Of a stretch of DNA of 64,000 nt, positions 1 to 64,000 are shown in pieces. Made by a program: the position numbers and the translations under genes. Below the pieces are notes generated by a model. That model made no database searches and was not told where the DNA came from. It was given only the letters and a program-made list of their open reading frames with translations. Numbering within the stretch: the first letter of the stretch is position 1; the number at the start of each line of letters is the position of its first letter. Location of the stretch: contig JAOUJM010000001.1 of assembly GCA_029883265.1 (NCBI GenBank), positions 10,511-74,510 on the forward strand. The letters run 5' to 3'. The DNA is from Gammaproteobacteria bacterium (GTDB taxonomy: Bacteria; Pseudomonadota; Gammaproteobacteria; S012-40).

Positions 1-702
1 ATCACCAATCGAGGCCATTAAGGTGGCCGCACTGATCGGGCCAATGCCGGGTATAGTTTGTAGTCGTTGATAATCTTCGTTATTTGCGAGCAGTGATTTC
101 AATTCCGCTTCCAGCGCTTTCACATGCTGGTCATGGGCCGTTAATTCACGATAGAGGCGATGCACAAAACCTCGAGCAGTCATGGTCAACGGTTGTTGCG
201 CATCTTCTAAAATATCGGGAACACTGCTGCGTAGTTTGTTTAAACCAACCGGAACGATAACACCGTATTCTGCCATTAAGCCTCGCAACTGATGTGCGGT
301 TGCTGTGCGTTGTTTAACGAGTCGTTCTCGTATGCGTTGCAGTGATTGAATGTCCTGCTGTTCTAGCGTTTTAACTGCAACAAAGCTGGCCTTGGGGCGA
401 CGCGATGCTTCAGCAATCGCAATGGCATCGTTGTGATCATTTTTGTTTCCTACCACAAAGGGTTTTACTTGATAGGCAGGAATCAGCTTGACAGTGTGAC
501 CTAAGGCCTGAATTTCCCTACCCCAATGATGCGACGAATAGCAAGCTTCCATGATAACCTCAGTTGGTTCAAACTGCCGCATGGCATGTAATAATTGTTT
601 GCGAGAGTGTTTCTTGTTTGAAACGATTGTGTTATCTGCATTCAATGCACAGATTTGAAAAACAGTTTTTGCTAAATCGATACTAATTACGCTATGTTTC
701 AT
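1..702 (-). CDS. IS110-family (DEDD/RuvC-like) transposase, first 234 codons; 3' end lies beyond position 1
   Basis: Absent from ORF track because it is open at the window edge. Own translation from ATG 702-700: MKHSVISIDLAKTVFQICALNADNTIVSNKKHSRKQLLHAMRQFEPTEVIMEACYSSHHWGREIQALGHTVKLI...GNKNDHNDAI...QTIPGIGPISAATLMASIGD. Acidic SIDLAK/EAC/NDxNDA motifs and the PGIGP segment are typical of IS110/IS1111 transposases. Confidence 0.85.
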   Translation of the reverse strand, partial: MKHSVISIDLAKTVFQICALNADNTIVSNKKHSRKQLLHAMRQFEPTEVIMEACYSSHHWGREIQALGHTVKLIPAYQVKPFVVGNKNDHNDAIAIAEASRRPKASFVAVKTLEQQDIQSLQRIRERLVKQRTATAHQLRGLMAEYGVIVPVGLNKLRSSVPDILEDAQQPLTMTARGFVHRLYRELTAHDQHVKALEAELKSLLANNEDYQRLQTIPGIGPISAATLMASIGD

Positions 703-703
703 T

Positions 704-781
704 ATGGACACCCCGTTTGCTTGATTTGATTGAACACCTTACAAGTTTGGCACATTATGATGCCGGATGCGGGGTGTCCAT
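704..781. repeat. 12-bp perfect inverted repeat ATGGACACCCCG (704-715) / CGGGGTGTCCAT (770-781), 54-nt loop, abutting the IS110 transposase start codon
   Basis: Read directly from sequence. On the minus-strand transcript the 3' arm ends 1 nt before the ATG. Confidence 0.8.
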
Positions 782-901
782 CTCAGCACCCATCTATCCT
801 CAACTAAAGATCACTTCGGCATCCATCATTTGTACTTTTCTCTCAAACACTTTCTCAATGATTCACTAAACATCGGATCAATCATCGTACTGACATTTAA
901 T

Positions 902-1108
902 TTAAAGCCTGACGCCGTTTGGACTTCGGTTTAGAAAACGAATATTAGGCGCTTTCCCAAAGTCCATACTTTTAACATTCCCAAGCTCATCAATGATTGA
1001 CGCCATATCCTTGTTATAAGATCCAAGGATTGTCGTTGTTTTTCCCGGCTCGGTCTGAAGAATTACCCCGGATGATGCCTGATGGTTTAGCGTTTTGTCT
1101 GGAACAAC
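902..1108 (-). pseudogene. Truncated orphan toxin module O15 (duplicate of the N-terminal part of module O14)
   Basis: Own translation: VVPDKTLNHQASSGVILQTEPGKTTTILGSYNKDMASIIDELGNVKSMDFG then diverges (KAPNIRFLNRSPNGVRL*). nt ~955-1108 nearly identical to ~1547-1699. Confidence 0.7.
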
Positions 1109-1303
1109 TTAATCGGTTGCACCCAAATACCAGATCATAAACTCATAGAACCCATCCCATTTTGCAGGGATTTCGCCATTCACAAAACGATCTCTAGTTG
1201 CTAGCTCAAAGTCCCAGACCCTGCCTGTAATCTTGTCATACAAATAGCAACCTTCTCCCTCTGCAGTAGTGAAGCATATATAGTTTTCTGGTACTTTCCA
1301 GAT
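1109..1303 (-). pseudogene. 3' fragment of an immunity-like gene (no start codon), fused directly behind the stop of module O14
   Basis: Own translation after the O14 stop, same frame: VIWKVPENYICFTTAEGEGCYLYDKITGRVWDFELATRDRFVNGEIPAKWDGFYEFMIWYLGATD*. No ATG/GTG/TTG start available. Confidence 0.5.
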
Positions 1304-1306
1304 GAC

Positions 1307-1699
1307 CTATACCCCAAATCCTGTCAGTTCCATTTTACCTGTTGATGTGTTTGGCCTGATCAAGACACCCAACCCTCGATTATCGATAACATCGAACCCC
1401 GGCTTAGTAGCCATGAGAATACTGTCACCTCTAGAGGTAGCAGAATTTAAGAATGGTACATTGACTTCGTTCCAAAATCCTTTTGGCCCCAGTGTTCTGA
1501 ACAACTCATCTGGCGCATTTAATACATTGAAGTTACCAGGCTTTGGACCAAAGTCCATACTTTTAACATTCCCAAGCTCATCAATGACTGACGCCATATC
1601 CTTGTTATAAGATCCAAGGATTGTCGTTGTTTTTCCCTGCTCGGTCTGAAGAATTACCCCGGATGATGCTTGATGGTTTAGCGTTTTGTTTGGAACTAC
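1307..1699 (-). CDS. Orphan toxin C-terminal module O14 (no own start; begins at VVPNK junction); family unknown, related to O9/O13
   Basis: ORF 1307..1597 extends in frame upstream to GTAGTTCCAAAC at 1699: VVPNKTLNHQASSGVILQTEQGKTTTILGSYNKDMASVIDELG...FWNEVNVPFLNSATSRGDSILMATKPG. Confidence 0.65.
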   Translation of the reverse strand, partial: VVPNKTLNHQASSGVILQTEQGKTTTILGSYNKDMASVIDELGNVKSMDFGPKPGNFNVLNAPDELFRTLGPKGFWNEVNVPFLNSATSRGDSILMATKPGFDVIDNRGLGVLIRPNTSTGKMELTGFGV

Positions 1700-1707
1700 C
1701 CACTAGT

Positions 1708-2172
1708 CTACTTTGACTCTCCCCAATTAAATCTCACATCAATCCAAGACTTACCTTCCAACACTGACAATAGCTCTAAATCACTAAACAAAGAGTTCAC
1801 GAATTTCATGAATTCCCTTAACTGTTGCTCAAATTCTCCGCTATAGCTAGAAAGACTAAAAGGGCTTTGCTGAGAAATAGTACCACGCTTCTGTACCCAT
1901 GAATCCAGACTAAAGTCTTTATCTGTCTTATCATCAATCACATAAATGACAATGTAGTCGCCCTTATCCCCGAATGCTGGATAGAATGTAAATTCCACAG
2001 AAACACCATTATCACCGCTTAGCAAATACTCGTAGCTATCTCCTGCTGGCCCCTTACTTGATACATGCTTAGTGTGTTTAAGCCTAAATCCAATACTAGT
2101 TAGACTGTCTAACATCACCAAGAATGATTCAACTTTTTTGGCTTTATCTTTTACTGGTGTGGAGTTTTTCAT
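1708..2172 (-). CDS. Putative immunity protein of module O13
   Basis: 154-aa ORF. Its ATG overlaps the toxin stop (TAATG), the position typical of toxin-immunity pairs. Confidence 0.6.
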   Translation of the reverse strand: MKNSTPVKDKAKKVESFLVMLDSLTSIGFRLKHTKHVSSKGPAGDSYEYLLSGDNGVSVEFTFYPAFGDKGDYIVIYVIDDKTDKDFSLDSWVQKRGTISQQSPFSLSSYSGEFEQQLREFMKFVNSLFSDLELLSVLEGKSWIDVRFNWGESK

Positions 2173-2603
2173 TACTTACTCCCTCCAAATATGGTCTGCT
2201 TCTCAACAGCATAAAATGGGCTAAAACCCTGATTATGAGGATTACCTATATCAATGATTGTGTACCCTTCAGATTCAATCTTCTGAGCCCAAGCTTTGTT
2301 CGCCTGATACATTTCAGTTTTAACAAGCTCAGGATTAGTCAACCTACGACCACCTTCGGTTAACCTCTCGAATTCTTTGCGTGCTGAACGAGGAATCATG
2401 TCACCATCAAAAAGTTCTACATCGTAGCCTTTCTTTTGGAGCACAGCAGCATAATCTCTTACACCATTGATTTTATTATTTCCCATCGCTCTACCAATCA
2501 CAGCGACTTTTCCGTTATCACCCTGAGCAATCCTCTGTGCTTTTAGGCCGTCTACTTCAAGCGATCTAATGCTACCTAAATCGAAGAGTTTCTTGTTTGG
2601 AAC
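2172..2603 (-). CDS. Orphan toxin C-terminal module O13 (no own start); family unknown
   Basis: ORF 2172..2501 extends in frame to the junction: (D)VPNKKLFDLGSIRSLEVDGLKAQRIAQGDNGKVAVIGRAMGNNKINGV.... The junction overlaps the TGA of the upstream gene (TGATGTTCCAAAC). Confidence 0.65.
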   Translation of the reverse strand, partial: VPNKKLFDLGSIRSLEVDGLKAQRIAQGDNGKVAVIGRAMGNNKINGVRDYAAVLQKKGYDVELFDGDMIPRSARKEFERLTEGGRRLTNPELVKTEMYQANKAWAQKIESEGYTIIDIGNPHNQGFSPFYAVEKQTIFGGSK

Positions 2604-2604
2604 A

Positions 2605-2880
2605 TCAAACTATTTCAGTTTTTATCCTTTTGACACACTCCGCTAAAGCTCTATAGCTTGGGGGTTGAACGCAATAGGCATCAGATACATTTCGTGAAAA
2701 ACCAAGAGCTTTGTCTGATATATCGTCGACATTCCCACTCTTCAGTGCTTCCAAAAGTGCTTCAGCTGTCGCCACGATATTCATCAATTCTTCCCGATCC
2801 TCGGAATTTGAAGTATTTATTGCGTCTCTTCTGTAGAGAGCTAAGGTCGTCTTGAGTAATTCAATAATGTCATTTTGCAT
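2605..2880 (-). CDS. Putative immunity protein of module O12
   Basis: 91-aa helical ORF; ATG overlaps the stop of the O12 toxin (TAATG). Confidence 0.6.
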   Translation of the reverse strand: MQNDIIELLKTTLALYRRDAINTSNSEDREELMNIVATAEALLEALKSGNVDDISDKALGFSRNVSDAYCVQPPSYRALAECVKRIKTEIV

Positions 2881-3320
2881 TAATTTAACTCCTCAATTAT
2901 TGCTCTCGGGCCTTGAGCATTGTAAGTTTGCTGTCCTCCTCCAATTAGGTTCGGCTTTGGCTGCGGCGCTACTGTACCTTGAAACACGGTTGTTCCGGGC
3001 TGATATTTTACAACAGCAGCCTTGGTTACCTGGTTGTTCGGTAGAGCCAAAATCCGTATTCGATCCTCAATTTTCTCAATCCATTGGGGAGTGGACCATC
3101 TACCTCCAAGTTTTGCTCCACCTTTTAACCCATCAAAGTATCGAAATTCTACTAATTCACTGTTGAGTGTTTTTACTCTAAAGGTCTCTAACTCAAAAGC
3201 CTTTATGAGTTGATTTCTTTCTGAGGGTAGTAAATCTTGCCTAGTTTCTCTAAGGATAGATCTAGCCTGTCTGATATTTGCCGCCGCTTCGGATCTGATC
3301 CCTGCACTGTCTGGAACAAC
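2880..3320 (-). CDS. Orphan toxin C-terminal module O12, TNT-like (NAD+ glycohydrolase-type) candidate; not in ORF track because it has no start codon
   Basis: Own translation directly after the TAG of 3321..3542: VVPDSAGIRSEAAANIRQARSILRETRQDLLPSERNQLIKAFELETFRVKTLNSELVEFRYFDGLKGGAKLGGRWSTPQWIEKIEDRIRILALPNNQVTKAAVVKYQPGTTVFQGTVAPQPKPNLIGGGQQTYNAQGPRAIIEELN*. The R-Y-x-D-G...G-R-W-S-T-P...LALP...Y-x-P-G...G-x-V-A-P...GGGQQ-x-Y pattern resembles the TNT domain. Confidence 0.6.
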   Translation of the reverse strand, partial: VVPDSAGIRSEAAANIRQARSILRETRQDLLPSERNQLIKAFELETFRVKTLNSELVEFRYFDGLKGGAKLGGRWSTPQWIEKIEDRIRILALPNNQVTKAAVVKYQPGTTVFQGTVAPQPKPNLIGGGQQTYNAQGPRAIIEELN

Positions 3321-3542
3321 CTATTTTATTTCTTCTACACGTACCCCGAGCTCCCTTAACCTAGAAAAAACTGCGTCAGCCAAGCTTTCATCAGAAATAG
3401 GCAAATCATACTCTCGGCCGTCCTCGTTCGTAAAACAAAGCATTTCAGAATAAGGAGTAACTTCGATATAAAACCGACCAATCTCAACACCAGTTTCAGC
3501 TATAAATTTATCAGCTAAATCTCTCATATCTTCATTCAGCAT
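3321..3542 (-). CDS. Putative immunity protein of module O11
   Basis: 73-aa ORF. Start overlaps the O11 toxin stop; its own TAG abuts the next junction. Confidence 0.6.
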   Translation of the reverse strand: MLNEDMRDLADKFIAETGVEIGRFYIEVTPYSEMLCFTNEDGREYDLPISDESLADAVFSRLRELGVRVEEIK

Positions 3543-4069
3543 TATTTTGCACCTCCTGTACGAGGTGCCTTGCCGAACCCTGGATAATAGATTGTATTGT
3601 CAGCATTGCCTGTACCCCAGAAAATTCTTGTTGGCTGCGGTTTAGCCAAAGGGTTTTGTTGCAACTGCCTAAAATATCTTGCATTAACTAAATCCATATC
3701 TTTTAGAGATGGCCATATTTGTGTAGCAGTTTCATTCGGATGAACATGACCAATCAATCTAGAATCACGCGGAACTGGGCTAGTCCAAGCATTGCCACTG
3801 TATAGCCTCTTAACCAATGTCCCATCGCCTAATCTTTCAGTGGTCAACGCAAACTCGACGTTTCTTCCATCAAGCCTGCCTAACTCATAGACATCGCCAA
3901 ACCGAATCGACCTATCCGTTAACGTTACACCTTGAGTTCCTGGTAGAGCTCCAGTTTGACGTAACTCAGCCATCGATATATGTGAACCCAGGCCCTCAGT
4001 ATGCCTAAAGCCATTAGAGTCTACTTTACCGGCCTGATGTAAAACATCGAAAGCACTGTCTGGAACAAT
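3542..4069 (-). CDS. Orphan toxin C-terminal module O11, JAB/MPN-like HxH...S..D motif (paralog of O1)
   Basis: ORF 3542..3973 extends in frame to IVPDSAFDVLHQAGKVDSNGF.... Motifs VEFALTTE ... IGHVHPNETATQIWPSLKDMD. Confidence 0.55.
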   Translation of the reverse strand: MVPDSAFDVLHQAGKVDSNGFRHTEGLGSHISMAELRQTGALPGTQGVTLTDRSIRFGDVYELGRLDGRNVEFALTTERLGDGTLVKRLYSGNAWTSPVPRDSRLIGHVHPNETATQIWPSLKDMDLVNARYFRQLQQNPLAKPQPTRIFWGTGNADNTIYYPGFGKAPRTGGAK

Positions 4070-4070
4070 A

Positions 4071-4361
4071 CTACTTGGCTTCTATGAAAGCTCTTTCTGC
4101 TTTTGCTATGTCCTCAGCTAACTTCGAATCAAATGGCCAACTATCTGCTATCGCATGTGTAAGGCCTAAGTTCCGCTGACTCTTTTCTGGTAAAGAACCC
4201 GAATTCAAAGTGTCTAACATCTTCTGAAGCTTCTGTTTAAAAGCATCCTTCTGTACTTTTGGTACGTTGGCTAGTTTAGGATCAGGAGAGCTAGATAGCT
4301 CTCGATCCAATGCCTCCATAGCAGATTTGACCAGCTTAGTTGCCTGCTCTATTGAACTCAT
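4071..4361 (-). CDS. Putative immunity protein of module O10
   Basis: 96-aa ORF immediately after the O10 toxin stop. Confidence 0.6.
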   Translation of the reverse strand: MSSIEQATKLVKSAMEALDRELSSSPDPKLANVPKVQKDAFKQKLQKMLDTLNSGSLPEKSQRNLGLTHAIADSWPFDSKLAEDIAKAERAFIEAK

Positions 4362-4799
4362 TTATGGCTCCAATAAGTCGTTTGTATCTAATATATATTT
4401 CTGAATTTGACTGCCTTCAACACCTACTCCCATTGAAGATGCACGCCCTTCAAGAATTTTAGTATTAGGCCTAATTTGGAATTGCTTCATGTAGGTCATC
4501 TGATTCCATTCTGGTTTTAATGCTAGATTTTGTCTTGAAGCAGGGAAAGTTTCGAACAGGTAACGACCTTTCTCCCACGCTTTCACATTATCGTAATACC
4601 TGATACCAAATTCGCTATCTGTTGCTTGTCTCAAGTTGAGAGTCTTAATATCAAAACTCTCTAGAACTTGCTTCCTGATATCTCGTGGCACTCCAGCATT
4701 TTGTAAGAACTGCGATGCTTCCTTAACCCCTGCGTATCTTTGACCAAGTACGCCCTCTAATTCAGCCGTAGAGATGTTGTCGGCTTTGTTTGGAACTAC
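4362..4799 (-). CDS. Orphan toxin C-terminal module O10, TNT-like candidate
   Basis: ORF 4362..4691 extends in frame to VVPNKADNISTAELEGVLGQRYAGV.... Motifs IRYYDN..GRYLF...LALKPEWN...FQIRPNTKILEGRASSMGVGVEGSQIQKYI align with O12/O7/O3/O0. Confidence 0.5.
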   Translation of the reverse strand, partial: VVPNKADNISTAELEGVLGQRYAGVKEASQFLQNAGVPRDIRKQVLESFDIKTLNLRQATDSEFGIRYYDNVKAWEKGRYLFETFPASRQNLALKPEWNQMTYMKQFQIRPNTKILEGRASSMGVGVEGSQIQKYILDTNDLLEP

Positions 4800-5191
4800 T
4801 AATTAGGTAACTGCTTTACTAATGCATCGAAGTTCTGCTTAAGTTTTATCGCAATTTCACTGAGCTGTTCCTCGTCGCTCATAGGCGTGTCAGGAACTCC
4901 AGCTAGTAACTCCTCTATCGATAACTGCTCCCCGTCAGATATCAATGAGTTCAAATATGACCACTCGGCATTATCTAATTCTTCATTGCTTGCTTCGATA
5001 GTGCCGATCAAACAATTTACTTCCCCATCCCTTTCGGATTGATAAAAACATAACTTACAGAGTGGGGAAGAATAAAAAACTAGGGATTTATTACCACCAT
5101 CCAAATCTAAAGTTTCGTCTAGTTTAAAACCCTTGGCAGAAAAGAAATCTTCCAAGGCCCTACGCACTTTTCTCTGAAAATCGATAGTCAT
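4799..5191 (-). CDS. Putative immunity protein of module O9
   Basis: 130-aa acidic ORF overlapping the O9 toxin stop by 4 nt. Its TAG overlaps the first G of GTAGTTCCAAAC. Confidence 0.6.
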   Translation of the reverse strand: MTIDFQRKVRRALEDFFSAKGFKLDETLDLDGGNKSLVFYSSPLCKLCFYQSERDGEVNCLIGTIEASNEELDNAEWSYLNSLISDGEQLSIEELLAGVPDTPMSDEEQLSEIAIKLKQNFDALVKQLPN

Positions 5192-5664
5192 TGTTTGTCA
5201 GCCTTGATCCAAGAATTACCATCTCTCACATAACCATAATTCTTGGCGTTGGTTTCAAGATATTTAATCTCCATCGCCGTGAAGCTTTTTGGTCTATTAG
5301 TTAAAACTTCTCTGATTGTTTCGCCATGGAGATCAATTCGACCAACGCCACGCTCTAATTGACCATGAAGGAATTGTTCATTAACAGACCAAGCTTTTGC
5401 TCTACCTTCTGTCTTGCTTAAACCATTGGTGAGTTTTGAGAAAAAGCTGGAGTCCGTCTCAAACCATACTCCACCATTAGCCTTTGCCTCACCGATATAC
5501 CCACCATTGTCAACCCACTTGCCCAAAACTACACGATTTGAATTCTGATTAACATGGGTGGACATTTCTGCTATTTGTCGAGCATACTGATCCGCATTAG
5601 TGCCCGATGTATTGCGTAATCCATTAATCGCATCATTCAGAGAGAGCTTGTTTGGAACAAATAA
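5188..5664 (-). CDS. Orphan toxin C-terminal module O9; family unknown (related to O13/O14)
   Basis: ORF 5188..5565 extends in frame to LFVPNKLSLNDAINGLRNTSGTNADQYARQIAEMSTHV..., preceded by TGA. Confidence 0.6.
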   Translation of the reverse strand, partial: LFVPNKLSLNDAINGLRNTSGTNADQYARQIAEMSTHVNQNSNRVVLGKWVDNGGYIGEAKANGGVWFETDSSFFSKLTNGLSKTEGRAKAWSVNEQFLHGQLERGVGRIDLHGETIREVLTNRPKSFTAMEIKYLETNAKNYGYVRDGNSWIKADKQ

Positions 5665-5675
5665 TCAGCTAGTAG

Positions 5676-6059
5676 TTAGCTGTAGTACTTATACAAATCA
5701 GAATCTTCCCACTCTTTCTCATAAACCGCAAGAACCCTGCTTAATGCATCTCGAACTCTTAAATCTGAGCTATTCGACATTTCCTGCAGAACTGATAGCT
5801 TAATTTCGTCCCATTTTAGTTCTCTCATGCAAAACTCAAGAATTTCAATAGGCCATTTTTCTTCTTTTACTATCGTTTTAAAATTCTCGACAAGTTCTTC
5901 ACGACTATTAGAATTGGACTGTACAAACTGGAGTATTTGTAACAAATAGGGCTCAAGTTCATCCGTGCCGTCAGTTTTTTGCCATGCAGACTCTGCGGCT
6001 TGTACTAAGGTCCAGAATTCATCTGCAACTTTCATGATCATTAATCCTTCTTTACCCAT
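5676..6059 (-). CDS. Putative immunity protein of module O8
   Basis: 127-aa helical acidic ORF overlapping the end of the O8 toxin. Confidence 0.6.
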   Translation of the reverse strand: MGKEGLMIMKVADEFWTLVQAAESAWQKTDGTDELEPYLLQILQFVQSNSNSREELVENFKTIVKEEKWPIEILEFCMRELKWDEIKLSVLQEMSNSSDLRVRDALSRVLAVYEKEWEDSDLYKYYS

Positions 6060-6846
6060 TCACCGCCACGAGGAAGTGTTGAATCAAACCTCCAGACTTT
6101 CTCTATATATTTGTTCGTGGTATCAAATCCTAGTGCTTGAAACGCTTTCTCAGTTGCCTTTTGTGCAGATTGCCCATGGGGCTGATAATGACCCGAAGTG
6201 TTGTCGATATATTTCAACTCGCCATTTACAGCTTTGACCTCGCCGGCAGCAATTACAGGACGATTGTTGGCAATATCAATATGACCGCCACCAGGCGCTT
6301 TCCTGGATTGTTTACCAAGCAGCAAAGTGCCATCCTCGAGTACTACATAATTGGCTTTTTGGTTAATCTCAGTAAATCTATTCGGATTTATAAGGTTAGC
6401 CGGACCAACGCTATCTTCAGGAAATTTATTCGTGAACACTGAAGTTTTGTTGTCTGGAACAAATCCGTCTACCTTGCGTAGTTTACCCAACATAGAGGAC
6501 CCAGCCAAGGTTAAAGCAAAATCAACTGGAGATTCTGGGATCAACATGTCGAACAATTGCGCACCTACAAACGCTCCAGGACTTAAATTCTTGAATGCAA
6601 AATGCTCCATTGAGTTTTTAACTTGTGATTTACCACTCCTCATATCGCTGGTAAATTTGACAGAATTTTCATAGATATTTCTAAGTATTGGATCTTCTAT
6701 CAAGTCACTGAGCTTATTAATATCTTGAATATCAGTGTCAACTCGCCATATTTTTGCACCGTTTTCATCAGAGCCAATACTATCTGAAACATCAGCTCTA
6801 ACAGGACCATGTTCATTTTTCGCAAGCTGTAATCCGTCCAGTGATA
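6041..6846 (-). CDS. 5'-truncated toxin 3' region O8: ~130-aa pre-toxin segment + FVPDNK junction (6449-6463) + unknown toxin domain; cut by the IS66-type element
   Basis: ORF 6041..6868. The first 7 codons (MRSLGRL) are encoded by the IS66 left IR, so the native sequence starts at 6846. Toxin part: ...GGGHIDIANNRPVIAAGEVKAVNGELKYIDNTSGHYQPHGQSA... Confidence 0.6.
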
Positions 6847-6869
6847 GTAAGCGTCCCAAACTCCGCACC
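6847..6869. repeat. IS66-type left terminal inverted repeat (element A)
   Basis: GTAAGCGTCCCAAACTCCGCACC. A GTAAGCG start is typical of IS66-family ends. Matches the 10478-10500 complement at ~19/23 positions. Confidence 0.75.
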
Positions 6870-6930
6870 TTCCCAGTTCGCTTAAGATCCGTTAGCCTGT
6901 TTCTGTGTAAATTACCGGCAGGAGCAAGCC

Positions 6931-7290
6931 ATGAACGATCTCACTCAATCATCCATCAAAAACATTCGCACGGATAAACGCAGCAAGGGCCCTGAGTATT
7001 GGCAGGCGCATATAGAGGCCATGAAACAAAGTGGTCTATCAAAAACCGCGTACTGTAAACAAAACAATCTTTCGACGGTGACATTTTTTAAATGGGAAAA
7101 GAAACTCGCCAAGGCCTCGGCTTTGTTTGTACCTGCGAAGTTGGAGATGCCGGTGTCTCCAACCTCATCCAACGAGATGATTCGGATTGATCTACCCAAT
7201 GGCTGTGTGATTTCCTTGCCGGTATCGTGCTCACCCGCAGAGGGTTTACGTTGGATTGAGACCTTGATGCGTGTTTCATGCTCAAGCTAG
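6931..7290 (+). CDS. tnpA: IS66-family accessory protein TnpA (orf1)
   Basis: 119 aa, first gene of a three-ORF set. Stop overlaps tnpB start. Paralog at 18817..19173. Confidence 0.85.
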   Translation: MNDLTQSSIKNIRTDKRSKGPEYWQAHIEAMKQSGLSKTAYCKQNNLSTVTFFKWEKKLAKASALFVPAKLEMPVSPTSSNEMIRIDLPNGCVISLPVSCSPAEGLRWIETLMRVSCSS

Positions 7291-7634
7291 ATCAAGAGAT
7301 TCAGATTTACTTCGCGATTAACCCGATCAACATGCTGAAAAGCTTTGACGGTTTAGCAGCCTTGGTGGTGGATGTGATTCAACAAAATCCCCTATCAGGG
7401 CATTTGTTTGTGTTTCGTAATCGAGCCGCTGATAAAATTAAACTACTGATCTGGGATCGCAATGGCTTTACCATCTACTATAAAAGACTCGAACGCGGTC
7501 GCTTTAAGTTTCCTGAGTTGGATGACTGCACTCATCTTTCGATCACTCGTCAAGAACTGGATTTATTGTTTGATGGTATTGACTTCACTCAACTCAAACG
7601 CCTACCCACACTTCACTATAAATCAGTGATTTGA
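7278..7634 (+). CDS. tnpB: IS66-family TnpB (orf2)
   Basis: 118 aa; MLKLDQEIQIYFAINPINMLKSFDGLAALV...LFVFRNRAADKIKLLIWDRNGF is the conserved IS66 Orf2 pattern. Confidence 0.9.
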   Translation: MLKLDQEIQIYFAINPINMLKSFDGLAALVVDVIQQNPLSGHLFVFRNRAADKIKLLIWDRNGFTIYYKRLERGRFKFPELDDCTHLSITRQELDLLFDGIDFTQLKRLPTLHYKSVI

Positions 7635-7664
7635 TCCGTCTGATACTTGCATTACAATAGTGCC

Positions 7665-9185
7665 ATGCAAGGACGCACGAAAACACATTATTCCTACTCT
7701 GAACTCAAAGCTTTAGTCGATGAACTTCAAAAAGAAGTGCAGCTGCTTCGAGAGAAAAATCGTTTGTTACTGCATCGTCAGTTTGCCGCGAAGTCCGAAC
7801 AGACTACCGATGATCAGTTGTCCTTGTTTGATGCGGATACTTCATCGTCCGAAGTAAATCAAAACAATGAAAAAAACAACAACATCGTCGTACTGGCACA
7901 TCATCGCAAGAAACGACAACGACTGACGTTTTCTGATGACCTACCCAAACGTAGAGTTGAGATTGATCTGGATGAACACGATAAGACCTGCGATTGTTGC
8001 GAAGCACCACTGACGCATATTGGTGAAGACATCACTCGAAAGATTGAATTTATCCCAGCGAAAGTCCAAGTCGTCGAATACGCTCGATTAAAATATGCGT
8101 GTAAATCCTGTGAAGACACCATTAAACGCCCACCCTTACCGAACTTTATCTTACCAAAAAGTTTCGCCACACCAAGTTTACTCGCGCATTTGATTGTGAG
8201 TAAGTTTGGTGATGGCTTACCTTTGTATCGCATTCAACAACAACTGGCCCGTCAAGGTGTGCATTTACCGCGTTCCACCATGAGTACACTGTTACTCAAA
8301 GCCGCTGATTTACTCGATCCGGTTTATAAATTAATGATCAAGCAAGTATTGTCCGGCCCGCGTATTTGGACAGATGACACGATTCTTCCCAAACAAAACG
8401 ATGATCCGAGTCGAAACAAAATCATTCAATCCAGATTATGGGTGTATATTGGTGGACCTCTTAAAGATCCACCCTTGGTCATTTTCGATTACACCAGCAC
8501 TCGATCCTCGAAATGGCCGAAGGACTTATTGTCTGATTACCAAGGCTACAAACATGCCGATGGTTATGGCGGCTATAAATCGTTGCATGATACAGGTAAA
8601 ATTCACTATGTGGCGTGCTGGAGTCATGCGCGGCGAAAGTTTTTTGAGGCCTCATTACTCACCGAGCAAACCGGTAAAGCCAAGACCATGATTAAATACA
8701 TCAAACTGCTTTATAAGATTGAAACCGCTTGTGAAAAATATGGTAATAAAAAACGTAAACGGTTTCGACGAAGATATGCCACACCCATACTCAACACCAT
8801 CAAAGCCTATGCCGATCAACATGCGCCGCATATTCCACCCAAAACCAGTTTGGGTAAAGCGTTTACTTATTTGCTTAATCAATGGCATGGACTGGTTCGT
8901 TATCTCGATGCCGGTCACCTAACCATTGACAATAACCTGGCCGAACGACACATCCGACCCATTGCCGTGGTTCGAAAAAGTTTTCTGTTTGTCGGCTCGG
9001 ATCGCGGTGGTCGTGCGGCTGCGATTTATTATTCGGTGTTGGGGTCGTGTAAAAGTTTGAGGGTGAATCCTTATAAGTATTTGATGGATTTGTTTGAGCG
9101 GTTGCCAAATTTTGAATCAAAATTGGAGTTAAGCAATTTGATGCTAACTCGCTGGACTAAACAAGATGACGAACGAAAAATCTGA
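7665..9185 (+). CDS. tnpC: IS66-family DDE transposase TnpC (orf3)
   Basis: ORF 7647..9185. ATG at 7665 preferred by alignment with the paralog start (MQ..T.YSYSEL). N-terminal leucine-zipper region, CxxC...CxxC zinc motif (CDCCEAP...CKSCED), DDE core (WTDDT...HADGYGGY...NNLAERHIRP). Confidence 0.9.
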   Translation: MQGRTKTHYSYSELKALVDELQKEVQLLREKNRLLLHRQFAAKSEQTTDDQLSLFDADTSSSEVNQNNEKNNNIVVLAHHRKKRQRLTFSDDLPKRRVEIDLDEHDKTCDCCEAPLTHIGEDITRKIEFIPAKVQVVEYARLKYACKSCEDTIKRPPLPNFILPKSFATPSLLAHLIVSKFGDGLPLYRIQQQLARQGVHLPRSTMSTLLLKAADLLDPVYKLMIKQVLSGPRIWTDDTILPKQNDDPSRNKIIQSRLWVYIGGPLKDPPLVIFDYTSTRSSKWPKDLLSDYQGYKHADGYGGYKSLHDTGKIHYVACWSHARRKFFEASLLTEQTGKAKTMIKYIKLLYKIETACEKYGNKKRKRFRRRYATPILNTIKAYADQHAPHIPPKTSLGKAFTYLLNQWHGLVRYLDAGHLTIDNNLAERHIRPIAVVRKSFLFVGSDRGGRAAAIYYSVLGSCKSLRVNPYKYLMDLFERLPNFESKLELSNLMLTRWTKQDDERKI

Positions 9186-9193
9186 ACCGGCTT

Positions 9194-9748
9194 TCAATTA
9201 CTAAGTCGAAGCACTTTACCCGAGGATACTTTGAAATGACTAGTAACGATTTTTTGTTCGCCGTTTATGATATAAATATAGTTTGCAATGATAGTTTTAT
9301 TTTCTATTTTTATGTCCCTAAGATTGCTAACTATGGCGTCACCATCTAGCAACCTAAAGCTGCTATCACGAAATTGAAAAATTAGTAAATTATAAAGATT
9401 TCCGCCACTATTGTAATACACGAGCAATTCTGGAGTTGGTTCTTCATCCATGTTCTCTTGTGCAAAATCAACGGAATGACCCTCTAGCATATAAATTATC
9501 TTAGGATAGCCATTTTCAATTGTTAACAAATAAGTTTCGTTTGTGGGTAGGCAATCATCAGCATCATCAATGTAGAATATTTTTAAATCACGGATTTCCA
9601 TGCTCTTCTTTGAATGAATATGAAACTCCATTTTGTTTGAGCCAGACTCAAATTTGTTGCACTTTTCCACAGATGAAAAACAATTAGTAATTCCGGCAAT
9701 ACTTATTAAAATCACGTATAAAGCATGTCTTATATGAGCCATTTTCAC
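9194..9748 (-). CDS. Cargo gene of element A: secreted/periplasmic immunity-like protein
   Basis: 184 aa with N-terminal hydrophobic signal (ALYVILISIAGITNCFSS). Immediately downstream of the cargo toxin domain (stop TGA 9745-9747). The likelier start is ATG at 9742. Confidence 0.6.
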   Translation of the reverse strand: MKMAHIRHALYVILISIAGITNCFSSVEKCNKFESGSNKMEFHIHSKKSMEIRDLKIFYIDDADDCLPTNETYLLTIENGYPKIIYMLEGHSVDFAQENMDEEPTPELLVYYNSGGNLYNLLIFQFRDSSFRLLDGDAIVSNLRDIKIENKTIIANYIYIINGEQKIVTSHFKVSSGKVLRLSN

Positions 9749-10500
9749 GGTTTACCTTGTGTCTTAAGATAGTTTTCAATAAATTGCACGGTGGTTCCAT
9801 GCCCCTTAGTCGTATTGTAATAGACTTTCCAGTCCTGCGCATAAGAGTGAGCACCAGGTGATTCAATGAAAGATAGTTGACTTCTATATCTCCAATATTG
9901 TAAACCAGCCATCGCTGCAGCATATTTATCATTATTTCGGAGTTCAGAATGCAAATCACCACCATTTGTGAAGCTCATTACTAACTTTGCTATTTTGGGT
10001 TTATATGCAAGGACATTTGCCCATATATCATCATGCGTATTCGGTTCCATTTGAAACAAACCTTTTGCAGGGCCATTACTAAATTGATCCCTGTATTTAA
10101 GCGAACTTTCTTGCGCAGCAGTACCAACTAGAACTTCTTGGAATTCGGTTCGGTATTTTGAAAAAGTTTTGTCTATTTTCCCGAGCTCATCAATGGCAGG
10201 TTTAATCGAGTTAGTAAGCAAAGCATCTGCTTTCTTCTTGAAATGAAGATTATTATTAAACGTATATTTCTCAAGTTCATCCAAGTCAATTTTATACCCT
10301 GATGAATCGAACAAGGACCCCTCCCCAAACGTTCCATCTTGAGGCGCTAAGCTAAGAAGATACTTCGCTACTTCAGTATTGTCACCCCAATCAACGTCGG
10401 GCAACTCGTTTTTATCAAGAACCGCGTTTTGGCCCACACTGGCCAGCATGTTTGAACCAACTGGGTTATTTTTCCTAGGGGCAGAGTTTTGGACGCTTAC
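9745..10500 (-). CDS. Cargo toxin domain of element A: lytic-transglycosylase/lysozyme-like (GH23-type) peptidoglycan hydrolase candidate, reading frame opens inside the right IR
   Basis: ORF 9745..10449 extends in frame to the IR tip: (VVP|)VSVQNSAPRKNNPVGSNMLASVGQ.... Motif VGTAAQESSLKYRDQFSNGPAKGLFQMEPNT resembles the SLT catalytic E-S...G-L-x-Q signature. Confidence 0.6.
   Translation of the reverse strand, partial: VSVQNSAPRKNNPVGSNMLASVGQNAVLDKNELPDVDWGDNTEVAKYLLSLAPQDGTFGEGSLFDSSGYKIDLDELEKYTFNNNLHFKKKADALLTNSIKPAIDELGKIDKTFSKYRTEFQEVLVGTAAQESSLKYRDQFSNGPAKGLFQMEPNTHDDIWANVLAYKPKIAKLVMSFTNGGDLHSELRNNDKYAAAMAGLQYWRYRSQLSFIESPGAHSYAQDWKVYYNTTKGHGTTVQFIENYLKTQGKP
10478..10500. repeat. 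IS66-type right terminal inverted repeat (element A), translated as VSVQNSAP on the minus strand
   Basis: GGGGCAGAGTTTTGGACGCTTAC. Its complement is GTAAGCGTCCAAAACTCTGCCCC. Confidence 0.75.
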
Positions 10501-10505
10501 TGGAA

Positions 10506-11168
10506 CTACAAATAGTTAGATTTTTCCAATTCCCACCATTCCAAAAATAAACTCCAGTCATACCAGCTAACAACGGTACCATCGTAAGGCTCGCTTATCC
10601 TAGTACTACAAAATTGCTTACCAGCCAAAGAACTTATTTTTTCTAATGCTAAATCTCTAAGCTCGTAAAAATAATCGCTGTTCATCCCTTTCTCTGCAGC
10701 ATAATCATCTTGCCTAAAATGTATCAAAGGAGATATTTCTCCTTTTTTTGCATAAGTATAATAATGATACAAAGCTATCCTTCTATACCCCAAATCATCT
10801 GAAATAAGATAATCCGCCATTATTTCTCTATAATTAGGATAGTTATCCTTTAACCAAACAAATAACTCTAAAGCTTGATAACAAACATATTTACTTTCAT
10901 GCTTTAAAAGTTTTTCCAATCTACCCACTAAATATTTAAAAAAATCAGTACCGAATGTACCAGGCTTATTCTTTTCTAGAAGCGCGTTTAGAAAAAGAAA
11001 CCCTGTTGATATATCAGCTTGGTCATCAGACGATAAACAATTATGTACCCCCTGTATTACGACTGAGTTTATACCCAGCTTTTGAATATCCGAATGGGTA
11101 AGAGTACTAGTATCCACACCAGTAGCATCTGATAGCAATTTTCTCAGTTCCTCTGATGGGTTCATCAT
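10506..11168 (-). CDS. Putative immunity protein of module O7 (helical-repeat-like)
   Basis: 220-aa ORF overlapping the O7 toxin stop by 4 nt. Its TAG lies inside the residual junction GTAGTTCCA (10501-10509). Confidence 0.6.
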   Translation of the reverse strand: MMNPSEELRKLLSDATGVDTSTLTHSDIQKLGINSVVIQGVHNCLSSDDQADISTGFLFLNALLEKNKPGTFGTDFFKYLVGRLEKLLKHESKYVCYQALELFVWLKDNYPNYREIMADYLISDDLGYRRIALYHYYTYAKKGEISPLIHFRQDDYAAEKGMNSDYFYELRDLALEKISSLAGKQFCSTRISEPYDGTVVSWYDWSLFLEWWELEKSNYL

Positions 11169-11596
11169 GGTCTAGTTATCCATTTAAGCTCATTGACAAA
11201 TAATGATTCAGTATCAATTTGTTTCACAAAATCAGAATGAAGTTCTTTCGGAATATATGTTTGAGTACCTGATCCACCTTTCACTCCTCCCTGCCAAGCT
11301 TGAAGCCCAGGCTTGATCTCAAACACTCCAAGTTGCTCGGCATTATTTCCCCATGCTTTGATATTAAACAACTCTTCTGCATCCATTGAGTTCAATGGCT
11401 TCATATTACTAAAGAATTCTCCAGTACCGCGTTGACCTTGTCTCTGAGCTTGGAAATACAGACCTGGCTTAACTTCCCCAAACCCTTTAGTTGAAAAAGA
11501 ATCAAGCTTAGATGCACTTATATTTCCAGGTGCAATCAGGCTCGGTGATGGACCTGACTCAGGTATTACAACTGAAGATTTATTGTTTGGAACTAC
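11165..11596 (-). CDS. Orphan toxin C-terminal module O7, TNT-like candidate
   Basis: ORF 11165..11404 extends in frame to VVPNNKSSVVIPESGPSPSLIAPG.... Motifs QRGTGEFFSN...IKAWGNN...VFEIKPGLQAWQGGVKGGSGTQTYIP. Confidence 0.5.
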   Translation of the reverse strand, partial: VVPNNKSSVVIPESGPSPSLIAPGNISASKLDSFSTKGFGEVKPGLYFQAQRQGQRGTGEFFSNMKPLNSMDAEELFNIKAWGNNAEQLGVFEIKPGLQAWQGGVKGGSGTQTYIPKELHSDFVKQIDTESLFVNELKWITRP

Positions 11597-12021
11597 CTTT
11601 TTATAGCAGTTCCTTTAACAATTATATCCTCACCTACTTTCTCAATTGAATCTATAGAGTTAATTACATAGTTTGCAACGTCATTATCTTCATCTAAAGC
11701 AATATCAAGAATATCGAACTTATGGTAAGCATAAAGATATTCAAATAAAGATGCGCCTTCGATATCTATGAATTCAGATAATAACGGATAATCAGTAGCC
11801 CCCGGATATGGGGGCTCAAAATCACCAGCAATCTCGTCATCTTCTCTAAGTTCTTCAACACCATCATTGTACAAAGGTGTGAGCTTTTCTATAAAAACTC
11901 CTTTAGCAAATTTAATTTCGTAGCGGAAAGTCTCAAAGCCATCCCCTTTTCCGAAGCTAAATTGGCTAAACGTTAACGCATTGGAATCAATGTTCTTACC
12001 ATCTACACTATATAAAATCAT
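11593..12021 (-). CDS. Putative immunity protein of module O6
   Basis: 142-aa acidic ORF 2 nt after the O6 toxin stop. Its stop is the TAG inside GTAGTTCC. Confidence 0.6.
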   Translation of the reverse strand: MILYSVDGKNIDSNALTFSQFSFGKGDGFETFRYEIKFAKGVFIEKLTPLYNDGVEELREDDEIAGDFEPPYPGATDYPLLSEFIDIEGASLFEYLYAYHKFDILDIALDEDNDVANYVINSIDSIEKVGEDIIVKGTAIKR

Positions 12022-12023
12022 CT

Positions 12024-12539
12024 TTAACTTCCCGGAGGTAGAATAATAATTTTGCCATCAGGCGTTATCGTAATTGATCCAGATGGAATATATGGTTGAC
12101 CAGCTTTCAAGTCTCCACCAGCTCTAGTCCCAGATCTTTGGAAAAATTGCTCTGGCGTTGTCATTGTTTCTATAGTTTTTGTACTTTTACCAGGAACAAT
12201 AGTAAGTTCTTCCATTTTTAAGAAATTTGGATTATCAGCTGCGGCTTTATTGACGTTTTTAATTATTCTTTGAGCTTGCTTTTCAGATAAGCTACCGAAA
12301 CCGACATCAATATCACTACCTTTGCCGAAATCGCCTCTTATTCGGCTACCACCAAATACTACTGTTGAATTTCTTTTTAGCCCCTGCTCTAAAATTAACG
12401 TAGCTTGCTCAGTTGTCAAATCAGGTACATGCTTTGATAAAAATGCAGACTGTTCTGCAATGCCTGATGTGGTTAATGTAGTTTGCTCAGGATATGCATT
12501 AAATACAGATTTATCTGTCCAGCGTGTGTTTGGAACTAC
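12024..12539 (-). CDS. Orphan toxin C-terminal module O6: Pol-beta-type nucleotidyltransferase fold candidate
   Basis: ORF 12024..12419 extends in frame to VVPNTRWTDKSVFNAYPEQ.... Motif VVFGGSRIRGDFGKGSDIDVGF fits hG[GS]-x9-13-DhD. Confidence 0.6.
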   Translation of the reverse strand, partial: VVPNTRWTDKSVFNAYPEQTTLTTSGIAEQSAFLSKHVPDLTTEQATLILEQGLKRNSTVVFGGSRIRGDFGKGSDIDVGFGSLSEKQAQRIIKNVNKAAADNPNFLKMEELTIVPGKSTKTIETMTTPEQFFQRSGTRAGGDLKAGQPYIPSGSITITPDGKIIILPPGS

Positions 12540-12985
12540 TTATCTGTATAATACCATTCTAGAAAATCGAAAAAACTTTTGTATATCGGTTGCAACATCC
12601 TCTTGGAGAGTTTTTCCTCTTCTCCCCAGCTCACATCAAATACTTCATCGCTAACTTTGCTATAAAAATAGCTCCCCTCACCTTCAATAGACGAAATACG
12701 TAAATAATCTTCCATTCCTGGCAGTGAGCTATATTCACCTGATTCAGCATCTTCAATAATTTTTTCCAAAGTGCTAATTTCGCTACCGTTACCCACTACT
12801 GGGATAGCCACCAAAGTATAAAAATCAATAAAGGCAGAGTCAGCATTTCTTATTCCCAACTCTTTCTCAAAATAATTCTTGTCATCTTGCGTAACTATAA
12901 ATTTTCCATCTTGTGCAGAAAAAACGCCGTCATAACACCACTTCAGGTTAGACTTATAGAAGTTTGAGACAATGTCCGGTAACAA
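12536..12985 (-). CDS. Putative immunity protein of module O5 (SUKH/SMI1-KNR4-like by eye)
   Basis: 149-aa ORF 1 nt after the O5 toxin stop. Its stop is the TAG inside GTAGTTCC. Pattern FEKELGI...FIDFY...WGEE is reminiscent of SUKH immunity proteins. Confidence 0.55.
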   Translation of the reverse strand: MLPDIVSNFYKSNLKWCYDGVFSAQDGKFIVTQDDKNYFEKELGIRNADSAFIDFYTLVAIPVVGNGSEISTLEKIIEDAESGEYSSLPGMEDYLRISSIEGEGSYFYSKVSDEVFDVSWGEEEKLSKRMLQPIYKSFFDFLEWYYTDK

Positions 12986-12986
12986 T

Positions 12987-13544
12987 TTAACGACCTCCGC
13001 TATTCGTTATCTCGATTAGTCGCTGTTGCCAATAGATTTTTCTGTCAATATCAAAAGCTGATCTATCAACAGGATATGTTGGATGTTGACTTTGAGTTGG
13101 CCCAGATCCCGCGCCATTCATTTCACGCCCTCTATTGGTTTTGTATGGGTGCAATGCCTCACCTCCTTGGCCTGTTTTTGACCGATGCGTTAAATCACTT
13201 AGTTCAAACAGAGGACCGTTCGCATTTTGGCGACTAAGATGCAATTCAATGCGAGACTGTACACCATTCTTCAGAACATAAGGAGCATTTCCCACTTCCA
13301 ATAGCTCCCTATTTGTAGTTGTATAGGTCCTTTTGGTTTTTGGATTGGTAATTTTTACCACTAAATCGGGATCAATTTCTTGTTGAAAGACTTTGTATTT
13401 AATCCCTGTCCCATTTACTGGGGCTACCCACACAGCTTCGGTTTTAAAATAACTAGGATTCTTGGCGTTTTTCGCCCGTAGCGCAACAAAGTCTATCTTA
13501 TTCGGTTCTACTGCTCCCTCAAGTTCATATTTGTTTGGAACTAC
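12987..13544 (-). CDS. Orphan toxin C-terminal module O5: possible HNH/EndoVII-fold nuclease (degenerate LHH-type)
   Basis: ORF 12987..13433 extends in frame to VVPNKYELEGAVEPNKIDF.... Motif SRIELHLSRQNANGPLFELSDLTHRS. Confidence 0.4.
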   Translation of the reverse strand, partial: VVPNKYELEGAVEPNKIDFVALRAKNAKNPSYFKTEAVWVAPVNGTGIKYKVFQQEIDPDLVVKITNPKTKRTYTTTNRELLEVGNAPYVLKNGVQSRIELHLSRQNANGPLFELSDLTHRSKTGQGGEALHPYKTNRGREMNGAGSGPTQSQHPTYPVDRSAFDIDRKIYWQQRLIEITNSGGR

Positions 13545-14254
13545 TTATTAAAAAGCGCCTTCCTCAAGACTTTCTGAGCTTCTGCCTCTTCACCTGTAGA
13601 CTCTTTAAAGCATTCATCCTGTACATCAAGTTTAAGTACGCTTCCTAAATCAGAGACACATTCCATAGCAAAATTATCTGCCCCTATATCCCTCAAAAGA
13701 TCCTTACTCATCCACATAGTAGAACCAACACATTCAATATACCCATTCTTCAGATCCCATCGCCCTGGGTTCCTAGAAATATCAATCACTTCACTTTCAA
13801 GAGGAAATGGCAAACCATTGCTCTTCTTCGGTAGATTCGAATGATCTCGTCCTTCGGACTCATAGTAAGCAATATCTTCCATGTTTTGCCAACGGTCATA
13901 TTCTCCATCATATAACCTAGCCTGAACAAAAAACGGGTCATTTACTATTTGAGTAACCCATTTTTCTGCATACTCTTTAGACGCAGCTAGATTCTTTATA
14001 TCTAACCTGGAGAAATCCAGATCTGCTATATATGAAAACTCAATACTCCCCCCATCAAGCTCAATAAAGAAGCTATCGGCCTTATTCTTAAGAAGAGTTT
14101 CCGAAACATCAGTAAAACCTAGTTCTTTGCCAGTGAATCCATCCGCCACTTTTTTATCGGCATATATTTGTTTAAATTCTTCGGTAAGCTTATTCCATAA
14201 CTTATAAGCTTCAGCGTAAGCTTTACCTCTAAGAACAATTTCAATTTGTACCAT
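13541..14254 (-). CDS. Putative immunity protein of module O4
   Basis: 237-aa ORF starting 5 nt after the O4 toxin stop. Its stop is the TAG inside GTAGTTCC. Confidence 0.6.
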   Translation of the reverse strand: MVQIEIVLRGKAYAEAYKLWNKLTEEFKQIYADKKVADGFTGKELGFTDVSETLLKNKADSFFIELDGGSIEFSYIADLDFSRLDIKNLAASKEYAEKWVTQIVNDPFFVQARLYDGEYDRWQNMEDIAYYESEGRDHSNLPKKSNGLPFPLESEVIDISRNPGRWDLKNGYIECVGSTMWMSKDLLRDIGADNFAMECVSDLGSVLKLDVQDECFKESTGEEAEAQKVLRKALFNK

Positions 14255-14259
14255 GATAA

Positions 14260-14676
14260 TTATTCACCAAACTCTTTAATAATTACTGGAATATTTCGCT
14301 GCTTGCCATACTCAATTAAATGCTTCGCATCATTAAAACCACCTGGCTGAACCCTAATATCCAATATTTTCGTTGCCGGAACGTCGGAAACGGTAATGGT
14401 AGTCTTTTGCAAGTGGTCGATATGAGATCTCATATCATACTCCCAAGATTTACCACCAGTATTAACCGTTTTCAGACTAACAACATTGTTTCCTTGTTGG
14501 AAATCAATCGAAGGGAAGTTATTAGACTTAAATGGTTCGCCAGTTTTTGGGTTAATAGAGTTATCGGAACGAGCCCAATCTTTATAATCTGTTTCTGTAA
14601 GGTGTGACTCAATCTGTCTACCACGAACCTTCGGATCTAGATCCCAAACTTCTCTGCCTAACTTGTTTGGAACAAC
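14260..14676 (-). CDS. Orphan toxin C-terminal module O4: PD-(D/E)xK restriction-endonuclease-fold candidate; absent from ORF track (no start codon)
   Basis: Own translation directly after the TAA of 14677..15075: VVPNKLGREVWDLDPKVRGRQIESHLTETDYKDWARSDNSINPKTGEPFKSNNFPSIDFQQGNNVVSLKTVNTGGKSWEYDMRSHIDHLQKTTITVSDVPATKILDIRVQPGGFNDAKHLIEYGKQRNIPVIIKEFGE*. E...FPSIDF...VSLKT resembles E/D...D...(E/S)xK. Confidence 0.55.
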   Translation of the reverse strand, partial: VVPNKLGREVWDLDPKVRGRQIESHLTETDYKDWARSDNSINPKTGEPFKSNNFPSIDFQQGNNVVSLKTVNTGGKSWEYDMRSHIDHLQKTTITVSDVPATKILDIRVQPGGFNDAKHLIEYGKQRNIPVIIKEFGE

Positions 14677-15075
14677 TTATCGCACAGTTACACTCCAAGA
14701 AAAGTCTGGATATCCATCATTTTCTGTGACTCCTAAGACCAGCTTTTTGGCACCTATCACGCACCTAATTTCGCCTAACTCTTCACTTATCTCATTAGGA
14801 TGTAGCAGATCAACGAACTGCCTATAAAATGGCTCGGTATTTTTCGACTTCAAAATTAGAGTTAGCGCGTCTTTTAAACCAGGACTATTACTCTCCACAA
14901 CAGCATTTGGAGTATCAACAGACAGCATAACTGGATTCATGCTTGAAGACAGAACACGTCCTATAAACAACTCACACAAAGATAACGCGCTTTCTGACGC
15001 CTCATTCAATTTGGGCGGAAGAATTATATCGACGGTTTTTTTGTTTTCACCAGTATTCATAGCACCTTCTTCCAA
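14677..15075 (-). CDS. Second small protein downstream of module O3 (immunity-like)
   Basis: 132-aa ORF overlapping the 15057..15293 ORF end. Its TAA abuts the next junction. Confidence 0.5.
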   Translation of the reverse strand: MEEGAMNTGENKKTVDIILPPKLNEASESALSLCELFIGRVLSSSMNPVMLSVDTPNAVVESNSPGLKDALTLILKSKNTEPFYRQFVDLLHPNEISEELGEIRCVIGAKKLVLGVTENDGYPDFSWSVTVR

Positions 15076-15293
15076 CCCCCTCGAAAAGCTTGGTCAGGAA
15101 ACTCTAATACCCATAATTGTCCACAGTGTTTGCACTTGTATTGAATTTTTATAAATGGCCCTGAATGATCTATTTGTCCGTAACTTTTCAACTCGCCCAT
15201 TTCAACCATCTGGGCAATCCGCTGCCGAAATTCAACGAATTCCTTCTCAGAATTAAACCGTTCTTGGCACAACTCGCAGACTACACAACTCAT
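15057..15293 (-). CDS. Zinc-ribbon small protein, putative immunity protein of module O3
   Basis: 78 aa; CVVCELC...CKHC cysteine pairs. Overlaps the O3 toxin stop by 4 nt. Confidence 0.55.
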   Translation of the reverse strand: MSCVVCELCQERFNSEKEFVEFRQRIAQMVEMGELKSYGQIDHSGPFIKIQYKCKHCGQLWVLEFPDQAFRGGWKKVL

Positions 15294-15793
15294 GGCTTCA
15301 ACCTAAAGATGTGGGTATCCTCTATGGGTACTGGATCAAGCAAGAATTGAGTCCATCCTCCCTGTCCAGCTTCTGGATAGGAATTTGTATAAACCTCCCA
15401 CCCTCGTGTTCCTTCATTTCCAAATGGCCTTGCGACACTAAATCCGCGGACCTTATCTACGGGGATCGCGACACCATAAGTTGGTTCTCCCCACTCAGGC
15501 TTGATTTGAGCACCGCGAGCAATAGCACCACTGGAGTGCGAAAATTCTGTTGTTGAGTAGCCACGAACACTTCCATAACGCAGAGACTTATCAAGACCGT
15601 CTTCAGATAGATATCTAAAAATAAAATCCTGACTTTCTATAGACTCGGAGAGACGGCGTTCGTAGTTCAACTGCGAAAGCTTGTCAATCCTACCTGCACG
15701 CTCTTGCGGGCTTAGGTGACCATACTTTTCTTTCAGTGCTAATGAGCTTGCTCTCGCATCCAGAACAACCTGCGGTGCATTGTCTGGAACAAA
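15290..15793 (-). CDS. Orphan toxin C-terminal module O3, TNT-like candidate
   Basis: ORF 15290..15670 extends in frame to FVPDNAPQVVLDARASSLALKEKYGH..., directly after the TGA of 15794..16264. Motifs FRYLSEDG...GYSTTEF...IKPEWGEPTYGVAIP...AGQGGWTQFLL. Confidence 0.5.
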   Translation of the reverse strand, partial: FVPDNAPQVVLDARASSLALKEKYGHLSPQERAGRIDKLSQLNYERRLSESIESQDFIFRYLSEDGLDKSLRYGSVRGYSTTEFSHSSGAIARGAQIKPEWGEPTYGVAIPVDKVRGFSVARPFGNEGTRGWEVYTNSYPEAGQGGWTQFLLDPVPIEDTHIFRLKP

Positions 15794-22839: not shown

Positions 22840-25800
22840 CTGGCCATACCCATTATACGTTTTACCGCCATTACGAATAAGATTGCGACCTGGCTGGATT
22901 CCCCCAAATAGCGGCAACTCACCCAAAGCAGATTTCCAAGCATCCTCACCAGACACGCCTTTGCGAATAGACTTGGTGTAGTGTTTCTTAATCGCCTGTC
23001 TTTGTCGGTGGTCGTTTATTTTCAACTCATCAAGTTTGTTATCAAACTTTTTGGTCGACTGCTCAGCACTAATATATCCCGACGCAGCACTACTTAGTGC
23101 CTCAACAGCAACCGTCCGCCAGTCCGGCCGGTAGTCTTTCAGAGTCATGGAGTTAACGGCTATGCGGCCAACTCCAGTTAACGCACCACGTATCGCATCG
23201 CCTGCAACACCCGCGAAACCCCATCCATCAACTTTCCCAACGTTGCTTGGTAATGAAGATGTGACTCCACCCACTAATGCGCCAACCGCTACATTCGCGA
23301 ACAGATTTCCTGCTTGGCTATTGTATTTTTTACGCTGCTCAGTTGACTCCATGGCCATCGATAAGCCAGTCGATATAAGTGCTCGTCCCGCACCTTGTAG
23401 TGCACCCTTAACAACCCCTCCTCCTGTCTGATTCAATCCAGGTATTTGTGATATGATCGCGGCGATTGTCATTGATTTAACAATTTCTTCCTCGTCAATT
23501 TCATCGATGTAACCAACATTCTTCATGTATTTCTGTATGGCATACGAGGTCATTCCGGCAGCAATAATCGCCCCTTGCGGACCAAACACTATAAAAGCAG
23601 CAATAGATATGACAACAGAAGCAACATTCATCCAAAATATTTCAGACTTCGAGGGTTGATTCCTTGCAGGCATGCTTGGGTCCGTACTTCCAATTATCTC
23701 TCCCGGACTATAAGGTTTGAAGGTATCGGCATTGTTATGAATGTTTGTGACAACATTCGGAATGATTATGGATATTCCAGGTGTTAAATCAATATTGGTG
23801 ATATTGTTTGCGTTTGCAATCACATACCAAAGACTAGCATCTCCCCATACTTTACCTGCAATCGTTTCCAAAGTGTCACCTTGCACAACGAGGTATTCAC
23901 TGGCTGTATTCGCAGGATAGTTAGCACTAATGGCTTGATAATTTTGATCAAAGTCTGCTGAAATAACTCGATTCTTCCCTCTTTTTTCGTTATCTGCAAT
24001 CTCCTTGTTTGATAGTCGCGACTGGGCAAGTATTTGTGTATAGTCGGTTTCACCGGCACCTCGGTTGGATACTTCACCAATACCCCGTCCATTAAGATAG
24101 AAATAGCGGTTTACATCGTAATTTGTATTATCGATTTCATTACGCATAATGATTCGGCCGTCGGCATCAACCGTAAACTCAACTCGGCGCTCATATTTGG
24201 TGCCATGTAGTGGTGAGTTGGAATCATCCATTCTCATCAAGTGTCCATTTTGGTCATAATAAAGGTGAGAATACCCGTCAACAAAACCACGTGAATTTAC
24301 ATCCGACCTACCAACACTCTTTTTTGCAGAATCCCAATAGCTATAGAAATAGGAATTCCTGAAATTCTTTTGTTCCTCAATGCTCTTTACTTGATATGAG
24401 ACATTCTTTTCAGCTAGATCTAAACGATCTATTTCACGATAGGTGTAATCGTTATGAATTGTTGACTGCTCTTGCAAATATAGAAATTGATCCTCAGAAT
24501 TTTCCACTCTTTTACGATACTCAATACGAGAGATACGACTATCCAGATCATAGCTATAGTCGTATTGTTGTACAGACTGGGGTGGAATTGTGGTAACAAC
24601 AGTTTCTATATCTGGGTCATATAAATGAGAGGAGCTCGTTCGACCTAGCGCATCTAGCAAGCGCCGAGACACTAAATTTTTGTCTTCAACATTATCGACT
24701 ATTTTTCCGTGTTCAACAGTTTCTAAAATACCATTTTTTGTATATCCATATCGTTCGATCATAGTCGTATTCGCGCGAATATAGTTAACGCCAATTCGCT
24801 CACCTGCAAGATTATACAGGACTTCATATCCTTTATTTTCTGCAATTTCGACATTGCCAGACCCACCGACATCGAGTCTACCTTGTGTAATTCTAAATCG
24901 GTTCATTGAGTCGTAGTCATACCAATGTTCCTGGACGAAATCTCCAGTCGCTTCTCTATAGTCTGCTCCTCGATGAGCGTTAAGATCAATACCACCGTGG
25001 TACTTGGATACCACATGAATGCGATTTCCCATTTCGTCGTAATCATATGTAATATTGAAAAACGGATCGTTAATCTCGACAACACGATTGTAGTCATCAT
25101 ATATCGCTATCGTATATTGATAATCTTTTCCAATATCGGCATTTGCTCCCTCTTCGTAAACCGCTTCATAGGTTTTGTTACCATTGTTGTCGTAGCCATA
25201 CCGACTAACCAATCTAACACCATCATTTCCACCGTTAAAACCATAATCTACTTTTGCCTTTAATGACCCGTTATCATTGTAGTCAAACTCAATCACTTGA
25301 TCATAATCAGAATGATTAGTCATAAAATTGTTCAGACTATAGCGATATAAATCCATGTAGTCATAAGTAAAACCATGTAGCTGTGTATCAATATTATTCC
25401 ATGCGGCATCAGTTGCAATAATTGAAGCACCCGGATCCGTATTACCGATTTGATAGCGCAACTGCCCCCTTGCATCATAAAAATAGCGATAGCTACGGTT
25501 TCCGAGATCACGGTGGTAAACGAGCTTATTGAAATAGTCATATTGGTCTGTGATGGCTCGTGTTTCATAGTGCGGAATAATAATTTGAAGTCCAGCTTTC
25601 AAATCCGCATCAGTAATGTTATTTGCTTGACCTATCGAATTTGACATGTCTTCAACATTTAGTAAGCTATAGGCTATGGACGCCAAGGTATCGCCAGTTT
25701 GGACAATATAATTTAATTTTTCCCGACGTCCATAAAGGTAGACGGTTAATGTGTTTCCGACCACCAGTGTTTCGTCAACGACACCATTATCACTTCCAAT

Positions 25801-28800
25801 CCGGTTCGCTACCTCAGAGACTCTCAACAACTGTCTTGCAATAGATTCTAGCGTGTCACCGGACCTGACAATATACAAATTGCCAGAATAGGTTGTTTTG
25901 CTGAACCCCCCTTCCTGACCATTAAAGGTGAGATAGTTATAATCGTAACGAGTAACTTTATCACCATAGCTGACATGTTTTACCACCCGTCCTAATGCAT
26001 CGAAATAAGTCCGCTCTCGTCCACCGCCTTGGTCATGGAGAATTTCGTCATGGGAATTTGTATCCGGGTCAGTTAGATCGAGTGATGTATCAACTAAATT
26101 GATATGTGCAATTCGGTTACCATTTTCATCATATTCGTACTTTTCAACATTGTCGTATATATTGCTAGTTTCTTCAGTAATACCACCAAAAGAGCCTAAT
26201 ACATATTTTATAACATTATGTTTTTCTTTAGTAACATAGGTAATTTGGTTATTGTGATCAAACTGATATTTTGTCACGCGATCTGAGTCAGCTGTTAGCT
26301 TCTGACGTTTTTCAATTACATTACCAAAGCCGTCATAGACATAGGTCATTCCGCCCCCATCAGGGTTGAACTCCTGCTTGAGGCCATTTTGGTCATAAGA
26401 GAATCTTTTTAAATTGTTGCGTGCATCTGTAATTCCAGTGACATTACCCAGCTTGTCATAGTAATAAATCGCATTGGCATCCTGAATAGTTTGAAGCCGA
26501 CTGTAATAACTATTTCGAATTGGATCTTTTCGCGGATTACTTTTTCTAATTAGATTACCCATCTTGTCATATTCAAAGTAGGTATAGATATCTTTGCCAT
26601 CTTTTTCTTGGACAATTTCTCCAAAAGCGTTGTAGTAGTGAGATTTGTGAATTTGTACAAACTGGTCTGGATCGCTGTTATCACTAGAATTCACGCGACG
26701 ATGTGAGTAAAGTGACGCCTCACCTGTTAAATCGATGGACAATTGTCCCTGCAATACTTTGGCATTGGGATCATTTGGTTTATAGGTATAATTAATAACA
26801 TAGTCACCGGAATAGCTTCTTGGAACTGAATATCTTTGTCTCGTGCTGTCCGTTATAGTACGGAAAATTATTTCTTTGTATGTTTCACCGCCAGATTGTC
26901 TAATTGTTGCTGACAGTGTTCCTTGTGCTGGATCAACGTTTTCAAGATATACATCCCTGATATAATACCAAGATAAGCTAGAATCCATAAATGGAAATGA
27001 AGTAACGCGAGCCTCAATCGAATTATCACCATCATCCGAGCTAAAAGCGTTGCCATCTAAGCGCAAATGACTGCCTGGTTCTACTGATGGGTTATTAGAT
27101 AAATTCAGAATTACTTTCCCTGTATGAGGCGTTAAATCTGGGTTTGTTGCTTCATTGTCATAATGATATTCATATTTCAACTCAAACTGTCCTTCGAGTC
27201 CAGCATCGCCAAAATTCCAGGTTTGCCAGGAAGGATTAAAACCACTCGGTGTATCAAAATGTTCAACAGTAACCCACTCAGTTTCACCCACCCGTCTAAT
27301 CTCTACCGTTAGGGTGCCCAGAGACTTTGGTACATTCTTTAATATAATATCTCGACCATAGTACTGGTCGACAGCAACGTAATTATTCTGGCCGTCCACG
27401 TCACGAAAGCTTCCTGATACCGACGCAATGGTATAGCCATTCTTCTTGATTGTGGCACTATATGTCCTGGAACCAATATCATGTCCTTTCGGCGTACGAT
27501 AATGCGCGTCCTTACCGCCACTCCCATATGTGATAATTTTTTCTTCTTCATTATTCGGATTAAACTCTAGCACCAGACTACCTTCACCGTAGGAATTCTT
27601 GATTGAATCCACATTCGGATCTACGGCATCCCACCAAGTCTCCGCCCAGTCTTTACCTACAGCGTCATGAACACGTAGATGTAAACCACCATAGGGGGTA
27701 ACTTCAATATCAACTTTTCTATCACTTAATGTCTGGTATAGAGTTTGTGAAATCGACTGAGTGTGCGATGGTTCGTAAATATGAACAAGTTCGTTTCTTT
27801 CATTGTAAACGCTTGAACGATAAACAGAAGGAGCATTGTTATCAGTGATTGATGGCAGGATCTCTTTTGTCGCATTTCCGTTACGATCATAAGCATATTC
27901 CTTGACCACACCATCGCTGTTAGTTTTAATCAGGTTGCCGTTGCTGTCATATTCAAAAAACACTTGCCTGGCTTTGTTAGCTTCTGGACGTGATAGTTGA
28001 AGTGTATTTCTTTCGTATGCGCCCTGAAACGCTGCTTTTTCATAGCCATTGTATTCAGTGTATTTGTTCTCAAAGTAAGCATAGACAGAAGAATTTTTCT
28101 CTGTCCTTTTTCCACTGACTATGTTCCTATTTAGTCTATCATAAATGTATTCCGCGATATCTGTAAAAAGGTTTCCATCTGCATCATGTCTATTTAGGCT
28201 TTGGGTTCTAACATTACCAACAGCGTCGTAAGTATACTTGTTATTGGCACCATATTCTTCACTAACATTGGCATTGAAGTTTGCATCCCAATCCTCCAAC
28301 AACCTCCCATCAACTCCGTATGAGAATTTTTGTATTTGATCAAGGTTCGCAAGAGAGGGAGCACCATTAAGAGGAATATTTCTAGACTCACTGTCTTTCT
28401 CAGATGCAATATTTCGCGCCTCGATCACATTCCCATGTGCATCATATATATTTTTTGTAGATTTAAGACCTGATTTTTTTGTTAAGAGGCGACCTAAAAC
28501 ATCGAAACTATAATTTGTAGTATTTGACTCCGCGTCTACTATAGTGGTTATATTTCCCATTACGTCATAGACATATGCAGTAACACTATCTTCAAGCACT
28601 CCAGATTGCATGTTACCGTTACTAAAAGAGTATGTTTGAAAATTTTCCAAAGAATCCGTTTTCAGCCTATTTAATTTGTCGAATGAATAATTTTTAATTC
28701 TCGAATCAGAATATTGATTATCTCTTAAATCAACACTTTCTATCACAAAATTGTAACCACCATTCGTTGCAACGTTCACATTAGACAAATTAATCGAACC

Positions 28801-31800
28801 GCTTTTTATTACTCGATCGTTATCTTGCAGAATATATGATACCGTTGCTCTTCCACTAATGTTACCGACATCAAAAAATGCTTCGCCATTTTCATTCACC
28901 ATAACATCTACTGGTGTAGCAGTCGTTTCACCTTCTCGCAGCAGGCTCGCGCTCCAGACTCCACCAACATAATCAACGTCACTAATCTTCAAACGATTGA
29001 CATCAAATGCTGAGTATCCGGAATGCCAGCCTTGTGATCCAAGCATAAGATTCGTATCCACTCTTGCAATTTCAAAAGAGTCTGAATTGCTTATAAGTGT
29101 GATAACAAACTCTTTGATTTCACCAGTATTATATGAACGAAGAGGTATTGTCCCTTTGGTAAGGATTGTCGTAGTAGGAAAAGTTGTGTGATAAGTGCCA
29201 TCCGCTCTCGCAGCTCGAATAACGTAATAGTCGCCTTGTTTTAAGGTGGGAAGATTTATTTTTACGTACATCACAGAAGGCATCCCATCGCCTACCTGCC
29301 AAAAGTAAGGATAAAAGTAACCTTCCTCCAAATTGACTTGAACGATTCGATCCTCGTAACCGTTTGTTTCAAACTTCTCAAGCACTTCTAATAAAGAAGT
29401 ATTTTCATCCACCACATCTCTTAAACGTATCGAAGCCTTCTCTTCTCTAATCGCATTATTGAATGCATCGTAATTCCACTGGGTTGCATATCTTAGTGCA
29501 TCAACTGTGACTCTTTTATTACCTTTTTTATCATAATAATGAAAAATAGAATTTTCGTTTCCATCTACTTCTCTTACTAAGCGGCCTTTATGGTCATAGT
29601 ATTTCCGAATCACCGTTTCGCTGACATAATTTTCTTCCTTAATAAATTGATCATCACCAGGATCACCAATGGGCACCATTCTATCTTTTTCATAACGATG
29701 CTCTGCCGGAAGTTTTGTCTCCACAATTTGATTAAATGCATCATAACGATGTGTTAGTTGCATGTAGACATTTGAGACTGTAAATTTGTAAATCGAGTCT
29801 GCGAAGGTTGCAGTATCACGATATTTTCGCTCTTCAATAATATTACTCACAGAATCATAGGCAAACGTTTTCAAGAACCCTTCCGCATCGTGGGTGGCTA
29901 TCCGTCGTCCTAAATTATCATAATAATGCTGAGTTATGTTTAGATTTGCATCAATTTCACGGACCAAATTGCCAACAACATTGTATTTTTGTTCGATTGT
30001 GGTCGTTATACCCACGCTATCACCGGCACTCAATTTTATTCTATGGTTTTCCGTTTTAACCAGTAAGTTTAATTTGTTATAGGTATAGCTTCGACTTCGC
30101 TCTTCCTCCATGCCCGCTGCTTCTCGTGAAATGCGCCGGTTTCCGAATGCATCGTAACTGAACTCATTTGTTTGTCTTTCAAAACCTGTAGTTTCAAAAT
30201 CGATAAAAGGCAGCAAGAATCGCCCATCCATGCCTACCTCAATGGATTCACGATCGCTGATTCCACCTTTGTTAGCAATCGGCAAATACTCACTCGTCAA
30301 ATTTCCTTTGCGATCATAATTGTAGTGGTATTGATAACCAAGCGAGCGTTGGTAGTCTGGGTCTAGAACATTTGTTATAGGTTGATGACCTAGTAATTTT
30401 CCAATCTGATTTCCAAACGCATCATAATCATATTTTTCTTTTACCGATTCTGCATTGGTTAATTCAGTTTTGCGGTTCAGTTGATCGTAGTTCAGTAAGG
30501 TCTTTTGATCTTTATCAGTATTAATCTCCAAAAAGGTTTCGAGAATCTGACTTTCCGTGGTGTTGTCATCAACAGTATGAGCGGCCGCAATTGCGGTTGC
30601 ATATTGCATCGTACCCGTTAGATTACCCATTCCATCATAGGCTTTGGTTGTCACATAACGCTCAGGATCAACCACCAAAGTATTGCGATCAAGCTTATCG
30701 TAGTAAAAATAACTTATTGTGTCATAGGGTTCAGTAATTTTAGTAATATTACCAAACGCATCATAATCGGTTTTCTTCAATTCAAAAATATTGACGGTGC
30801 TACCAGCGCCTTCCTTAATCACTGATGCCGTCTTACGATTTAGCTGATCAAATGTCTGATACGTTGAATAGTAGTTTAGTAATGTATCTTTTTGATCCTG
30901 TGTTAACTGGATATAACTTAAGTTTGTAGTTGCCGTTAAACCGAGAATTAATTTACGTTCATTATCAGCCCAATCAGAATCAGTTTCTGTAAGCTCAATA
31001 CCGCGTGGATCAATAATCTTTGTCTGATTACCAAACGCGTCATAACCGAACTCACTTGAATAGGCCATTTGAGTTTGTGGATGTGCGGTATCAAGATTAG
31101 CTACAACACTGGCAGCCTCGAGATAAACTGTACGGCGTGTTAACAGACCACGCTGACTAAATTCTTGCGTGGTGCGTTGCAATTCATCACCACTGATATT
31201 GAGTCGCTTAACAATCGACGTTGTATTACCAAATGCATCGTAGCCATACTCCGTTACCAAGTCTCCATTCTCATCAGTTGAATGCGTCGTATACGACACA
31301 TTCTCAAGTATCTCTTGATATAATCGCCCGGCATCATCGTATACATAACGGGTACTGCGATCACCACTTGTTGTATCACTATTTCTATACAATAGGTTCG
31401 TACCACTAACTAGTAGTTGAATATCTCCCTCATTTCGAACATCAAATCGTTGTGTTGCCAAGGTGGCGACACCACTTTCTGGAAAACCTTCCGCTGTTGT
31501 ATCGTTAACAACCTGTAGTTGGTTAGCGTATTGAGTTACCCGAGATAGAAGATCACCTGTATATTCTCGTCCAGTGACATAACCCTCTGCATCGACACTG
31601 AAACTCACTCTACCTGCAGCGTCGTACTGTTGAAAACTAACACGGTCTTTACCACTCGTCGCCGTAACAAGTGGCGTTGTTTCAGTGACATCCACCACTT
31701 GTCTGTTCAGAGTATTAATACGCGTTTCTAAGTAGGTGTTCCACTCAGCGGCTGTAGGAGTAGAGTCTTGATAGGAATTAATAGTGAGTGCCTGATAGAA

Positions 31801-34800
31801 ACGCGAAGCAACAATTGCCTGTCCCAATGCATCGTAGCTTGTCTGATTAACATACCCCAAGGCGTCTATCGAGTAAATCTTGCGTCCGGCATTATCATAA
31901 AAATAATGATTAATCTGATCAGTAGACGAATTACCCGCTAGGTTTCCTCGAATAGTCGCCTCTTTATAATCCGCAAATGTAGTTTCTTTTGAGGCATAAC
32001 GCATGCTAAGAATAACTTGGCCACTAGCGTCATAACGTTTTTCATTGACGTAGCCCATGGCATCCACGCTATAACGCAAACGGTTTAGCTTGTCGTAAGC
32101 AAAGTGATCGCCCTGATCATTTGCAATAACATCGGGACGTTTCTGGAGAATTGTTTGCGCGAGTAATTCAGTGTTAGTGCTATTTATCGTAGCAAGATCG
32201 GTGGTAGATACTGAATTAGCCAGCCTAGATTGACGAATCACATTACCATTGTCGTCATACTCGTACACAGTATAGTTGCCCACTGCATTTACCGTTACAG
32301 TCAGGCGACCATCGTCATCAAAAACTGAATAATCAACGATATCTTTTGCAAGGTCCGCTGATGCCGAGACTAAACTCAGAATGTCGGCTTCCGTTGAATG
32401 ATCATCAAGAGTAGTTGTGGATATGGGCAAGGCATACTGAATTGTCTTAACCTTGTCCCCTCTGTCGTTATACACCGACTCAACCACTACTGCTAGCTGA
32501 CCTGTTGGAATAGGATCCAATTCCATGTATTCAAAATCAAGAACGTCAGCATTCTTGATGGAATAACGTAACCGATTAACATCATCATAAACATATCTCA
32601 TGGAGTGTGAGGTATCTTCCGCGCTCAAATCGGTAGCGAAAGCAACTTCTGAGGTTTCACTAAATGCACCAAGGGCCGGGGTAAATGGTAGAACTGTAGC
32701 AACACTTAACTCTAAACCATTACGCAATAGAACTAACTCATATGTAAAGCCGGATCGACCTCGCCTGTAACGCCCAAAATCAGAGTCAGCTGGAGAATCA
32801 TAAACCGTAGTTCCATTCTCTTTTAACAGAATCCGGTCGGTTGCTAAAGAAGTTACATTTGACCACATCACATAGTAACTTGAGGTTAGCGTTTGATCAT
32901 CAAAAGCATAATTCAATGTTAACGAGCCACTCAATCCGCTAACATCTACTCGTCTGTAACCCTCCACCTTACGCACCATATTATCCGCAGCATCATAATA
33001 ATATTTAGTAGTAATATTTAACCCACCCGGATCAACAATCGTATCTGTGCGTCGACCTAAGTGATCGTAAATGTATTGTGTTTCCCTGGCTTGTGTACTA
33101 TTGGCGCCTTCGGTAACCGTTAATTGACGACCTTCTGCATCATACGTATATTCGGTCCGCAGATTTAAACCACCATTGACGGCATCAACAACGACGGCTA
33201 ATACATTACCCGCACGATCATATTCGGTATCCGTATGTACACCGTTGGCATCAATGGTTGTAACTTTGCGACCCAGACCATCAAAGACATACTGGGTTTG
33301 AATATTCAGTCCAGTCTCATTGTCACCCGTAGTGTGAATCGTCATGGGATCAACGGTACGGGTCATCACCCGATTGGCGGCATCATATTCAAACTTGGAA
33401 TAGACACCATTTTTATCCACGGTGTGGGTTAATCTTCCCGCCTTGTCATACTCACTAGTTATTGTGTTATTGAGCATGTCAACCACTTTAACCAGCTTGC
33501 CATTGGTATCATAATGATACTCTGTACCATCATTTGAATTTGCTGCCGACTGATTGCCGTCAATGATTTTAATCGTTTGACCATTGCGATCCGTAATGGT
33601 CTGTGTCTGAATCAATTCAGGCGTCGTCACCGTCAAGGTATGCGTCGCATCATCATACGCATAAGTGGTTACATTCAAAAATGCATCGGTCATGGTCAAC
33701 ACTCGACCAAAGGCATCATAAGTTTGTGAACGTGATACGTCTAATGCATTCCTTGTTTGTACCTGTCGCCCCAGACGATCATATCCAAACTGAGTGATGT
33801 TGCTATTACCATCGGTTGATTGAATCACACGACCAAACGCGTCATAGGTTCGCTTGGTTTCGATTTCGAGTCCAGTATGACCCGCGACAGACACGTCTTT
33901 AAGGGTTGAGGTTGAAAGACCGCGACGATCATAAACATACGTGTCGCTACGACTCGTTTGCCCGGTAAGTGCTTGACTGACAGGTATCAGCGTAGGATCT
34001 TGCTGCTGCACCGATGAACTTATTTGACCGAACGCATTGTATGCATATTCGGTGCGTTGGCCTTCGCCATTGATGGCCCGCCATATGGCACCGCGAAGAT
34101 TGTAAGAAGACTGAGTTCGACTATCGACCATCGTATTTCCACTAAGCCTATCAAGAAAAGATGGAGTTACCAAGCCACCGGTCAACGTATTACTATTAGT
34201 GATGCGGGTGGAGTACGCAACGGTTTCTTTCACTTCACCGAATTGGTTATAGCTCAATTCGTTGACTTCGGCGACATTACTCAAAACCTTACCACTTTCA
34301 TCCAGAGTACCGCTGACGTCCTGTGCAGTAAAACGCAAACGACCATTATCATCATAATAGAACCAAGTTCGATGATCGTTTTGATCTTTGGTCGACGTTC
34401 TTAATCCTTGCTCGTTATAGGTATGAGTAACTCCATAGATTTCCCAAAGTAAATCTAATTCAGATTCACTAGGATTTATTAATGTGTCAAGCTTGGCGAT
34501 ACCTTGTGCATTAAGTTGCTCACCAATTAAGCGTCCTTGAATATCATAACGTAACAACGACGACCGCTGGTTATGAGTATAAGAAAAACGACCCGGCAAA
34601 TTCAGCATTTCCCCAACCGTTGGGGAAGCGGCACCCATGAGTTCCGCAAACGCCACAAAAGCATTGGCATTCGCTGTGTGATAAACCGATCGAACAATGC
34701 TTTCCCACGTATCACCTGATTGTACGGTATAACCATTTTCTGGGGCTAAACTGACATCAAGATCGGCAAACTCAAGCAGAGCATTGAGGTAGGAATCTGT

Positions 34801-37800
34801 TTGTCGAATCAGATTACCCACGTCATCGTACGCATAACTCGTCACTAACCCATCAACAGAATTAGTCACTGTTTCCATCTGATTTAATTCAGTGTAAGTC
34901 TTAACAATCGTTTTATCATTCACATGCGCCAATCGTTTCTGAATCAAACCATGCGCAACACTAACGGAATATGTATCTGGTGTTGCAACAACTTGCTGAT
35001 GTTCGCCTGTGGTAATGGATTGTATTTGCAGATCACGGCTCGTAAGATCATTATTCACAAACGTTAAATCAATCGTGTACGTATCCCGCTGATCAAACAA
35101 TGCATTAATCTGGTAGTCTTTAAAGTTTTCGCTGTCGACAACAATACTGTCAACCAGTACTCCATCGACGCGTACTTCCATGATCGGATATGTTCCATCG
35201 GCCGGAATGCCTTTCGCGCTTATGATTAATGCTTTGTTGTTGTAACGTATGCTTTCTGTCTCGTTGCCGTTTAGGTCATAGGAAAATGTACTTAGGTAGC
35301 CTTCTGCATCATGATTGGCAATCAACTGGCCTTTGGCATTGTAGAAATTGTAGCTATATTGATCTTTGGCTAAATTTCTTACGATAGCATCCTTCAATTG
35401 CTGTAAACTTGCACTGGCTAAATTCGCAGTACTGCGATTCGCATAGGCGCTGGTTTTCACCACTTGCCCTGCCGCATTATATTCTGTCTCGGTTAAGTAA
35501 CCTTCCGCATCAAGCGTCGCAACAAGTTGTCCATCATTGTTATAGAAAAACCGAGTGCGTCGATCGTTATTCGCATCTTCGTTTACATAAGTACCTGTTG
35601 TTGAATCGAGAAAATATTCTGCTCTGGGGTTATTCGGCATCCCAGTGATAACAAAAGGATTCGCATAAGCAATACTGTGAGTGAGTTGATTACTTCCATC
35701 ATAGAAATGTTGAGTAACTGCAACCCGTGTCACATCATTGTCATACGGCGTTAATTGCATCACCAATCGATCTGCATCGTCGTAGATAAAATAGTTGATT
35801 CGGTCGCTGGGGCTGCTATTGGGTTTGATTGCGCTTAACTCATAGAAATTGCTGCCTGCAACATAGGGATAATTGACGATCGACTGGAGGACTGGCGTCG
35901 AATATTCAATGGTTTTTATTACCCGTCCCGCATCGTCATAAACGGTTTCAGTCAACCCGCCTTCTTTATCCACCGTCGCCACTAAACGATTTGTAGCATC
36001 GTAGTAATTTTGGGAATAGTTGCCGGTTTGATCTATAGTCAGGCGCAGGTTGCCGGAGGAATCATACTTGTATTCAATTGTTCCCAACGGATTCAACTGA
36101 CCATCCTGCTGAGATTGTGATATGGCATAACCGTGTGAATCGTACACAGTGGTTGTCTGCAATTCATTTGCATCGGTTCGAACAATTTGATTTCCGACAT
36201 CATCATAGAAATAAGTCGTCGTATGATTCAGTGGTTTGTTTGATGCCAGTAATCGTCCTAATCCATCATAGGTGAACGTTGTAATAAAGTCTCTTGTTTC
36301 ACCCGTTGCTGCTGCTTGAGCCTCAATCGTTTCAATGAGAATGCCTTGGGCGTCATAAACAAAATGTGTGGTACTGGCAGTGGTAGTGACGCCCGCACCG
36401 GTCGTTGGATTAATCGAATCAAAGGTGGTCACCGTGCTTATATTGCCGCGGAAATCATACGTCGTATCACTGCGCTGTAAAATATTGCCCACGTTAACAA
36501 CCGAGTTGTAGGGCGCTTGATTCAATAATGTTGCGGATATAGGTGTAGCGGGATCTAAAGCACTGGTATCAATATGCCCCTTATAAAGGATTTGGCTGAT
36601 TTGTCTCCCTTGCGTATCATATACATATTCATTGACGACACCCTCGGAACTAACTGTAAATACCAAATGTTGCTCTGCGTCATAGATATAAAAACTACTT
36701 TGTGCATCTGAGGCACCGACACCACCGGTCCCAGTGTTATTGATATCCGCACCATCGGGGTCATTCACGCGATAACGGGTTTCGGAAATAATTTGATTAA
36801 CATCATTATATTCATAATCAACACGCACGCCTTCACTATCAATCATTGACGTACGATTGCCCTGATCGTCATAAGCAAAACGCGTTATATTGCCATTTTG
36901 ATCGGTAATGGACGTTATGTTATCGCTGCTGCGACCATCCTCATCATAACCATAAACCATCCGATTTTGATTTTGGTCATAGAACTCATGTAATCGATTC
37001 TGCTCATCAAGAAAATAATTCGTCTGTGTATTGCGAGTCAGATCCTCAACCATCGTCCGGGTGGATGTTGTTTCATTTTTCACATAATAGAAATTGAGTG
37101 GCATGATTAAATCCATGCCTTCGACGAGTGAGGTGACGCCCTGCGAGGCAAAATATTCCTGCAAACTCACAGCGAGTTGTTCGTCGCCATAAATCGCAAA
37201 CGCAATGTTTTCCCAAGTGTCACTCGCACTAACCGTGTGAAAGGGTGGGAGCGTAAACTCTTGATAAGTGGGTGAAAAGAAATTGAAGGTATGACTACTC
37301 AGATTATTTTCAATCAGGCCACCACCCACACTGCTCCAGTCATTCCATAGATAAAAGGCCTGTCCTTGCTCGTCCAGTGATAAATCGACCAGAACTTTAT
37401 TACCAGTTCCCACACCATCTTGAGCAACTTCGTCACTCCAGCCACGACCGGGAACATAGTATCTGCTTTTAACAACTGCGGCGCCCGACGCACCATCTTC
37501 CCAAAGTGCGACGATACGCCCTTGTTTGTCCTGCTCAATTCGGTAATCAAAATAATTCGAATTACCTCTGGATGTAGCGCCGAGTAATTTAGTGTCACTC
37601 AAACCGTTAACAGAATCAAAAACTCGCGTATAAAGATTGCCGCCATTCTTCCACGTCACCAACCATTGATCACCATCCAACTTGAAGATTTCTGGATTGA
37701 TATTCGTGTTATATAAAGTGCTTGAAATCGTATCGACAACAAAACCCGTTGACCAAGCAGCGCCGCCTTCTGAATACCATAGATTGATTTTTGGACTGGA

Positions 37801-40800
37801 GGCCTGTACAAAAACCATAAGTCGATTACCCAAGCCATCACTTTCTAACTTAATATTGTTGCCACCATCTAGTACACCAAAACCCGGAATACTTAACTTT
37901 TGTGATGCAGCCCATCCTGTAGCTACCGAATAGCGCATGGTGCGAACTGCTCGGGAAATTTCCCAAACCACTTCCAAACCACCATCGGGGAGAACAGTGG
38001 CATTAAAATCGGCGTTGTAGGTGCCACCCAGATAGGTTTCACCAATCCAACCCGATCCCAAAACATAACGATCGGCTTTAATGGGTTGTGGATTGGTGGA
38101 GGTATTACCTTCAGTCCATACTAGATAAACATCACCATTATGGCCTTGATGTAATTGAAATGGTTTCCATTCGGGAAAGCTCACCGGTGCTTTAACAGTG
38201 GGTGCGCTCCAACTATTCGTTGATGCATCATAAAACATCACCATTAAATTGCCGGAGGTATTGGCAAGATTCATTTCATAATATGCAACGGTAATATTGC
38301 CCGCGTCATCAATTAATACCTGGGGCGCTTCCATACGCGTGGACATTGCTTGCCCATCCACCAATGTTATTGCAGCTTGCCAATTTACATTAGTACCGCT
38401 TTGTTGATAGCGACTGATATATAGACTTTTAGATTGTGCAATACTTTGATCGGCCAAGACATCATTATCAATCCAAACTGCCACACCCTGCCCGCTGGTG
38501 TTAGACGCTACATCGATACTTTCTTCCGCTTGCGCCGATGTGCTATACACGGTGTTGGTTGCGACGGCGTGTTCCGCATTGCTTAGCCAACCAGGATAGA
38601 AATCACCGGCATAAACAATCTTTGTAGTCTGTAATTGTTCTGGAAGGGCGATAGCAGAGGCAACTTTATTTAAGTCGAGATTAATGCTTTTGTTTACAAA
38701 TTCACCACTAACTATTTCCGACCAACTCAGTAATCCGAAACCTAGCTCATTCACACTTAGATAAGGACCATAAATACTACTGTCACTTGCGGCCACCTGA
38801 CTCGGACTTGTCCAATTTGCACCATCAAGTGAATAACGCACGAAAAGCGTGCTCGGACCATTTTGTTCACGCCACACCAGTGCCATTCGACCTTGATCAT
38901 CTTGATGAACCTCATAATCAAAATAAAGATAATGACTGGTGAAGCTTTGCTGGGTCGCCACGGATGTTGTTGTCGACCAGCCCGTTGCTGAATCAAATCG
39001 CTTGGAAAACACTTCCTGGTTATCCTTCCAAAACAACACCCAATTGCCTTCCCCTTGATTGAGCAGTTTTAGATCCTTATTGCGATAGGTGCTTGAAGTT
39101 AATACGCTATCGATATTTTCAGTGGTTGTGGTATCACTCATCGCATCATAATACGATGTACCTAAAACACCGGCGTTGTACCACACCATGAGGCGGTTTC
39201 CTACAGTGTCGCTATCGTGGGCGATATTTGCATAGGTATTTGTAATGAACTGATTCTGGGTTGGTTGAACACCGACGCCTGCAATGTAGTCAGTAACTTT
39301 AACAAGATTGCCTCGCGACCAGGCAACGCTCGCATTACCCGACTCGGTGACATCTAATACCGGATACAAATTGAAAGTGGTACCATAGAGACGATCATTG
39401 ATAAATTGCGCGCCCGTCCAACCGGATCCCGCGACAAATCTATCCAAAACAATATCATTGTATTCCGGCGAGGGACTGTCTTGGTTGTACATCAGATAAA
39501 AAGCCCCGGTTCCACCGGTTTTCAGCTCAAAAAGCCGTTTTGAGTCGTAATTTGCAGCCATGTTCTGAATGGTATGTTGCTGCTCGGATTGCCACGTTTG
39601 TGTTGCCGCATCGTAAAAACGTGTCATCAAATAGTAATTACTAGACGTCAGCTCAGCACCATCATTCTCCTGCCACGCAATCATGGCATTACCTGCATCA
39701 TCAATGGCGACCTTAAGATCATAGAAAGTGACGGTGGGTGTGGTTTGTCCTATGGCAGGTTCGGCGCCAACAGTAATGCTTTTTGGTTCACCCCAGGAGC
39801 CACCAAACTCATTCATGGTGTAGTGTGAAACAAAAATGCTTTTGGAATAACCACGGCTGAAATCGCTCGTGGTGTTATCCTCGATCCATGCGGCAACACC
39901 AGAACCATTTGCACTCATAGCGACATGAGGATTGATCGCTGCGTATTGAGTGGTTTGGGGTAGTGTTTGCAAGGTTCCCGTAGACACAACTCGTTCACCC
40001 GGATAGGTGTAACGTGTCTCATTCCCCAACACATCGCTTACCGTTTGTAACTGACCGGCTGCATTATAGGTAAAAGAAATACTAACCCCATCACCACTGG
40101 TAATGTTACTGATTAAATGGCTCACATCATCCCGATAGGTATAAGTCGTTACATAACGTTGGCCATTAATCGTAGAATTGGTTGTACCGCTAATAGCACT
40201 GATGAGCGAATCGGGTGATAAATCAACAATCACCTGAGTTAAACGATTCAATGCATCATAAGTGTAATGGGTGCGTGCACGGGATTCGACAGCTTGAGTT
40301 TTAGTATCTCGAACCGTACTGGCGATTTTTGTTAAATTTCCTTTAGGGTCATAAACAAGATTAACTGTTTCGACAATACCTTCTGCTTGTAGTAGTTCAA
40401 TTTTTGAAACAAATTGACTGGGCGTGGATCCCCCACCGTAATTATATTTAATTTCATTCTGATCAGAATCAACAACACGACTAACACCCCAAATCGCGCT
40501 ACCATCTGTTGCGGTACCAATTTGCGTATATTCTTCGGTAAAGCTTGAGTTGCCATCCCAAAATGTCCAGTTAGTACCATCAAAAGTTAATATATCATGA
40601 GCGCCATCACCGTCAGTGCTAATGTAATGGTTGTTGGCTTGATCATAAGTAAAGAGTGCTTCAAATCCATCCTTATACGATTTGATCACACTGGAACCAT
40701 CTTGGTTGACCGTTCCCGACAAGCTATGAACACGACGATTTACTCCTAGTCGCCAGTTATCACCATTGTCATCATTTTTCTGACCCAGACTGTTATAAGT

Positions 40801-41001
40801 ACGAACCAGATTGAAATCGAGTCCCAAACCAGAGATAAATTCATCCTGGGCTTGCACCACCAAATTACCCGTTTGGGTATTCACATAAACATTGTCGCCA
40901 TTGCGGCCCAATCGAGCTTTGCCTTGGCCGGCATCATTGCCGATGAGATTAAGTGAGGTGTTGTATAAACCCAGTCCTTCACCATTGGTTATCGCAACCA
41001 T
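21847..41001 (-). CDS. Giant YD-repeat (Rhs/teneurin-like) polymorphic toxin, 6,384 aa; C-terminal 330 aa supplied by IS66-type element B
   Basis: Single uninterrupted 19,155-nt ORF with a GGGAGA SD before the ATG at 41001. Dozens of YD-type repeats (YxYDxxG(R/N)L...), LysM-like modules, C-terminal GHSLGG hydrolase domain. No signal peptide, PAAR, TPS or LXG-type N-terminus recognised by eye. Confidence 0.9.
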   Translation of the reverse strand: MVAITNGEGLGLYNTSLNLIGNDAGQGKARLGRNGDNVYVNTQTGNLVVQAQDEFISGLGLDFNLVRTYNSLGQKNDDNGDNWRLGVNRRVHSLSGTVNQDGSSVIKSYKDGFEALFTYDQANNHYISTDGDGAHDILTFDGTNWTFWDGNSSFTEEYTQIGTATDGSAIWGVSRVVDSDQNEIKYNYGGGSTPSQFVSKIELLQAEGIVETVNLVYDPKGNLTKIASTVRDTKTQAVESRARTHYTYDALNRLTQVIVDLSPDSLISAISGTTNSTINGQRYVTTYTYRDDVSHLISNITSGDGVSISFTYNAAGQLQTVSDVLGNETRYTYPGERVVSTGTLQTLPQTTQYAAINPHVAMSANGSGVAAWIEDNTTSDFSRGYSKSIFVSHYTMNEFGGSWGEPKSITVGAEPAIGQTTPTVTFYDLKVAIDDAGNAMIAWQENDGAELTSSNYYLMTRFYDAATQTWQSEQQHTIQNMAANYDSKRLFELKTGGTGAFYLMYNQDSPSPEYNDIVLDRFVAGSGWTGAQFINDRLYGTTFNLYPVLDVTESGNASVAWSRGNLVKVTDYIAGVGVQPTQNQFITNTYANIAHDSDTVGNRLMVWYNAGVLGTSYYDAMSDTTTTENIDSVLTSSTYRNKDLKLLNQGEGNWVLFWKDNQEVFSKRFDSATGWSTTTSVATQQSFTSHYLYFDYEVHQDDQGRMALVWREQNGPSTLFVRYSLDGANWTSPSQVAASDSSIYGPYLSVNELGFGLLSWSEIVSGEFVNKSINLDLNKVASAIALPEQLQTTKIVYAGDFYPGWLSNAEHAVATNTVYSTSAQAEESIDVASNTSGQGVAVWIDNDVLADQSIAQSKSLYISRYQQSGTNVNWQAAITLVDGQAMSTRMEAPQVLIDDAGNITVAYYEMNLANTSGNLMVMFYDASTNSWSAPTVKAPVSFPEWKPFQLHQGHNGDVYLVWTEGNTSTNPQPIKADRYVLGSGWIGETYLGGTYNADFNATVLPDGGLEVVWEISRAVRTMRYSVATGWAASQKLSIPGFGVLDGGNNIKLESDGLGNRLMVFVQASSPKINLWYSEGGAAWSTGFVVDTISSTLYNTNINPEIFKLDGDQWLVTWKNGGNLYTRVFDSVNGLSDTKLLGATSRGNSNYFDYRIEQDKQGRIVALWEDGASGAAVVKSRYYVPGRGWSDEVAQDGVGTGNKVLVDLSLDEQGQAFYLWNDWSSVGGGLIENNLSSHTFNFFSPTYQEFTLPPFHTVSASDTWENIAFAIYGDEQLAVSLQEYFASQGVTSLVEGMDLIMPLNFYYVKNETTSTRTMVEDLTRNTQTNYFLDEQNRLHEFYDQNQNRMVYGYDEDGRSSDNITSITDQNGNITRFAYDDQGNRTSMIDSEGVRVDYEYNDVNQIISETRYRVNDPDGADINNTGTGGVGASDAQSSFYIYDAEQHLVFTVSSEGVVNEYVYDTQGRQISQILYKGHIDTSALDPATPISATLLNQAPYNSVVNVGNILQRSDTTYDFRGNISTVTTFDSINPTTGAGVTTTASTTHFVYDAQGILIETIEAQAAATGETRDFITTFTYDGLGRLLASNKPLNHTTTYFYDDVGNQIVRTDANELQTTTVYDSHGYAISQSQQDGQLNPLGTIEYKYDSSGNLRLTIDQTGNYSQNYYDATNRLVATVDKEGGLTETVYDDAGRVIKTIEYSTPVLQSIVNYPYVAGSNFYELSAIKPNSSPSDRINYFIYDDADRLVMQLTPYDNDVTRVAVTQHFYDGSNQLTHSIAYANPFVITGMPNNPRAEYFLDSTTGTYVNEDANNDRRTRFFYNNDGQLVATLDAEGYLTETEYNAAGQVVKTSAYANRSTANLASASLQQLKDAIVRNLAKDQYSYNFYNAKGQLIANHDAEGYLSTFSYDLNGNETESIRYNNKALIISAKGIPADGTYPIMEVRVDGVLVDSIVVDSENFKDYQINALFDQRDTYTIDLTFVNNDLTSRDLQIQSITTGEHQQVVATPDTYSVSVAHGLIQKRLAHVNDKTIVKTYTELNQMETVTNSVDGLVTSYAYDDVGNLIRQTDSYLNALLEFADLDVSLAPENGYTVQSGDTWESIVRSVYHTANANAFVAFAELMGAASPTVGEMLNLPGRFSYTHNQRSSLLRYDIQGRLIGEQLNAQGIAKLDTLINPSESELDLLWEIYGVTHTYNEQGLRTSTKDQNDHRTWFYYDDNGRLRFTAQDVSGTLDESGKVLSNVAEVNELSYNQFGEVKETVAYSTRITNSNTLTGGLVTPSFLDRLSGNTMVDSRTQSSYNLRGAIWRAINGEGQRTEYAYNAFGQISSSVQQQDPTLIPVSQALTGQTSRSDTYVYDRRGLSTSTLKDVSVAGHTGLEIETKRTYDAFGRVIQSTDGNSNITQFGYDRLGRQVQTRNALDVSRSQTYDAFGRVLTMTDAFLNVTTYAYDDATHTLTVTTPELIQTQTITDRNGQTIKIIDGNQSAANSNDGTEYHYDTNGKLVKVVDMLNNTITSEYDKAGRLTHTVDKNGVYSKFEYDAANRVMTRTVDPMTIHTTGDNETGLNIQTQYVFDGLGRKVTTIDANGVHTDTEYDRAGNVLAVVVDAVNGGLNLRTEYTYDAEGRQLTVTEGANSTQARETQYIYDHLGRRTDTIVDPGGLNITTKYYYDAADNMVRKVEGYRRVDVSGLSGSLTLNYAFDDQTLTSSYYVMWSNVTSLATDRILLKENGTTVYDSPADSDFGRYRRGRSGFTYELVLLRNGLELSVATVLPFTPALGAFSETSEVAFATDLSAEDTSHSMRYVYDDVNRLRYSIKNADVLDFEYMELDPIPTGQLAVVVESVYNDRGDKVKTIQYALPISTTTLDDHSTEADILSLVSASADLAKDIVDYSVFDDDGRLTVTVNAVGNYTVYEYDDNGNVIRQSRLANSVSTTDLATINSTNTELLAQTILQKRPDVIANDQGDHFAYDKLNRLRYSVDAMGYVNEKRYDASGQVILSMRYASKETTFADYKEATIRGNLAGNSSTDQINHYFYDNAGRKIYSIDALGYVNQTSYDALGQAIVASRFYQALTINSYQDSTPTAAEWNTYLETRINTLNRQVVDVTETTPLVTATSGKDRVSFQQYDAAGRVSFSVDAEGYVTGREYTGDLLSRVTQYANQLQVVNDTTAEGFPESGVATLATQRFDVRNEGDIQLLVSGTNLLYRNSDTTSGDRSTRYVYDDAGRLYQEILENVSYTTHSTDENGDLVTEYGYDAFGNTTSIVKRLNISGDELQRTTQEFSQRGLLTRRTVYLEAASVVANLDTAHPQTQMAYSSEFGYDAFGNQTKIIDPRGIELTETDSDWADNERKLILGLTATTNLSYIQLTQDQKDTLLNYYSTYQTFDQLNRKTASVIKEGAGSTVNIFELKKTDYDAFGNITKITEPYDTISYFYYDKLDRNTLVVDPERYVTTKAYDGMGNLTGTMQYATAIAAAHTVDDNTTESQILETFLEINTDKDQKTLLNYDQLNRKTELTNAESVKEKYDYDAFGNQIGKLLGHQPITNVLDPDYQRSLGYQYHYNYDRKGNLTSEYLPIANKGGISDRESIEVGMDGRFLLPFIDFETTGFERQTNEFSYDAFGNRRISREAAGMEEERSRSYTYNKLNLLVKTENHRIKLSAGDSVGITTTIEQKYNVVGNLVREIDANLNITQHYYDNLGRRIATHDAEGFLKTFAYDSVSNIIEERKYRDTATFADSIYKFTVSNVYMQLTHRYDAFNQIVETKLPAEHRYEKDRMVPIGDPGDDQFIKEENYVSETVIRKYYDHKGRLVREVDGNENSIFHYYDKKGNKRVTVDALRYATQWNYDAFNNAIREEKASIRLRDVVDENTSLLEVLEKFETNGYEDRIVQVNLEEGYFYPYFWQVGDGMPSVMYVKINLPTLKQGDYYVIRAARADGTYHTTFPTTTILTKGTIPLRSYNTGEIKEFVITLISNSDSFEIARVDTNLMLGSQGWHSGYSAFDVNRLKISDVDYVGGVWSASLLREGETTATPVDVMVNENGEAFFDVGNISGRATVSYILQDNDRVIKSGSINLSNVNVATNGGYNFVIESVDLRDNQYSDSRIKNYSFDKLNRLKTDSLENFQTYSFSNGNMQSGVLEDSVTAYVYDVMGNITTIVDAESNTTNYSFDVLGRLLTKKSGLKSTKNIYDAHGNVIEARNIASEKDSESRNIPLNGAPSLANLDQIQKFSYGVDGRLLEDWDANFNANVSEEYGANNKYTYDAVGNVRTQSLNRHDADGNLFTDIAEYIYDRLNRNIVSGKRTEKNSSVYAYFENKYTEYNGYEKAAFQGAYERNTLQLSRPEANKARQVFFEYDSNGNLIKTNSDGVVKEYAYDRNGNATKEILPSITDNNAPSVYRSSVYNERNELVHIYEPSHTQSISQTLYQTLSDRKVDIEVTPYGGLHLRVHDAVGKDWAETWWDAVDPNVDSIKNSYGEGSLVLEFNPNNEEEKIITYGSGGKDAHYRTPKGHDIGSRTYSATIKKNGYTIASVSGSFRDVDGQNNYVAVDQYYGRDIILKNVPKSLGTLTVEIRRVGETEWVTVEHFDTPSGFNPSWQTWNFGDAGLEGQFELKYEYHYDNEATNPDLTPHTGKVILNLSNNPSVEPGSHLRLDGNAFSSDDGDNSIEARVTSFPFMDSSLSWYYIRDVYLENVDPAQGTLSATIRQSGGETYKEIIFRTITDSTRQRYSVPRSYSGDYVINYTYKPNDPNAKVLQGQLSIDLTGEASLYSHRRVNSSDNSDPDQFVQIHKSHYYNAFGEIVQEKDGKDIYTYFEYDKMGNLIRKSNPRKDPIRNSYYSRLQTIQDANAIYYYDKLGNVTGITDARNNLKRFSYDQNGLKQEFNPDGGGMTYVYDGFGNVIEKRQKLTADSDRVTKYQFDHNNQITYVTKEKHNVIKYVLGSFGGITEETSNIYDNVEKYEYDENGNRIAHINLVDTSLDLTDPDTNSHDEILHDQGGGRERTYFDALGRVVKHVSYGDKVTRYDYNYLTFNGQEGGFSKTTYSGNLYIVRSGDTLESIARQLLRVSEVANRIGSDNGVVDETLVVGNTLTVYLYGRREKLNYIVQTGDTLASIAYSLLNVEDMSNSIGQANNITDADLKAGLQIIIPHYETRAITDQYDYFNKLVYHRDLGNRSYRYFYDARGQLRYQIGNTDPGASIIATDAAWNNIDTQLHGFTYDYMDLYRYSLNNFMTNHSDYDQVIEFDYNDNGSLKAKVDYGFNGGNDGVRLVSRYGYDNNGNKTYEAVYEEGANADIGKDYQYTIAIYDDYNRVVEINDPFFNITYDYDEMGNRIHVVSKYHGGIDLNAHRGADYREATGDFVQEHWYDYDSMNRFRITQGRLDVGGSGNVEIAENKGYEVLYNLAGERIGVNYIRANTTMIERYGYTKNGILETVEHGKIVDNVEDKNLVSRRLLDALGRTSSSHLYDPDIETVVTTIPPQSVQQYDYSYDLDSRISRIEYRKRVENSEDQFLYLQEQSTIHNDYTYREIDRLDLAEKNVSYQVKSIEEQKNFRNSYFYSYWDSAKKSVGRSDVNSRGFVDGYSHLYYDQNGHLMRMDDSNSPLHGTKYERRVEFTVDADGRIIMRNEIDNTNYDVNRYFYLNGRGIGEVSNRGAGETDYTQILAQSRLSNKEIADNEKRGKNRVISADFDQNYQAISANYPANTASEYLVVQGDTLETIAGKVWGDASLWYVIANANNITNIDLTPGISIIIPNVVTNIHNNADTFKPYSPGEIIGSTDPSMPARNQPSKSEIFWMNVASVVISIAAFIVFGPQGAIIAAGMTSYAIQKYMKNVGYIDEIDEEEIVKSMTIAAIISQIPGLNQTGGGVVKGALQGAGRALISTGLSMAMESTEQRKKYNSQAGNLFANVAVGALVGGVTSSLPSNVGKVDGWGFAGVAGDAIRGALTGVGRIAVNSMTLKDYRPDWRTVAVEALSSAASGYISAEQSTKKFDNKLDELKINDHRQRQAIKKHYTKSIRKGVSGEDAWKSALGELPLFGGIQPGRNLIRNGGKTYNGYGQVSVQNSAPGKIPYRQSSDAVETKPILTFKNGQLVDENGTLYNSQLASAAPIRLDFSGSLDWYENAMVSDDVYQEYTGKEPKKVTEDIYRMGRDFIDVLDMKPENFVDKKSGYQGALYFNYRTSEFIFANRGTDTKLGRHEAVKDAVASIAQGSDFNSTQYEFGINLAIDLQIALGSSPLTFTGHSLGGGIASAQAGRLKSSAVTFNAAGLSDGTIERYGMDRNHLKKNVYAFYTPGEILSTLQASPVVDSVLNQWGTVPKNLLAAVMALNDVSYGRDIGWHRFGPGQMPEAAGTRIAVPAVNEAKQPLPWQSYLDPVDLHDMQYFINAFK
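22817..22839. repeat. IS66-type right terminal inverted repeat (element B), translated as VSVQNSAP within the giant ORF
   Basis: GGGGCAGAGTTTTGGACGCTTAC; identical to the right IR of element A (10478-10500). Confidence 0.8.
22840..22847. repeat. 8-bp target-site duplication, right copy (CTGGCCAT)
   Basis: Encodes (Y)GQ of ...TYNGYGQ in the giant ORF. The same octamer and frame are found at 18725-18732. Confidence 0.85.
23146..23640 (-). other. Hydrophobic helix + glycine-zipper-rich segment of the giant protein (aa ~5788-5952), between repeat shell and toxin
   Basis: IFWMNVASVVISIAAFIVFGPQGAIIAAGMTSYAI ... GGGVVKGALQGAGRALISTGLSMAM ... AGNLFANVAVGALVGGVTSS ... GWGFAGVAGDAIRGALTGVGRIAV. Confidence 0.6.
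23761..23895 (-). other. LysM-like module 5 of the giant protein (aa 5703-5747)
   Basis: YLVVQGDTLETIAGKVWGDASLWYVIANANNITNIDLTPGISIIIP. Confidence 0.7.
25576..25875 (-). other. Tandem LysM-like modules 3 and 4 of the giant protein
   Basis: YIVRSGDTLESIARQLLRVSEVANRIGSDNGVVDETLVVGNTLTVY and YIVQTGDTLASIAYSLLNVEDMSNSIGQANNITDADLKAGLQIIIP. Confidence 0.7.
34597..34731 (-). other. LysM-like module 2 of the giant protein
   Basis: YTVQSGDTWESIVRSVYHTANANAFVAFAELMGAASPTVGEMLNLP. Confidence 0.6.
37099..37239 (-). other. LysM-like module 1 of the giant protein (aa ~1255-1301, degenerate)
   Basis: HTVSASDTWENIAFAIYGDEQLAVSLQEYFASQGVTSLVEGMDLIMP. Confidence 0.45.
37297..39939 (-). other. Two tandem ~420-aa repeat units (aa ~355-775 and ~825-1235), each of 7-8 blade-like segments: twin beta-propeller-like domains
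   Basis: Recurrent ~50-aa pattern G-x-x-x-(V/L/I)-(A/V)-W-x(8-20)-(R/K)-(Y/F)-x(3-6)-W(S/T). Examples: SGVAAWIEDN..SHY, AGNAMIAWQEND..TRFYDAATQTWQ, GRMALVWREQN..VRYSLDGANWTSP. Second unit: GQGVAVWIDND..SRYQQ, GDVYLVWTEGN..DRYVLGSGW, GRIVALWEDG..SRYYVPGRGWS. Confidence 0.55.
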
Positions 41002-41065
41002 GAGAGTCTCCCTAGAATCAGTACTTATAATTTATCGTCTACAAGTTATATCCAGGGTTTAATGA

Positions 41066-41521
41066 AGATGTTCAGTCGGATTGCACAAAAAAATGTTTGT
41101 TTGACTATTCTTTATACGATTTTAATTTTTTAGTCTATTTTTGCCTAGCCATATGAGATGTCATGTCAATTTAAAGCGCTGAAGATCAAGCTTTTTCAAA
41201 AAAACTCATAACGCTCTGAATGATTTTTTCCGGTGTATCAAGATTGTCTCCTGCTGCGAGAATAGTTTTACATAGGAGTACGAGCGGAGAATTTGGCTGC
41301 ATGGCTTCCGCTTTTAGCAATACTTCGCTGGCTTGATTGTCATTGCCTTCAAACAATGCCACCAAAGCCAAACTTGCGAGTGTTTCCGCACTTTGTCCAT
41401 CAAGTATTAATGCTTGCTGCAAGTTGCTTTTTGCTACTGGGATTTGATTACTGGCTATTTGCGCCCAGGCCAATGCAACCAGGTTCGCAGTGTCGTTTGG
41501 CATGAGGTTTGTGGGTTGAGC
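41066..41521. repeat. 456-bp direct repeat, copy A (3' third of the TPR gene + ~120 bp downstream sequence)
   Basis: Near-identical (only a handful of mismatches seen by eye) to 46981-47436. Divergence points read directly at both ends. Confidence 0.9.
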
Positions 41522-41545
41522 TGAGCTAAAAAACAAGTCGATCAT
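41186..41545 (-). pseudogene. Duplicated 3' fragment of the 362-aa TPR gene fused to unrelated upstream sequence
   Basis: The last ~110 aa (NLMPNDTANLVALAWAQIASNQI...SFFEKA) are near-identical to the C-terminus of 47101..48189. The N-terminal MIDLFFSSAQPT is unrelated. Confidence 0.8.
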
Positions 41546-41877
41546 CCACCATAGATTATGAGCATAAAGCCCTTGACGAACGTATACTGTACTTGATTTG
41601 TTTTCGAGTAATGCATTGTTTTCAGTTGCAAGCTTGATTAGAAAATCACCTTCATCACCGAGTGTGCCTACTCATACATTTTCGTCTGAGAAAATATTTG
41701 GTAGGTGTAGTAATTGGAATAAGCATTCAACGATGTCTCAATATCGTAGAAGGACAATAAACTCCCATTTTCCACACTCAAGCGCACAACGAATTCTCTG
41801 TCACTACCCGCGCTCATAGTCAGTGAAACTGATAGCCCATAAATTATCTGAGTGCGACTTTAACATTGAAATACTCC

Positions 41878-42183
41878 TTAATGTGAATGACTCACCAAGA
41901 TCAACACTTTCATTTGATCATTGTTCACGGAAATTTCCAAACGATCAAAATTTAATTGTAATGGTGGGGAGTTTTGCACGGTTACATAGCTGTATCCGAC
42001 GTAGGTGGCAATTTCTTCTAACCTGTAGTGCCCACTTAGATAAGCTTGGGGCATGGCTTCACTGCGAGTGCTCGTATTTTTTTCATAGTACGCGATTGGT
42101 TTGGGGGGCGTTTGTCTTTGAGGCTTGGGGATATCTTTCAACGAAAAGATCGGGTTGAATGTTCGATTGCATTTCTTCAACAA
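41878..42183 (-). pseudogene. C-terminal remnant of an IS200/RayT-like (Y1) transposase-type protein (DnaA-C-like HTH tail)
   Basis: ...RSEAMPQAYLSGHYRLEEIATYVGYSYVTV... resembles the (A/Q)AYxSGxYxxxEIAxxxGxxYxTV tail of REP-associated tyrosine transposases. No catalytic N-terminal part present. Confidence 0.35.
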
Positions 42184-42369
42184 ATTCGCGAAGTGCTTTT
42201 TTAGCTAGTTTTCTGGACGAATGAGCCTTTGACGACGCGCTAACAAACTTATTGATAGTGTATATTTGGATTGCAAGTGCCGGGGCTTCAACTATGACTC
42301 ATTTCCGGACAACTTAAATCAGAAATGGTGTTGCAGCAGGATTTCCCACATTTTCCCTTGCCAACGGTA

Positions 42370-43845
42370 TTAGAAGCTTATCAATACTCCCATCTTCATC
42401 GATGATAGGCTGATTTGTCGTAATTTATGAAAGTGAGTATTTTTCAATTCAAGTTGGGGCAGATGATGCTGGTATCGTATAAAAATATTCATCGCAGATT
42501 GACTAAGGACTGGATACTGAATTCCCATAAGCGCAAACCAAGCGTTATGTATTTTCTCTTGCACTTGCATAGTCCCTTTTTGGGCCAGATAACTTTTTGC
42601 CTGAGAGTCGATTGTATTCCTGTTTAGAGAGTACCCCGAACCAATATTAAAGCCAATTTTGCGAAATGGTCTTATATCAAACATCACATAAAATGGGATG
42701 CTAGTAAATGTGCCACGACTCAACTCGCCTACTTGATTACTGCCCTGCTCATATGCCATACCTATAGTTAATTTTTGATAACCAAATTCCAGTTGCGGGT
42801 CGAAATGATTCTTTCGGTTTTTAGCATATAACGAATAGGCTATGCCAAACTTTGCATTTAGTGTTGAAATATTTCTTCGTTTCGTTATAAAACGGGAAGT
42901 ATGCATGGAAGTATGTGCAGAAATACCCAATAACACAATAGAGTTGCGTGCAGAAAATGTTTGGTCCAGTTTGGCGAGAAATGACAAATTAGGACTGCTT
43001 GTATCATATAAATACTGTGTTTGTTTTCCTTGGCTATCAATTTGCTCATATTGATACTGAACAAAGCCAAACAATCTTTGAGATAGAGGATAAGTGAGTG
43101 TAAAAGTATAGGCAATCATGCTGCCTTTAAGGCTTCCACGTGAAAGTTTTTTCCTTATTAAGTGATCGTCCTCATCCTTCAAGCGAAGTCGTGGTGCCTT
43201 AATCAAATTAAATTCGAAAATGAGTTGACGAAAAATACTTTCTACTGAAACACTCCAGTAAGGAATTTGCAAAAAAGTATTGTAGTGCAACACGGGACCA
43301 GAATGTGTATTAGCTGCGCGTGTGGAATCAGCATAAAATTGGTTTAGGTTACTGGCTACAAAATAGCGTTGACTGCTTCGATAACCTAGCGAAAATTTAT
43401 AAATCGTCTTAACTCCGCTGCTCCAGTGCTGAGTTTGTAAAGTTGAGACTCCTTTAACATTATTGGTTTTTTGGTTTAATACTAAATCACTTATTGAATA
43501 AACATCCGGTGTAGATATATTCCCCGATAACCAATCGCCATCTTTAAGTTGTCCACTTTTCTGTGTCGTACTTCGATTTGAGTTTAATTCGATCGATAAT
43601 CGATTACTTAATGCAGCTGCAATGGAAATTGAAGGGGATATGTTATTAATTGGAAAGTGCAATTCACTTACCGGGAAATGTAATTGAGCGTTTCTTTGCG
43701 CTAATTCCGTTTCCCCCCCAATACGATATTGATTATAGCCTTGGTAGAGACCTATTCCCGGCTGCAAAAAAAGTAGTTTAGCGCCAAAAACGCTTACCGC
43801 GTTCAACGTCAATCCCATGAAGATGATAATATTGCATGTGCGCAT
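42370..43845 (-). CDS. Predicted outer-membrane beta-barrel protein
   Basis: 491 aa. N-terminal signal (IIIFMGLTLNAVSVFG), alternating amphipathic beta-strand pattern, many aromatic girdle residues, C-terminal ...MGVLISF ending in Phe. Confidence 0.55.
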   Translation of the reverse strand: MRTCNIIIFMGLTLNAVSVFGAKLLFLQPGIGLYQGYNQYRIGGETELAQRNAQLHFPVSELHFPINNISPSISIAAALSNRLSIELNSNRSTTQKSGQLKDGDWLSGNISTPDVYSISDLVLNQKTNNVKGVSTLQTQHWSSGVKTIYKFSLGYRSSQRYFVASNLNQFYADSTRAANTHSGPVLHYNTFLQIPYWSVSVESIFRQLIFEFNLIKAPRLRLKDEDDHLIRKKLSRGSLKGSMIAYTFTLTYPLSQRLFGFVQYQYEQIDSQGKQTQYLYDTSSPNLSFLAKLDQTFSARNSIVLLGISAHTSMHTSRFITKRRNISTLNAKFGIAYSLYAKNRKNHFDPQLEFGYQKLTIGMAYEQGSNQVGELSRGTFTSIPFYVMFDIRPFRKIGFNIGSGYSLNRNTIDSQAKSYLAQKGTMQVQEKIHNAWFALMGIQYPVLSQSAMNIFIRYQHHLPQLELKNTHFHKLRQISLSSMKMGVLISF

Positions 43846-43876
43846 TTTACAATAGCCGCAACCACACGATAAAATA

Positions 43877-44809
43877 CTAAATATCAGTTGTTTCTTGATA
43901 ATTAAGAAGATACGGAGTAATTGTTTGCTCGGTTCGGTTCAATAAATAAAAACCGTGTTGATCGACAAGCGCGCCTCTTAATAAAATTAAATCACCATCG
44001 GTAGAAACAGAATATGATTGTATAACTCCACTGTATTCAAAATTAGCTGGGACAAAATCCAATGAATCGACAGTTGTCGTTTTTGGCTGAACATCCAGAA
44101 TATGAAGATCATTATCGGTGATGCCATATAGTTGATCTAGCAAAGAGTTGTATTGCCGAGGTTTGAAGGAAATGCCTTGTTCCGTATAAAAAGACAACTG
44201 TAGATCCAAAATTACTAAGGAATCAGTTGTTGGATGATAGAGAAAAGCTTCTGCATCCGTTTTCCATACGAAGAATCCGTATTGATCACTACTTTCTACG
44301 ACTGTACCAAAATCGTTGACGATCTTAAAGCTGTTGGCCGTGGAAACTGCGATTAAGCTACCATCGGGTGAAGTGTCTAAATTAATAGGTGGTTCTTCCA
44401 GGAGCATTCGAGTTATCTCTACTCCTGAGGCATCGTAAGCAATCAGTCCGTATTCTTGAGTTAGGCGATTTTCCGTGACAAAGAAGGTTGTATTATTTGT
44501 TAAACGAGCTGCGTATAGTTCTGCAATCGAATCTGCTTTGTGATCGTTCAGTTGCATAATTTTCACAGGAGTTTGAATCGATGTTGCTGCTGTAAACACG
44601 GTTTTAGTGTTACTCACCTGGTTATGGGAAGACTGAGGCCCCCAGGTTTTTTGAAGATCCTCGAGAAACAGAACACTGTTATCTGTATCAAAACTCGCGG
44701 CAAAGTAAGAAATGTGTCTTGTTTCCGTTTCTGTCTCGTTTGGCAACAGATCACATCCTAATAAAGTCACGGCAATGTAAGCCGTGACAAATCTAAACAA
44801 TATTTTCAT
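43877..44809 (-). CDS. Lipoprotein, beta-propeller-like (TolB/PD40-type SPDG/STDG motifs)
   Basis: 310 aa. Lipobox VTLLGC. Motifs DTSPDGSLIAVST, SVSTDGDLILLRG. Confidence 0.55.
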   Translation of the reverse strand: MKILFRFVTAYIAVTLLGCDLLPNETETETRHISYFAASFDTDNSVLFLEDLQKTWGPQSSHNQVSNTKTVFTAATSIQTPVKIMQLNDHKADSIAELYAARLTNNTTFFVTENRLTQEYGLIAYDASGVEITRMLLEEPPINLDTSPDGSLIAVSTANSFKIVNDFGTVVESSDQYGFFVWKTDAEAFLYHPTTDSLVILDLQLSFYTEQGISFKPRQYNSLLDQLYGITDNDLHILDVQPKTTTVDSLDFVPANFEYSGVIQSYSVSTDGDLILLRGALVDQHGFYLLNRTEQTITPYLLNYQETTDI

Positions 44810-44814
44810 AAACC

Positions 44815-46089
44815 TTAGAATCCAGAACTCGAAAGATCGCAGTTATTGCTGCTTGATCCATCGTTGCTTGAACTATTCGAGCTACTACAGTGCTCATTCC
44901 CATTTTCTGCAATGAATAGTAATTTACTTTTGGTTTCCGCTTCAACTTCTGCGGTAAATCGAGTGCCAGTCCATTTTTCTGGTAACCCCGTATTTACATA
45001 AATCGCTTCGAGTGCTTTAGTATGAAGGTTAGCAATAATTGATACAATAGGCGATTTATAGGTATAACCTACCCATATTTTAAGAGTACCCAACCATGTT
45101 TTAATGTAAATATAATTGCTACTCCAATGAGCGTAGGCTGCATAAACGTCTCGGCCCACTTTATTGTTATGCAAATCCATTTGGCCTGCCTTTGAGTCCC
45201 AGTTTTCACCCTTTTGTTCATGCGCGTTGGTAAATACCTCGGCCCACCATAAACCGCGACTTTCACTGGATGGCAAAATTAAAGTTGAAGAAGCAAAATG
45301 TGCAAGGTATGCATTCCATGCCGAATGCTGAAAGGAATTTGCTGAGGTACTATCAGCCGTGGTATTGAAAAGACTTTTAGTTGAGCTTTTAGCGTTGTTG
45401 GATGCATTGAAGGTGTCTAACCAATGTTCGGGGTGATTTACCAACAAATAGATTTCACCGGCACTCAATTTACTACCAAATAAATTCTCCAAGTCGTCGT
45501 AAATTGATTGAGAAACCGCCGCTGTATCTATAATTGCATTTTGCAGTTCAGCAATGGAAGCGGCAATTTGCATTTGTACCTGCGGCGTCGCAAGTTCGGA
45601 TATGACTATATAGTTTTTCTCTGCACCGATTTTTTTAAGTTCATTACGAATTTCTGCGACCACATAATCTTCAATATCTTGCTCCGTCATGACTTGATCC
45701 GGGGTCCCTGTTTGAGGATTAACTAAGTTTTGTACTTTCTCATTTGCAAAAGCCTCAACATTGAATGCAGGATAGCTTGTTCCTAGCGCTTGGATGATAG
45801 GTTCGACTGCGTCGAAAGTAGCTAGAAATTCAAGCCCTACACCATCCAAGGATTGAACCACGTGAGGTGTCAACATATCCACGAAATCATCATCGCTCAT
45901 TTCCAAAAGATTAGGAGGAAAGCTGGTTTTATATTTTTCGTAAAGCGGTTGCTCACTAGTGCCATACTGATGACTTACAAGTGAATCTCTATCGGAGTGA
46001 CTACACGCATGCAAAAATGTAGTCAATGATAAAACTATCAAGCAGGAAAATAACTTCCGATTATAAAAATTGTTTTCTAAAATTACCAT
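44815..46089 (-). CDS. Lipoprotein with H-x-x-W-N-A / N-A-H-E / D-L-H-N-N-x-V-G-R motifs (possible metal-dependent hydrolase), Ser/Asn-rich tail
   Basis: 424 aa. Lipobox FLHAC. NSFQHSAWNAYLAHF...FTNAHEQKGENW...MDLHNNKVGRDVYA. C-terminal SSSNSSSNDGSSSNN. Confidence 0.5.
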   Translation of the reverse strand: MVILENNFYNRKLFSCLIVLSLTTFLHACSHSDRDSLVSHQYGTSEQPLYEKYKTSFPPNLLEMSDDDFVDMLTPHVVQSLDGVGLEFLATFDAVEPIIQALGTSYPAFNVEAFANEKVQNLVNPQTGTPDQVMTEQDIEDYVVAEIRNELKKIGAEKNYIVISELATPQVQMQIAASIAELQNAIIDTAAVSQSIYDDLENLFGSKLSAGEIYLLVNHPEHWLDTFNASNNAKSSTKSLFNTTADSTSANSFQHSAWNAYLAHFASSTLILPSSESRGLWWAEVFTNAHEQKGENWDSKAGQMDLHNNKVGRDVYAAYAHWSSNYIYIKTWLGTLKIWVGYTYKSPIVSIIANLHTKALEAIYVNTGLPEKWTGTRFTAEVEAETKSKLLFIAENGNEHCSSSNSSSNDGSSSNNCDLSSSGF

Positions 46090-46619
46090 AATATTTTTCT
46101 CAACTGTCTATTACCAAAAACAAGATCTTGCAGCAGGCTTCCTCAAGCTACACCTTGCGATGTTAACCATGCCTTTCTACTAACCTTCAGCTTTGCGAAC
46201 ATCTTGTAAAAGTAGGAAATGGGTGTCTTACAATTTACCCATTTAGAAATCATATGAGTCAATTTGACTGACGTAAAAGGTTGCGTCCCATTTTTCCAAC
46301 GGCCTACAGTAGAATTCGGCTAATAATAATTGGGAATCGGTACTCGAAAGAAATAAGTGTCGTTTTTTAATCGAGCAGCGATTAATTGAACCAATCGAAC
46401 TAATTTACCATTATTATTTTTGCGCATATTACATTACGCATGCAACTTGTCAATTACTTTTGGTTGCTTTAGTTTATTGAGGGATTGCAAACGGGTTAAT
46501 TGTCGGGCTTAGGATTGTGGCTGATAGAGTTTCACACTAGCTGATTTTGTTCGTGGTGCGAATTCGAGTCTTAACGCATTCTCAACTAATAATCTCCATC
46601 AAAGTTGGCCTAAACATTT

Positions 46620-46944
46620 TCAGGCTGAATCAAATTCAAAGGACACTACTGCGCAATCTTTATTTCCACGACCTTGGCGCTCCAACTCGTTATATACAAA
46701 CTGTTGAAGCTGCGATGAAACGCCGTTTTCCTCACACGCCGGCACATTGTTAACTTTCTTGAAAAAGATATAGGCTTCAAAAGAATTCATCCTTGGCCAT
46801 AATATGAGAATCATGAGCCTTAACGGGACAAATATTCTTAAAATACCCGCGAAATGCATCGTTGACATGATCCATATTTCGATCACGCTCTTTCATGCGT
46901 CTCTTTGCTCTGGCAAATGCTTCGTCACTTGGTATTTTACTCAT
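46620..46944 (-). pseudogene. Small gene apparently split by a frameshift near 46780
   Basis: ATG 46944: MSKIPSDEAFARAKRRMKERDRNMDHVNDAFRGYFKNICPVKAHDSHIMAKDEFF* (stop 46777-46779). It continues plausibly in another frame (ORF 46620..46886: ...SFEAYIFFKKVNNVPACEENGVSSQLQQFVYNELERQGRGNKDCAVVSFEFDSA). Confidence 0.3.
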
Positions 46945-46980
46945 CTATTTTCGCCTTCCTGACCTAGTGATCTTGCTCAA

Positions 46981-47436
46981 AGATGTTTAGTCGGATTGCA
47001 CAAAAAAATGTTCGTTTGACTATTCTTTATACGATTTTAATTTTTTAGTCTATTTTTGCCTAGCCATATGAGATGTCATGTCAATTTAAAGCGCTGAAGA
47101 TCAAGCTTTTTCAAAAAAACTTATAACGCTCTGAATGATTTTTTCCGGTGTATCAAGATTGTCTCCTGCTGCGAGAATAGTTTTACATAGGAGTACGAGC
47201 GGAGAATTTGGCTGCATGGCTTCCGCTTTTAGCAATACTTCGCTGGCCTGATTGTCATTGCCTTCAAACAATGCCACCAAAGCCAAACTTGCGAGTGTTT
47301 CCGCACTTTGTCCATCAAGTATTAATGCTTGCTGCAAGTTGCTTTTTGCTACTGAGATTTGATTACTGGCTATTTGCGCCCAGGCCAATGCAACCAGGTT
47401 CGCAGTGTCGTTTGGCATGAGGTTTGTGGCCTGTTG
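46981..47436. repeat. 456-bp direct repeat, copy B (within and downstream of the intact TPR gene)
   Basis: See copy A. Confidence 0.9.
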
Positions 47437-48189
47437 CAAATAGTCACAAGCGGAGGAAAAATCCTGTTGCTGTAATGCAATCATGCCCAGCCCAGACAAG
47501 GACCGTGCATTTTTTGCATCACGCTTCAACGCATGATGGTAATATTGTTTGGCATGATTCAAATCAGATCGATCAAAACTTATCGTCCCCAACACTACAT
47601 GGGCTTCAAGCGAATCAGCATCTAATTCCAAAGCTGTTGTGGCATACTCTAAGGCCCTGTCTTGTTGTTGCGCATCCAAAGAAATAATCGCTAGTTGTCC
47701 GAGTGCTGTCACATCCTGAGGATGCCGCACAAGATATTTTTCGAGATTAGACTGCGCTTCATCAAGTTTATTGAGGTGATGCTGTGCTCGCGCAAGTACA
47801 ACCGCTACATTGGGTACTTGTTGAGACTGTAGATCAATTGCACGAAGCACCTCTTCGGCTTGCTCATACTCTCCTGTATATAAGTAGGCATAACCAAGAT
47901 TGTAACGCAGCACATCATTATCCACGCCTTGTCGCTGCATATCCAACAAAGTAGCAATCGCTTGCTTATAATCACCACTGGCGATGCTGAATGTTGCTAA
48001 ACGAAAAAGCAAACCCGGGTCAGCTCCTAAGCGTTGGATGGCAGATTTAATCTGTTGTTCTGCGTTATCAAACTGCGCAAGCTGCGTTTGTAAATCAATC
48101 ACACGATACAAAAGATGCAAATTGTTTTCGTCTTGTGACAAATAACCTAAAAACTTGTTGAGCTCTGTTTGCAGTTGATCCGTATCCAT
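47101..48189 (-). CDS. TPR-repeat protein (362 aa)
   Basis: Repeated 34-aa A/Y/L-rich helical pairs (e.g. YNLGYAYLYTGEYEQAEEVLRAI, AHVVLGTISFDRSDLNHAKQYYHHALKRD). Confidence 0.8.
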   Translation of the reverse strand: MDTDQLQTELNKFLGYLSQDENNLHLLYRVIDLQTQLAQFDNAEQQIKSAIQRLGADPGLLFRLATFSIASGDYKQAIATLLDMQRQGVDNDVLRYNLGYAYLYTGEYEQAEEVLRAIDLQSQQVPNVAVVLARAQHHLNKLDEAQSNLEKYLVRHPQDVTALGQLAIISLDAQQQDRALEYATTALELDADSLEAHVVLGTISFDRSDLNHAKQYYHHALKRDAKNARSLSGLGMIALQQQDFSSACDYLQQATNLMPNDTANLVALAWAQIASNQISVAKSNLQQALILDGQSAETLASLALVALFEGNDNQASEVLLKAEAMQPNSPLVLLCKTILAAGDNLDTPEKIIQSVISFFEKA

Positions 48190-48205
48190 GCAGGTTCCTG
48201 TTGGC

Positions 48206-48763
48206 TTAGTTTATCGTCTTATACGCGTTTTTTGCTAATTGAAGATTATTATTAACATCCTCATTGCTTTGATCTTGATTGAGCTGTGTTAACAATTCCT
48301 TGGCCTTGCCAAAATATAAATTATCGGCAGGTGCAGACTGCATCAGTCGATTCAAACACTCACGAGATTTCTCGAATTCTCCTTTTTGCGCATGGGCAAG
48401 TCCCTTATAAAACAGTGTCGGCGGACTCAAAGGCTCAACCTCTAACACTTCTGCCCATATTTGTAGCGCGTCATCAATCTGGTTTGAGTCAAAGTGTAAC
48501 ATACCGTACTCAAATTTTTCGATGGTTGCTTGATGACTGTTTTTTAGGTATTGCTGATAAAATTGTTTGGCTTTGTCATACAAATGCAATTGCGCGAACA
48601 ACTTTCCTCCCATAATTAATGCCTCGCTATTATCCGCATCGACTTTCAGCACTTGTTTGATTTTTAATAAAGCGTGATCGACCCGATTTTGCTCGATATC
48701 TAAACGTGCTAAGGCCACTAGCTCCCTATTATCAAATTCATTCAACATGGATTGAATATCCAT
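48206..48763 (-). CDS. Small TPR protein (185 aa), size/shape of a type-III-secretion class-II-like chaperone
   Basis: Three to four TPR units (ALIMGGKLFAQLHLYDKAKQFYQQYLK, LFYKGLAHAQKGEFEKSRECLNRL). Sits between the sigma factor and the large TPR gene. Confidence 0.6.
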   Translation of the reverse strand: MDIQSMLNEFDNRELVALARLDIEQNRVDHALLKIKQVLKVDADNSEALIMGGKLFAQLHLYDKAKQFYQQYLKNSHQATIEKFEYGMLHFDSNQIDDALQIWAEVLEVEPLSPPTLFYKGLAHAQKGEFEKSRECLNRLMQSAPADNLYFGKAKELLTQLNQDQSNEDVNNNLQLAKNAYKTIN

Positions 48764-48803
48764 TATTACTTCTCCTCAATTATTTTCAATTCATTCAAAC
48801 CTG

Positions 48804-49538
48804 TTAGTAACTAACATCCATTGTTTCCGAATGATCCATAAGTTTTCGTAGATTGTCCAAACCACTTTTGTGGAGTTGGGATACGCGCGCTTTTGATAAA
48901 CTCATTAACTTGGCTATGGACTCAAAGCTTAGATGATAAAAATAGTGACAGCGTAACACTTCTTGCTCGTTTTCTTTCAATCTGCCGACTAAATCCCGCA
49001 TTTGAGATTTCAAGCGCCGTAGTTCGTCACTGTTATATGGATTACCATCAATTGCCACTGGGTGATCTTCACTGTCAAGTATATAACTGATCGCAAAGTT
49101 TACCGTGGTCTCAACCATTCGCGCAAACACCGACTGTTTAAAAGCCTCCGAGTCCACAGAGGTAATCGATGTTACACGATCGGCCTGGGCCTGCTTGGCG
49201 AAACTATATTGTTTTCGTTTTTCAGTAAAGTTTTGAATACCATTAAGAATGGCTCCTTTGATTCGATAGCTTGCGAAGCTTGAAAATCGTATATTCTTCT
49301 GCCAATCAAAACGATCAATTGACTCAATAAGACCGACGGTTCCCAATTGAATATAATCGTCTAGGTCAATATCATGCTGATTCTGTTTTAAATAAACATG
49401 GGTTGCAGTTTGCCGGACCAAGCCGAGATAGTGACAGATAATTTTATCTCTAACTTTGCCGCATGAATCCGAATCAAGCTGCTGCCACAAATCCAGTTCA
49501 TCATTGATTATCGGTTCTTCCGCTGAAATTGTCATCAT
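48804..49538 (-). CDS. fliA: FliA-type (sigma-28 class) RNA polymerase sigma factor
   Basis: 244 aa. Region 2 (DDYIQLGTVGLIESIDRFD...FSSFASYRIKGAILNGI) and region 4 HTH (SFESIAKLMSLSKARVSQLHKSGLDNLRKL). Located in the flagellar cluster. Confidence 0.75.
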   Translation of the reverse strand: MMTISAEEPIINDELDLWQQLDSDSCGKVRDKIICHYLGLVRQTATHVYLKQNQHDIDLDDYIQLGTVGLIESIDRFDWQKNIRFSSFASYRIKGAILNGIQNFTEKRKQYSFAKQAQADRVTSITSVDSEAFKQSVFARMVETTVNFAISYILDSEDHPVAIDGNPYNSDELRRLKSQMRDLVGRLKENEQEVLRCHYFYHLSFESIAKLMSLSKARVSQLHKSGLDNLRKLMDHSETMDVSY

Positions 49539-49550
49539 CCATACAACAGC

Positions 49551-50300
49551 TTATAGAAAACTTCCCATTAATGCTTCAATCACCAAGTTCCAACCGTCAA
49601 TTAACACAAACATCATAATTTTGATGGGCAGAGAAATCATCATGGGCGGTACCATTAACATGCCCATGGACATTAGGATACTCGCCACCACCAAATCGAT
49701 AAGCAAAAAGGGCAAAAAAATAACAAATCCAATTTGAAAAGCGGTTTTTAATTCACTAATCATAAATGCCGGAATCAAAGTGAAATTACTTATTTCTTCT
49801 ACGGTGCCAGGCATTTCTTCTCCCGCCAAATCAATCATCAGTGCAATATCTTTTTCTCGCGATTGCTTAATCATAAATTCCCGGAGTGGTGACATTGCCA
49901 AATCAAAGGCGTGCCCCGGTTGCATTTGATCGTTCATGAAGGGCTGAAACGCTTGCTGGTTAATCTGTTTAAATACGGGCGCCATATTAAACACCGTCAG
50001 AAACAATGCAAGACTAATCAAAACCGTATTCGGTGGTGTTTGCTGCATACCAAACGCATGGCGCAATATGGCTAATACTACGATAATTCGCGTAAACGAT
50101 GTCATAACTACTAGAATGGCTGGTACCAGACTGAGTACAGTCAACCCCAATAATACTTTAAGCGCTGCCGCGATTTCAGTTTTGTCTTCAGCTTTATCAG
50201 CAAATGAAACACTAATGCCGGGCAACTCGATATCGGCCGCTTGAATTTGTCCTGACCAAACAAAAACCGCTAATCCTAGAAATAAAAGCAAAAACTTCAT
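49551..50300 (-). CDS. fliP: Flagellar export apparatus protein FliP
   Basis: 249 aa. Signal peptide + TM helices. Conserved ...TLIPAFMISELKTAFQIGFVIFLPFLLIDLVVASILMSMGMLMVPP... Confidence 0.9.
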   Translation of the reverse strand: MKFLLLFLGLAVFVWSGQIQAADIELPGISVSFADKAEDKTEIAAALKVLLGLTVLSLVPAILVVMTSFTRIIVVLAILRHAFGMQQTPPNTVLISLALFLTVFNMAPVFKQINQQAFQPFMNDQMQPGHAFDLAMSPLREFMIKQSREKDIALMIDLAGEEMPGTVEEISNFTLIPAFMISELKTAFQIGFVIFLPFLLIDLVVASILMSMGMLMVPPMMISLPIKIMMFVLIDGWNLVIEALMGSFL

Positions 50301-50314
50301 GCTTAGGTCTACCT

Positions 50315-50728
50315 TTATAATTCTTGTTTTGCACTTGCTATGGCTGTGACATTAACATGATCACCGGCTTGCGATAATAAAAATGTCTGCTGATCGATTT
50401 CAACCAAGAACACGGTGGTCTTGGTTGATAAACGCTGCGTCTCCAATAATCGTATCCGTCGCCCTCCTGGCGATTGTGCCGATGGTACAAAATTAAAACG
50501 GCGCATTATATAAATTGAAAATACCGCCAACGTAATCGCAATCACTAATCCTACAAACACTTTTGAAACCAATGCAACGGTTATAACCTCGTCTTGCTTA
50601 AAAGGAATTGCTGACGATTCTGTGCGTAACTCGATGCGCTCGTTCTTTTGCAGAGTGCCCGCGGGATCATCAGCAGCCAAACTTAACATCGGCATCAATA
50701 GCAGTAACAACAAAATAGTTTTTTTCAT
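50315..50728 (-). CDS. fliO: Flagellar biosynthesis protein FliO
   Basis: 137 aa, single TM (VFVGLVIAITLAVFSIYIM). C-terminal LLETQRLSTKTTVFLVEIDQQTFLL pattern. Immediately upstream of fliP. Confidence 0.7.
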   Translation of the reverse strand: MKKTILLLLLLMPMLSLAADDPAGTLQKNERIELRTESSAIPFKQDEVITVALVSKVFVGLVIAITLAVFSIYIMRRFNFVPSAQSPGGRRIRLLETQRLSTKTTVFLVEIDQQTFLLSQAGDHVNVTAIASAKQEL

Positions 50729-51027
50729 TATTTTTGGATATCAGTCACTTGAACACCATAATTATTATCCACTGCCACGAGATTGCCCCGAGCCACTACT
50801 TTACCATCTAAAATAATATCCACCGGCGCATTAATTTCCTGATTGAGCTGCAATACTTCATTTTCTTTTAAATCATACAATTCACCAACCGTCATCTCAG
50901 AATCACCCAATCTGACTTCAAGCGATACCTTTACATTACGAATCAGTTCCATATCGTTATCTAGCAACTTTTTTCCTTGGTCTTCTTCAATAAAAAACTC
51001 ACCAAGTTCTACATTCTTTACCACCAT
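50728..51027 (-). CDS. fliN: Flagellar motor switch protein FliN (SpoA domain)
   Basis: 99 aa; VSLEVRLGDSEMTVGELYDLKENEVLQLNQEINAPVDIILDGKVVARGNLVAVDNNYGVQVTDI. Confidence 0.85.
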   Translation of the reverse strand: MVVKNVELGEFFIEEDQGKKLLDNDMELIRNVKVSLEVRLGDSEMTVGELYDLKENEVLQLNQEINAPVDIILDGKVVARGNLVAVDNNYGVQVTDIQK

Positions 51028-51051
51028 TTTACCATCCTCATTGATTTCTAA

Positions 51052-51852
51052 TTACTTATTTAGTGAAACAACTTTTAATGATTTGCGTTTATTCTGCTGT
51101 CCCAAGTAGGCTTTGCATTGAATTGTTTTGCCATGAATAACTATATTTACAGAATCATTCAACGATTGATCCAAGCGCAACACATCCCCGATTTTTAGAT
51201 TACGCAAATCATTAACACTGACTTCCGTCTGGCCAATCTCCACACTATACTGAATGCGTTTGGACCGCAGGGACTCATGAATACTGTTTAATTTTGCTTT
51301 TTCTTTTCTTGATTGATTATCTGCGACTAACAGGCTGCTGACCATTGTAGGCGCCATTACAACGCGTAGTTCTGCGAGCCCGAGACGAATCGACACCTGT
51401 ATCGCAGCTGAACCTTTGTAGAAATAATTGCTTGGCACAGTGGTGTCACTGGTTTGGTCAAAGGGCGCAACACGCACTTGCTCAATTTCTTTTTCACAAA
51501 GTCCGGCCCCCAAGTGTCGTAATGCGTCACGCAACACATGCGACATCAATTGACTATTTGAAAGATCAATTGATGTCGTCTTTGGTTCTGGAAACATTAA
51601 CGTTGTATAAAAATCTTTTTTAAAGCTTGCGCCCGTGCGAAACTCACACATAAACTCATTGTTCTCATCCATAAATGCATAGGCAATGGATGCATCGAGT
51701 GGTGGCAACGGATGATCAACATGTACAATGGCTATTTGACTATTAAGCATCCAGTCTTTTGCCCATTGCTCAAGTCTATTTTGTAGCTTTGTTTTAATAA
51801 CTTGTGCTCGTTTGGGACTGATCAGCACAAAAGAAGATATGTTTTTCATCAT
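51052..51852 (-). CDS. fliM: Short, divergent FliM-like switch/sorting-platform protein (C-terminal SpoA-type domain)
   Basis: 266 aa. C-terminal EIGQTEVSVNDLRNLKIGDVLRLDQSLNDSVNIVIHGKTIQCKAYLG. Position upstream of fliN. N-terminus lacks the LSQxEIDxLL-type CheY-binding peptide. Confidence 0.55.
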   Translation of the reverse strand: MMKNISSFVLISPKRAQVIKTKLQNRLEQWAKDWMLNSQIAIVHVDHPLPPLDASIAYAFMDENNEFMCEFRTGASFKKDFYTTLMFPEPKTTSIDLSNSQLMSHVLRDALRHLGAGLCEKEIEQVRVAPFDQTSDTTVPSNYFYKGSAAIQVSIRLGLAELRVVMAPTMVSSLLVADNQSRKEKAKLNSIHESLRSKRIQYSVEIGQTEVSVNDLRNLKIGDVLRLDQSLNDSVNIVIHGKTIQCKAYLGQQNKRKSLKVVSLNK

Positions 51853-53078
51853 TTCCTCATTGACTCAATGAGTTCTTGCATCATTTCATTTGCCGTGGTC
51901 AAAATTTGCGATGAGGCTTGAAATCCACGTTGCGTGATAATTAGATTGGCAAATTGAGTACTAATCTCAACATTAGACAATTCAATTTTTCCACTCACTA
52001 TTTCGCCCATGCCATCCTGTGTTGCTGATGAAATTGTTTTCTTCATACCGTCATCCGCTGAAAATATTCCACGTCCCAACTGTCTTAACGATTGCAAATC
52101 ATCAAACCAAGCAATAGCCAACTGGTTCAATTTCAGCTCCTCACCATTGGCGTAAGTGATGGTGAATACGCCTTCCCGGTCAAATGCCATATCGCGAATT
52201 GCCGACGCGGTTGAACCATTTTGTGATTTCACCGCCAAATCTGATCGGGTGCCGGCAGAAAACGAAGTTGCATTGGCAAAACTACCCGGTTCACCAAAAA
52301 ACAATTTAACAGACATTGTTTCTTGCCCTTCGGGTTGAAACTCAAATTCATATTGGTTAAATCCCTCCTCCGGCGTTCCATTGCTTTGAAATCGAATCTG
52401 TCCACCGGTGTTTATGGTTATTCCTTTACTATTTTGCACCTCTAGATTCCATTGATGGAGAAACGGCGTGGATTTGTCCTCAACCAGGATTAACTTCAAT
52501 TTATGTTCAGTCCCGGCCTTATCAAGAATGACAACGTCACTAACTTCATGACGGTTTGGTGTTGAACTCTCTGTTGATCGAGATAAGTTATTTGAAAACT
52601 TTATTTCTGTTGTTGCTCGGGGTGCAAGTGTGCGATAGGCATCAATATTAATTGTCTCGAGATTGTTTTTTGAATTTAGACTTAGGAGTTGGTAATTGCT
52701 TCCTAAACTAACAACATAACCATCTTTGTCGACTGAAAATTGTCCAGATCGACTATAATATTGTTGCCCCCCATCACTAACGATAAAAAAACCATTTCCT
52801 CTAACCGCAGCATCCAAGGAATTACCCGTATCGCGCAGTTCACCTTGACTAAATTGAATTGATGTCGAATGAGTCGCTACACCTTGACCAATTTGAGTGT
52901 GCGTTTTTCCCGAGTTTTGTTCATCGTTAAGTTGATACTGATAAAACAAATCCCTAAAAACCAAATCTGAGCCTTTAAAACCCGGCGTGTTGAGATTTGA
53001 AATATTATTACTAATGGAATCTAAACCTTTCGAATAAGCGCTTAATCCAGACATTCCGGTATACATGGCTCCAATCAT
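51849..53078 (-). CDS. flgE: Flagellar hook protein FlgE
   Basis: 409 aa. N-terminal MYTGMSGLSAYSKGLDSISNNISNLNTPGFK and C-terminal IITQRGFQASSQILTTANEMMQELI rod/hook signatures. Confidence 0.85.
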   Translation of the reverse strand: MIGAMYTGMSGLSAYSKGLDSISNNISNLNTPGFKGSDLVFRDLFYQYQLNDEQNSGKTHTQIGQGVATHSTSIQFSQGELRDTGNSLDAAVRGNGFFIVSDGGQQYYSRSGQFSVDKDGYVVSLGSNYQLLSLNSKNNLETINIDAYRTLAPRATTEIKFSNNLSRSTESSTPNRHEVSDVVILDKAGTEHKLKLILVEDKSTPFLHQWNLEVQNSKGITINTGGQIRFQSNGTPEEGFNQYEFEFQPEGQETMSVKLFFGEPGSFANATSFSAGTRSDLAVKSQNGSTASAIRDMAFDREGVFTITYANGEELKLNQLAIAWFDDLQSLRQLGRGIFSADDGMKKTISSATQDGMGEIVSGKIELSNVEISTQFANLIITQRGFQASSQILTTANEMMQELIESMRK

Positions 53079-53515
53079 GGTGCATCTCCTGTCGTTGCCT
53101 GAGTGACAAGTGAAATTTGTGAAAGACTGACATTAATATCCACTTGTTGGCTGGCATCACTTTTCACTGACAATCGTGGAACACCTTGTTCAAATCGAAT
53201 AGCAATGACATCACCAGTTTCTTTCCGTCCATCCGAGTAACCAACATCGACTTTTTTACCGATCAAACCGATGGCTTGATCCGATGATTGAATGGTTAGT
53301 GCCGCATCCAATTTTTCATTGAGTTGGCGCGATTGCTCTAAATTAGTAAACTGAGCAAGCTGTGCAATAAACTCTTGATTGTCCATTGGCTTAAGTGGAT
53401 CCTGGTAGGTCAATTGGTTGATCAAGATTTTGAACAAATCCTCTTGTCCTACACCAGCATTCTGTAATTGTGCTAGCGGGGTTGATATCACACCACCGAC
53501 AGTTTCGACAGCCAT
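53075..53515 (-). CDS. flgD: Flagellar hook capping/assembly protein FlgD
   Basis: 146 aa; FKILINQLTYQDPLKPMDNQEFIAQLAQFTNLEQ. Confidence 0.85.
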   Translation of the reverse strand: MAVETVGGVISTPLAQLQNAGVGQEDLFKILINQLTYQDPLKPMDNQEFIAQLAQFTNLEQSRQLNEKLDAALTIQSSDQAIGLIGKKVDVGYSDGRKETGDVIAIRFEQGVPRLSVKSDASQQVDINVSLSQISLVTQATTGDAP

Positions 53516-53527
53516 AAGTTTGCCTCC

Positions 53528-54208
53528 TTAATACAAAATATTAACCGAGCCATCGTTATTGACTGGCTCCGTTTGATGTTTTGATGGTTGATGAAAAACC
53601 AGTTGTTGGTTAACCTTCAGTCCTACCAATTTTTGATTGCTCCGTTGTAATTGTAATTGTGTCCATTGGAGCAAACGCTGAATATGATGTGTTTCAAGTG
53701 TAAGGTCATTAATGGCAACCAAGACACCTCCCTCCACTTTGGTCAATACGACCGGGTTTTTCTCACGCGACAATGGTTTATGTTGATTGTCGCTAGTGGG
53801 TTCCACCGGCTTTGCTTGTGGTCTTGCATTATTGACCACGAGCGAACGCATAGCTTGAGGAAAATCGGTGGTAGGCTTACTGGTTTGTGAAACAAATTCC
53901 TGTTGAATAGCGACCGAGACTGTTTTATTGGAAGCAACCTGATTGACACCTGAATTCGCGGTCTGTATGGCAATTGATGCGCTATCAATTGCGTCATAAG
54001 GTGAAGCACTGACTATTTGATTTACCACAACATGTTCGGTGGAAGGATTGGTATCGGGCGAGTTTTTTATTTGTGCATCAAATTGTCGTTGTTCATCAAA
54101 CCAGGCCTTTTCCCATTGATTCATCGCCTTGGATTTCTCGTTCTGATAGGAAATTATATTTTTCATTGCCAGTAATGGCATTGGATTTGTTTTCACAGAA
54201 TCAGTCAT
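53528..54208 (-). CDS. fliK: FliK-like hook-length control protein (weak)
   Basis: 226 aa, Q/N/P/S-rich, between fliJ and flgD. Call rests on position and composition. Confidence 0.4.
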   Translation of the reverse strand: MTDSVKTNPMPLLAMKNIISYQNEKSKAMNQWEKAWFDEQRQFDAQIKNSPDTNPSTEHVVVNQIVSASPYDAIDSASIAIQTANSGVNQVASNKTVSVAIQQEFVSQTSKPTTDFPQAMRSLVVNNARPQAKPVEPTSDNQHKPLSREKNPVVLTKVEGGVLVAINDLTLETHHIQRLLQWTQLQLQRSNQKLVGLKVNQQLVFHQPSKHQTEPVNNDGSVNILY

Positions 54209-54657
54209 TAGTGCGTGCCTCCATGTTTGAGTAACTGGAATTCGTCAGCTTGGCATTGTTCACTTTTTGAAGTCCGTTCTGAAATAGATTGCTGTTTTTT
54301 CTCGGCCAAATGATTGAGTGCACGTTCTTCTGACGAAATGCGCTTGCACTGTTGTTCGATCATTTGCAGTTTCTCTAGCTCATAGTCAAATAGTCGCTTG
54401 AGTTGATCGTAGCGATGACGTTGTGCGCGTATGAATTGCGGATAACTAAGCATGCTAGTCAATGCCAATTGTTGTTTGCTTTGCAAGCAATCTCGATAAT
54501 CGGACTCACTTTGTTTGATGATGTGTAAACATTGATCCATTGCACCTTCAATATTTTGAGTTTTTACACGCTGTTGATTACGCTGCTGAACTTGCTTCTG
54601 TAGCTCAAAGGATCGAATCATAGCAAGGCGAATGAATATTTGTTTTTGTCTATTCAT
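54208..54657 (-). CDS. fliJ: Flagellar export chaperone/stalk protein FliJ
   Basis: 149-aa coiled-coil protein directly downstream of fliI. Confidence 0.65.
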   Translation of the reverse strand: MNRQKQIFIRLAMIRSFELQKQVQQRNQQRVKTQNIEGAMDQCLHIIKQSESDYRDCLQSKQQLALTSMLSYPQFIRAQRHRYDQLKRLFDYELEKLQMIEQQCKRISSEERALNHLAEKKQQSISERTSKSEQCQADEFQLLKHGGTH

Positions 54658-55993
54658 TGGGAATCCTTGCCGACGCTTGTGAATCCTTAAGTAACTGCTT
54701 TAAGTCCTTGTATCCATCAGCTAGGCTACAGTGGTCGCTGGTTTTTTGCTGTGCAAATTGGTCAAACTCCGCTTTAAAGCGAATCGCACGATCCAAAACT
54801 GCATTCCCACCCGCTTGATACACGCCAAGTTCGACCATGTCGCGGGACTTTTCGTAGCTGGCTAACAACTTCATAACATCGTTACAAATACTGGCCTGTT
54901 CTTCGGTATGCAAACTCGAACTCAGACGACTATGACTTTGCAACACGTCAATTGCAGGAAAGTGTCGTTTATTCGCATAATCACGCGATAACACTATATG
55001 TCCATCCAAAATCGCTCGCACACTGTCACTGACGGGCTCATTCAAATCATCACCTTCGACTAGCACCGTATAAATCCCGGTAATCGAGCCTTTGCCTTTT
55101 ATGCCACCGCAACGTTCCAGTAATCGGGGCAAATGTGTGAACACCGTGGGTGTATATCCTCTTGCGGTGGGAGGCTCTCCGATGGATAGACCGATTTCCC
55201 GCTGCGCCATTGCAAACCGGGTAATAGAATCCATGGTCAACAAAACGTGTAAACCCTGCTCACGATAATATTCCGCAATCCGTGTCGCCGTGTATGCGGC
55301 ATGCACACGTTCGAGCGGTGATTGGTCTGAGGTTGAAACAATGACAACTGATTTTTTTAGAGTGTCTGCGTCGAGATTTTCTTCAACAAACTCCATGGCC
55401 TCACGACCGCGTTCACCCACTAGTGCAATTATATTGACGTCGGCATCCGAGCAGCGGGAAATCATACCTAACAAAGAACTTTTCCCTATTCCGCTGCCGG
55501 AAAATATGCCAATGCGCTGACCTCGACCAATACTTAACAAGGTATCAATCACCGCTACACCGGTGTGTATTTGTGTGTCAATACGCGAACGCGCAAGTGG
55601 GTTGATCTCAGGCTGATACAATTCTATTCGTTGATTACAATCGTGAAGATCTTCACCGTCTAAGGGTTCACCGAATGCATTAAGTACGCGCCCCAAAAGA
55701 CCTCTACCCACATTAAGTTGAGTTGTACGGCCCAACGCGATCACCTCTGCACCCAGGCGAATACCACGAATATCGCCATGGGGCATGAGTAAAACACGAT
55801 TGTTTTTTATACCCACAACCTCTGCCATCACTTGATGTCGCTGTGAGGAATGGATTTGACAGAGCTCTCCGAGAAAGACTTCTGGACCGACGGATTCAAT
55901 AATCAAACCAAAAAACTGCGTCACTTTGCCAACCGACTTAACCAGGCGTTTGTCTTTAATCGCTTGTTTTAAGCTATGCAACTGAGCATTCAA
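54650..55993 (-). CDS. fliI: Flagellum-specific ATPase FliI
   Basis: 447 aa. Walker A GSGIGKSSLLGMI, Walker B HVLLTMDS, F1/T3SS ATPase pattern. Confidence 0.92.
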   Translation of the reverse strand: MNAQLHSLKQAIKDKRLVKSVGKVTQFFGLIIESVGPEVFLGELCQIHSSQRHQVMAEVVGIKNNRVLLMPHGDIRGIRLGAEVIALGRTTQLNVGRGLLGRVLNAFGEPLDGEDLHDCNQRIELYQPEINPLARSRIDTQIHTGVAVIDTLLSIGRGQRIGIFSGSGIGKSSLLGMISRCSDADVNIIALVGERGREAMEFVEENLDADTLKKSVVIVSTSDQSPLERVHAAYTATRIAEYYREQGLHVLLTMDSITRFAMAQREIGLSIGEPPTARGYTPTVFTHLPRLLERCGGIKGKGSITGIYTVLVEGDDLNEPVSDSVRAILDGHIVLSRDYANKRHFPAIDVLQSHSRLSSSLHTEEQASICNDVMKLLASYEKSRDMVELGVYQAGGNAVLDRAIRFKAEFDQFAQQKTSDHCSLADGYKDLKQLLKDSQASARIPNE

Positions 55994-56745
55994 ACGTCTT
56001 GTCCCTCTTGTTGGTTTTCCAACAATACCTTTTTCAATTCTTCGAGTTGTTGTTCTAATCGAGCATCTAAACTACCTTGATCAAGCTGAATAATGCAGCC
56101 ACCGTATCTAACCCGTTCATCGGCTACTAGTGGGTACGTCAAGGAAAGGCATGGTGAATCACTTGTCTCATGCACCAACATCTCGTAATCCTGAGGAGAC
56201 ACCAGCACCTCAATGACCTGTTGATTAGTCACTTGCTGGATAGCGTGATTAATAGCCGCGCGACTGAACGTTTTATTAGCGAGTGATTCACCAACTATTT
56301 TACTGATGCTCACCATAACTACATCGAGCAATTCATCACTCATGGCCTGCAAATAACGTTGTTTCTCATCATTGATAGTACCCAATAGTGTTTCTAACGA
56401 GACTAATTTTGAGTTCATCTCTTTGGTTGCATCTTCTAACCCGCGGGCATACGCTTCATCGTAAGCTTTTTTGCAAGCTTCTTCCTGGTCTAGTCTCAAT
56501 CCGTCATTCAAAACATCGACTTGTTGTTTTAACTCCACGTTGTCTAGTTTAAGCTGCGTATTTTGTGCTACCACTAATTGGTAGTCGTCCTGCGAAATAG
56601 TAGATTTGGGGGCGAAGTCTATTGCTTCCACTAGCGTGGAAGTGGTGTGAGATAACACAGTAGGTTTATTGAATGTCCTACCCAAAATGACTTTGTTGCA
56701 CTCATCAAATACGGGTGAAGTAATTACTTTTTTTAATTCCGTCAT
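55990..56745 (-). CDS. fliH: Flagellar assembly protein FliH
   Basis: 251 aa, coiled-coil + C-terminal domain, overlaps the fliI start. Call rests on position and architecture. Confidence 0.7.
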   Translation of the reverse strand: MTELKKVITSPVFDECNKVILGRTFNKPTVLSHTTSTLVEAIDFAPKSTISQDDYQLVVAQNTQLKLDNVELKQQVDVLNDGLRLDQEEACKKAYDEAYARGLEDATKEMNSKLVSLETLLGTINDEKQRYLQAMSDELLDVVMVSISKIVGESLANKTFSRAAINHAIQQVTNQQVIEVLVSPQDYEMLVHETSDSPCLSLTYPLVADERVRYGGCIIQLDQGSLDARLEQQLEELKKVLLENQQEGQDV

Positions 56746-56778
56746 GGTTTGTACGCGCCTATTCTTTTTACCACAGGG

Positions 56779-57270
56779 TTAATTGATAGTAGAAATTGAA
56801 TTTGGATCCGACTCTAGTACCAACGCCCTTATTAATGATGCTTGTAATTTTCCTGGAAGGCGTGGTAACACGTCATCACCGTTCGTCAATACTTTCAGTT
56901 GTCTCCGTCGCTTTGATTGATTGATATATTCCGCCTTCCAAGGCCATTCTTTCATATTTACCACTTGGGCACTCACATGTATGGATTCACTATCCAGAAT
57001 TGCCTGCACATCAAGCAATTTAACTTTTGCAAGGATTTCTTCTTCTAAACTCGTCGCCGAAAAGGCCTTCTTTTGCAGAGAGGTATCACATGTTTGCAAT
57101 ACTTGTTGCAATAATAATTCGTCTTTTGGAATCCCAATACTTTCTAATTCTTCCAAGGCTGTTTCAATCGCCGGCTGATACAAATCGGGTATCGACTCCA
57201 ATAGCCACTGCTGATCTTTAGGATCAAGTGAATACAAAACCATCGCTATTCTTTTCGTTACTTGCATCAA
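56779..57270 (-). CDS. fliG: Short FliG-like protein (N-terminal-domain-like only, 163 aa)
   Basis: Occupies the fliG slot between fliF and fliH. RIAMVLYSLDPKDQQWLLESIP resembles the FliG N-domain. No MFxF / C-terminal torque-domain motifs. Only 33 nt to the fliH start. Confidence 0.45.
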   Translation of the reverse strand: MMQVTKRIAMVLYSLDPKDQQWLLESIPDLYQPAIETALEELESIGIPKDELLLQQVLQTCDTSLQKKAFSATSLEEEILAKVKLLDVQAILDSESIHVSAQVVNMKEWPWKAEYINQSKRRRQLKVLTNGDDVLPRLPGKLQASLIRALVLESDPNSISTIN

Positions 57271-58751
57271 CGTGCTTCCCTCAAAACACCATTTTCATCT
57301 GCTTCCAACCAATGATTAATTTGTAACAACAGTTTATTTCGTTCTGATTCACTCAAGCGTTTTCGTTGGTTAATTAATTTGAACGCCAACAAAATGATGA
57401 TTAGCACAAGAAAAAAAAGACCGGCAAACACAGCCACAATTTGGTTTCGACTCGTTGTCCAATAGTGCTGCACACGTGCTTTGATCTGCTCAAGTAACCA
57501 ACTGTCGCTCGCGTCTGCGTCGACTGGTTGAATGGGTTGTGACAGCGTGTTCTGGACGAGTGGTTGTGGAGGTACTGGTTCCGCAATAGCAACAGGTACT
57601 TCTAGTTGATCGTCATGATCCGTAAAAAATCCATATTCAATTGCATGAACCACCACCTTGTCGCCACGGGCATCATCAAGACCCGCTGCCATTGCCACCA
57701 GCTCTTGTATTTTCTTGATTTGGCGCGAGCTGGTATCTTCAGGCACTGATACGCCGATGCTTATATTTTTAATGGAGCCAGGCTCGCTGATTATCAGATC
57801 CACTTTTTTGCCGAATTGGTATTCTATTTCTGTAATTGATTGAGGCTCAGCATTCTCCGAGTTATTGTTGTCGCTTCGCTTGATTTCTTTCCTTCGGATC
57901 ACTCCACGATTTTTTGAATCAACCGGTATGTAGTCTTCGCGAGTGGTTTTGGTTTGGCGGTAATCCAGATTGACATTAACCCCCACAACACTTTGGTTAG
58001 GTCCTAGCGATTGCTCGAGCACTTTTTCTATTTTCCTTGTAAGATAATTCTCTAGCTCCTGTTTTCGTTTTAGTCGGGAACTAATGTTTACCACTGCTTG
58101 ATCGGTTTCAATATTATTGCTGATTGTATTTCCATCCTGGTCAATGACAACAACATTGTGCTCACTCATATGATCCACAGCATTTGCAACTAGTTTTTGG
58201 ATCCCTATAATTTGCCGTTCAGCAAGACGGGATCCTGATTTTAGAAATACTGTCACCGACGCGCTTGATTCCGTTTTCTTCTTTGAAAATAGTTTGGTTT
58301 GCGGAATCATTAGATGAACACGCGCATGTCGTATTTCTTCAATTGAGGAAATAGTACGCGCAAGCTCACCCTGCATAGCGCGTTGGTAATTAATTTTTTG
58401 TACAAATTCAGTCATTCCAAAATCGGACTTGTCAAATAATTCCAAACCTACCCCACCACCAAAGGTCACATTAGCGCCTGCCAGTTTTAGCCGTGTTTCA
58501 TGAACCTTGTCTTGGGGTATTAATAACGCGGTGCCATTCTGGCTGATTCGATAAGGAACTTTTTGATTCTCTAGTTCAGCGATGACTTTTGCCGCATCCT
58601 GAGGTGCTAACTCGGAAAAGAGTAAGCCGTATTCTGTTTTAAGCAGCCAAAATAGAGACGAAACAATTACTCCCACAATAATTACGCCGCCCAGAATGAG
58701 TATTAGGTTCTTAGTCGTTGGTTGTTGATCTGTTTTTAATATGCTTGGCAT
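57267..58751 (-). CDS. fliF: Flagellar MS-ring protein FliF
   Basis: 494 aa. N-terminal TM, INYQRAMQGELARTISSIEEIRHARVHL signature, C-terminal TM. Confidence 0.9.
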   Translation of the reverse strand: MPSILKTDQQPTTKNLILILGGVIIVGVIVSSLFWLLKTEYGLLFSELAPQDAAKVIAELENQKVPYRISQNGTALLIPQDKVHETRLKLAGANVTFGGGVGLELFDKSDFGMTEFVQKINYQRAMQGELARTISSIEEIRHARVHLMIPQTKLFSKKKTESSASVTVFLKSGSRLAERQIIGIQKLVANAVDHMSEHNVVVIDQDGNTISNNIETDQAVVNISSRLKRKQELENYLTRKIEKVLEQSLGPNQSVVGVNVNLDYRQTKTTREDYIPVDSKNRGVIRRKEIKRSDNNNSENAEPQSITEIEYQFGKKVDLIISEPGSIKNISIGVSVPEDTSSRQIKKIQELVAMAAGLDDARGDKVVVHAIEYGFFTDHDDQLEVPVAIAEPVPPQPLVQNTLSQPIQPVDADASDSWLLEQIKARVQHYWTTSRNQIVAVFAGLFFLVLIIILLAFKLINQRKRLSESERNKLLLQINHWLEADENGVLREAR

Positions 58752-58760
58752 GATAATCCT

Positions 58761-59081
58761 CTACACTTGCATGCGCATAATTTCCTGATAACCTTCAAGC
58801 AATTTGTTTCGAACTTGAATGGCCAGTTGTAATTCAGTTTTAGCTTTCTCTAGCGACAACATGACGTGATGTAAGTTGTTTGTTTCGCCTGTTGCCAGTG
58901 CCATAAGCTGAGACTCGGCTTGTTGTATATTTTGATTTAAATGGCCCGTACCCTGATTAAGCCATATCGCAAAATCACTATTCGGCTGCGAGACATTTGC
59001 AGTCATCCCATTTCCCTCAAGACTGGGTAACAACATTTGCGAATTGATACTGGTTAGGTTGATCGGTTCTACTGCCATCAC
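58761..59081 (-). CDS. fliE: Flagellar hook-basal body protein FliE
   Basis: 106 aa; C-terminal AIQVRNKLLEGYQEIMRMQV. Confidence 0.85.
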   Translation of the reverse strand: MMAVEPINLTSINSQMLLPSLEGNGMTANVSQPNSDFAIWLNQGTGHLNQNIQQAESQLMALATGETNNLHHVMLSLEKAKTELQLAIQVRNKLLEGYQEIMRMQV

Positions 59082-59512
59082 TATCTCCCAATTTCTAGTG
59101 CGCGGTTCGCCATGGATTTTGCAGCATTCATCGCCGCCACGTTTGCATCATAGGTTCTTAATGCCTGTAACATCGTGACCATTTCCGATACGGTATTAAT
59201 ATTTGGATAGGCAACATAACCCTTATCATCCGCATGAGGGTGACTTGGATCATAAACCAACTTCGGTTCGACATTGTCCGGTTGTACACTAAACGCAGTA
59301 ACACCTTGTGGATTGATCTGCTGTTTTAACAGTATTTTATTAAACGTTGAATCAATCGGTACGTTGGAGATAACGCGTAATGGTCGATATGTTTCACTCG
59401 CATTCTTTGCACTCACATTGGCATTTGCTAGATTCATGGCCACCGTGTCCAATCGAAGTTTTTCTAGTGCCATGCCTGATGCGCTAATTTGAAAAGCGGA
59501 TAAATAATCCAT
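59081..59512 (-). CDS. flgC: Flagellar proximal rod protein FlgC
   Basis: 143 aa; FQISASGMALEKLRLDTVAMNLANANV ... YPNINTVSEMVTMLQALRTYDANV. Confidence 0.9.
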   Translation of the reverse strand: MDYLSAFQISASGMALEKLRLDTVAMNLANANVSAKNASETYRPLRVISNVPIDSTFNKILLKQQINPQGVTAFSVQPDNVEPKLVYDPSHPHADDKGYVAYPNINTVSEMVTMLQALRTYDANVAAMNAAKSMANRALEIGR

Positions 59513-59514
59513 AA

Positions 59515-59910
59515 CTAACTCCTGACATCTTCTTTAATAGCCATTTTTAACAAGGAACCGTATTTGCTCAACCCCTCTAATAGTGCTTTATAGTGCAAGG
59601 TGTTGTCTGCCAGTTTTGCCATTTCCATATCAAGCTGTACTTTTTGCTCACCGGTTTGAAGCAAGCCTTCTCCATTATTTAATTGATTGCGCAGAGAACT
59701 AATATGTTCATCGATAGATTGTTCCGCGCCATCGCCTGCGATGTGTTCACTCAACTGTCTCAGATAGGGCTCGAACGCCAGGGTTTGTGGTTTGAACCCA
59801 TCGGTATTTGCATTAGCAATATTATTAGCGATGACCTTATGTTGCATAACCGAGGCATCAAGCGCCAGTTTGACCACCTCAGCGGTGATACTAGAAATTC
59901 CTTCAGTCAT
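59515..59910 (-). CDS. flgB: Flagellar proximal rod protein FlgB
   Basis: 131 aa; QHKVIANNIANANTDGFK. Confidence 0.85.
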   Translation of the reverse strand: MTEGISSITAEVVKLALDASVMQHKVIANNIANANTDGFKPQTLAFEPYLRQLSEHIAGDGAEQSIDEHISSLRNQLNNGEGLLQTGEQKVQLDMEMAKLADNTLHYKALLEGLSKYGSLLKMAIKEDVRS

Positions 59911-59959
59911 TTATTTTCCTTCTACTGTTGTTTCAAACATTGACAGAATCTGCCTGTGG

Positions 59960-61108
59960 CTATTGAATAATAATTTCTGCATGTAAACTGCCTGCTCGTT
60001 TAATGGATTGTAATATTGTAATGATATCCCGACTTGATGCTTTTACTTGATACAACGCGGTGACTAAATCCATGACCGTGGAATGACCGGACAAAGACAC
60101 GAGCAATGGATCATCCTCTTTCACTTCAAGCGTGGATTTGGGCACAATTGCAGTTCTAACATCACTGCCGCTTTGACGAACGAACATGGGTTGTGAAACA
60201 CTGTAATCAGTACTAATGGATACATTCAAATCACCGTGAGTGATACTCACTGGCGATATTTTTACATTCCCACCGGCAACCACCGTACCCGTACGTTCAT
60301 TGACCACAACTTTTGCGCTTACATCTGGTTGAACTTTTGTATTTTCAATCTTGGTGATGAATCCAACCACATTATTTCGATCTTGACGAGGCACACGAAT
60401 TTGAATTCGTCCGGCATTGCTTGCTTTAGCTAACGATTGACCAAACGCTTGTTGTAAGGCTTCAACAATACGGCTAGACGTTGTGAAATCCGGATTTGCC
60501 AGAACAAACTCGATAAAACCTTCGTCATTGACCAATGTGGTTTGCGCAGATTGCTCAACGATAGCGCCATTGGGAACATAACCAGCGGTAGGATGATTTT
60601 TTTGAACAAGATTTCCGTTTAGGTCATAACTAAAACCACCGACCGATATTTGGCCTTGCGCTAACGCAAAGATTCGCCCACCTGGGCCAATGAGGTGTGC
60701 ACGCAACAAGGTACCACCCACTAAACTACGCGCATCTCCCATCGACGTAATATTAACATCCAGTTTATCACCCGATCCTGCAAAAGGAGGTAAGATCGCG
60801 GTAACCATTACGGAAGCCACATTACGTCCCCGCACTTGTTTGGGCACAACATTTACGCCAAACGCTTTCAAAACATTGGCAACTGATTGGTAAGTGGCAG
60901 CACTTCGGGTGGAATCACCGGTGCCAGCGAGACCAGTGACTAAACCATAGCCCACCAACATATTGTCTCGTGCTTCGGCAATGCGTCCGAGTTCTTTTAT
61001 ACGTATTGTTAAATCTATTTCACCATTGTCTTCGGCATGAGTAACCGTGCCTGCAAAACAACACAAGAGCACGAGAATGATTTGAATAATTTTTCTAGTC
61101 TGTTTCAT
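59960..61108 (-). CDS. flgI: Flagellar P-ring protein FlgI
   Basis: 382 aa. Signal peptide; RDNMLVGYGLVTGLAGTGDS ... ITILQSIKRAGSLHAEIIIQ. Confidence 0.92.
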   Translation of the reverse strand: MKQTRKIIQIILVLLCCFAGTVTHAEDNGEIDLTIRIKELGRIAEARDNMLVGYGLVTGLAGTGDSTRSAATYQSVANVLKAFGVNVVPKQVRGRNVASVMVTAILPPFAGSGDKLDVNITSMGDARSLVGGTLLRAHLIGPGGRIFALAQGQISVGGFSYDLNGNLVQKNHPTAGYVPNGAIVEQSAQTTLVNDEGFIEFVLANPDFTTSSRIVEALQQAFGQSLAKASNAGRIQIRVPRQDRNNVVGFITKIENTKVQPDVSAKVVVNERTGTVVAGGNVKISPVSITHGDLNVSISTDYSVSQPMFVRQSGSDVRTAIVPKSTLEVKEDDPLLVSLSGHSTVMDLVTALYQVKASSRDIITILQSIKRAGSLHAEIIIQ

Positions 61109-61109
61109 G

Positions 61110-61676
61110 TTAAAACAACCAATTAAATATGCGAGTTATAATGCCTGGTTTACCGCGAGAGCTAATGAGCCCCTCACCACTAAATTCAATTTCTGCATCT
61201 GCCATTCGACTGGACAATATGGTGTTATCACTGGCGATATCCTGGGGTCTTACTCGACCATACACACTTATTTTTTGGGTATCGTTGTTAAAATCAATAT
61301 ACTGCTCACCTTCGACAATTAATTCACCGTTGTTTAATTTTTCACTAACGGACACGGAAACGGTTGCAACCAGCTTTCCCGCTTGTTTACTACTACCACT
61401 CCCGCCAAAATCATTTGATATATCCAAACCTGCCCCAAGATTCGAAATCTTATCAAACGCCGATATACCAACATCACTGGATTTTTTTGTATCCGTTTGT
61501 GTTGATGTCGTCGCGGAAGCCACTTCATAAATCATGACTGTTAATAAATCGCCAACCTTGTAGCTGCGGTGATCGCCGGTTAAGGACTTGTAACTTGATT
61601 CACTATATAAACTGCCCGCTAGGGCTGTGTTTTGAATAAGCAATAAAAGTAAAACAACATTAACTATTGTCTTCAT
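61110..61676 (-). CDS. flgH: Flagellar L-ring protein FlgH
   Basis: 188 aa. Signal peptide (no lipobox Cys seen); VGDLLTVMIYEVASATTSTQTDTKKSS ... GNGELIVEGEQ...ISVYGRVRPQDI. Confidence 0.85.
   Translation of the reverse strand: MKTIVNVVLLLLLIQNTALAGSLYSESSYKSLTGDHRSYKVGDLLTVMIYEVASATTSTQTDTKKSSDVGISAFDKISNLGAGLDISNDFGGSGSSKQAGKLVATVSVSVSEKLNNGELIVEGEQYIDFNNDTQKISVYGRVRPQDIASDNTILSSRMADAEIEFSGEGLISSRGKPGIITRIFNWLF

Positions 61677-64000: not shown

Follow-up and report, generated by a model that had tools for sequence, protein, structure and literature searches.

Toxin-type cargo read through the right inverted repeat of IS66-family elements at a polymorphic toxin locus

Introduction

The diversification of polymorphic toxin loci is attributed mainly to homologous recombination, either with orphan cassettes or with DNA that was acquired horizontally. 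Poole in 2011 and Koskiniemi in 2014 reportedly described orphan CT/immunity cassettes at the Rhs and CdiA loci, together with the displacement of toxin tips by recombination. The stretch of gammaproteobacterial DNA analyzed here (64,000 nucleotides; referred to as the window) contains two IS66-family elements, A and B, in each of which a toxin reading frame extends through the right inverted repeat (IRR). Canonical IS66 members are about 2.5-2.7 kb in length and possess their IRR shortly after tnpC. How, then, did toxin-type genes come to lie within such elements, and what happens when an element of this type lands in a toxin gene? We consider it probable (roughly 80%) that element A is a copy of a passenger-carrying IS66-family transposon with a toxin frame running through its IRR, that the toxin of element B became fused to a host toxin, and that A was rearranged after its own insertion.

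Results

Element A carries two cargo genes ahead of its only right end

Element A is an IS66-family element of 3654 bp (window 6847-10500). It consists of the left inverted repeat (IRL) and intact tnpA, tnpB, and tnpC genes, followed on the opposite strand by genes for a signal-like protein and for a toxin whose ORF crosses the 23-bp IRR. Its ends and transposition genes are:

6847..6869, no strand: IRL of element A (GTAAGCGTCCCAAACTCCGCACC); 96% identity to the IRL regions of B and of locus L002 over the first 100 nt
6931..7290, plus strand: tnpA, IS66 accessory protein of 119 aa (NCBIfam NF047593, 5.8e-20); 83.8% aa identity to the B copy
7278..7634, plus strand: tnpB, IS66 Orf2, 118 aa (PF05717, 9.4e-34; NF033819, 1.2e-29)
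7647..9185, plus strand: tnpC, DDE transposase, 512 aa counted from a TTG, with an ATG at 7665 as the probable start; aa identity to the B copy, 87.5%
10478..10500, no strand: IRR of element A (GGGGCAGAGTTTTGGACGCTTAC, inverted copy); reads VSVQNSAP on the minus strand

Both inverted repeats of A start with GTAAGCG, and their first 10 nt are the same as those of the ISPsko1 inverted repeat, which shows the IS66-family terminus GTAAGCGTCC (PMC12888890). The IRL is complementary to the IRR at 20/23 positions (0 matches expected by chance), and this IS end is present in four copies in the window, while shuffled sequences gave an expectation of none. The first-pass annotation had placed the two ends correctly at 6847 and 10500 but had called them identical; it is the IRR of B to which the IRR of A is identical. 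Read as codons, the IRR (GTA AGC GTC CAA AAC TCT GCC CC) specifies VSVQNSAP.

The tnpA and tnpB genes overlap by 13 nt and both lie upstream of tnpC, whose product matches PF03050 over the full profile length (1.8e-84), contains the zf-IS66, LZ_Tnp_IS66, and IS66_C domains, and scores about 4e-114 against NF033517. Its identity to any plasmid-borne IS66 transposase is at most 40%, and the IS lineage of A and B, which was not found among 185,579 representative genomes, is rare. The transposition genes had been described as diverged paralogs of those of element B, and the alignment of the two elements bears this out: they are 86.8% identical at the nucleotide level across A nt 1-2260, and beyond this point only the last 33 nt are common to both. 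Values for dN/dS between A and B of 0.03-0.18 overall (tnpA, 0.18; tnpB, 0.03) point to purifying selection on both backbones.

In contrast to canonical IS66 members, A is 3654 bp long and has no IRR remnant after tnpC. A search for a vestigial IRR 3' of tnpC was negative in A, B, and a third element, C (see below), the best match (6/15 mismatches) being at chance level. The cargo follows the tnpC stop at a distance of only 8 nt, and its two ORFs occupy positions 9194-10500 between tnpC and the sole IRR. As judged from this arrangement, the cargo lies inside element A.

Insertion of the sister element B into a giant toxin gene

Element B and its surroundings comprise the following features:

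17834..18732, minus strand: displaced original C-terminus of the giant toxin, a TNT NAD-glycohydrolase-type domain (PF14021, 2e-20); continuous with the giant ORF after excision of B
18725..18732, no strand: left copy of the 8-bp TSD of B, CTGGCCAT
18733..22839, no strand: element B, 4107 bp, with IRL, tnpA/B/C, ankyrin-repeat protein, and lipase-like toxin
21095-21823, minus strand: ankyrin-repeat protein of B, presumed immunity
21847-22839, minus strand: lipase-like toxin of B, forming the C-terminus of a 6384-aa YD/RHS protein
22840..22847, no strand: right copy of the TSD of B, CTGGCCAT

The 8-bp TSD of B is perfect and brackets IRL and IRR. When B and one TSD copy were removed in silico, a toxin ORF of 6350 aa was restored, which ends at 17834 with the TNT domain. 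The toxin domain of B has no start codon of its own ahead of the domain. One contig of another sample (L013) contains the whole of B with both flanks, and B with its flanks was reproduced in other samples as well. A further contig (L014) begins exactly at the outer base of the IRR of B, and in L001 a B-type IRR is located beside a CRISPR leader; these two junctions indicate more than one context for B. By its sequence (TSD and restored ORF), the cargo-plus-IS unit of B is a real transposon, and a single transposition of B appears to have given the YD/RHS toxin of 6384 aa a new, lipase-type tip along with the putative ankyrin-repeat immunity gene.

A third element and the nature of the 23-nt end

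Element C was found in another metagenome (L004); its TnpC is 65% identical. Its IRR lies 3.26 kb beyond tnpC, next to a CRISPR array, and outside of this end a toxin gene is absent. A toxin-like and SUKH-like gene pair, typed weakly only, has the orientation and frame of the IRR; an in-frame stop is present 27 codons inside the IRR, and the element contains additional unrelated genes, including an S26 peptidase-like one.

The junction between IRR and CRISPR leader is identical in two metagenomes, with two different cargos.

In A, B, and C, the outer 21 nt of the right end are invariant and divergence begins immediately inside. In all three, the gene nearest to the IRR is the toxin gene, directed from the outside inward and open in the frame of the IRR. 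The proposal that these elements form a family with exchangeable payloads is thus well matched by three unrelated gene pairs (that of C typed weakly) between the tnpC stop and one 21-nt end.

One could instead regard the 23-nt "IRR" as a conserved junction motif of a toxin family, similar to VENN in CdiA, so that the IS66 copies would be ordinary 2.4-kb insertions and the cargo would lie outside the IS. The sequence does encode the peptide at the boundary between carrier and toxin domain of the giant protein, and the orphan array possesses a short motif of its own (VVPNK). We find this reading scarcely credible because the 23 nt are the inverted complement of the IRL at 20/23 positions and start with the IS66-family terminus, and because no other right end follows tnpC. 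It is contradicted outright by the TSD bracketing both ends of B, by the ORF restored upon excision, and by the copies that abut a CRISPR leader, and not a toxin gene, in L004 and L001. Moreover, 0/13 orphan junctions carry the 23-nt end, and RHS C-terminal homologs of the toxin of B are devoid of it. The initial interpretation of the match as a true IS66 end is consequently upheld by its GTAAGCGTCC terminus, the paired IRL, the 8-bp TSD of B, and the CRISPR-side copy in L004.

The cargo of element A

Three features describe the cargo of A:

9745..10500, minus strand: cargo gene 1, toxin ORF of 251 codons, open from the outer IRR base (VSVQNSAPRKNN...), reading VSVQNSAP...; first in-frame ATG at 10449
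9748..10239, minus strand: lysozyme-like (GH23/lytic-transglycosylase-like) catalytic domain, residues ~88-251; G-T-A-x-Q-E131-S132, GxxQME, and YNT..G motifs invariant
9194..9748, minus strand: cargo gene 2, ORF for a protein of 184 aa whose N-terminus has a hydrophobic, signal-like segment (judged by eye)

As noticed at first inspection, the toxin ORF is convergent to tnpC and opens inside the inverted repeat. Its frame contains the terminal stop only, compared to 9 and 36 stops in the other two frames. The in-frame ATG is codon 18, and since the stop-free stretch upstream of it amounts to only 17 codons, openness through the inverted repeat is weak evidence for A alone.

Residues 1 to about 87 constitute a low-confidence linker, and the domain that follows has a lysozyme-like alpha-helical fold. 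Invariant across 18 sequences are E131-S132, G147..Q150-M151-E152, and Y228-N229-T230..G233, and the E131-S132, GLxQ-type, and YN..G-type motifs are, by analogy, putative catalytic motifs. In a profile search, the domain had no Pfam match and stayed short of the SLT threshold; among its 18 relatives, 6 match SLT and 9 match Phage_lysozyme2, albeit weakly (best 1.9e-4 and 2.7e-4, respectively). We have therefore filed the domain broadly as lysozyme-like, of either transglycosylase or hydrolase chemistry, and not under any particular subfamily; the fold and the motifs lend substance to the SLT-like label that it was originally given. The family is small (22 matches in 5.8 billion sequences) and is made up of stand-alone proteins of 150-170 aa.

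Cargo gene 2 starts within the end of the toxin gene, overlapping its stop by 4 nt. Profile searches with the 184-aa protein gave no family match, and its single-sequence AF2 model was unusable (pLDDT 34). From its position and predicted compartment, it is presumed to be a periplasmic immunity protein. The cargo of A would then comprise a predicted lysozyme/lytic-transglycosylase-like peptidoglycan glycosidase and its putative periplasmic immunity protein. Among type VI effectors, peptidoglycan glycoside hydrolases that are paired with periplasmic immunity proteins (PDB 4kt3, an effector-immunity complex from Pseudomonas protegens; Tse3-Tsi3, 4luq) offer a parallel, and the signal-like N-terminus of the neighbor of the toxin is what periplasmic protection would call for. 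The toxin domain of A has no detectable sequence similarity to these effectors.

Element A has mismatched flanks and is presently unfused

The sequences on either side of A are:

6041..6846, minus strand: left flank, 3' remnant of a different polymorphic-toxin gene, with ~130 unique codons, an FVPDNK junction (around 6450), and a C-terminal toxin domain
10501..10509, minus strand: right flank, first 9 nt of an orphan-cassette junction, GTAGTTCCA = VVP; overlaps the stop of an immunity-like gene (10506-11168)

The bases directly adjoining A differ (left, CAGTGATA; right, TGGAACTA), so that A lacks a TSD, in agreement with the first-pass annotation. Its view that the left flank comes from the 3' region of another toxin gene was equally apt: in 320 representatives, a domain matching residues ~130-267 occupies the extreme C-terminus, in proteins of up to 5171 aa. 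On the right, the IRR is directly adjoined by TGGAACTAC (minus strand, GTAGTTCCA), the start of one of the 13 such junctions, with the short motif VVPNK, in the orphan array. The continuity of V-V-P|V-S-V-Q in one frame holds; the productive fusion that had been deduced from it does not, because an in-frame stop immediately ahead of L-F-V-V-P, upstream of the toxin ORF, leaves A unfused at present. Unlike the toxin domain of B, with which a large delivery protein ends, that of A is attached to no such carrier.

The codon phase of the putative TSD bases at the left flank of A is that of the TSD of B, and the lost upstream junction of A would thus also have been in frame. Selection for productive fusions, as originally suggested, hence draws on B and on this lost left junction, and not on the junction that A has today.

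Mismatched flanks could also stem from an assembly chimera, in which the left half of one IS copy was merged with the right half of a second, given that the source is a metagenome-assembled genome and that short-read contigs from several samples break off within tnpC, a region in which A and B resemble each other. We consider this very improbable. The structure and junctions of A are reproduced by six independent contigs/assemblies: L003 and L015 cover window 624-8906, and L007, L008, L009, and L010 cover the right junction, so the mismatched flanks are not an artefact. L003 (window 624-8906) and L007 (window 8081-20063), which derive from different assemblies, share an overlap of 826 nt in tnpC with 100% identity, whereas B differs by about 10% across it. 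Furthermore, A-type tnpA occurs in the A-left context only (three samples), and B is self-consistent, with its own TSD.

Element A most likely arose by IS66-IS66 recombination or adjacent deletion. Homologous recombination between two IS66 copies has been found to delete the intervening DNA and to leave behind one copy whose 8-bp flanks do not match (PMC6778807), and this is exactly the state of A. The recombinant origin proposed earlier is in line with the flanks and this precedent; its expected partner junctions were found neither in the window nor at 16 loci, and an empty site was not seen for any of the copies. Since A has neither a TSD nor partner junctions, we infer its mobility and history from B.

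Discussion

In the arrangement that we envisage, a transposition module (IRL, tnpA, tnpB, and tnpC) comes first, and a passenger module, made up of an immunity-type gene and a polymorphic-toxin C-terminal domain, fills the space up to the sole right end. The passenger would be transcribed outside-in from the IRR side, and its toxin reading frame therefore stays open through the IRR. The whole unit would transpose with the usual IS66 8-bp duplication, for which B provides the sequence evidence. In the case of B, which landed in the gene of a delivery toxin with suitable orientation and frame, the host gene reads across the IRR into the cargo toxin and the old tip has been pushed downstream as an orphan; the incoming immunity gene would protect the cell. 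Element A may first have inserted in frame into a second toxin gene. Its right side would later have become linked to the orphan array, whether through homologous recombination with a further copy or through an adjacent deletion (intramolecular transposition), and this step would have removed the 5' part of the second toxin gene and the TSD.

Alternatively, the IS66 elements might have trapped orphan toxin/immunity cassettes passively, the fusion of B and the cargo orientation being a coincidence or one-off, not an evolved route for supplying toxin tips, and A a decaying, immobile relic. Passenger IS66 elements whose cargo is unrelated, fosZ for example, do exist (PMC12888890), A is unfused and lacks a TSD, C has its in-frame stop and extra unrelated genes, and a productive fusion is directly observed for B only. 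Such accidental hitch-hiking is nevertheless unlikely in view of the placement, direction, and open frame of the toxin gene in 3/3 elements, the missing start codon of the toxin domain of B, the cargo-specific sequence that starts right inside the 21-nt end in all three, and the same codon phase at two independent toxin-gene insertion sites (chance 1/6 each). A wider proposal, to which we give even odds, is that of "toxin-tip transposons": an IS66 lineage whose right inverted repeat would have evolved to double as an in-frame coding linker and which would graft a toxin domain plus immunity gene onto giant delivery toxins by transposition, with a passenger module that is exchangeable against the fixed 21-nt end and possibly replaced in situ.

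The tIS66 elements, e.g., ISPa75 with fosZ, carry passenger genes in the interval from the DDE transposase gene to the IRR and have 8-bp TSDs (PMC12888890). They resemble A and B in the IRL-tnpA-tnpB-tnpC backbone, in inverted repeats starting with GTAAGCGTCC, and in a left portion of ~2.3 kb that is common to relatives while the right parts differ. In A and B, however, the passenger is a polymorphic-toxin C-terminal domain with a presumed immunity gene, and the toxin ORF is open through the IRR and, in B, lacks a start codon that belongs to it, so that an insertion can fuse it translationally to the gene that is hit; fosZ, in contrast, has been described with its own predicted promoter between IRR and fosZ (PMC12888890). 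Canonical IS66 and IS679 (Agrobacterium, E. coli) share with A and B the three-gene organization, and with B the 8-bp TSD that A lacks. In the literature, passenger IS66 elements are known; we found no report of toxin-tip cargo read through an inverted repeat.

If the toxin tip is swapped directly by a DDE transposon, as appears to be the case for B, with the former TNT tip demoted to an orphan, this would provide a mechanism for the movement of tips between unrelated carriers and genomes, for the growth of orphan arrays, and for their reshuffling by IS-IS recombination, as in the state of A. A transposon end that acts as coding sequence for protein fusions would be a rare natural case, and it could serve as a tool for in-frame domain delivery.

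The locus of B is similar to Rhs/CdiA orphan loci in its large YD/RHS carrier, with a variable toxin at the C-terminus and an immunity gene after it, in its start-less orphan cassettes downstream, and in the conversion of the displaced former tip into an orphan. While new tips in the known Rhs/CdiA cases are acquired by homologous recombination through shared upstream sequence, that of B seems to have come by DDE transposition, with a TSD and with a boundary peptide encoded by the transposon inverted repeat. Polymorphic toxin genes on a transposable element have a counterpart in Burkholderia thailandensis, where a transposon of a new class carries an entire CDI system as cargo (PMC6350997); by comparison, only a toxin tip and an immunity gene are carried here, within an IS66 element, and a target gene is needed for delivery.

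Transposition of Element B Into the Giant Toxin Gene

The carrier toxin of the locus is specified by a single gene:

21847-41001, minus strand: gene for the giant YD/RHS-repeat protein (6384 aa), with DUF6531, RHS repeats and LysM domains

A perfect direct repeat of 8 bp, CTGGCCAT, lies on both sides (18725-18732 and 22840-22847) of the IS66-family element B (18733-22839), directly outside its left and right inverted repeats (IRL and IRR). Its length is that known for IS66 target-site duplications (TSDs) (PMC12888890; PMC6778807). In silico removal of B together with one copy of this repeat restored a single ORF of 6350 aa (...NGYGQ/EVDLPL...), which runs into a TNT domain (PF14021, 2e-20) and terminates at the stop codon of the present orphan (17834). 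B is present with both of its flanks on one contig of another sample (L013), and the 6384-aa fusion ORF was recovered in a further matching locus (L011). Taken together, the TSD, the restored ORF and these contigs indicate that a 4.1-kb unit, cargo included, transposed into the giant toxin gene. B thereby displaced the TNT tip and placed a lipase-type domain at the C-terminus of the giant protein. This new tip possesses a GHSLGG motif and has PF26363-type relatives, several of them on RHS proteins; an ankyrin-repeat gene lies behind it. A search for homologs of the B toxin with an IRR-encoded junction yielded only distant RHS-type lipase toxins (≤33% identity) devoid of VSVQNSAP, the peptide encoded by the IRR when read on the minus strand.

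Ends and Backbone of Element A

Four copies of the 23-nt end pattern are present in the window, against none in 100 shuffles. The first-pass annotation had described the right inverted repeat of element A (6847-10500) as identical; this holds for the comparison with the IRR of B, but the two IRLs carry three mismatches to the pattern. A repeat finder paired 6846-6870 with 10477-10501. The 23-mer of A starts with GTAAGCGTCC, the terminus of the Pseudomonas IS66 members (PMC12888890), among them ISPsko1 with the inverted repeat GTAAGCGTCCGGCGAACTCACCTT (PMC12888890). The concern that the 23-nt match might merely be a motif of toxin genes, rather than a true IS end, is ruled out by this IS66 terminus, by the 8-bp repeats that bracket B, and by the ORF restored upon excision of B.

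The tnpA, tnpB, and tnpC genes of A are intact and strongly match the IS66 models. Their description as substitution-rich paralogs of the B genes proved correct, since A and B are 86.8% identical across the first 2260 nt of A. Beyond this point, the alignment shows only the last 33 nt to be in common. The dN/dS values between the two elements (tnpA, 0.18; tnpB, 0.03; tnpC, 0.16) point to diverged paralogs under purifying selection, so that neither backbone is a recent duplicate or is decaying. The first cargo ORF ends (9194) only 8 nt beyond the tnpC stop (9185). An IRR-like sequence 3' of tnpC is missing from A and B and also from the third element, C, described below (best candidate: 6/15 mismatches, the level of shuffled sequence); the distal IRR is therefore the sole right end, and the two convergent cargo ORFs lie inside the element. 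The lengths of A (3654 nt) and B (4107 nt) are both multiples of three, for which the probability by chance is about 1/9. A scan of the element for promoters and terminators returned fewer sites than shuffled sequences and was uninformative.

A is not an assembly artifact. Window positions 624-8906 were recovered on contigs of GCA_029880205.1 and Ga0224501 (L003 and L015), and the side comprising array, IRR, cargo, and tnpC was recovered on ENA, Logan, and JGI contigs (L007-L010). L003 and L007, one from each side, overlap in tnpC over 826 nt with 100% identity, a region in which B differs by about 10%.

Cargo of Element A

The toxin ORF of A is open from the outermost base of the IRR (VSVQNSAPRKNN...) through to its stop at 9745; its first ATG is codon 18, and the stop-free stretch upstream of it thus comprises only 17 codons. 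Among 5.8 billion proteins, 22 relatives were detectable. Those aligned are mostly stand-alone proteins of 150-220 aa that match residues ~88-251, the exceptions being a near-identical 234-aa copy and one protein of 334 aa. Invariant positions of this family include G-T-A-x-Q-E131-S132, G..Q-M-E, and Y-N-T..G, which we take to resemble the E-S, GLxQ, and YNxG motifs of family-1 lytic transglycosylases. An AF2 model has a core with pLDDT values above 90, although disorder in the first ~70 residues lowers its mean to 77.5; the top Foldseek matches of this model are weak in E-value. The toxin fell below the Pfam SLT threshold, its relatives gave weak matches to SLT (6/18) and Phage_lysozyme2 (9/18), and its profile had no significant match among PDB sequences. 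The initial call of an SLT-like toxin is hence favored by the invariant motifs and the confident AF2 core, but not by the Pfam SLT model, and we file the protein as a putative lysozyme-like peptidoglycan glycosidase with either transglycosylase or hydrolase chemistry.

The neighboring ORF (9194-9748) overlaps the toxin stop by 4 nt, starts with MKMAHIRHALYVILISIAGITNCFSS, and has a signal-like N-terminus when read by eye. Its product matched no family, and a single-sequence model was unusable (pLDDT 34). Its position, its overlap with the toxin stop, and the expected periplasmic location make it a candidate immunity protein.

Flanks and Origin of Element A

Downstream of the giant gene, toward lower coordinates, lies an array of orphan cassettes, i.e., start-less toxin/immunity pairs. 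Every cassette opens with a short junction motif, (V/F)VP(D/N)(N)K with GTAGTTCCAAACAA-like DNA, which occurs 13 times (window 1095-18250; e.g., 4786, 11583, 13531, 17550). Most junctions follow within a few codons an in-frame stop or the stop of the preceding gene, and in 11 of the 13 orphan cassettes an in-frame stop is found 0-3 codons upstream of the motif. At 6450 and 18234, in the two longer ORFs, it is the point at which toxin-domain homology starts. The DNA common to the orphan junctions amounts to only ~14 nt, a short stretch for homologous recombination to act on.

A is flanked by CAGTGATA on the left and by TGGAACTA on the right. The right flank represents the VVP codons of an orphan junction in this array and is in frame with the IRR peptide. 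The continuous VVP/VSVQ frame noted in the first-pass annotation therefore exists, but the junction reads *LFVVPVSVQ, and with a stop just before LFVVP nothing upstream is fused. On the left, the frame that leaves the IRL runs on into ORF 6041-6846. For residues ~130-267 of this ORF, 320 cluster representatives were matched, nearly all of them at the very C-terminal end of proteins of up to 5171 aa, and this toxin-domain homology starts at an FVPDNK junction. In agreement with the earlier proposal, the left flank is what remains of the 3' part of another toxin gene, cut at CAGTGATA. The first 130 residues of this ORF have no relatives and do not resemble the equivalent stretch of the giant gene; since the regions preceding the junction differ between the left sides of A and B, there is no evidence for alleles. 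The eight bases beside the IRL of A occupy codon phases 1,2,0,1,2,0,1,2, the same as those of the TSD of B in its gene. If the left insertion made an 8-bp duplication of the usual kind, its lost upstream junction would likewise have been in frame with VSVQNSAP.

In Agrobacterium, recombination of two directly repeated IS66 copies was found experimentally to delete the intervening DNA, so that one IS66 remained between two unrelated 8-bp sequences (PMC6778807), the configuration in which A is found. The flanks of A probably stem either from such recombination or from an intramolecular transposition in which the IRR end inserted at the VVP site; the predicted product is the same for both. The partner junctions TGGAACTA-IRL and IRR-CAGTGATA, for which a search had been suggested, were both missing from the window and 16 loci, and no empty site was found among the loci compared. 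Our analysis confirms the observation of this element and supports its interpretation as a copy of a new cargo-type IS66 variant that has undergone rearrangement and is at present unfused.

The ORFs of both displaced toxin fragments (17834-18817 and 6041-6868) begin inside an IS, with TTG at 18817, 85 nt inside B, and with GTG at 6868, inside the IRL of A. Both read outward across the IRL (...RSLGRL), so that the orphaned tips could still be translated.

A Third Element and Other Relatives

The closest other TnpC protein (P0025, 65% identity) is encoded on ENA contig k141_724750 (L004). The IRR of this third element, C (CGGGCAGAGTTTTGGACGCTTAC), lies 3.26 kb past the tnpC stop. Beside it is a 290-aa ORF, oriented as in A and B and in frame with the VSVQNSA peptide of the IRR but interrupted by a single stop after 27 codons. 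The next gene encodes a protein of 239 aa that weakly matches SUKH (SMI1/KNR4). A sequence search of the C toxin against the PDB gave no significant match, and an HNH-like motif was discerned by eye only. Further cargo of C (L004 2215-3714) consists of an S26 signal-peptidase-like gene (PF10502, 4e-30), which starts before tnpC has ended, and of two small ORFs, one with a signal-like N-terminus. Outside the IRR are a type I-F CRISPR leader and array and no toxin gene. The outer 21 nt alone are invariant in A, B, and C, with cargo-specific sequence directly inside. The postulated family of elements with exchangeable payloads is thus supported by three unrelated cargos set against the same end.

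In L001 (Ga0224506; nt 1-99, corresponding to window 22741-22839) and L004 (nt 5417-5516), the IRR meets a type I-F CRISPR leader at an identical junction with GAGCTGCGAAAATATTC, and outside this junction the two contigs are 99.7% identical. On the inner side of the IRR, L004 contains the cargo of C, unlike L001, where 77 nt are 100% identical to the cargo of B. This B-like stretch of L001 is exactly 99 nt long, a common assembler k; the difference reflects either replacement of the element or cargo at one site or a k=99 assembly-graph effect. If the L001 junction is true, one site holds two different elements or cargos. Independently of L001, the start of L014 exactly at the outer IRR base of B suggests that this end has more than one context.

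Neither relatives of TnpC nor the IR pattern were found in 185,579 representative genomes, and the A/B/C lineage is absent from this collection. A scan of viral contigs was empty, and the IR scan of metagenomes yielded L001 and L002 only. L002 (189-840) harbors a decayed A-type copy with IRL and tnpA in a different context, with the flank GCGCTATC; its tnpB breaks off after ~77 codons, and no toxin gene lies beside it. Ordinary IS66 elements devoid of toxin cargo seem to be present in L006 (TnpC 48% identical) and on the contig of P0026 (50%). L005 (TnpC 60%) has no recognizable IRR within 3.5 kb, and the genes after tnpC are on the same strand.

Toxin Cargo Read Through the IRR

We propose that the transposon re-arms delivery toxins and would bring immunity along. 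Judged from the sequence, the element moves as a unit that extends from the IRL to the distal IRR and generates an 8-bp TSD, and one copy, B, has fused its toxin to the resident carrier of 6 kaa, leaving the former tip as an orphan. The toxin lies nearest the IRR, which is open in the toxin frame, an immunity-type gene is behind it, and the B toxin lacks a start codon. This arrangement is probably a feature of the lineage and not an accident. Orientation and frame are common to 3/3 elements, and the two independent insertion sites in toxin genes have the same codon phase (chance 1/6 each); against this stand the single live fusion, that of B, the stop in the ORF of C, and the short open stretch ahead of the first ATG in A.

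Passenger-carrying IS66 elements and IS66-mediated deletions are both on record (PMC12888890; PMC6778807). Passengers downstream of the transposase gene are carried by 7 of 25 Pseudomonas IS66 entries, and ISPa75-fosZ has ten different 8-bp TSDs (PMC12888890). Transposases close to polymorphic-toxin loci that have orphan cassettes are already known as well; for PT-TG toxins, a preprint names IS66 as one of the transposase families found nearby. TnpC shares no more than 40% identity with plasmid-borne IS66 transposases. In the full-text literature, with incomplete coverage, we found no report of an IS66 element with toxin/immunity cargo, of an inverted repeat through which a toxin ORF is read, or of a toxin tip exchanged by a transposition event that left a TSD. 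In tIS66 elements such as ISPa75-fosZ (PMC12888890) the passengers are located downstream of the transposase, as in A and B, but here a toxin tip is read through the IRR. While tIS66 is known as a kind, the toxin-tip cargo and its in-frame logic are new.

Repeats in the Surrounding Locus

Two adjacent orphan cassettes have an N-terminal stretch of 152 nt in common (957-1108 and 1548-1699; 97% identity), which points to a recent local duplication inside the array. Beside the start of the giant toxin gene, a 450-nt direct repeat (41065-41514 and 46980-47429; 98.9% identical) copies the 3' end of a TPR gene (47101-48189) as ORF 41186-41545. The two copies flank three genes (42370-43845, 43877-44809, and 44815-46089) and may represent an island boundary beside the flagellar cluster.

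Follow-up and report, generated by a model that had tools for sequence, protein, structure and literature searches.

Introduction

In pore-forming colicins and in the T domain of diphtheria toxin, amphipathic helices accompany a buried hairpin of hydrophobic helices that is about 35 residues long, and the translocators YopB and IpaB involve type III export and TPR chaperones. T6SS effectors of the prePAAR type, such as Tse6, reportedly carry N-terminal hydrophobic helices that adjoin a PAAR domain and depend on Eag chaperones. These helices are built into the effector and are proposed to carry a cytoplasm-acting toxin across the inner membrane of the victim. For Tde1, a T6SS DNase effector of Agrobacterium tumefaciens, a glycine zipper was experimentally required for membrane permeabilisation and for delivery/translocation (PMC10240207). 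CdiA-CT entry domains and the pre-toxin domains PT-VENN, PT-TG and PT-HINT (Zhang et al., 2012, PMC3482391) are conserved parts placed between the delivery scaffold and a hypervariable tip, and they move together with orphan cassettes. In canonical Rhs/YD toxins (T6SS Rhs, TcC), a DUF6531-type start and YD/RHS repeats are combined with a polymorphic tip, an adjacent immunity gene and a downstream orphan cassette array.

The window analysed here (the whole stretch of DNA, 64,000 nucleotides) encodes a giant polymorphic toxin that shares all of these latter features. However, this toxin is about four times as long as usual, is linked to flagellar-type genes and not to PAAR or VgrG, lacks a C-terminal Rhs core with its DPxGL autoproteolysis motif and has its repeats separated from the tip by LysM domains and a putative membrane module. 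Like the CdiA-CT entry and pre-toxin domains, this module is a conserved piece in front of a hypervariable tip and is exchanged together with orphan cassettes, but in CdiA the entry domains are soluble and act by hijacking specific proteins of the inner membrane. It shares with the prePAAR effectors the hydrophobic helices built into the toxin, whereas PAAR is missing here, the module is located directly before the toxin domain and the linked machinery is of the flagellum type and not a T6SS. The likeness to colicins, the diphtheria T domain and YopB/IpaB is architectural only, although TPR genes also flank the toxin gene of the window; the module abounds in Gly/Ala repeats, is joined in cis to its cargo and gave neither a sequence nor a fold match to these proteins. 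With Tde1 it has in common small-xxx-small runs beside a cytoplasm-acting toxin domain. In contrast, the Tde1 region is short, N-terminal, adaptor-binding and T6SS-borne, while the module comprises some 200-270 aa, is C-terminal to a YD-repeat body and LysM, and involves repeated hairpins as well as a hydrophobic stretch proper. The two are unrelated in sequence.

A sequence-only reading of the window had described a segment at positions 23146-23640 as a candidate translocation/entry domain placed between a shell and a swappable toxin. Here, we report that this segment, judged by sequence comparison, belongs, as a divergent copy, to a conserved and hitherto undescribed type of pre-toxin module in giant YD-repeat/LysM toxins.

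Results

Layout of the toxin gene

The toxin gene (21847..41001, minus strand) encodes a protein of 6384 aa with a DUF6531-type N-terminal start, many RHS/YD repeats (PF05593 with E-values of 1e-71 and 5e-47; TIGR01643 also matched) and three LysM domains, but without a signal peptide, a PAAR domain or a C-terminal Rhs core. When the C-terminal half was scanned with NCBIfam, no Rhs-core family model matched, and DPxG[LI] was found only at aa 2657 and 3331, which means that none is present directly before the tip. Because the C-terminal Rhs core and the DPxGL motif are missing and LysM separates the repeats from the module, the suggested arrangement of a shell with an encapsulated toxin is not supported. 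A T6SS-loading N-terminus was also searched for, and neither a PAAR match nor an AARxGD motif was detected. The N-terminus reads MVAIxxGxGxGL and is conserved across the family. A VENN motif is absent as well. Immediately upstream of the toxin gene, a small TPR protein is encoded (41186..41545, minus strand).

The last LysM domain (aa 5703-5748; 23758..23895, minus strand), which was identified by a Pfam match and is 36-54% identical to its counterparts in relatives, is located immediately 5' of the module. It is followed by a conserved linker, NADTFKPYSPGEIIGSTDPSMP (aa 5757-5778; 23668..23733, minus strand), for which the alignment indicates invariant T, G and P columns. The family motif of this linker is DTFKPY(D/N)P..xG.T.P.LP, followed by poly-Pro, and the window copy carries S at the D/N position. 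Then comes the hydrophobic stretch (aa 5786-5828; 23518..23646, minus strand), which stands out in Kyte-Doolittle (KD) scanning and for which AlphaFold2 predicts a helical hairpin interrupted at G5807-P5808. From HMM, consensus and amphipathicity, three degenerate Gly/Ala 'zipper' repeats of the helix-loop-helix type were delineated at about aa 5810-5855, 5862-5917 and 5931-5978 (23068..23517, minus strand). Their register relative to the family repeats is ambiguous, and the family HMM gives two overlapping domain matches. A charged helical spacer, defined by amphipathicity and alignment (aa 5979-6054; 22840..23067, minus strand), leads from the module to the tip junction, and its DAWKSALGE (aa 6020-6028) tentatively matches the end motif of the family, DAFGNALGN. 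Q6054 is the last residue of the toxin that is host-encoded.

A conserved module in front of the tip

Relatives of the LysM-linker region are encoded at at least 575 genome loci of alpha-, beta- and gamma-proteobacteria. Along the toxins of this family, LysM, a linker rich in Pro, a hydrophobic stretch (about 34 residues) and two to three helix-loop-helix Gly/Ala repeats follow each other in this order, comprise a module of some 200-270 residues and are succeeded by a short spacer and the variable tip. A family HMM, for which the homologous region of 64 relatives was used and the window copy was left out of training, matched aa 5784-6053 of the window protein with 38.0 bits (E = 6.8e-14 for one target), and the best of 2000 shuffles reached 9.6 bits. 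The window copy is an outlier, since the training members score 140-250 bits. In BLASTP, its repeats gave a marginal match (37% over 91 aa, E = 0.003), and LysM plus linker (aa 5675-5784) share 36-54% identity with 12 relatives.

Pairwise alignability among 68 members was 0.95-0.98 at LysM, about 0.67 over the module, 0.14 at +300 and not more than 0.03 past +350. Thus, the module is kept immediately before hypervariable tips, and the conservation among homologs with different tips, which the sequence-only reading had proposed as a check, was confirmed. No piece of the region is better conserved than the linker DTFKPY(D/N)P, and in the Qxx(F)SW loops of the repeats the W column is invariant and those of F, Q and G are nearly so. 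The hydrophobic stretch is kept in 72 of 79 loci, where it is located 64-80 aa past the WY motif of LysM and reaches KD values of 2.0-3.1; in the window it begins at +61. Two loci, L035 and L052, encode a tip without the hydrophobic part, and the L052 tip is homologous to one found together with the module. On average, 0.86 K+R residues were counted in the N-flank of the stretch vs 0.11 in the C-flank (p = 1.4e-7), and the first charged residue on the C-terminal side follows at a median of 43 residues. This combination of a charged N-flank and a long uncharged C-flank would be in line with an insertion from outside in which the C-terminal side goes first.

Neither Pfam (E up to 10) nor NCBIfam (E up to 1) yielded a relevant match over the window segment, and no model of the two collections covered the corresponding region of 15 family members at E up to 5. 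PT-TG, PT-HINT and PT-VENN did not match the window module or the same region of relatives, and the module is not described in the 2012 survey of polymorphic toxins (PMC3482391). In the PDB, no family or usable match covering the segment was found. A profile search gave weak matches to Gly-rich, hydrophobic portions of a phage 'putative tail assembly protein' (E = 0.009) and of Gp53 (E = 0.02), which we treated as composition-driven. When aa 5770-5975 were used for a word-indexed search of 5.8 billion proteins, no matches were returned, and the lone phmmer match among 1.84 billion representatives, a plant LRR repeat protein, was rejected as a repeat/composition artefact. When the family alignment was used for a profile search, low-complexity word matches swamped the result and two proteins were gained. 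AlphaFold2 models of the window module and of a typical member (pLDDT of 58 and 56, respectively) were all-helical without confident packing, and with the latter model Foldseek found nothing below an E-value of 3.5 in the PDB.

Hydrophobic stretch and glycine ladders

The segment 23146-23640 corresponds, on the minus strand, to aa 5788-5952 of the toxin ORF, as had been indicated, and the module extends slightly beyond it to about aa 5978 (nt 23068). The long hydrophobic stretch reported for aa 5788-5822 was recovered at aa 5786-5818 (SEIFWMNVASVVISIAAFIVFGPQGAIIAAGMT) with a KD maximum of 2.34. In a 19-residue Kyte-Doolittle scan of the entire protein with a cut-off of 1.5, it was the sole stretch above this value. 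The two helices of the predicted hairpin (aa 5785-5806 and 5808-5828) had pLDDT values of 75-80 in AlphaFold2. Taken together, aa 5786-5828 are predicted to be the only membrane-span-grade segment of the toxin protein.

The glycine-rich strings that had been quoted are all present, GGGVVKGALQGAGRALISTG at 5860-5879, NVAVGALVGGV at 5903-5913 and GWGFAGVAGDAIRGALTGVG at 5926-5945. However, the density of the GxxxG/AxxxG ladders is not above that of composition-preserving shuffles. GxxxG occurs 5 times in the segment vs 3.3 ± 1.6 times in the shuffles (p about 0.21), and for [GAS]xxx[GAS] we counted 25 occurrences vs 20.3 ± 2.9 (p about 0.08). Since the shuffles contain similar numbers, the ladders are explained by the composition of the segment, which is rich in G (15%) and A (13%) compared with 8% and 7% for the whole protein. 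The segment ranks in the top 1.3% of equal-size windows of the protein for ladder content, and one of the two GxxxGxxxG strings among the 6384 aa is located in it (G5862-G5866-G5870).

As to transmembrane or amphipathic helices, one helix of span-grade hydrophobicity is predicted, whereas the zipper helices are charged and stay below this grade. The zipper helix 5863-5884 has a mean Eisenberg hydrophobicity of 0.32, carries K, Q and R and remains below a KD value of 1.0. In general, the zipper helices are amphipathic with K, Q, R or D on one face, and span-grade hydrophobicity is confined to the first helix of the module. The string of a transmembrane glycine zipper is therefore present, but a membrane-span helix and an enriched spacing do not accompany it.

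Replacement of the tip by an IS66-family transposon

An IS66-family transposon of 4107 bp with passenger genes (18733..22839) was recognised by its inverted repeats and an 8-bp target duplication, CTGGCCAT, which is present at 18725-18732 and 22840-22847. The terminal inverted repeats are of the IS66 type, start with GTAAGCG and have their outer ends at 18733 and 22839. Pfam matches identify tnpA, tnpB and tnpC (18817..21044, plus strand). These repeats and the 8-bp duplication confirm that the segment is host-encoded and located upstream of the transposon, with the host part ending at Q6054. The right inverted repeat is translated in frame as VSVQNSAPG and belongs to a transposon-borne tip (aa 6055-6384; 21850..22839, minus strand), a lipase-/phospholipase-like alpha/beta hydrolase with GHSLGG, which has homologs in relatives P0010 and P0018, where they form the native tips. 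An ankyrin-repeat protein (21095..21823, minus strand), whose N-terminus resembles a signal or lipoprotein sequence, is presumed to be the periplasmic immunity protein for the lipase tip.

On the other side of the transposon, a displaced ancestral tip (17834..18724, minus strand), reading EVDLPLTL..., has a TNT (NAD+ glycohydrolase) domain at its end. When the transposon and one copy of the duplication are removed, this tip is in frame with Q6054. It is accompanied by a 97-aa ORF without signal peptide (17560..17853, minus strand), presumably the cytoplasmic immunity protein of the TNT tip. As reconstructed from these junctions, the transposon insertion swapped the ancestral TNT tip for the lipase-like tip; it is in frame and is placed 76 residues past the module core, which is the natural module/tip boundary. 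The inverted-repeat pattern of the transposon was absent from the first 84 related loci, and a comparison of the whole transposon with a plasmid collection gave no near match.

The idea that the module is common to whichever tip is installed applies to the window, where it preceded first the TNT and then the lipase-like tip, but elsewhere orphan cassettes bring their own copy, as in L076, L051 and L048, where each cassette carries one. We also considered whether the orphan cassettes of the window share the module as a recombination handle and rejected this possibility, since no similarity was found and the six-frame translated window contains a single module copy.

Tips and neighbouring genes across the family

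The 68 tips (sequence beyond about 300 residues past LysM) fall into 57 clusters. Among relatives, nucleases, deaminases and enzymes of the NADase type make up most of the tips, and where Pfam identified the tip it was mostly of a cytoplasm-acting type (EC869-like DNase, deaminases, RNase A, LHH/WHH/HNH nucleases, EndoU, RES, colicin DNase), and PT-TG and PT-HINT were found once each among 64 tips. About 50 of the 62 ORFs downstream of the toxins lack a signal peptide. Cytoplasm-acting tips together with signal-less next genes suggest that something must move the tips across the target inner membrane. The genes after the toxin vary by locus and track the tip, and none of them is conserved with the module. 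A decay of the module before periplasm-acting tips was considered and rejected. The median HMM scores were 215 bits when the next ORF encodes a signal peptide vs 199 bits for the others (p = 0.29), and given this equal conservation, cytoplasmic entry cannot be all that the module is for.

Flagellum-type export cluster

Upstream of the toxin gene and on its strand, a flagellum-type type III secretion/basal-body cluster is located (47101..63964, minus strand), which encodes FlgF/G, A, H, I, B, C, FliE, F, H, I, FlgD, an FlgE-like protein and FliN, O, P as well as an FliA-like sigma factor and two TPR proteins. At three related loci (L134, L106, L131), the cluster is present in the same order and ends at the toxin N-terminus, and TPR proteins are conserved beside toxin genes. 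For some family members, no flagellar genes were present within 10 kb. To judge from the conserved operon linkage, the producer probably exports the toxin via the co-encoded flagellum-type type III apparatus. Our search for literature on a flagellar-type system linked to YD/LysM toxins retrieved nothing relevant.

Discussion

As best overall explanation, to which we assign a probability of roughly 0.45, the module would be a pre-toxin delivery module that acts at the membrane of the victim. In this scenario, LysM would grip the peptidoglycan once the C-terminal end of the toxin is in the victim periplasm, the linker would span to the inner membrane and the hydrophobic hairpin would insert from outside, with the charged N-flank remaining on the outer side of the membrane. 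The uncharged Gly/Ala helices would enter the bilayer behind the hairpin and pack by their small-residue faces, and the bilayer might be perturbed or opened enough that the unfolded tip passes to the cytoplasm. Envelope-acting tips, such as the present lipase, would merely be held at the membrane. A role of the module in membrane insertion or entry is plausible but unproven. What speaks for the translocation/entry domain put forward earlier is that it forms part of a conserved module before the tip and is the sole membrane-active-looking part of the toxin. On the other hand, its ladders do not exceed the level of composition, it is kept before periplasm-acting tips and two relatives do without the hydrophobic part. 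The accompanying statement that glycine zippers serve entry in other toxins has a precedent in Tde1 (PMC10240207).

Alternatively, the module might act in the producer cell as an export-arrest or anchoring element, or as a region recognised by the flagellum-type export gate, so that toxin and immunity protein are held until contact, comparable with the export pause of CdiA, and the victim membrane is not involved. The operon formed by the toxin gene and a flagellum-type export apparatus would fit this explanation, as would the conserved adjoining TPR proteins, which belong to the class chaperoning membrane-active translocators of T3SS, and the independence of module conservation from the compartment in which the tip acts. 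We still consider it unlikely, because the basic residues are located on the LysM side and the positive-inside rule would put LysM into the cytoplasm, where it has nothing to bind; moreover, no arrest signal is apparent in the sequence and some members are not located beside flagellar genes. The hydrophobic hairpin together with amphipathic small-residue helices would also be suitable for an autonomous pore-forming toxin that depolarises membranes (cf. Tse5-CT, CdzC/D, EsxX and ionophoric CdiA-CTs), and the tip would then be a second warhead. Glycine-zipper toxins of such kind are documented, and the weak PDB profile matches mentioned above point in the same direction. However, a constant toxin needs a constant immunity gene, and we found none conserved with the module. 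The downstream genes track the tip and in the window there is no gene between the toxin and the ankyrin genes, which renders an autonomous pore improbable.

It is hardly probable, too, that the module is just a spacer or recombination handle, i.e. a low-complexity flexible linker that is kept similar for tip exchange and has no membrane function. Such a linker would account for the biased composition, the glycine ladders at composition-expected frequency, the low confidence of structure prediction and the presence of the region in orphan cassettes, but not for position-specific conservation, as seen in the Qxx(F)SW loops, where W does not vary and F, Q and G hardly do. In addition, the HMM is significant against same-composition shuffles, the strongly hydrophobic stretch keeps a constant distance from LysM in alpha-, beta- and gamma-proteobacteria alike, and a protein identity of 20-40% is far too low for DNA recombination between taxa. 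Finally, the linker and the Gly/Ala-rich helix might be cleaved, either autocatalytically or by an intramembrane protease, which would free the tip and replace the DPxGL site of Rhs proteins. The absence of the C-terminal Rhs core and of this motif would be in line with such processing, the linker is the best-conserved piece of the region, and with PT-HINT in 1 of 64 tips most members are without a known releasing peptidase. But there is no recognisable associated protease motif or gene, the window motif has S for D/N and about 200 residues of repeats are left unexplained. Thus, we regard a processing site as very improbable.

Proceeding from delivery at the victim membrane as the preferred explanation, a broader picture can be drawn, which we consider rather unlikely as a whole. 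The giant YD-repeat/LysM proteins might be cargo of a flagellum-derived type III machine for interbacterial killing, the module might be a built-in translocon that carries dozens of interchangeable tips across the inner membrane of the victim, and IS66-type transposons might install such tips in frame. If true, this flagellum-derived type III route would not have been described before for polymorphic toxins.

For most delivery systems, the passage of polymorphic toxins through the inner membrane of the victim is poorly understood, and the module is a compact, conserved and widespread candidate for this step. Since over 50 different cargo domains are joined to it in cis, it may have potential as a protein-delivery tag. 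The genomic context suggests an unstudied toxin family that is tied to a flagellum-type apparatus and a transposon that swaps tips in frame; if confirmed, both would widen the repertoire of bacterial weapons and of the routes by which they diversify.

The segment is part of a conserved module

The segment (23146-23640, minus strand) encodes aa 5788-5952 within a single 6384-codon ORF (21847..41001). Our Pfam and NCBIfam survey of the whole giant protein revealed a DUF6531-type start, many RHS/YD repeats and three LysM domains, and neither a signal peptide nor a PAAR domain was found. The C-terminal half matched no Rhs-core model in these databases, and DPxG[LI] motifs were present at aa 2657 and 3331 only, both distant from the C-terminus. 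When hydropathy was scanned along the entire protein, a single stretch exceeded 1.5 (aa 5786-5818, peak 2.34), which confirms the hydrophobic stretch described in the sequence-only reading. The three glycine-rich strings quoted there were also recovered, but the term glycine zipper is only loosely earned. We counted 5 GxxxG motifs in the segment (3.3 ± 1.6 in shuffles) and 25 [GAS]xxx[GAS] motifs (20.3 ± 2.9), and this ladder pattern is nothing special. Moreover, one face of the zipper helices of the window copy bears K, Q, R or D and thus, these helices are amphipathic, below membrane-span grade.

As lone query, the segment retrieved no recognisable relatives in protein searches, and it belongs to no curated family (Pfam, NCBIfam). 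When the query was extended by the upstream LysM domain and the last YD repeats, we obtained 17 partial proteins from Microbulbifer, Hahella, Pigmentiphaga, Rhodanobacter and metagenomes, all of which share one continuation beyond LysM. It consists of a conserved linker (DTFKPY(D/N)P..G.T.P.LP, followed by prolines and often a cysteine), a hydrophobic stretch of ~34 residues, 2-3 copies of a ~42-residue repeat unit and the end motif DAFGNALGN. Each repeat unit comprises helix 1 (consensus IGGAxGSxAsQ), a loop (GxQxxFSW) and helix 2 (xxVAxsAxxaGVxaGvG). Scanning genomes with the LysM-linker alignment confirmed at least 575 encoded relatives among the 599 matched stretches listed, and these listed matches stem from alpha-, beta- and gamma-proteobacteria. 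The hydrophobic stretch (KD 2.0-3.1) was present in 72 of the 79 loci kept; it begins 64-80 residues past the LysM WY motif, and Gly plus Ala make up 30-55% of the 200 residues that follow it. A family HMM trained on 64 relatives' loci (window copy excluded) gave 38.0 bits for window aa 5784-6053 and two overlapping domain hits, which revealed an internal repeat. Since the best of 2000 shuffles reached 9.6 bits and typical family members score 140-250 bits, the window copy is, judged by these scores, a genuine but very divergent family member. BLASTP alone gave a marginal match.

The best-conserved piece of the region was the linker with its poly-Pro tract between LysM and the hydrophobic stretch (23668-23733, aa 5757-5778). 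A cysteine precedes the stretch by 14 residues or less in 29 of 64 relatives; the window linker carries S in place of D/N and no cysteine. This linker may serve in processing or docking. Two loci from Roseateles and Pelomonas (L035, L052) have neither the hydrophobic stretch nor most of the repeats, and retain the end motif and the toxin tip. Tandem ORFs at four other loci (L076, L051, L048, L053), every one with its own module copy, constitute orphan module-plus-tip cassettes.

Toxin tips and their exchange

We determined the fraction of aligning pairs along the protein for 68 complete members. It was 0.95-0.98 over LysM and about 0.67 through the module, and fell to 0.34 at +250, 0.14 at +300 and 0.03 or less beyond +350 after LysM. 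The final 250 residues formed 57 clusters. Pfam assigned nucleases (EC869-like DNase, RNase A, LHH/WHH/HNH, EndoU, non-specific endonuclease, colicin DNase), two deaminase families, RES, one glucosaminidase and one lipase. Of 62 ORFs located 3' of the toxin, about 12 start with a signal- or membrane-like sequence and about 50 do not. Judging from the variable tips, their Pfam classes and the mostly signal-less next ORFs, the family members are true polymorphic toxins, and most tips would have to reach the victim's cytoplasm.

Four exact IS66-type terminal repeats (GTAAGCGTCCnAAACTC) were detected in the window (0.01 expected by chance). One pair bounds a 4107-bp IS66-family element (18733-22839), which has CTGGCCAT on either flank as a perfect 8-bp target duplication and carries tnpA, tnpB, tnpC, an ankyrin ORF with signal sequence and the 330 codons at the 3' end of the giant ORF. 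Its right repeat reads VSVQNSAPG in frame with Q6054, the last host-encoded residue. The insertion point coincides with the natural boundary between module and tip, 76 residues beyond the module core. The segment does lie upstream of the insertion, as had been noted. When the element and one duplication copy were removed in silico, Q6054 was fused to an ORF (EVDLPLTL...) ending in a TNT NAD+ glycohydrolase domain (17834-18724), the displaced ancestral tip, which is followed by a 97-aa signal-less, likely immunity ORF (17560-17853). This in-frame join indicates that one module has served two tips: by their domain matches, the ancestral tip is a cytoplasm-acting NADase and the present one a lipase-like domain. 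Homologues of this lipase-like tip and of its ankyrin partner are native to two relative proteins, P0010 and P0018.

A second copy of the IS66-family element lies at 6847-10500. Its repeat likewise continues as an open frame into an ORF for a lysozyme-like protein, behind which comes an ORF with a signal sequence; no target duplication was found in the flanks examined. Both elements carry passenger toxin-immunity pairs, the immunity ORFs having signal sequences, and the outer repeat reads VSVQNSAP... into the toxin gene, so that in-frame insertion installs a new tip. A fifth, degenerate repeat (2 mismatches) upstream of the toxin gene (41969-41985) may have been left behind by an earlier insertion.

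At 9000-17500 we found an array of short orphan ORFs for toxins and immunity proteins, among them a nucleotidyltransferase-fold ORF (12024-12419) and one for an LHH nuclease (12987-13433). Judged by eye, the orphans at 15290-15670 and 16268-16756 look like the C-terminal tips of the relatives P0011 and P0019. None of the orphan cassettes in this array contains the membrane module. Five copies of a motif (TTGTTTGGAACTAC, about 14-22 nt) were present at cassette borders (11583-11604, 12526-12547, 13531-13552, 14663-14684, 17550-17571), and this motif may act in recombination or regulation; the related motif GTAGTTCC adjoins the end of the second transposon at about 10502.

Linkage to flagellum-type genes

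Upstream of the toxin gene, on the same strand, we found flagellum-type apparatus genes (47101-63964) for FlgF/G, FlgA, H, I, B and C, FliE, F, H and I, FlgD, an FlgE-like protein, FliN, O and P, a FliA-like sigma factor and two TPR proteins. We saw neither flagellin nor FlgK/L or FliD in that part of the operon which the window covers. Between these genes and the toxin gene lie a 424-aa ORF that matches DUF6973 and, weakly, the Wnt family (44815-46089) and then two ORFs lacking family matches (43877-44809, 42370-43845). The toxin gene is located inside or directly behind a flagellum-type type III secretion/basal-body operon (47101-63964, 41186-46089), whose end is formed by the FliA-like sigma factor and TPR genes, and this arrangement was encountered again in distant taxa and metagenomes. 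The same genes adjoin the toxin relative of Pigmentiphaga (L002), and at another locus (L004) P0018 is followed by fliQ and a homologous TPR gene. Flagellum-type markers were present within 10 kb downstream of the module at about 20 of 79 genome loci, and of 31 metagenome loci, all with 3 kb or more of sequence ahead of the homologous N-terminus, 11 had flagellar or TPR markers there. At three loci (L134, L106, L131) genes in the order FliI-FlgD-FlgE-FliP-sigma lead up to the start of the toxin gene on its own strand; L134 additionally has FliH, FliN and a TPR gene.

From residue 1 onward, the family shares a conserved N-terminus (MVAIxxGxGxGLxNTS), with the fuller pattern MVAIxxGxGxGLxNTS...VNxxTGNL.Q.QDE...RTYNS (40522-41001, aa 1-160; 302 metagenome stretches). 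This extreme N-terminus is a candidate export signal and may bear a loose likeness to the start of flagellar rod and hook proteins (SGL...L..IGNN). From gene linkage, we infer that the giant protein may be exported via the linked apparatus. The literature searched held no description of such linkage with giant YD/LysM toxins.

Possible role in translocation

The segment had been proposed as an entry domain that carries the C-terminal cargo across a target membrane, and this proposal is supported by where the module lies, by how well it is conserved and by most tips being cytoplasmic. The module copies in every orphan cassette of L076, L051 and L048 point in the same direction, and the glycine zipper of the T6SS DNase effector Tde1, which is needed for delivery, provides experimental precedent (PMC10240207). 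K+R averaged 0.86 on the LysM side of the hydrophobic stretch vs 0.11 on the C-side (p 1.4e-7), where a median of 43 uncharged residues follows; this asymmetry fits entry into the membrane from the periplasmic face, C-terminal side first. However, the module is equally conserved before envelope-acting and other tips, the hydrophobic part is absent from L035 and L052, and in the window the copy is degenerate and carries more charge. Predicted structures of the module were not informative. Weighing these data, we consider it possible, at a probability of about 0.45, that the module inserts in the victim membrane and serves entry of the tip. The main rival, a producer-side export or anchoring role, appears unlikely. 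Entry into the victim is thus a partly supported reading, in which the segment would be a new and widespread variety of a known element, the domain that precedes the tip of polymorphic toxins and serves its delivery or entry. The toxin family in which it resides is previously unstudied, and its linkage to a secretion system is unusual.

Follow-up and report, generated by a model that had tools for sequence, protein, structure and literature searches.

The 64,000-nucleotide window analyzed here contains the gene of a giant YD/RHS-repeat protein (Table 1), whose product is identical to NCBI MDH5228477.1 (an exact match to cluster member P0152), a record from a Gammaproteobacteria MAG that carries the name "LysM peptidoglycan-binding domain-containing protein". 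Its Pfam matches are to RHS_repeat (E=1.5e-65, many copies), DUF6531 and LysM, and it also matches the NCBIfam model YD_repeat_2x (E=5e-52), while a local YD HMM gave 62 matches spread over aa 216-5344. The protein therefore has the DUF6531 plug and the long RHS/YD array that define an Rhs/YD container, DUF6531 being the N-terminal plug of Rhs barrels as seen in the cryo-EM structure of Tse5 (PMC10684867). In this container the plug is located about 40 residues in from the N-terminus. No canonical Rhs core protease turned up: an NCBIfam scan of the whole protein gave no match to the Rhs-repeat-associated core TIGR03696, and a motif search found no DPxG-x(10-30)-DPxG aspartyl-protease motif. 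On reading the N-terminus we saw no signal peptide, PAAR or VgrG-binding sequence, and a GHSLG motif at the C-terminus falls in matches to Thioesterase and Lipase_3, both under their cut-offs. The ORF downstream encodes an ankyrin-repeat protein. The rest of the protein's 90%-identity cluster consists of 99.9-100% identical fragments from the same population; as it holds no close but non-identical orthologue, dN/dS cannot be estimated.

The largest stretch of this protein without YD repeats, as judged with the local YD HMM, follows soon after the plug, and its limits emerge from comparison with P0002, a 7,019-aa homologue. The first YD-type repeats share 42% identity with P0002 aa 1-288 (local YD HMM matches at aa 216-335), and P0002 aa 240-325 and 339-421 align to aa 254-333 and 1326-1408 of the host protein, respectively. 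Between these flanking alignments there are 13 residues in P0002 versus about 990 in the host protein, in which RHS_repeat and YD_repeat matches start again at aa ~1338. By these alignments, a cassette of about 980 residues is inserted between two neighboring YD repeats, about 240 aa downstream of DUF6531; its C-terminal edge falls at aa ~1313-1325, the value of ~1313 having been placed by eye from the junction sequences of relatives.

Table 1. Features of the giant YD/RHS-repeat gene and its inserted cassette (window positions).
Feature	Position	Strand	Residues (aa)	Remarks
Host gene, giant YD/RHS-repeat protein	21847..41001	-		Single 6,384-aa ORF from the ORF list
DUF6531 domain	40717..40884	-	40-95	Pfam PF20148, 30.3 bits (cut-off 24.1)
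First YD-type repeats, upstream of insertion	40003..40704	-	~100-333	RHS_repeat match aa 312-339
Inserted cassette (linker, U1, U2, LysM-like segment)	37063..40002	-	334 to ~1313	From P0002 comparison
Propeller unit U1, eight blades	38641..39972	-	344-787	Blade starts: aa 359, 430, 492, 548, 594, 645, 697, 747
Propeller unit U2, eight blades	37234..38634	-	790-1256	Collinear with U1; blade starts: aa 830, 894, 949, 1000, 1051, 1104, 1154, 1206
Degenerate LysM-like segment, cassette end	37099..37239	-	1255-1301	HTVSASDTWENIAFAIYGDEQ...GMDLIMP
YD-repeat array resumes	36778..37062	-	~1314-1408	Aligned to P0002 aa 339-421

Most of the cassette is a pair of related domains. The initial annotation had described, at 37297-39939 on the minus strand (exactly aa 355-1235 of the ORF), two units of about 420 aa with seven or eight blade-like repeats each, and the four motif pairs it quoted are all present, at aa 434/898, 601/1058, 652/1111 and 703/1160. 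The duplication was borne out by a BLASTP comparison of aa 340-790 with aa 791-1260, which gave one collinear alignment (133 bits, E=1e-38) with 28% identity over 394 aa, the shared residues being concentrated in strand motifs; it is the strongest internal match anywhere in the 6,384-aa protein. The units, U1 and U2, have slightly wider limits than first described, and the blade count is eight in each. Two strands, G-x-x-h-h-h-W and R-Y/F...G-W, bring all 16 blade segments into register. When each blade was scored with an HMM from which its blade pair had been left out, 10 of the 16 outscored all 500 composition-matched shuffles and three more were in the top 5%. A blade HMM built from unrelated family members only likewise matches 10 of the 16, U2 has eight matches to the blade HMM, and the window-derived blade HMM detects eight-blade runs in the independent protein P0002; it found no further propeller copies elsewhere in the host protein. 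U1 and U2 are also each other's nearest relatives (133 bits versus at most 86 bits to other family members). We conclude that they arose through duplication of one whole propeller domain. A recent duplication was rejected, as no significant direct or tandem repeats are found at the DNA level in 37000-40100; the duplication is therefore old.

U1 gave a confident in silico model with eight units of ~45-60 aa around a central axis, each unit being an antiparallel sheet of four strands, so its predicted fold is an eight-bladed beta-propeller, and by homology the same fold is likely for U2. This agrees with the reading of the region as a tandem duplication of a propeller-type domain. Eight-bladed propellers such as BamB, Sif2, Cdc4, TBL1XR1 and cd1 nitrite reductase, and the lectins PLL, PHL and BP39L, share 5-13% identity with the units and show no relationship to them in sequence, and we regard BamB, WD40 proteins, cd1 nitrite reductase and the propeller lectins as fold analogues with little bearing on the function of U1 and U2.

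To which family do these propellers belong? Direct Pfam and NCBIfam scans of U1 and U2 found no family at threshold, and at E<=10 the only Pfam matches were to F5_F8_type_C, DUF6292 and BNR_4, all weak. A word-indexed homologue search with aa 340-1260 also gave no match, which reflects a limitation of the index, since an exhaustive HMMER search then found 1,835 relatives among representative proteins (E<=1e-3, the host's own cluster included), with the U1+U2 profile retrieving family proteins at E values down to 8e-29. The blade consensus of this family is P-x-x-A-x-D-x-x-G-N-A-x-A-V-W ... R-Y-x-x-G-x-G-W-G with a period of ~48-52 aa. A typical member is a protein of ~400-550 aa, many members having a lipobox-like N-terminus or PKD, fn3 or Ig domains; tandem twins of 14-16 blades are also found in unrelated members, and the propeller is internal to a YD protein in only 2 of the top 150 family clusters. 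Named members are all "hypothetical protein" save one with an evidently mis-assigned YheU label. Most match "PDIAV motif-containing lipoprotein" only under its cut-off, with P0010 and P0024 at ~46 bits against the 90-bit cut-off of NF053835; our search of the literature on "PDIAV" returned nothing relevant, and the gene neighborhoods of two stand-alone members showed no common context or functional clue. U1 and U2 share with the NF053835/eight-blade family the blade motif, the period and the eight blades per domain. However, U1, U2 and the twin all lack a match to the NF053835 model itself at E<=10, and they are internal to a 6,384-aa YD protein (aa 344-1256) rather than a stand-alone lipoprotein of ~450 aa; their tie to NF053835-type proteins holds only at the superfamily level. 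To judge from these profile searches, U1 and U2 are divergent members of a large, uncharacterized bacterial family whose propellers are secreted or of lipoprotein type.

Cassettes of this kind recur. In 12 of 65 related loci, which were found with a 5-sequence N-terminal alignment, the same insertion site holds one or two propellers, each then followed by a LysM-like segment, whereas the insertion is missing from the other 53; the cassette-bearing loci are from Steroidobacter and Burkholderiales. P0002 lacks a propeller at this site and has members of this propeller family in three or four other positions along its YD array. In the host protein and in loci L003, L008 and L028, each copy finds its best match in the other copy of its own protein. 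Orthology of the twin copies across lineages was rejected on this ground, and the duplications were thus either independent or homogenized. The cassette has been kept, and repeatedly duplicated, in several lineages. Among the homologues is one from Steroidobacter flavus CGMCC 1.10759, a strain in culture.

YD shells that carry a propeller have been described before. The beta-propeller of TcB docks onto TcA, and in teneurins and bacterial teneurin-like proteins an NHL propeller of six blades immediately precedes the YD shell. TcB and teneurins alike have the propeller after the N-terminal plug region and before the main YD spiral, with an outer face that makes protein-protein contacts (PMC6425310). 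The initial annotation had regarded a propeller as foreign to classical Rhs and Tc proteins, which these systems contradict; it was right in a narrower sense, as neither TcdB_toxin_midN/TcdB_toxin_midC nor NHL/TEN_NHL matched U1 or U2 in Pfam at E<=10, a search in which the HMMER speed filters lose most matches above E~0.1, such that a very weak TcB-type match could escape. The comparison with teneurin and TcB propellers thus indicates that the host's propeller comes from a different family; among 43 family members TEN_NHL gave a weak match in one (E=6e-5). The order of plug, propeller and YD shell in one polypeptide is that of teneurins and teneurin-like proteins, in which the NHL propeller is external to the shell and serves in recognition. 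Here, however, the plug is DUF6531 rather than an FN-plug, and the cassette follows several YD repeats, is doubled and ends in a LysM-like segment.

Given this topology, with the cassette ~240 residues after the plug, might the propellers cover the aperture at the N-terminal end, linking the shell to a separate translocation or secretion partner and controlling cargo release rather than binding the cell surface, much as the propeller of TcB (TcdB2-TccC3, YenB) shuts the shell and couples it to TcA? Directly upstream of the host gene lies a gene for a TPR protein, an arrangement shared by at least 15 related loci, which makes a partner protein conceivable. We nevertheless consider such gating unlikely. 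The TcB propeller has six blades, whereas the propellers here have eight and belong to a family unrelated to it in sequence; none of the 20 flanking ORFs scanned, a set that covers part of the window, resembles TcA, VgrG or PAAR, and the flanking genes scanned encode no T6SS parts. The 53 loci without the insertion and the other placements in P0002 are more in keeping with an optional accessory than with a core gate. The role of plug, one of two that the initial annotation had suggested, was rejected for the twin propellers: DUF6531 fills that role in solved Rhs structures and is present here, and most homologues do without the insertion. Binding, the other role suggested, is plausible.

A second question is whether the propellers are enzymes, of sialidase, BNR_4 or GH43 type, that cut envelope glycans for passage of the toxin. 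U2 has a weak match to Pfam BNR_4 (19.1 bits, E=9e-4, cut-off 27.3 bits) and U1 has none; BNR_4 was matched in 14/43 and GH43 in 6/43 of the family members scanned. A PDB search with a two-sequence profile gave no match, and one with a 43-sequence profile gave only a marginal BNR_4-type match of about two blades to 4IRT (E=1e-4), a putative neuraminidase. Sialidases were also among the Foldseek matches, but the model best matches non-enzymatic eight-bladed propellers, and every BNR_4 or GH43 match is under the family cut-off and spans few blades. Sialidases are six-bladed and GH43 enzymes five-bladed, against the eight blades of the model. Moreover, the invariant or near-invariant columns of the family are structural Gly and Trp only, without a conserved acidic/Arg/Tyr catalytic set such as the Arg triad and Tyr/Glu of sialidases, and the 28% identity between U1 and U2 lies in strand motifs. 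A catalytic role is thus very unlikely. Likewise, neither a ligand nor a binding site emerged, nor did any surface residues that are conserved.

The segment that ends the cassette is degenerate and LysM-like. Against an HMM of the host's own three LysM domains, aa 1255-1301 score 11.1 bits (maximum of 1,000 shuffles, 6.0), and as a domain in a whole-protein scan with the same HMM they score 1.7 bits; there is no direct Pfam match (PF01476, cut-off 20.9 bits). The segment is homologous to the post-propeller segments of relatives (E down to 6e-8), of which five were tested against full-length Pfam LysM: three score 26.7, 19.2 and 17.5 bits, the first passing the cut-off, and two are without a match. 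In WapA-type Gram-positive Rhs toxins, LysM repeats and DNRLRE form a proposed peptidoglycan anchor (PMC12704120). As in WapA, DUF6531, LysM and an accessory surface domain occur together in the host protein, an Rhs/YD container. However, the binding region of WapA lies between a Sec signal and DUF6531 and is removed by cleavage, whereas the cassette here lies after DUF6531 within the YD array of a gammaproteobacterial protein with no signal peptide seen.

Could the cassette instead be a decaying, functionally neutral passenger in a loop of the YD array that is permissive for insertion? The site is certainly permissive, since the cassette may be absent, present, single or double, and the divergence of U1 and U2 (at most 86 bits to other family members, which score 130-480 bits among themselves), together with a LysM-like segment that is below detection alone, leaves relaxed constraint possible. 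Yet the ~2.9-kb insert retains an intact frame within a 19-kb ORF, the strand motifs are kept in all 16 blades, U1 gives a confident predicted fold, and retention and duplication extend across several lineages, all of which leave a passenger little probability.

We therefore favor a different reading, in which the twin propellers and the LysM-like segment probably form an external module that binds a ligand or the cell envelope. A pair of folded propellers of ~100 kDa is too large for the interior of a YD shell, and the role of plug is already taken by DUF6531. The cassette, acting together with the LysM domains, may tether the toxin container to glycans or surface proteins of a cell envelope, which could be that of the target or that of the producer. 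The more specific proposal, in which a class of giant proteobacterial YD containers operates without a T6SS or TcA and the cassette serves as their built-in device for binding receptors or docking to the cell wall, seems to us quite unlikely as it stands.

Our result is a finding of domain architecture in a metagenome-assembled genome, and the mechanism is a proposal. An accessory propeller on YD/Rhs shells was known in two settings, TcB and teneurins, in which it determines the docking target. The host locus and at least 12 related ones, from Steroidobacteraceae, Burkholderiales and other Proteobacteria, represent a third, unrelated solution: an eight-bladed propeller of lipoprotein type, usually with a LysM-like segment, at a fixed site after the plug and repeatedly duplicated. 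As a homologue is present in the cultured Steroidobacter flavus CGMCC 1.10759, the idea of recognition is testable. Should the cassette serve in recognition, it would provide a handle on how very large YD proteins find their targets and would place a propeller family of about 1,800 representatives in a functional context for the first time; and if the reading as a docking device were true, target recognition in an expandable, repeatedly duplicated module of the shell wall would be a new mode of Rhs-toxin delivery.

The interval flagged in the initial annotation (37297-39939) corresponds exactly to residues 355-1235 of one unbroken ORF (21847-41001 (-)), whose 6,384-aa product is 100% the same as NCBI MDH5228477.1, from a Gammaproteobacteria metagenome-assembled genome (MAG), annotated solely as "LysM peptidoglycan-binding domain-containing protein". 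This giant protein has the plug (DUF6531) and YD repeats by which Rhs containers are recognized, the repeats totaling ~4,000 aa, about three times a normal shell. It differs from canonical Rhs containers, however, in that we found neither the Rhs-associated core TIGR03696 in an NCBIfam scan of the whole protein nor the DPxG...DPxG aspartyl-protease motif on inspection of the whole ORF. The plug begins just ~40 aa after the N-terminus, where no signal sequence, PAAR or VgrG-binding sequence was seen by eye or Pfam scan. Residues 340-1330 had no significant match in either Pfam or NCBIfam. Two more YD-free stretches of 280-400 aa, residues 4390-4800 (26602-27834 (-)) and 3840-4135 (28597-29484 (-)), had no Pfam match and may be extra inserted domains of unassigned type. 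An 852-aa fragment (P0154, NCBI MDH5665937.1) that is 100% identical to residues 3220-4071 is filed under an archaeal Nitrosopumilus sp. MAG, a label that is almost certainly a binning error.

Features of the giant YD protein
Feature	Residues (aa)	Location	Basis or content
DUF6531 plug	40-95	giant ORF (-)	Pfam/NCBIfam
RHS/YD repeats, first stretch	~216-335		Pfam/NCBIfam
U1, first repeat unit	344-787	giant ORF (-)	eight blades
U2, second repeat unit	790-1256	giant ORF (-)	eight blades
RHS/YD repeats, second stretch	~1338 to ~5344		Pfam/NCBIfam
CBM60-like stretch	~1926-2003	34993-35226 (-)	slightly below cut-off
LysM domains (three)	5043-5087, 5098-5145, 5703-5750		local mapping
GHSLG motif, C-terminal	6237		thioesterase and lipase matches below threshold

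The region had been read as two units of 7-8 blade-like segments each, and every one of the motif pairs quoted for them was found in the protein. Residues 340-790 and 791-1260 give a single collinear BLASTP alignment (394 columns, 28% identity, 133 bits, E=1e-38), the top internal similarity when the whole protein is tiled against itself. Each unit holds eight segments, or blades, of ~45-70 aa, in which an h-x-h-x-x-D-x-x-G-x-x-h-h-h-W strand pair is followed by an h-h-x-x-R-Y/F strand and a G-W turn. The blade alignment was anchored by hand and agrees with independent HMMs. When HMMs from 14 blades were scored on the left-out pair against 500 shuffles, 10 of the 16 blades exceeded all shuffles and three further blades fell in the top 5%, the lowest scores belonging to blades 8 and 16, which are short and terminal, and to 13 and 14. 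The blade HMM from the window also detects eight-blade runs in P0002, an independent protein, and an HMM built from other family members alone matches 10/16 window blades. The duplicated units are thus confirmed, and their periodicity is borne out by three tests, but the count is 8 + 8 and the limits are slightly wider than first drawn. No repeat was found at the DNA level for U1/U2, which indicates that the duplication is old.

The proposal that these units are twin beta-propellers is supported, for U1 by AlphaFold2 and for U2 by homology to U1. A first run, in which U2 alone served as the alignment, gave an all-beta model of U1 (pLDDT 72), and Foldseek matched this model to the seven-bladed lectins PLL and PHL, AAL/FleA lectins and sialidases. 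With 43 aligned family members the U1 model reached pLDDT 83.3 and pTM 0.85, with 30 strands in eight groups. That U2 is predicted to share this fold follows from their collinear homology.

To what family do the propellers belong? A word-indexed homolog search with the U1-U2 region returned no relatives, and an exhaustive HMMER search of 1.84 billion representatives with a U1+U2 profile returned 1,835 proteins at E<=1e-3 (280 at E<=1e-10). Members are mostly 400-600 aa long with seven or eight detectable blades (consensus P-x-x-A-x-D-x-x-G-N-A-x-A-V-W ... R-Y-x-x-G-x-G-W-G); a crude pattern match finds a lipobox-like N-terminus in 61 of 139, and in larger ones PKD, fn3, Ig-like and Big domains accompany the propeller. 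Twins are common among family members, several unrelated ones having 14-16 tandem blades. The source names are "hypothetical protein" throughout, bar one YheU label that is an evident mis-assignment, and the only YD proteins in the top 150 clusters are the giant protein and P0002. The nearest relative of U1 is U2, and vice versa (133 bits); both lie unusually far from all else (<=86 bits), whereas scores between other members are 130-230 bits. No Pfam model represents the family, there being at most weak BNR_4, GH43 and SBBP matches. NCBIfam NF053835 ("PDIAV motif-containing lipoprotein"), with a cut-off of 90 bits, drew matches of ~46 bits from 35 of 43 members and none from U1 or U2; nothing on "PDIAV" was found in the literature searched. 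Tested against each defining profile, U1 and U2 fall outside the TcB, NHL, BNR_4 and NF053835 families, and among solved structures only 4IRT, a BNR_4 protein, was matched by sequence, and that marginally. It is improbable that the propellers are a glycosidase: sub-threshold BNR_4 and GH43 similarity is the sole point in its favor, whereas the predicted fold is eight-bladed and conserved residues across the family are limited to Gly and Trp.

The second-best match, P0002, is a homologous YD protein of 7,019 aa from an ENA metagenome, for which TEN_YD-shell, RHS_repeat, LysM and Peptidase_M15_4 (a peptidoglycan peptidase family) are on record; its residues 1-288 share 42% identity with residues 1-298 of the giant protein. 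Residues 254-333 of the giant protein align with 240-325 of P0002 and residues 1326-1408 with 339-421, so that ~990 residues replace 13 of P0002 and, judged against P0002 on these alignments, the flagged region is an insertion. The entry point lies between two neighboring YD repeats, ~240 residues past DUF6531. P0002 carries eight-blade propellers from this family elsewhere in its sequence (residues ~1065-1467, 3068-3473 and 4648-5045) and a further partial blade set at ~4264-4497. These propellers are nearer to lipoproteins of the stand-alone kind than to either U1 or U2, which points to separate acquisitions of propellers by the two proteins. The P0002 gene (locus L001, ENA ERZ21270367 contig_4265, 10001-31060) adjoins a PKS/NRPS cluster.

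The N-terminal 345 aa used as query returned 55 fragments, some of which go straight into YD repeats beyond the conserved N-terminus, and others into a Thr/Ala-rich linker followed by PDIAV-type blades and, at times, a LysM-like segment. In one genome per GTDB species we located 248 loci with this N-terminus and used the best 80, taking ORFs from the match start over the first 10 kb. Among the 65 of these 80 with at least 700 readable residues, blades start at residues ~345-470, at the same insertion site, in 12, and the remaining 53 have no propellers in the first ~3,600 residues; the cassette of propellers and LysM-like segment is optional among homologs. Among the 12 are two from a cultured strain, Steroidobacter flavus CGMCC 1.10759, as well as loci from Steroidobacteraceae, Burkholderiales, Ideonella and Sulfurifustaceae MAGs. 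Two propellers are present in at least seven of the 12 (8 + 8 blades in locus L008). The copies within a protein are mutual best matches in loci L003, L008 and L028 (374-483 bits, above any other-species propeller) and in the window protein, which implies either that duplication was repeated independently or that copies were homogenized by gene conversion.

Residues 1255-1301 (HTVSASDTWENIAFAIYGDEQLAVSLQEYFASQGVTSLVEGMDLIMP) had no direct Pfam detection and resemble the giant protein's own LysM domains, scoring 11.1 bits with an HMM of these, above 1,000/1,000 shuffles, though just 1.7 bits in a whole-protein scan. They are homologous to the segment after each propeller in relatives (E down to 6e-8), where three of five match full Pfam LysM (26.7, 19.2 and 17.5 bits; cut-off 20.9). 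The cassette in relatives thus appears to be one or two propeller + LysM pairs, in contrast to propeller, propeller and degenerate LysM in the window protein. Is the cassette simply a neutral passenger? That U1, U2 and their LysM tail have diverged strongly would suit that idea, but the reading frame is intact, the motifs are kept in all blades, and several lineages retain and re-duplicate the cassette, and we consider it a poor prospect.

In the surrounding genes, the C-terminus of the giant protein (residues ~6180-6384; 21850-22500 (-)) has a GHSLG nucleophile elbow with Thioesterase and Lipase_3 matches below threshold, which suggests a candidate alpha/beta-hydrolase (lipase or esterase) effector. 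Downstream, the adjacent ORF encodes a 242-aa ankyrin-repeat protein (21095-21823 (-)), a candidate immunity protein. Beyond it, a 327-aa ORF (17834-18817 (-)) with a TNT domain (tuberculosis necrotizing toxin, NAD+ glycohydrolase) is followed by a row of small unannotated (-) ORFs (9194-17500), the region being flanked by two IS66 transposases (19554-21044 (+) and 7647-9185 (+)), an arrangement reminiscent of an orphan toxin/immunity array. On the upstream side of the giant gene, a 424-aa protein (44815-46089 (-)) contains DUF6973 (E=5e-21) and matches the eukaryotic Wnt family weakly but above the cut-off (22.8 bits against 20.3); the adjoining ORFs 42370-43845 and 43877-44809 had no Pfam match. 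A 362-aa TPR protein (47101-48189 (-)) has homologs near the YD gene in at least 15 of 80 related loci (L005, L008, L012, L014, L024, L037, L046, L047, L049, L058, L068, L071, L075, L077, L078), mostly within ~1-2 kb upstream in either orientation, although TPR repeats can inflate such matches; it may be a conserved partner. The flagellar cluster upstream of the TPR genes (48804-53078 (-); FliP, FliO, a FliN-type C-ring protein and a sigma-70-family factor) indicates that the locus is chromosomal, not phage or plasmid. No T6SS genes were found among the flanking ORFs scanned.

What, then, might the cassette do? The initial suggestion of a plug is contradicted by DUF6531, which already takes that role. 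Two folded propellers of 45-50 kDa would be too big for the YD cavity and should sit outside the shell, near its N-terminal aperture, where the cassette would bind or tether to cell-envelope ligands. We think it probable that the cassette is such an external module, our doubt lying mostly with function rather than anatomy, because the propeller family otherwise occurs in lipoproteins and PKD/fn3/Ig surface proteins, because the cassette is associated with LysM, and because both giant proteins carry more LysM and have candidate enzyme domains at their C-terminal ends. Streptococcus suis WapA, a toxin of the Rhs family for which anchoring through LysM is proposed, provides a precedent (PMC12704120). 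A propeller also forms the recognition face of a YD shell in TcB, with TcA, and in the teneurin NHL (PMC6425310); functionally, the arrangement here is like theirs, with a plug, a propeller and a YD shell. A TcB-like docking or gating device would agree with the topology and with the TPR protein kept directly upstream in related loci. It is nevertheless unlikely, given that the propellers lack TcB or NHL homology, that the flanking ORFs scanned include no TcA-, VgrG- or PAAR-like gene, that the cassette is optional, and that P0002 has its propellers elsewhere in the array.

That YD shells can bear a propeller is already known as a general idea, and we found no description of a propeller-LysM cassette in a YD protein in the literature searched. 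The anatomy of this cassette is solid and recurrent, its function being what we infer, and a cultured homolog exists in Steroidobacter flavus CGMCC 1.10759.

Follow-up and report, generated by a model that had tools for sequence, protein, structure and literature searches.

A 5.5-kb envelope-gene cassette beside a giant Rhs-type gene carries a duplication scar compatible with Campbell-type integration

How did a block of envelope genes come to lie between a flagellar/TPR operon and a giant toxin-type gene, bracketed by two copies of the same piece of chromosome? An initial annotation of the 64-kb window (the whole stretch of DNA analysed) had attributed the arrangement to a Campbell-type single crossover with a circular molecule. 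We re-examined the repeat, its recurrence in other assemblies, the gene order in relatives and the cargo. The features of the locus are as follows (minus strand except where stated).

21847..41001: giant DUF6531/RHS-repeat/LysM protein, 6,384 aa, polymorphic-toxin type
41002..41064: 63 nt of unique sequence separating copy A from the giant ORF start codon
41065..41514: copy A, a TPR2 gene truncated to its last 108 codons, and 121 nt of TPR2-giant spacer
41186..41545: TPR2' fragment ORF, 119 aa
41515..46979: insert, 5,465 bp, defined by the repeat boundaries
41515..42369 (no strand assigned): 'debris' stretch, 855 nt, unassignable by six-frame translation; contains ORF 41878-42183
42370..43845: p491, outer-membrane omptin-like aspartyl protease with signal peptide and C-terminal Phe
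43877..44809: p310, lipoprotein (lipobox LLGC) with weak beta-propeller/WD40-like similarity
44815..46089: p424, lipoprotein with Min-Wnt domain (Lipocone superfamily, Pfam DUF6973)
46090..46619: non-coding stretch upstream of p424, 530 nt
46620..46944: two overlapping small ORFs, 55 aa (46777-46944) and 88 aa (46620-46886)
46980..47429: copy B, 3' end of intact TPR2 plus the first 121 nt downstream
47101..48189: intact TPR2, 362 aa (Pfam TPR families; in relatives, its homologues precede those of the giant gene)
48206-48763: TPR1, 185 aa
48804-49538: sigma-28-like sigma factor, 244 aa

The duplication and the ancestral gene order

Exact alignment and a repeat finder bore out the near-identical direct repeats flanking the segment and set their length at 450 bp, with 5,915 bp from start to start; the original extent of 456 bp (41066-41521 and 46981-47436) included 7 final nucleotides that no longer match between the copies. 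The copies are 98.9% identical, the five mismatches falling at copy-A positions 41073, 41098, 41207, 41333 and 41440. Copy B holds 329 nt of the 3' end of the TPR gene (108 codons plus stop, where ~110 codons had been estimated) and 121 nt of downstream sequence (estimate, ~120 bp). It runs on into TPR2, and copy A runs on into the 5' flank of the giant gene. At the insert edge of copy A, an ATG and 11 insert codons read in frame into the 108 codons duplicated from the end of TPR2, yielding the TPR2' fragment, which differs from TPR2 at two amino acids. The 64-kb window harbors no third copy. In-silico removal of the insert and one copy placed the TPR stop 121 + 63 = 184 nt from the giant ATG (41001), exactly as first calculated.

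The sigma gene starts 12 nt after FliP, and in metagenome loci encoding relatives of the giant protein's N-terminus, homologues of TPR1, TPR2 and sigma are found directly upstream. The uninterrupted TPR-giant order that the initial annotation proposed to look for was found in relatives that are all distant (about 30% protein identity): the TPR2-to-giant spacer measures 85 nt (L077), 111 nt (L036) or 525 nt (L031), a range that includes the reconstructed 184 nt, and these relatives lack the cassette. Three loci (L049, L068 and L071) keep the order FliI-FlgD-FlgE-FliN-FliP-sigma upstream of the giant homologue, with a TPR2 homologue detectable in two of them (L068 and L071). The cassette was found upstream of the giant homologue in none of 80 related loci, so that envelope genes sitting at this site without a duplication—the observation that would speak against an insertion—were not encountered. 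Since TPR2 lies beside the giant gene in relatives and the cassette is absent from the 80 loci, the segment was inserted into a module that is conserved. This comparison of gene orders supports the earlier proposal that the giant gene ancestrally lay directly behind the sigma-TPR-TPR genes on the same strand.

Recurrence of the junctions in other assemblies

The duplication might, as foreseen in the initial annotation, be an artefact: the chromosome would hold the empty site, and the assembler would have joined to it a 5.9-kb unit existing as a separate circle or strain variant. Several short-read contigs do end within the repeat (L001 at 41441, L005 at 41438, L099 at 41485, L097 at 47151, L003 at 47179), implying that the assembly graph branches there. 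However, the junctions recur in contigs of five other datasets (ERZ27296342, ERZ27296354, ERZ27296366, GCA_029880205.1 and SRR7132593). Copy B is read through completely in L001, L002 and L005, each of which links unique TPR2 sequence to the insert; L003 does the same for copy A, linking the insert to the giant gene. Copy A is also entered from the insert side by L099 and L005, and copy B from the TPR2 side by L097. In these short-read contigs, linkage across each copy depends on phasing five SNPs less than 141 nt apart. Neighbouring copy-discriminating SNPs are spaced 25-126 nt, within one 141-mer, and contigs from different samples and assemblers run through each copy from end to end with consistent allele phase. 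The JGI metagenome and GTDB genome collections yielded no empty site or loop-out product, in a scan that excluded the ENA and Logan assemblies holding this organism. The 90%-identity cluster of TPR2 has one member sequence, so a chimeric TPR2 variant is not on record. The same junctions in five other datasets therefore mean that the structure, present in multiple populations, is not an artefact of one assembly, and we consider misthreading highly improbable.

The two copies have diverged by 1.1%, as opposed to 0-0.15% between strains (Poisson P of at least five differences at the highest strain rate = 7e-4), which is consistent with an event that is old or with a donor arm that had already diverged. 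Copy B of L002 has the copy-A allele at 47248, suggesting an exchange between copies or a polymorphism younger than the duplication.

Possible routes of entry

All insert genes are oriented as the flanking genes are, and the GC comparison proposed at the outset did not mark the insert as foreign (39.2% versus 41.5% for the window; tetranucleotide distance at the median). Searches revealed no replication, mobilisation/transfer or recombinase gene in the insert, no transposase family even with E values of up to 10 admitted, no integrase family or Rfam element, no plasmid or phage match, no direct or inverted repeats of at least 9 nt in the terminal 200 nt, and no tRNA in the window. The stretch 41515-42369 gave no match to Pfam, NCBIfam, PHROGs, plasmids or the protein database, nor to any other part of the window. 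Its ORF 41878-42183 exists, yet its reading as a RayT-like/Y1 (IS200-like) transposase remnant found no support: no similarity to Y1_Tnp or any transposase emerged from permissive searches of Pfam, NCBIfam and PHROGs, from tblastn against plasmids, from a search of 5.8 billion proteins or from tblastx against the window and loci. Near the other end, the 'frameshifted small gene' of the initial annotation corresponds to the two overlapping small ORFs, possibly one frameshifted gene, for which no family or homologue was found to support a frameshift. The best sigma-70-like match of the region in a promoter scan (46453-46426) falls in the 530-nt non-coding stretch. A 9-nt copy-number polymorphism lies at ~46393, with L001 and L005 having 18 extra nt.

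The geometry of the scar is compatible with Campbell-type integration. The insert lies between direct copies of one chromosomal segment, each continuous with one flank; taking out the insert and one copy gives back the ancestral locus, an arrangement seen in insert-free genomes of distant relatives only; and there is neither a short target duplication nor an element end. Campbell-type integration is known for suicide plasmids and for defective specialised transducing phages that lysogenise by homology. The present case differs from these in being a natural event in an uncultured bacterium, with no vector, replication origin or phage function, with arms diverged by 1.1% and with a donor that is hypothetical.

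On balance, and with slightly more confidence than not, we infer that a single homologous crossover with circular or circularised DNA produced both insert and duplication. The 5,465-bp accessory cassette would have entered the TPR2-giant spacer 121 nt past the TPR2 stop, carried on a donor circle in which it was already attached to 450 bp of this locus. The circle may have arisen by imprecise excision in a sister lineage with the cassette beside TPR2, a process likened to the formation of specialised transducing phages. One crossover would then have duplicated the target—the last 108 TPR2 codons and 121 nt of spacer—leaving one copy to keep TPR2 whole and the other to preserve the 184 nt that natively precede the giant gene. 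As the insert brings no gene for replication, transfer or recombination, its vehicle is hypothetical. No circular donor with the homologous segment was found in the plasmid and phage collections scanned, which are limited and in which free circles are invisible without reads, and no lineage with the cassette already next to the TPR2 3' end, the earlier event that this route requires, was found. The crossover originally proposed thus has the right geometry, while its circular donor and vehicle genes were not recovered. Homology-facilitated illegitimate recombination and transformation-induced merodiploidy in naturally competent bacteria offer a further parallel: foreign DNA is captured through a few hundred base pairs of one-sided homology, and pairing of the donor with sister chromosomes can create duplications. 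What usually results there is insertion plus deletion of recipient DNA, in contrast to the clean duplication seen here.

Several other routes would dispense with a crossover of this kind. In a one-step duplicative illegitimate insertion, a staggered double-strand break or template-switching repair at the TPR2 3' end would have captured a linear fragment, and fill-in of 450-nt overhangs would have duplicated the target. Neither a vehicle nor an earlier association between cassette and locus would then be needed, in agreement with the absent plasmid, phage and recombinase signals and terminal repeats. The copies would have been identical at birth, however, so that five differences against a strain divergence of at most 0.15% call for an old event; the junctions display no convincing microhomology; and, to our knowledge, end-joining target duplications of hundreds of base pairs are not established in bacteria, which counts against this route and leaves it, in our estimation, unlikely. 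It is more doubtful still that the cassette has long occupied this site and that the 450-bp segment was copied later in front of the giant gene, restoring or supplying a regulatory region. Copy A does set 121 nt of native spacer before the giant gene, this spacer has two weak sigma-70-like matches (41164-41137 and 41147-41119), and the insert shares the host's composition. Yet the cassette is missing from all 80 related loci, several of which have TPR2 directly beside the giant gene, the reconstructed spacer is of a length found in relatives, and a dispersed duplication exactly at the insert end would be an extra, unlikely event; we give this history little credence.

A transposon or integrase (an IS element, a RayT/Y1 transposase or a tyrosine-integrase island) might be suspected from the IS66 elements in the same window (6931-9185 and 18817-21044) and from the transposase-like ORF of the initial annotation. 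Nevertheless, of the marks of a transposon or IS (transposase, terminal inverted repeats, short target duplication) and of an integrase island (tyrosine/serine recombinase, att site, tRNA) none was found, no transposase or integrase signal appearing at any threshold, and a duplication of 450 bp is far too long for any transposon target site or for a typical att core. The earlier statement that this is not a transposition footprint holds, and entry by such an enzyme is extremely improbable.

The cargo and its setting

What had been described as three envelope genes is indeed envelope cargo, which can now be specified as a Min-Wnt/Lipocone lipoprotein, a weakly beta-propeller-like lipoprotein and an omptin-like protease. 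The trio forms a coherent envelope module and is conserved in unrelated contigs, away from TPR or Rhs genes. Some homologous loci contain an additional polytopic membrane protein of ~510 aa.

By itself, the p491 sequence had no Pfam match. Its profile (A3) matched Pla at 3.9e-12 and OmpT at 6e-6, with D102/D104 and D226/H228 aligned to catalytic-motif residues of Pla (GkleDsDW opposite GNMDDYDW, DkDDH opposite DNDEH); we take the DYDW and DEH motifs of Pla to hold its catalytic Asp-Asp and Asp-His pairs. Both aligned residue pairs and the profile match liken p491 to the omptins OmpT and Pla, from which it differs in length (491 versus about 300 aa). The match is limited to profile positions 80-311, with ~180 extra C-terminal residues unassigned. 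Homologues of p491 with 27-32% identity occur near DUF6973 genes in L004 and L089. The p310 profile matched WD40 repeat fragments at 2.4e-6, and a p310 homologue lies immediately 3' of the Min-Wnt gene (a DUF6973 gene) in every homologous locus examined (L004, L089 and L090); p310 is a candidate immunity or partner protein.

With regard to p424, the protein has the Wnt-like helical core fold, the H2 His, H3 Glu and H4 Asp and the sNxxGR motif that define Min-Wnt members of the Lipocone superfamily (SAW clade; Burroughs, Nicastro and Aravind, eLife 2025, PMC12419801). Its predicted catalytic residues are H255, E291 and D305, accompanied by an NNKVGR motif; H255, E291, D305, N308 and G312 are invariant across 24 homologues, and the p424 motif reads MDLHNNKVGR. 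Like members of the family, p424 has a lipobox, and its downstream neighbour is a lipoprotein, as are the described immunity partners; unlike them, it has an N-terminal domain of ~170 aa, a beta-hairpin (321-345) aligned to the Wnt5a region with CHGVSGSC, and a conserved linkage with an omptin-like protease. Action on lipid head groups and toxicity are predictions of the family description (PMC12419801), and p424 is predicted to be a lipid-anchored Min-Wnt/Lipocone enzyme attacking lipid head groups.

The neighbouring giant gene bears the marks of an Rhs polymorphic toxin (DUF6531, many RHS repeats, LysM) and is followed downstream by an ankyrin gene, TNT and LHH toxin tips, small ORFs and IS66 copies, as in Rhs 'rearrangement hot spot' loci and their orphan toxin-immunity arrays, and the cassette gives the same island another predicted toxin. 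Known Rhs rearrangements exchange the tips encoded at the 3' end, whereas the cassette sits upstream of the 5' end and its insertion involves no RHS sequence; the exchanged tips are C-terminal. One could imagine the 5.9-kb unit as a recombinase-free 'hitchhiking' toxin module that loops out and re-integrates in a RecA-dependent manner through its 450-bp arm, its omptin-like protease freeing from the outer membrane a lipid-anchored and catalytically active Wnt homologue, and p310 conferring immunity. In this picture the Wnt5a region with CHGVSGSC, to which the p424 hairpin aligns, is the 'thumb' of animal Wnts that bears the lipid-modified serine; if so, the p424 subfamily would stand exceptionally near to the ancestral form of animal Wnts. 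The whole is speculative, and we think that it is very probably wrong.

The case is a known kind of event with noteworthy cargo, real and modestly interesting. A bacterial Wnt relative, catalytically intact by prediction, stands beside an omptin-like protease and a partner lipoprotein, a context absent from the main text of PMC12419801, which does not mention omptins; it suggests a route for the release or processing of lipid-targeting toxins. Spontaneous loop-out is to be expected from the two 450-bp arms, and loss or retention of the cassette should therefore be measurable in populations. As homology-driven integration, the locus would represent a clean natural gene gain in which neither neighbouring gene was damaged, because the duplication keeps both TPR2 and the giant gene's upstream region intact, and it shows that additional conflict genes are tolerated, and accumulate, in the conserved flagellar-sigma-TPR-Rhs arrangement.

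A direct duplication around a 5.5-kb insert

Upstream of the giant gene (a 6,384-aa DUF6531/RHS-repeat ORF, 21847-41001), an insert of 5,465 bp (the cassette, 41515-46979) is bracketed by two direct copies of a repeat, whose length, with boundaries read from the flanks, is 450 bp: copy A at 41065-41514 and copy B at 46980-47429, with 5,915 bp from start to start. The two stretches align gap-free at 98.9% identity and differ at five positions, and the window contains no third copy. The initial annotation had described this duplication correctly, bar 6 nt of boundary.

Positions differing between the repeat copies (coordinate in copy A; base in copy A/copy B)
41073; C/T
41098; T/C
41207; C/T
41333; T/C
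41440; G/A

All genes of the repeat and insert region lie on the minus strand. Copy B comprises the last 108 codons and the stop of TPR2, the 362-aa TPR gene (47101-48189), followed by 121 nt of downstream sequence. In copy A, the same TPR2 segment is joined to an insert-derived ATG, giving a 119-aa ORF (41186-41545) whose differences from TPR2 are two replacements (P/S and M/I) and a single synonymous site; TPR2 homologues are too diverged to polarise the replacements. Without the insert and one of the copies, the TPR2 stop would be separated from the giant ATG by 184 nt (121 + 63), exactly the spacing first proposed.

Layout of the insert, in minus-strand reading order from copy B
46777-46944 and 46620-46886, minus strand: two overlapping small ORFs
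530 nt, next after the small ORFs: non-coding DNA
44815-46089, minus strand: p424 (424 aa), bacterial Wnt homologue (Min-Wnt / DUF6973)
after p424, minus strand: p310 (310 aa), lipoprotein
42370-43845, minus strand: p491 (491 aa), omptin-like family
855 nt (41515-42369), last in the insert: unassignable sequence

Neither the small ORFs nor an ORF at 41878-42183, labelled a RayT-like remnant at first reading, had a match in any search: the family collections Pfam, NCBIfam and PHROGs (E cut-offs of 10 or 1), plasmids and phages by tblastn, the protein database by a word-indexed search, and the window together with every comparison locus by tblastx. This leaves the RayT label unsupported. A tandem repeat finder likewise returned nothing. 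Within the 530-nt stretch, a 9-nt unit, ATCGAACTG, at ~46393 varies in copy number, with two more units in two contigs from other datasets (L001, L005) than in the window.

Cargo genes of the insert

The p424 protein scored 75 bits against Pfam DUF6973 and 22.8 bits against the Pfam wnt model, above the latter's gathering score of 20.3. A profile built from 24 homologues matched the PDB entries of Wnt5a, Wnt7a, Wnt3, Wnt3a and Wnt8 (best E = 1e-8), placing AfrHslWN opposite FRHRRWN and MDLHNNkvGR opposite MNLHNNEAGR, and the top seven Foldseek matches of its AlphaFold model (pLDDT 80.9, pTM 0.78) were all Wnt structures. The protein carries a lipoprotein signal, with Cys29 kept in at least 90% of the 24 homologues. 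Catalytically active bacterial Min-Wnt proteins of the Lipocone superfamily are defined by an H2 His, an H3 Glu, an H4 Asp and an sNxxGR motif, and are predicted toxins acting on lipid head groups, some of them bearing lipoboxes and having lipoproteins as immunity partners (PMC12419801). H255, E291, D305, N308 and G312, invariant in all 24 family sequences, correspond to this active site and motif; the predicted active site of p424 is intact. Its beta-hairpin 321-345 aligns with the CHGVSGSC-containing region of Wnt5a, and a following helix and an LVY strand likewise align with Wnt5a. Min-Wnt domains also occur on six viral or prophage contigs (L091-L096, IMG/VR), with similarity only over p424 residues ~206-319.

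The p310 lipoprotein (lipobox LLGC) gave a weak beta-propeller/WD40 profile signal, and in three of three homologous loci the next gene downstream of the Min-Wnt gene encodes a p310 homologue. p491 has a signal peptide, a C-terminal Phe and, relative to omptins, ~180 extra C-terminal residues. A three-sequence profile of the family matched Yersinia Pla at 3.9e-12 and OmpT at 6e-6, with D102/D104 opposite the DYDW motif of Pla and D226/H228 opposite its DEH motif; we take these motifs to hold the catalytic Asp-Asp and Asp-His pairs of omptins. The p491 homologues (L004:4541-6013 and L089:5529-7052) lie near Min-Wnt genes in two unrelated contigs. A further gene in both of these neighbourhoods, for a polytopic membrane protein of 505-513 aa (L004:2709-4226, L089:3986-5527; 54% mutual identity, precomputed Pfam UbiA match), is absent from the cassette; the 855-nt stretch holds no remnant of this ~510-aa gene or of other neighbours in homologous cassettes.

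The cargo is thus a conserved module of Min-Wnt protein, partner lipoprotein and omptin-like protein, an identity that the earlier description as three envelope genes, right as to location, had lacked. The main text of PMC12419801 does not mention omptin, and the omptin and partner-lipoprotein context of Min-Wnt appears to be new.

Interruption of a sigma-TPR-giant module

In the window (41002-64000), the giant DUF6531/Rhs gene directly follows a flagellar cluster (FliF...FliP), a sigma-28-like factor and two TPR proteins (TPR1, 185 aa, and TPR2). FliP and the sigma gene are 12 nt apart, with no fliQ, fliR or flhB in between, and both TPR proteins show sub-threshold matches to T3SS chaperone models (SctY, LcrH/SycD). 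From this arrangement, the Rhs protein may be under flagellar-regulon control, or may even be exported.

A database of 5.8 billion proteins yielded no TPR2 relative above 27% identity, the lineage being poorly sampled, and a FliA scan of GTDB species genomes, a collection without this lineage, found no close relative. Metagenomes scanned with residues 1-500 of the giant protein yielded 80 loci (34-57% identity), which we examined by tblastn and ORF analysis. Upstream sequence of 2.5 kb or more was available for 45 of them, and in 14 of these 45 homologues of sigma, TPR1 or TPR2 precede the giant homologue, mostly within ~3.5 kb.

Gene order upstream of giant homologues in metagenome loci
L036: TPR1-TPR2, 111 nt, giant homologue
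L077: TPR2, 85 nt, giant homologue
L031: TPR1-TPR2, 525 nt, giant homologue
L037: TPR1-TPR2-sigma-giant
L049, L068, L071: FliI-FlgD-FlgE-FliN-FliP-sigma, as in the window, upstream of the giant homologue (L068 and L071 with a detectable TPR2 homologue between sigma gene and giant homologue)

These seven contigs, distant and apparently GC-rich, thus repeat the flagellar-sigma-TPR-giant order. None of the three cassette genes was present in any of the 80 loci, and cassette homologues were found instead on contigs free of TPR or Rhs genes (L004, L089, L090). Since the relatives lack the cassette and the cassette occurs in other contexts, the comparison, made with distant relatives only, supports a conserved sigma-TPR-TPR-giant module that the 5.5-kb segment interrupts, in line with the ancestral order first suggested. 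That the cassette was instead ancestral and the duplication secondary is accordingly very unlikely. A pattern for the same-species empty site (25 nt of giant flank, a 440-460 nt gap and 25 nt from the part of TPR2 that precedes the repeat) had 0 matches in the JGI metagenome and GTDB genome collections, the two that allow such a scan.

Origin and consequences of the insertion

Contigs recovered from other datasets through exact-protein look-ups carry the same junctions. L001 (ERZ27296366) covers flagellar genes, TPR2, the complete copy B and the entire insert, and breaks off 74 nt inside copy A, at precisely the position of the first SNP discriminating the copies; L002 (ERZ27296354) and L005 (a 6,451-bp contig of the NCBI MAG GCA_029880205.1) cross copy B into the insert, and L097 reaches into copy B from TPR2. 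At the other end, L003 (ERZ27296342), identical to the window, covers insert, all of copy A and giant gene, and L099 (Logan, SRR7132593) passes from the insert into copy A. Neighbouring discriminating SNPs are 25-126 nt apart and can therefore be phased within a single 141-mer. The integrated structure thus recurs across several populations, and contig ends within the repeat show only the branching of short-read assembly graphs. An assembly artefact, which the initial annotation had named as a danger, or a free circle is highly improbable.

Insertion by a transposon or integrase is the least probable origin: the insert has no terminal direct or inverted repeats and no transposase or integrase, a tRNA scan was negative, Rfam placed no element in 40500-48000, and a duplication of 450 bp greatly exceeds what transposition or a typical att core would leave, as the initial denial of a transposition footprint had held. 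The only junction microhomology, CAAC with a 3-nt offset, carries no weight; a one-step duplicative illegitimate insertion would be possible, though unlikely. We lean towards the Campbell-type integration proposed at the outset, in which one homologous crossover would have brought a circular molecule carrying the 450-bp segment into the chromosome. The geometry is that of a single crossover: either copy runs on into one of the flanks, and deletion of the unit restores the ancestral locus. An earlier lineage would have had the cassette already beside the 3' end of TPR2, and imprecise excision or circularisation would have preceded the crossover. While the geometry stood, the vehicle fared less well: the 5.9-kb unit encodes no replication or transfer function, the weak point of the model, and blastn of the insert against plasmids and phages found no match.

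The copies diverge by 1.1%, versus 0-0.15% between co-occurring strains (over 2-17 kb); at the highest strain rate, the Poisson probability of at least five differences is 7e-4. Such divergence is consistent with an old duplication as well as with a donor arm that came from a diverged lineage. In L002, position 47248 of copy B bears the copy-A allele, which means either that one or more of the five differences are polymorphic or that sequence passes between the copies. Composition, the further check initially suggested, was uninformative: GC is 39.2% in the insert versus 41.5% in the window (12.8% of stretches of this size have the insert's value or less), the tetranucleotide distance has the median value and GC3 likewise does not set the insert apart, so that the source was compositionally similar or the event old. 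Between L001 and the window, eight of 14 SNPs fall in a 370-bp stretch inside the fliH/fliI region (54696-55064) and none in 41441-51000; this cluster looks like a recombination tract between strains. The finding is real and tidy, but its kind is unsurprising: homology-driven insertion with a long direct duplication left behind is already known, and this is a naturally occurring case.

Because of the duplication, neither neighbouring gene would have been damaged: TPR2 is complete, and the giant gene would retain its native 184-nt upstream region plus the 329 nt formerly preceding it. The insert genes all run in the operon direction and the spacer has no convincing intrinsic terminator, making read-through transcription possible. 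A promoter belonging to the cassette itself probably lies in the 530 nt of non-coding DNA, where the best sigma-70-like match is at 46453-46426. A candidate sigma-28 promoter for the giant gene was rejected: its TAAA...CGATAA has a 20-nt spacer, outside the scanned 13-19 nt that bracket the canonical spacing, and the motif is no commoner in the window than by chance. Two 450-bp arms at 98.9% identity should allow RecA-dependent loop-out. The presence of the insert in every sampled population suggests selection for the cassette, or simply few samples.

The insertion clearly sits in a polymorphic-toxin island. Downstream of the giant gene, positions 1-21823 hold an orphan toxin/immunity array.

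Features of the orphan array
21095-21823: ankyrin gene
17834-18817: TNT NADase tip
12987-13433: LHH nuclease
6931-9185 and 18817-21044: two IS66 copies, 78-87% identical
within 1-21823: many small ORFs of 120-160 aa

The array and the 3' part of the giant gene have short conserved repeats in common (6439-6463, 11572-11596, 17539-17563; 10470-10500 versus 22809-22839), which may be recombination sites for toxin-tip swapping. A 152-nt direct repeat (957-1108 and 1548-1699) has 97% identity and a spacing of 591 nt. Most worth following are the cargo module, which belongs to the recently described Min-Wnt family, and the conserved flagellar-sigma-TPR-Rhs linkage.
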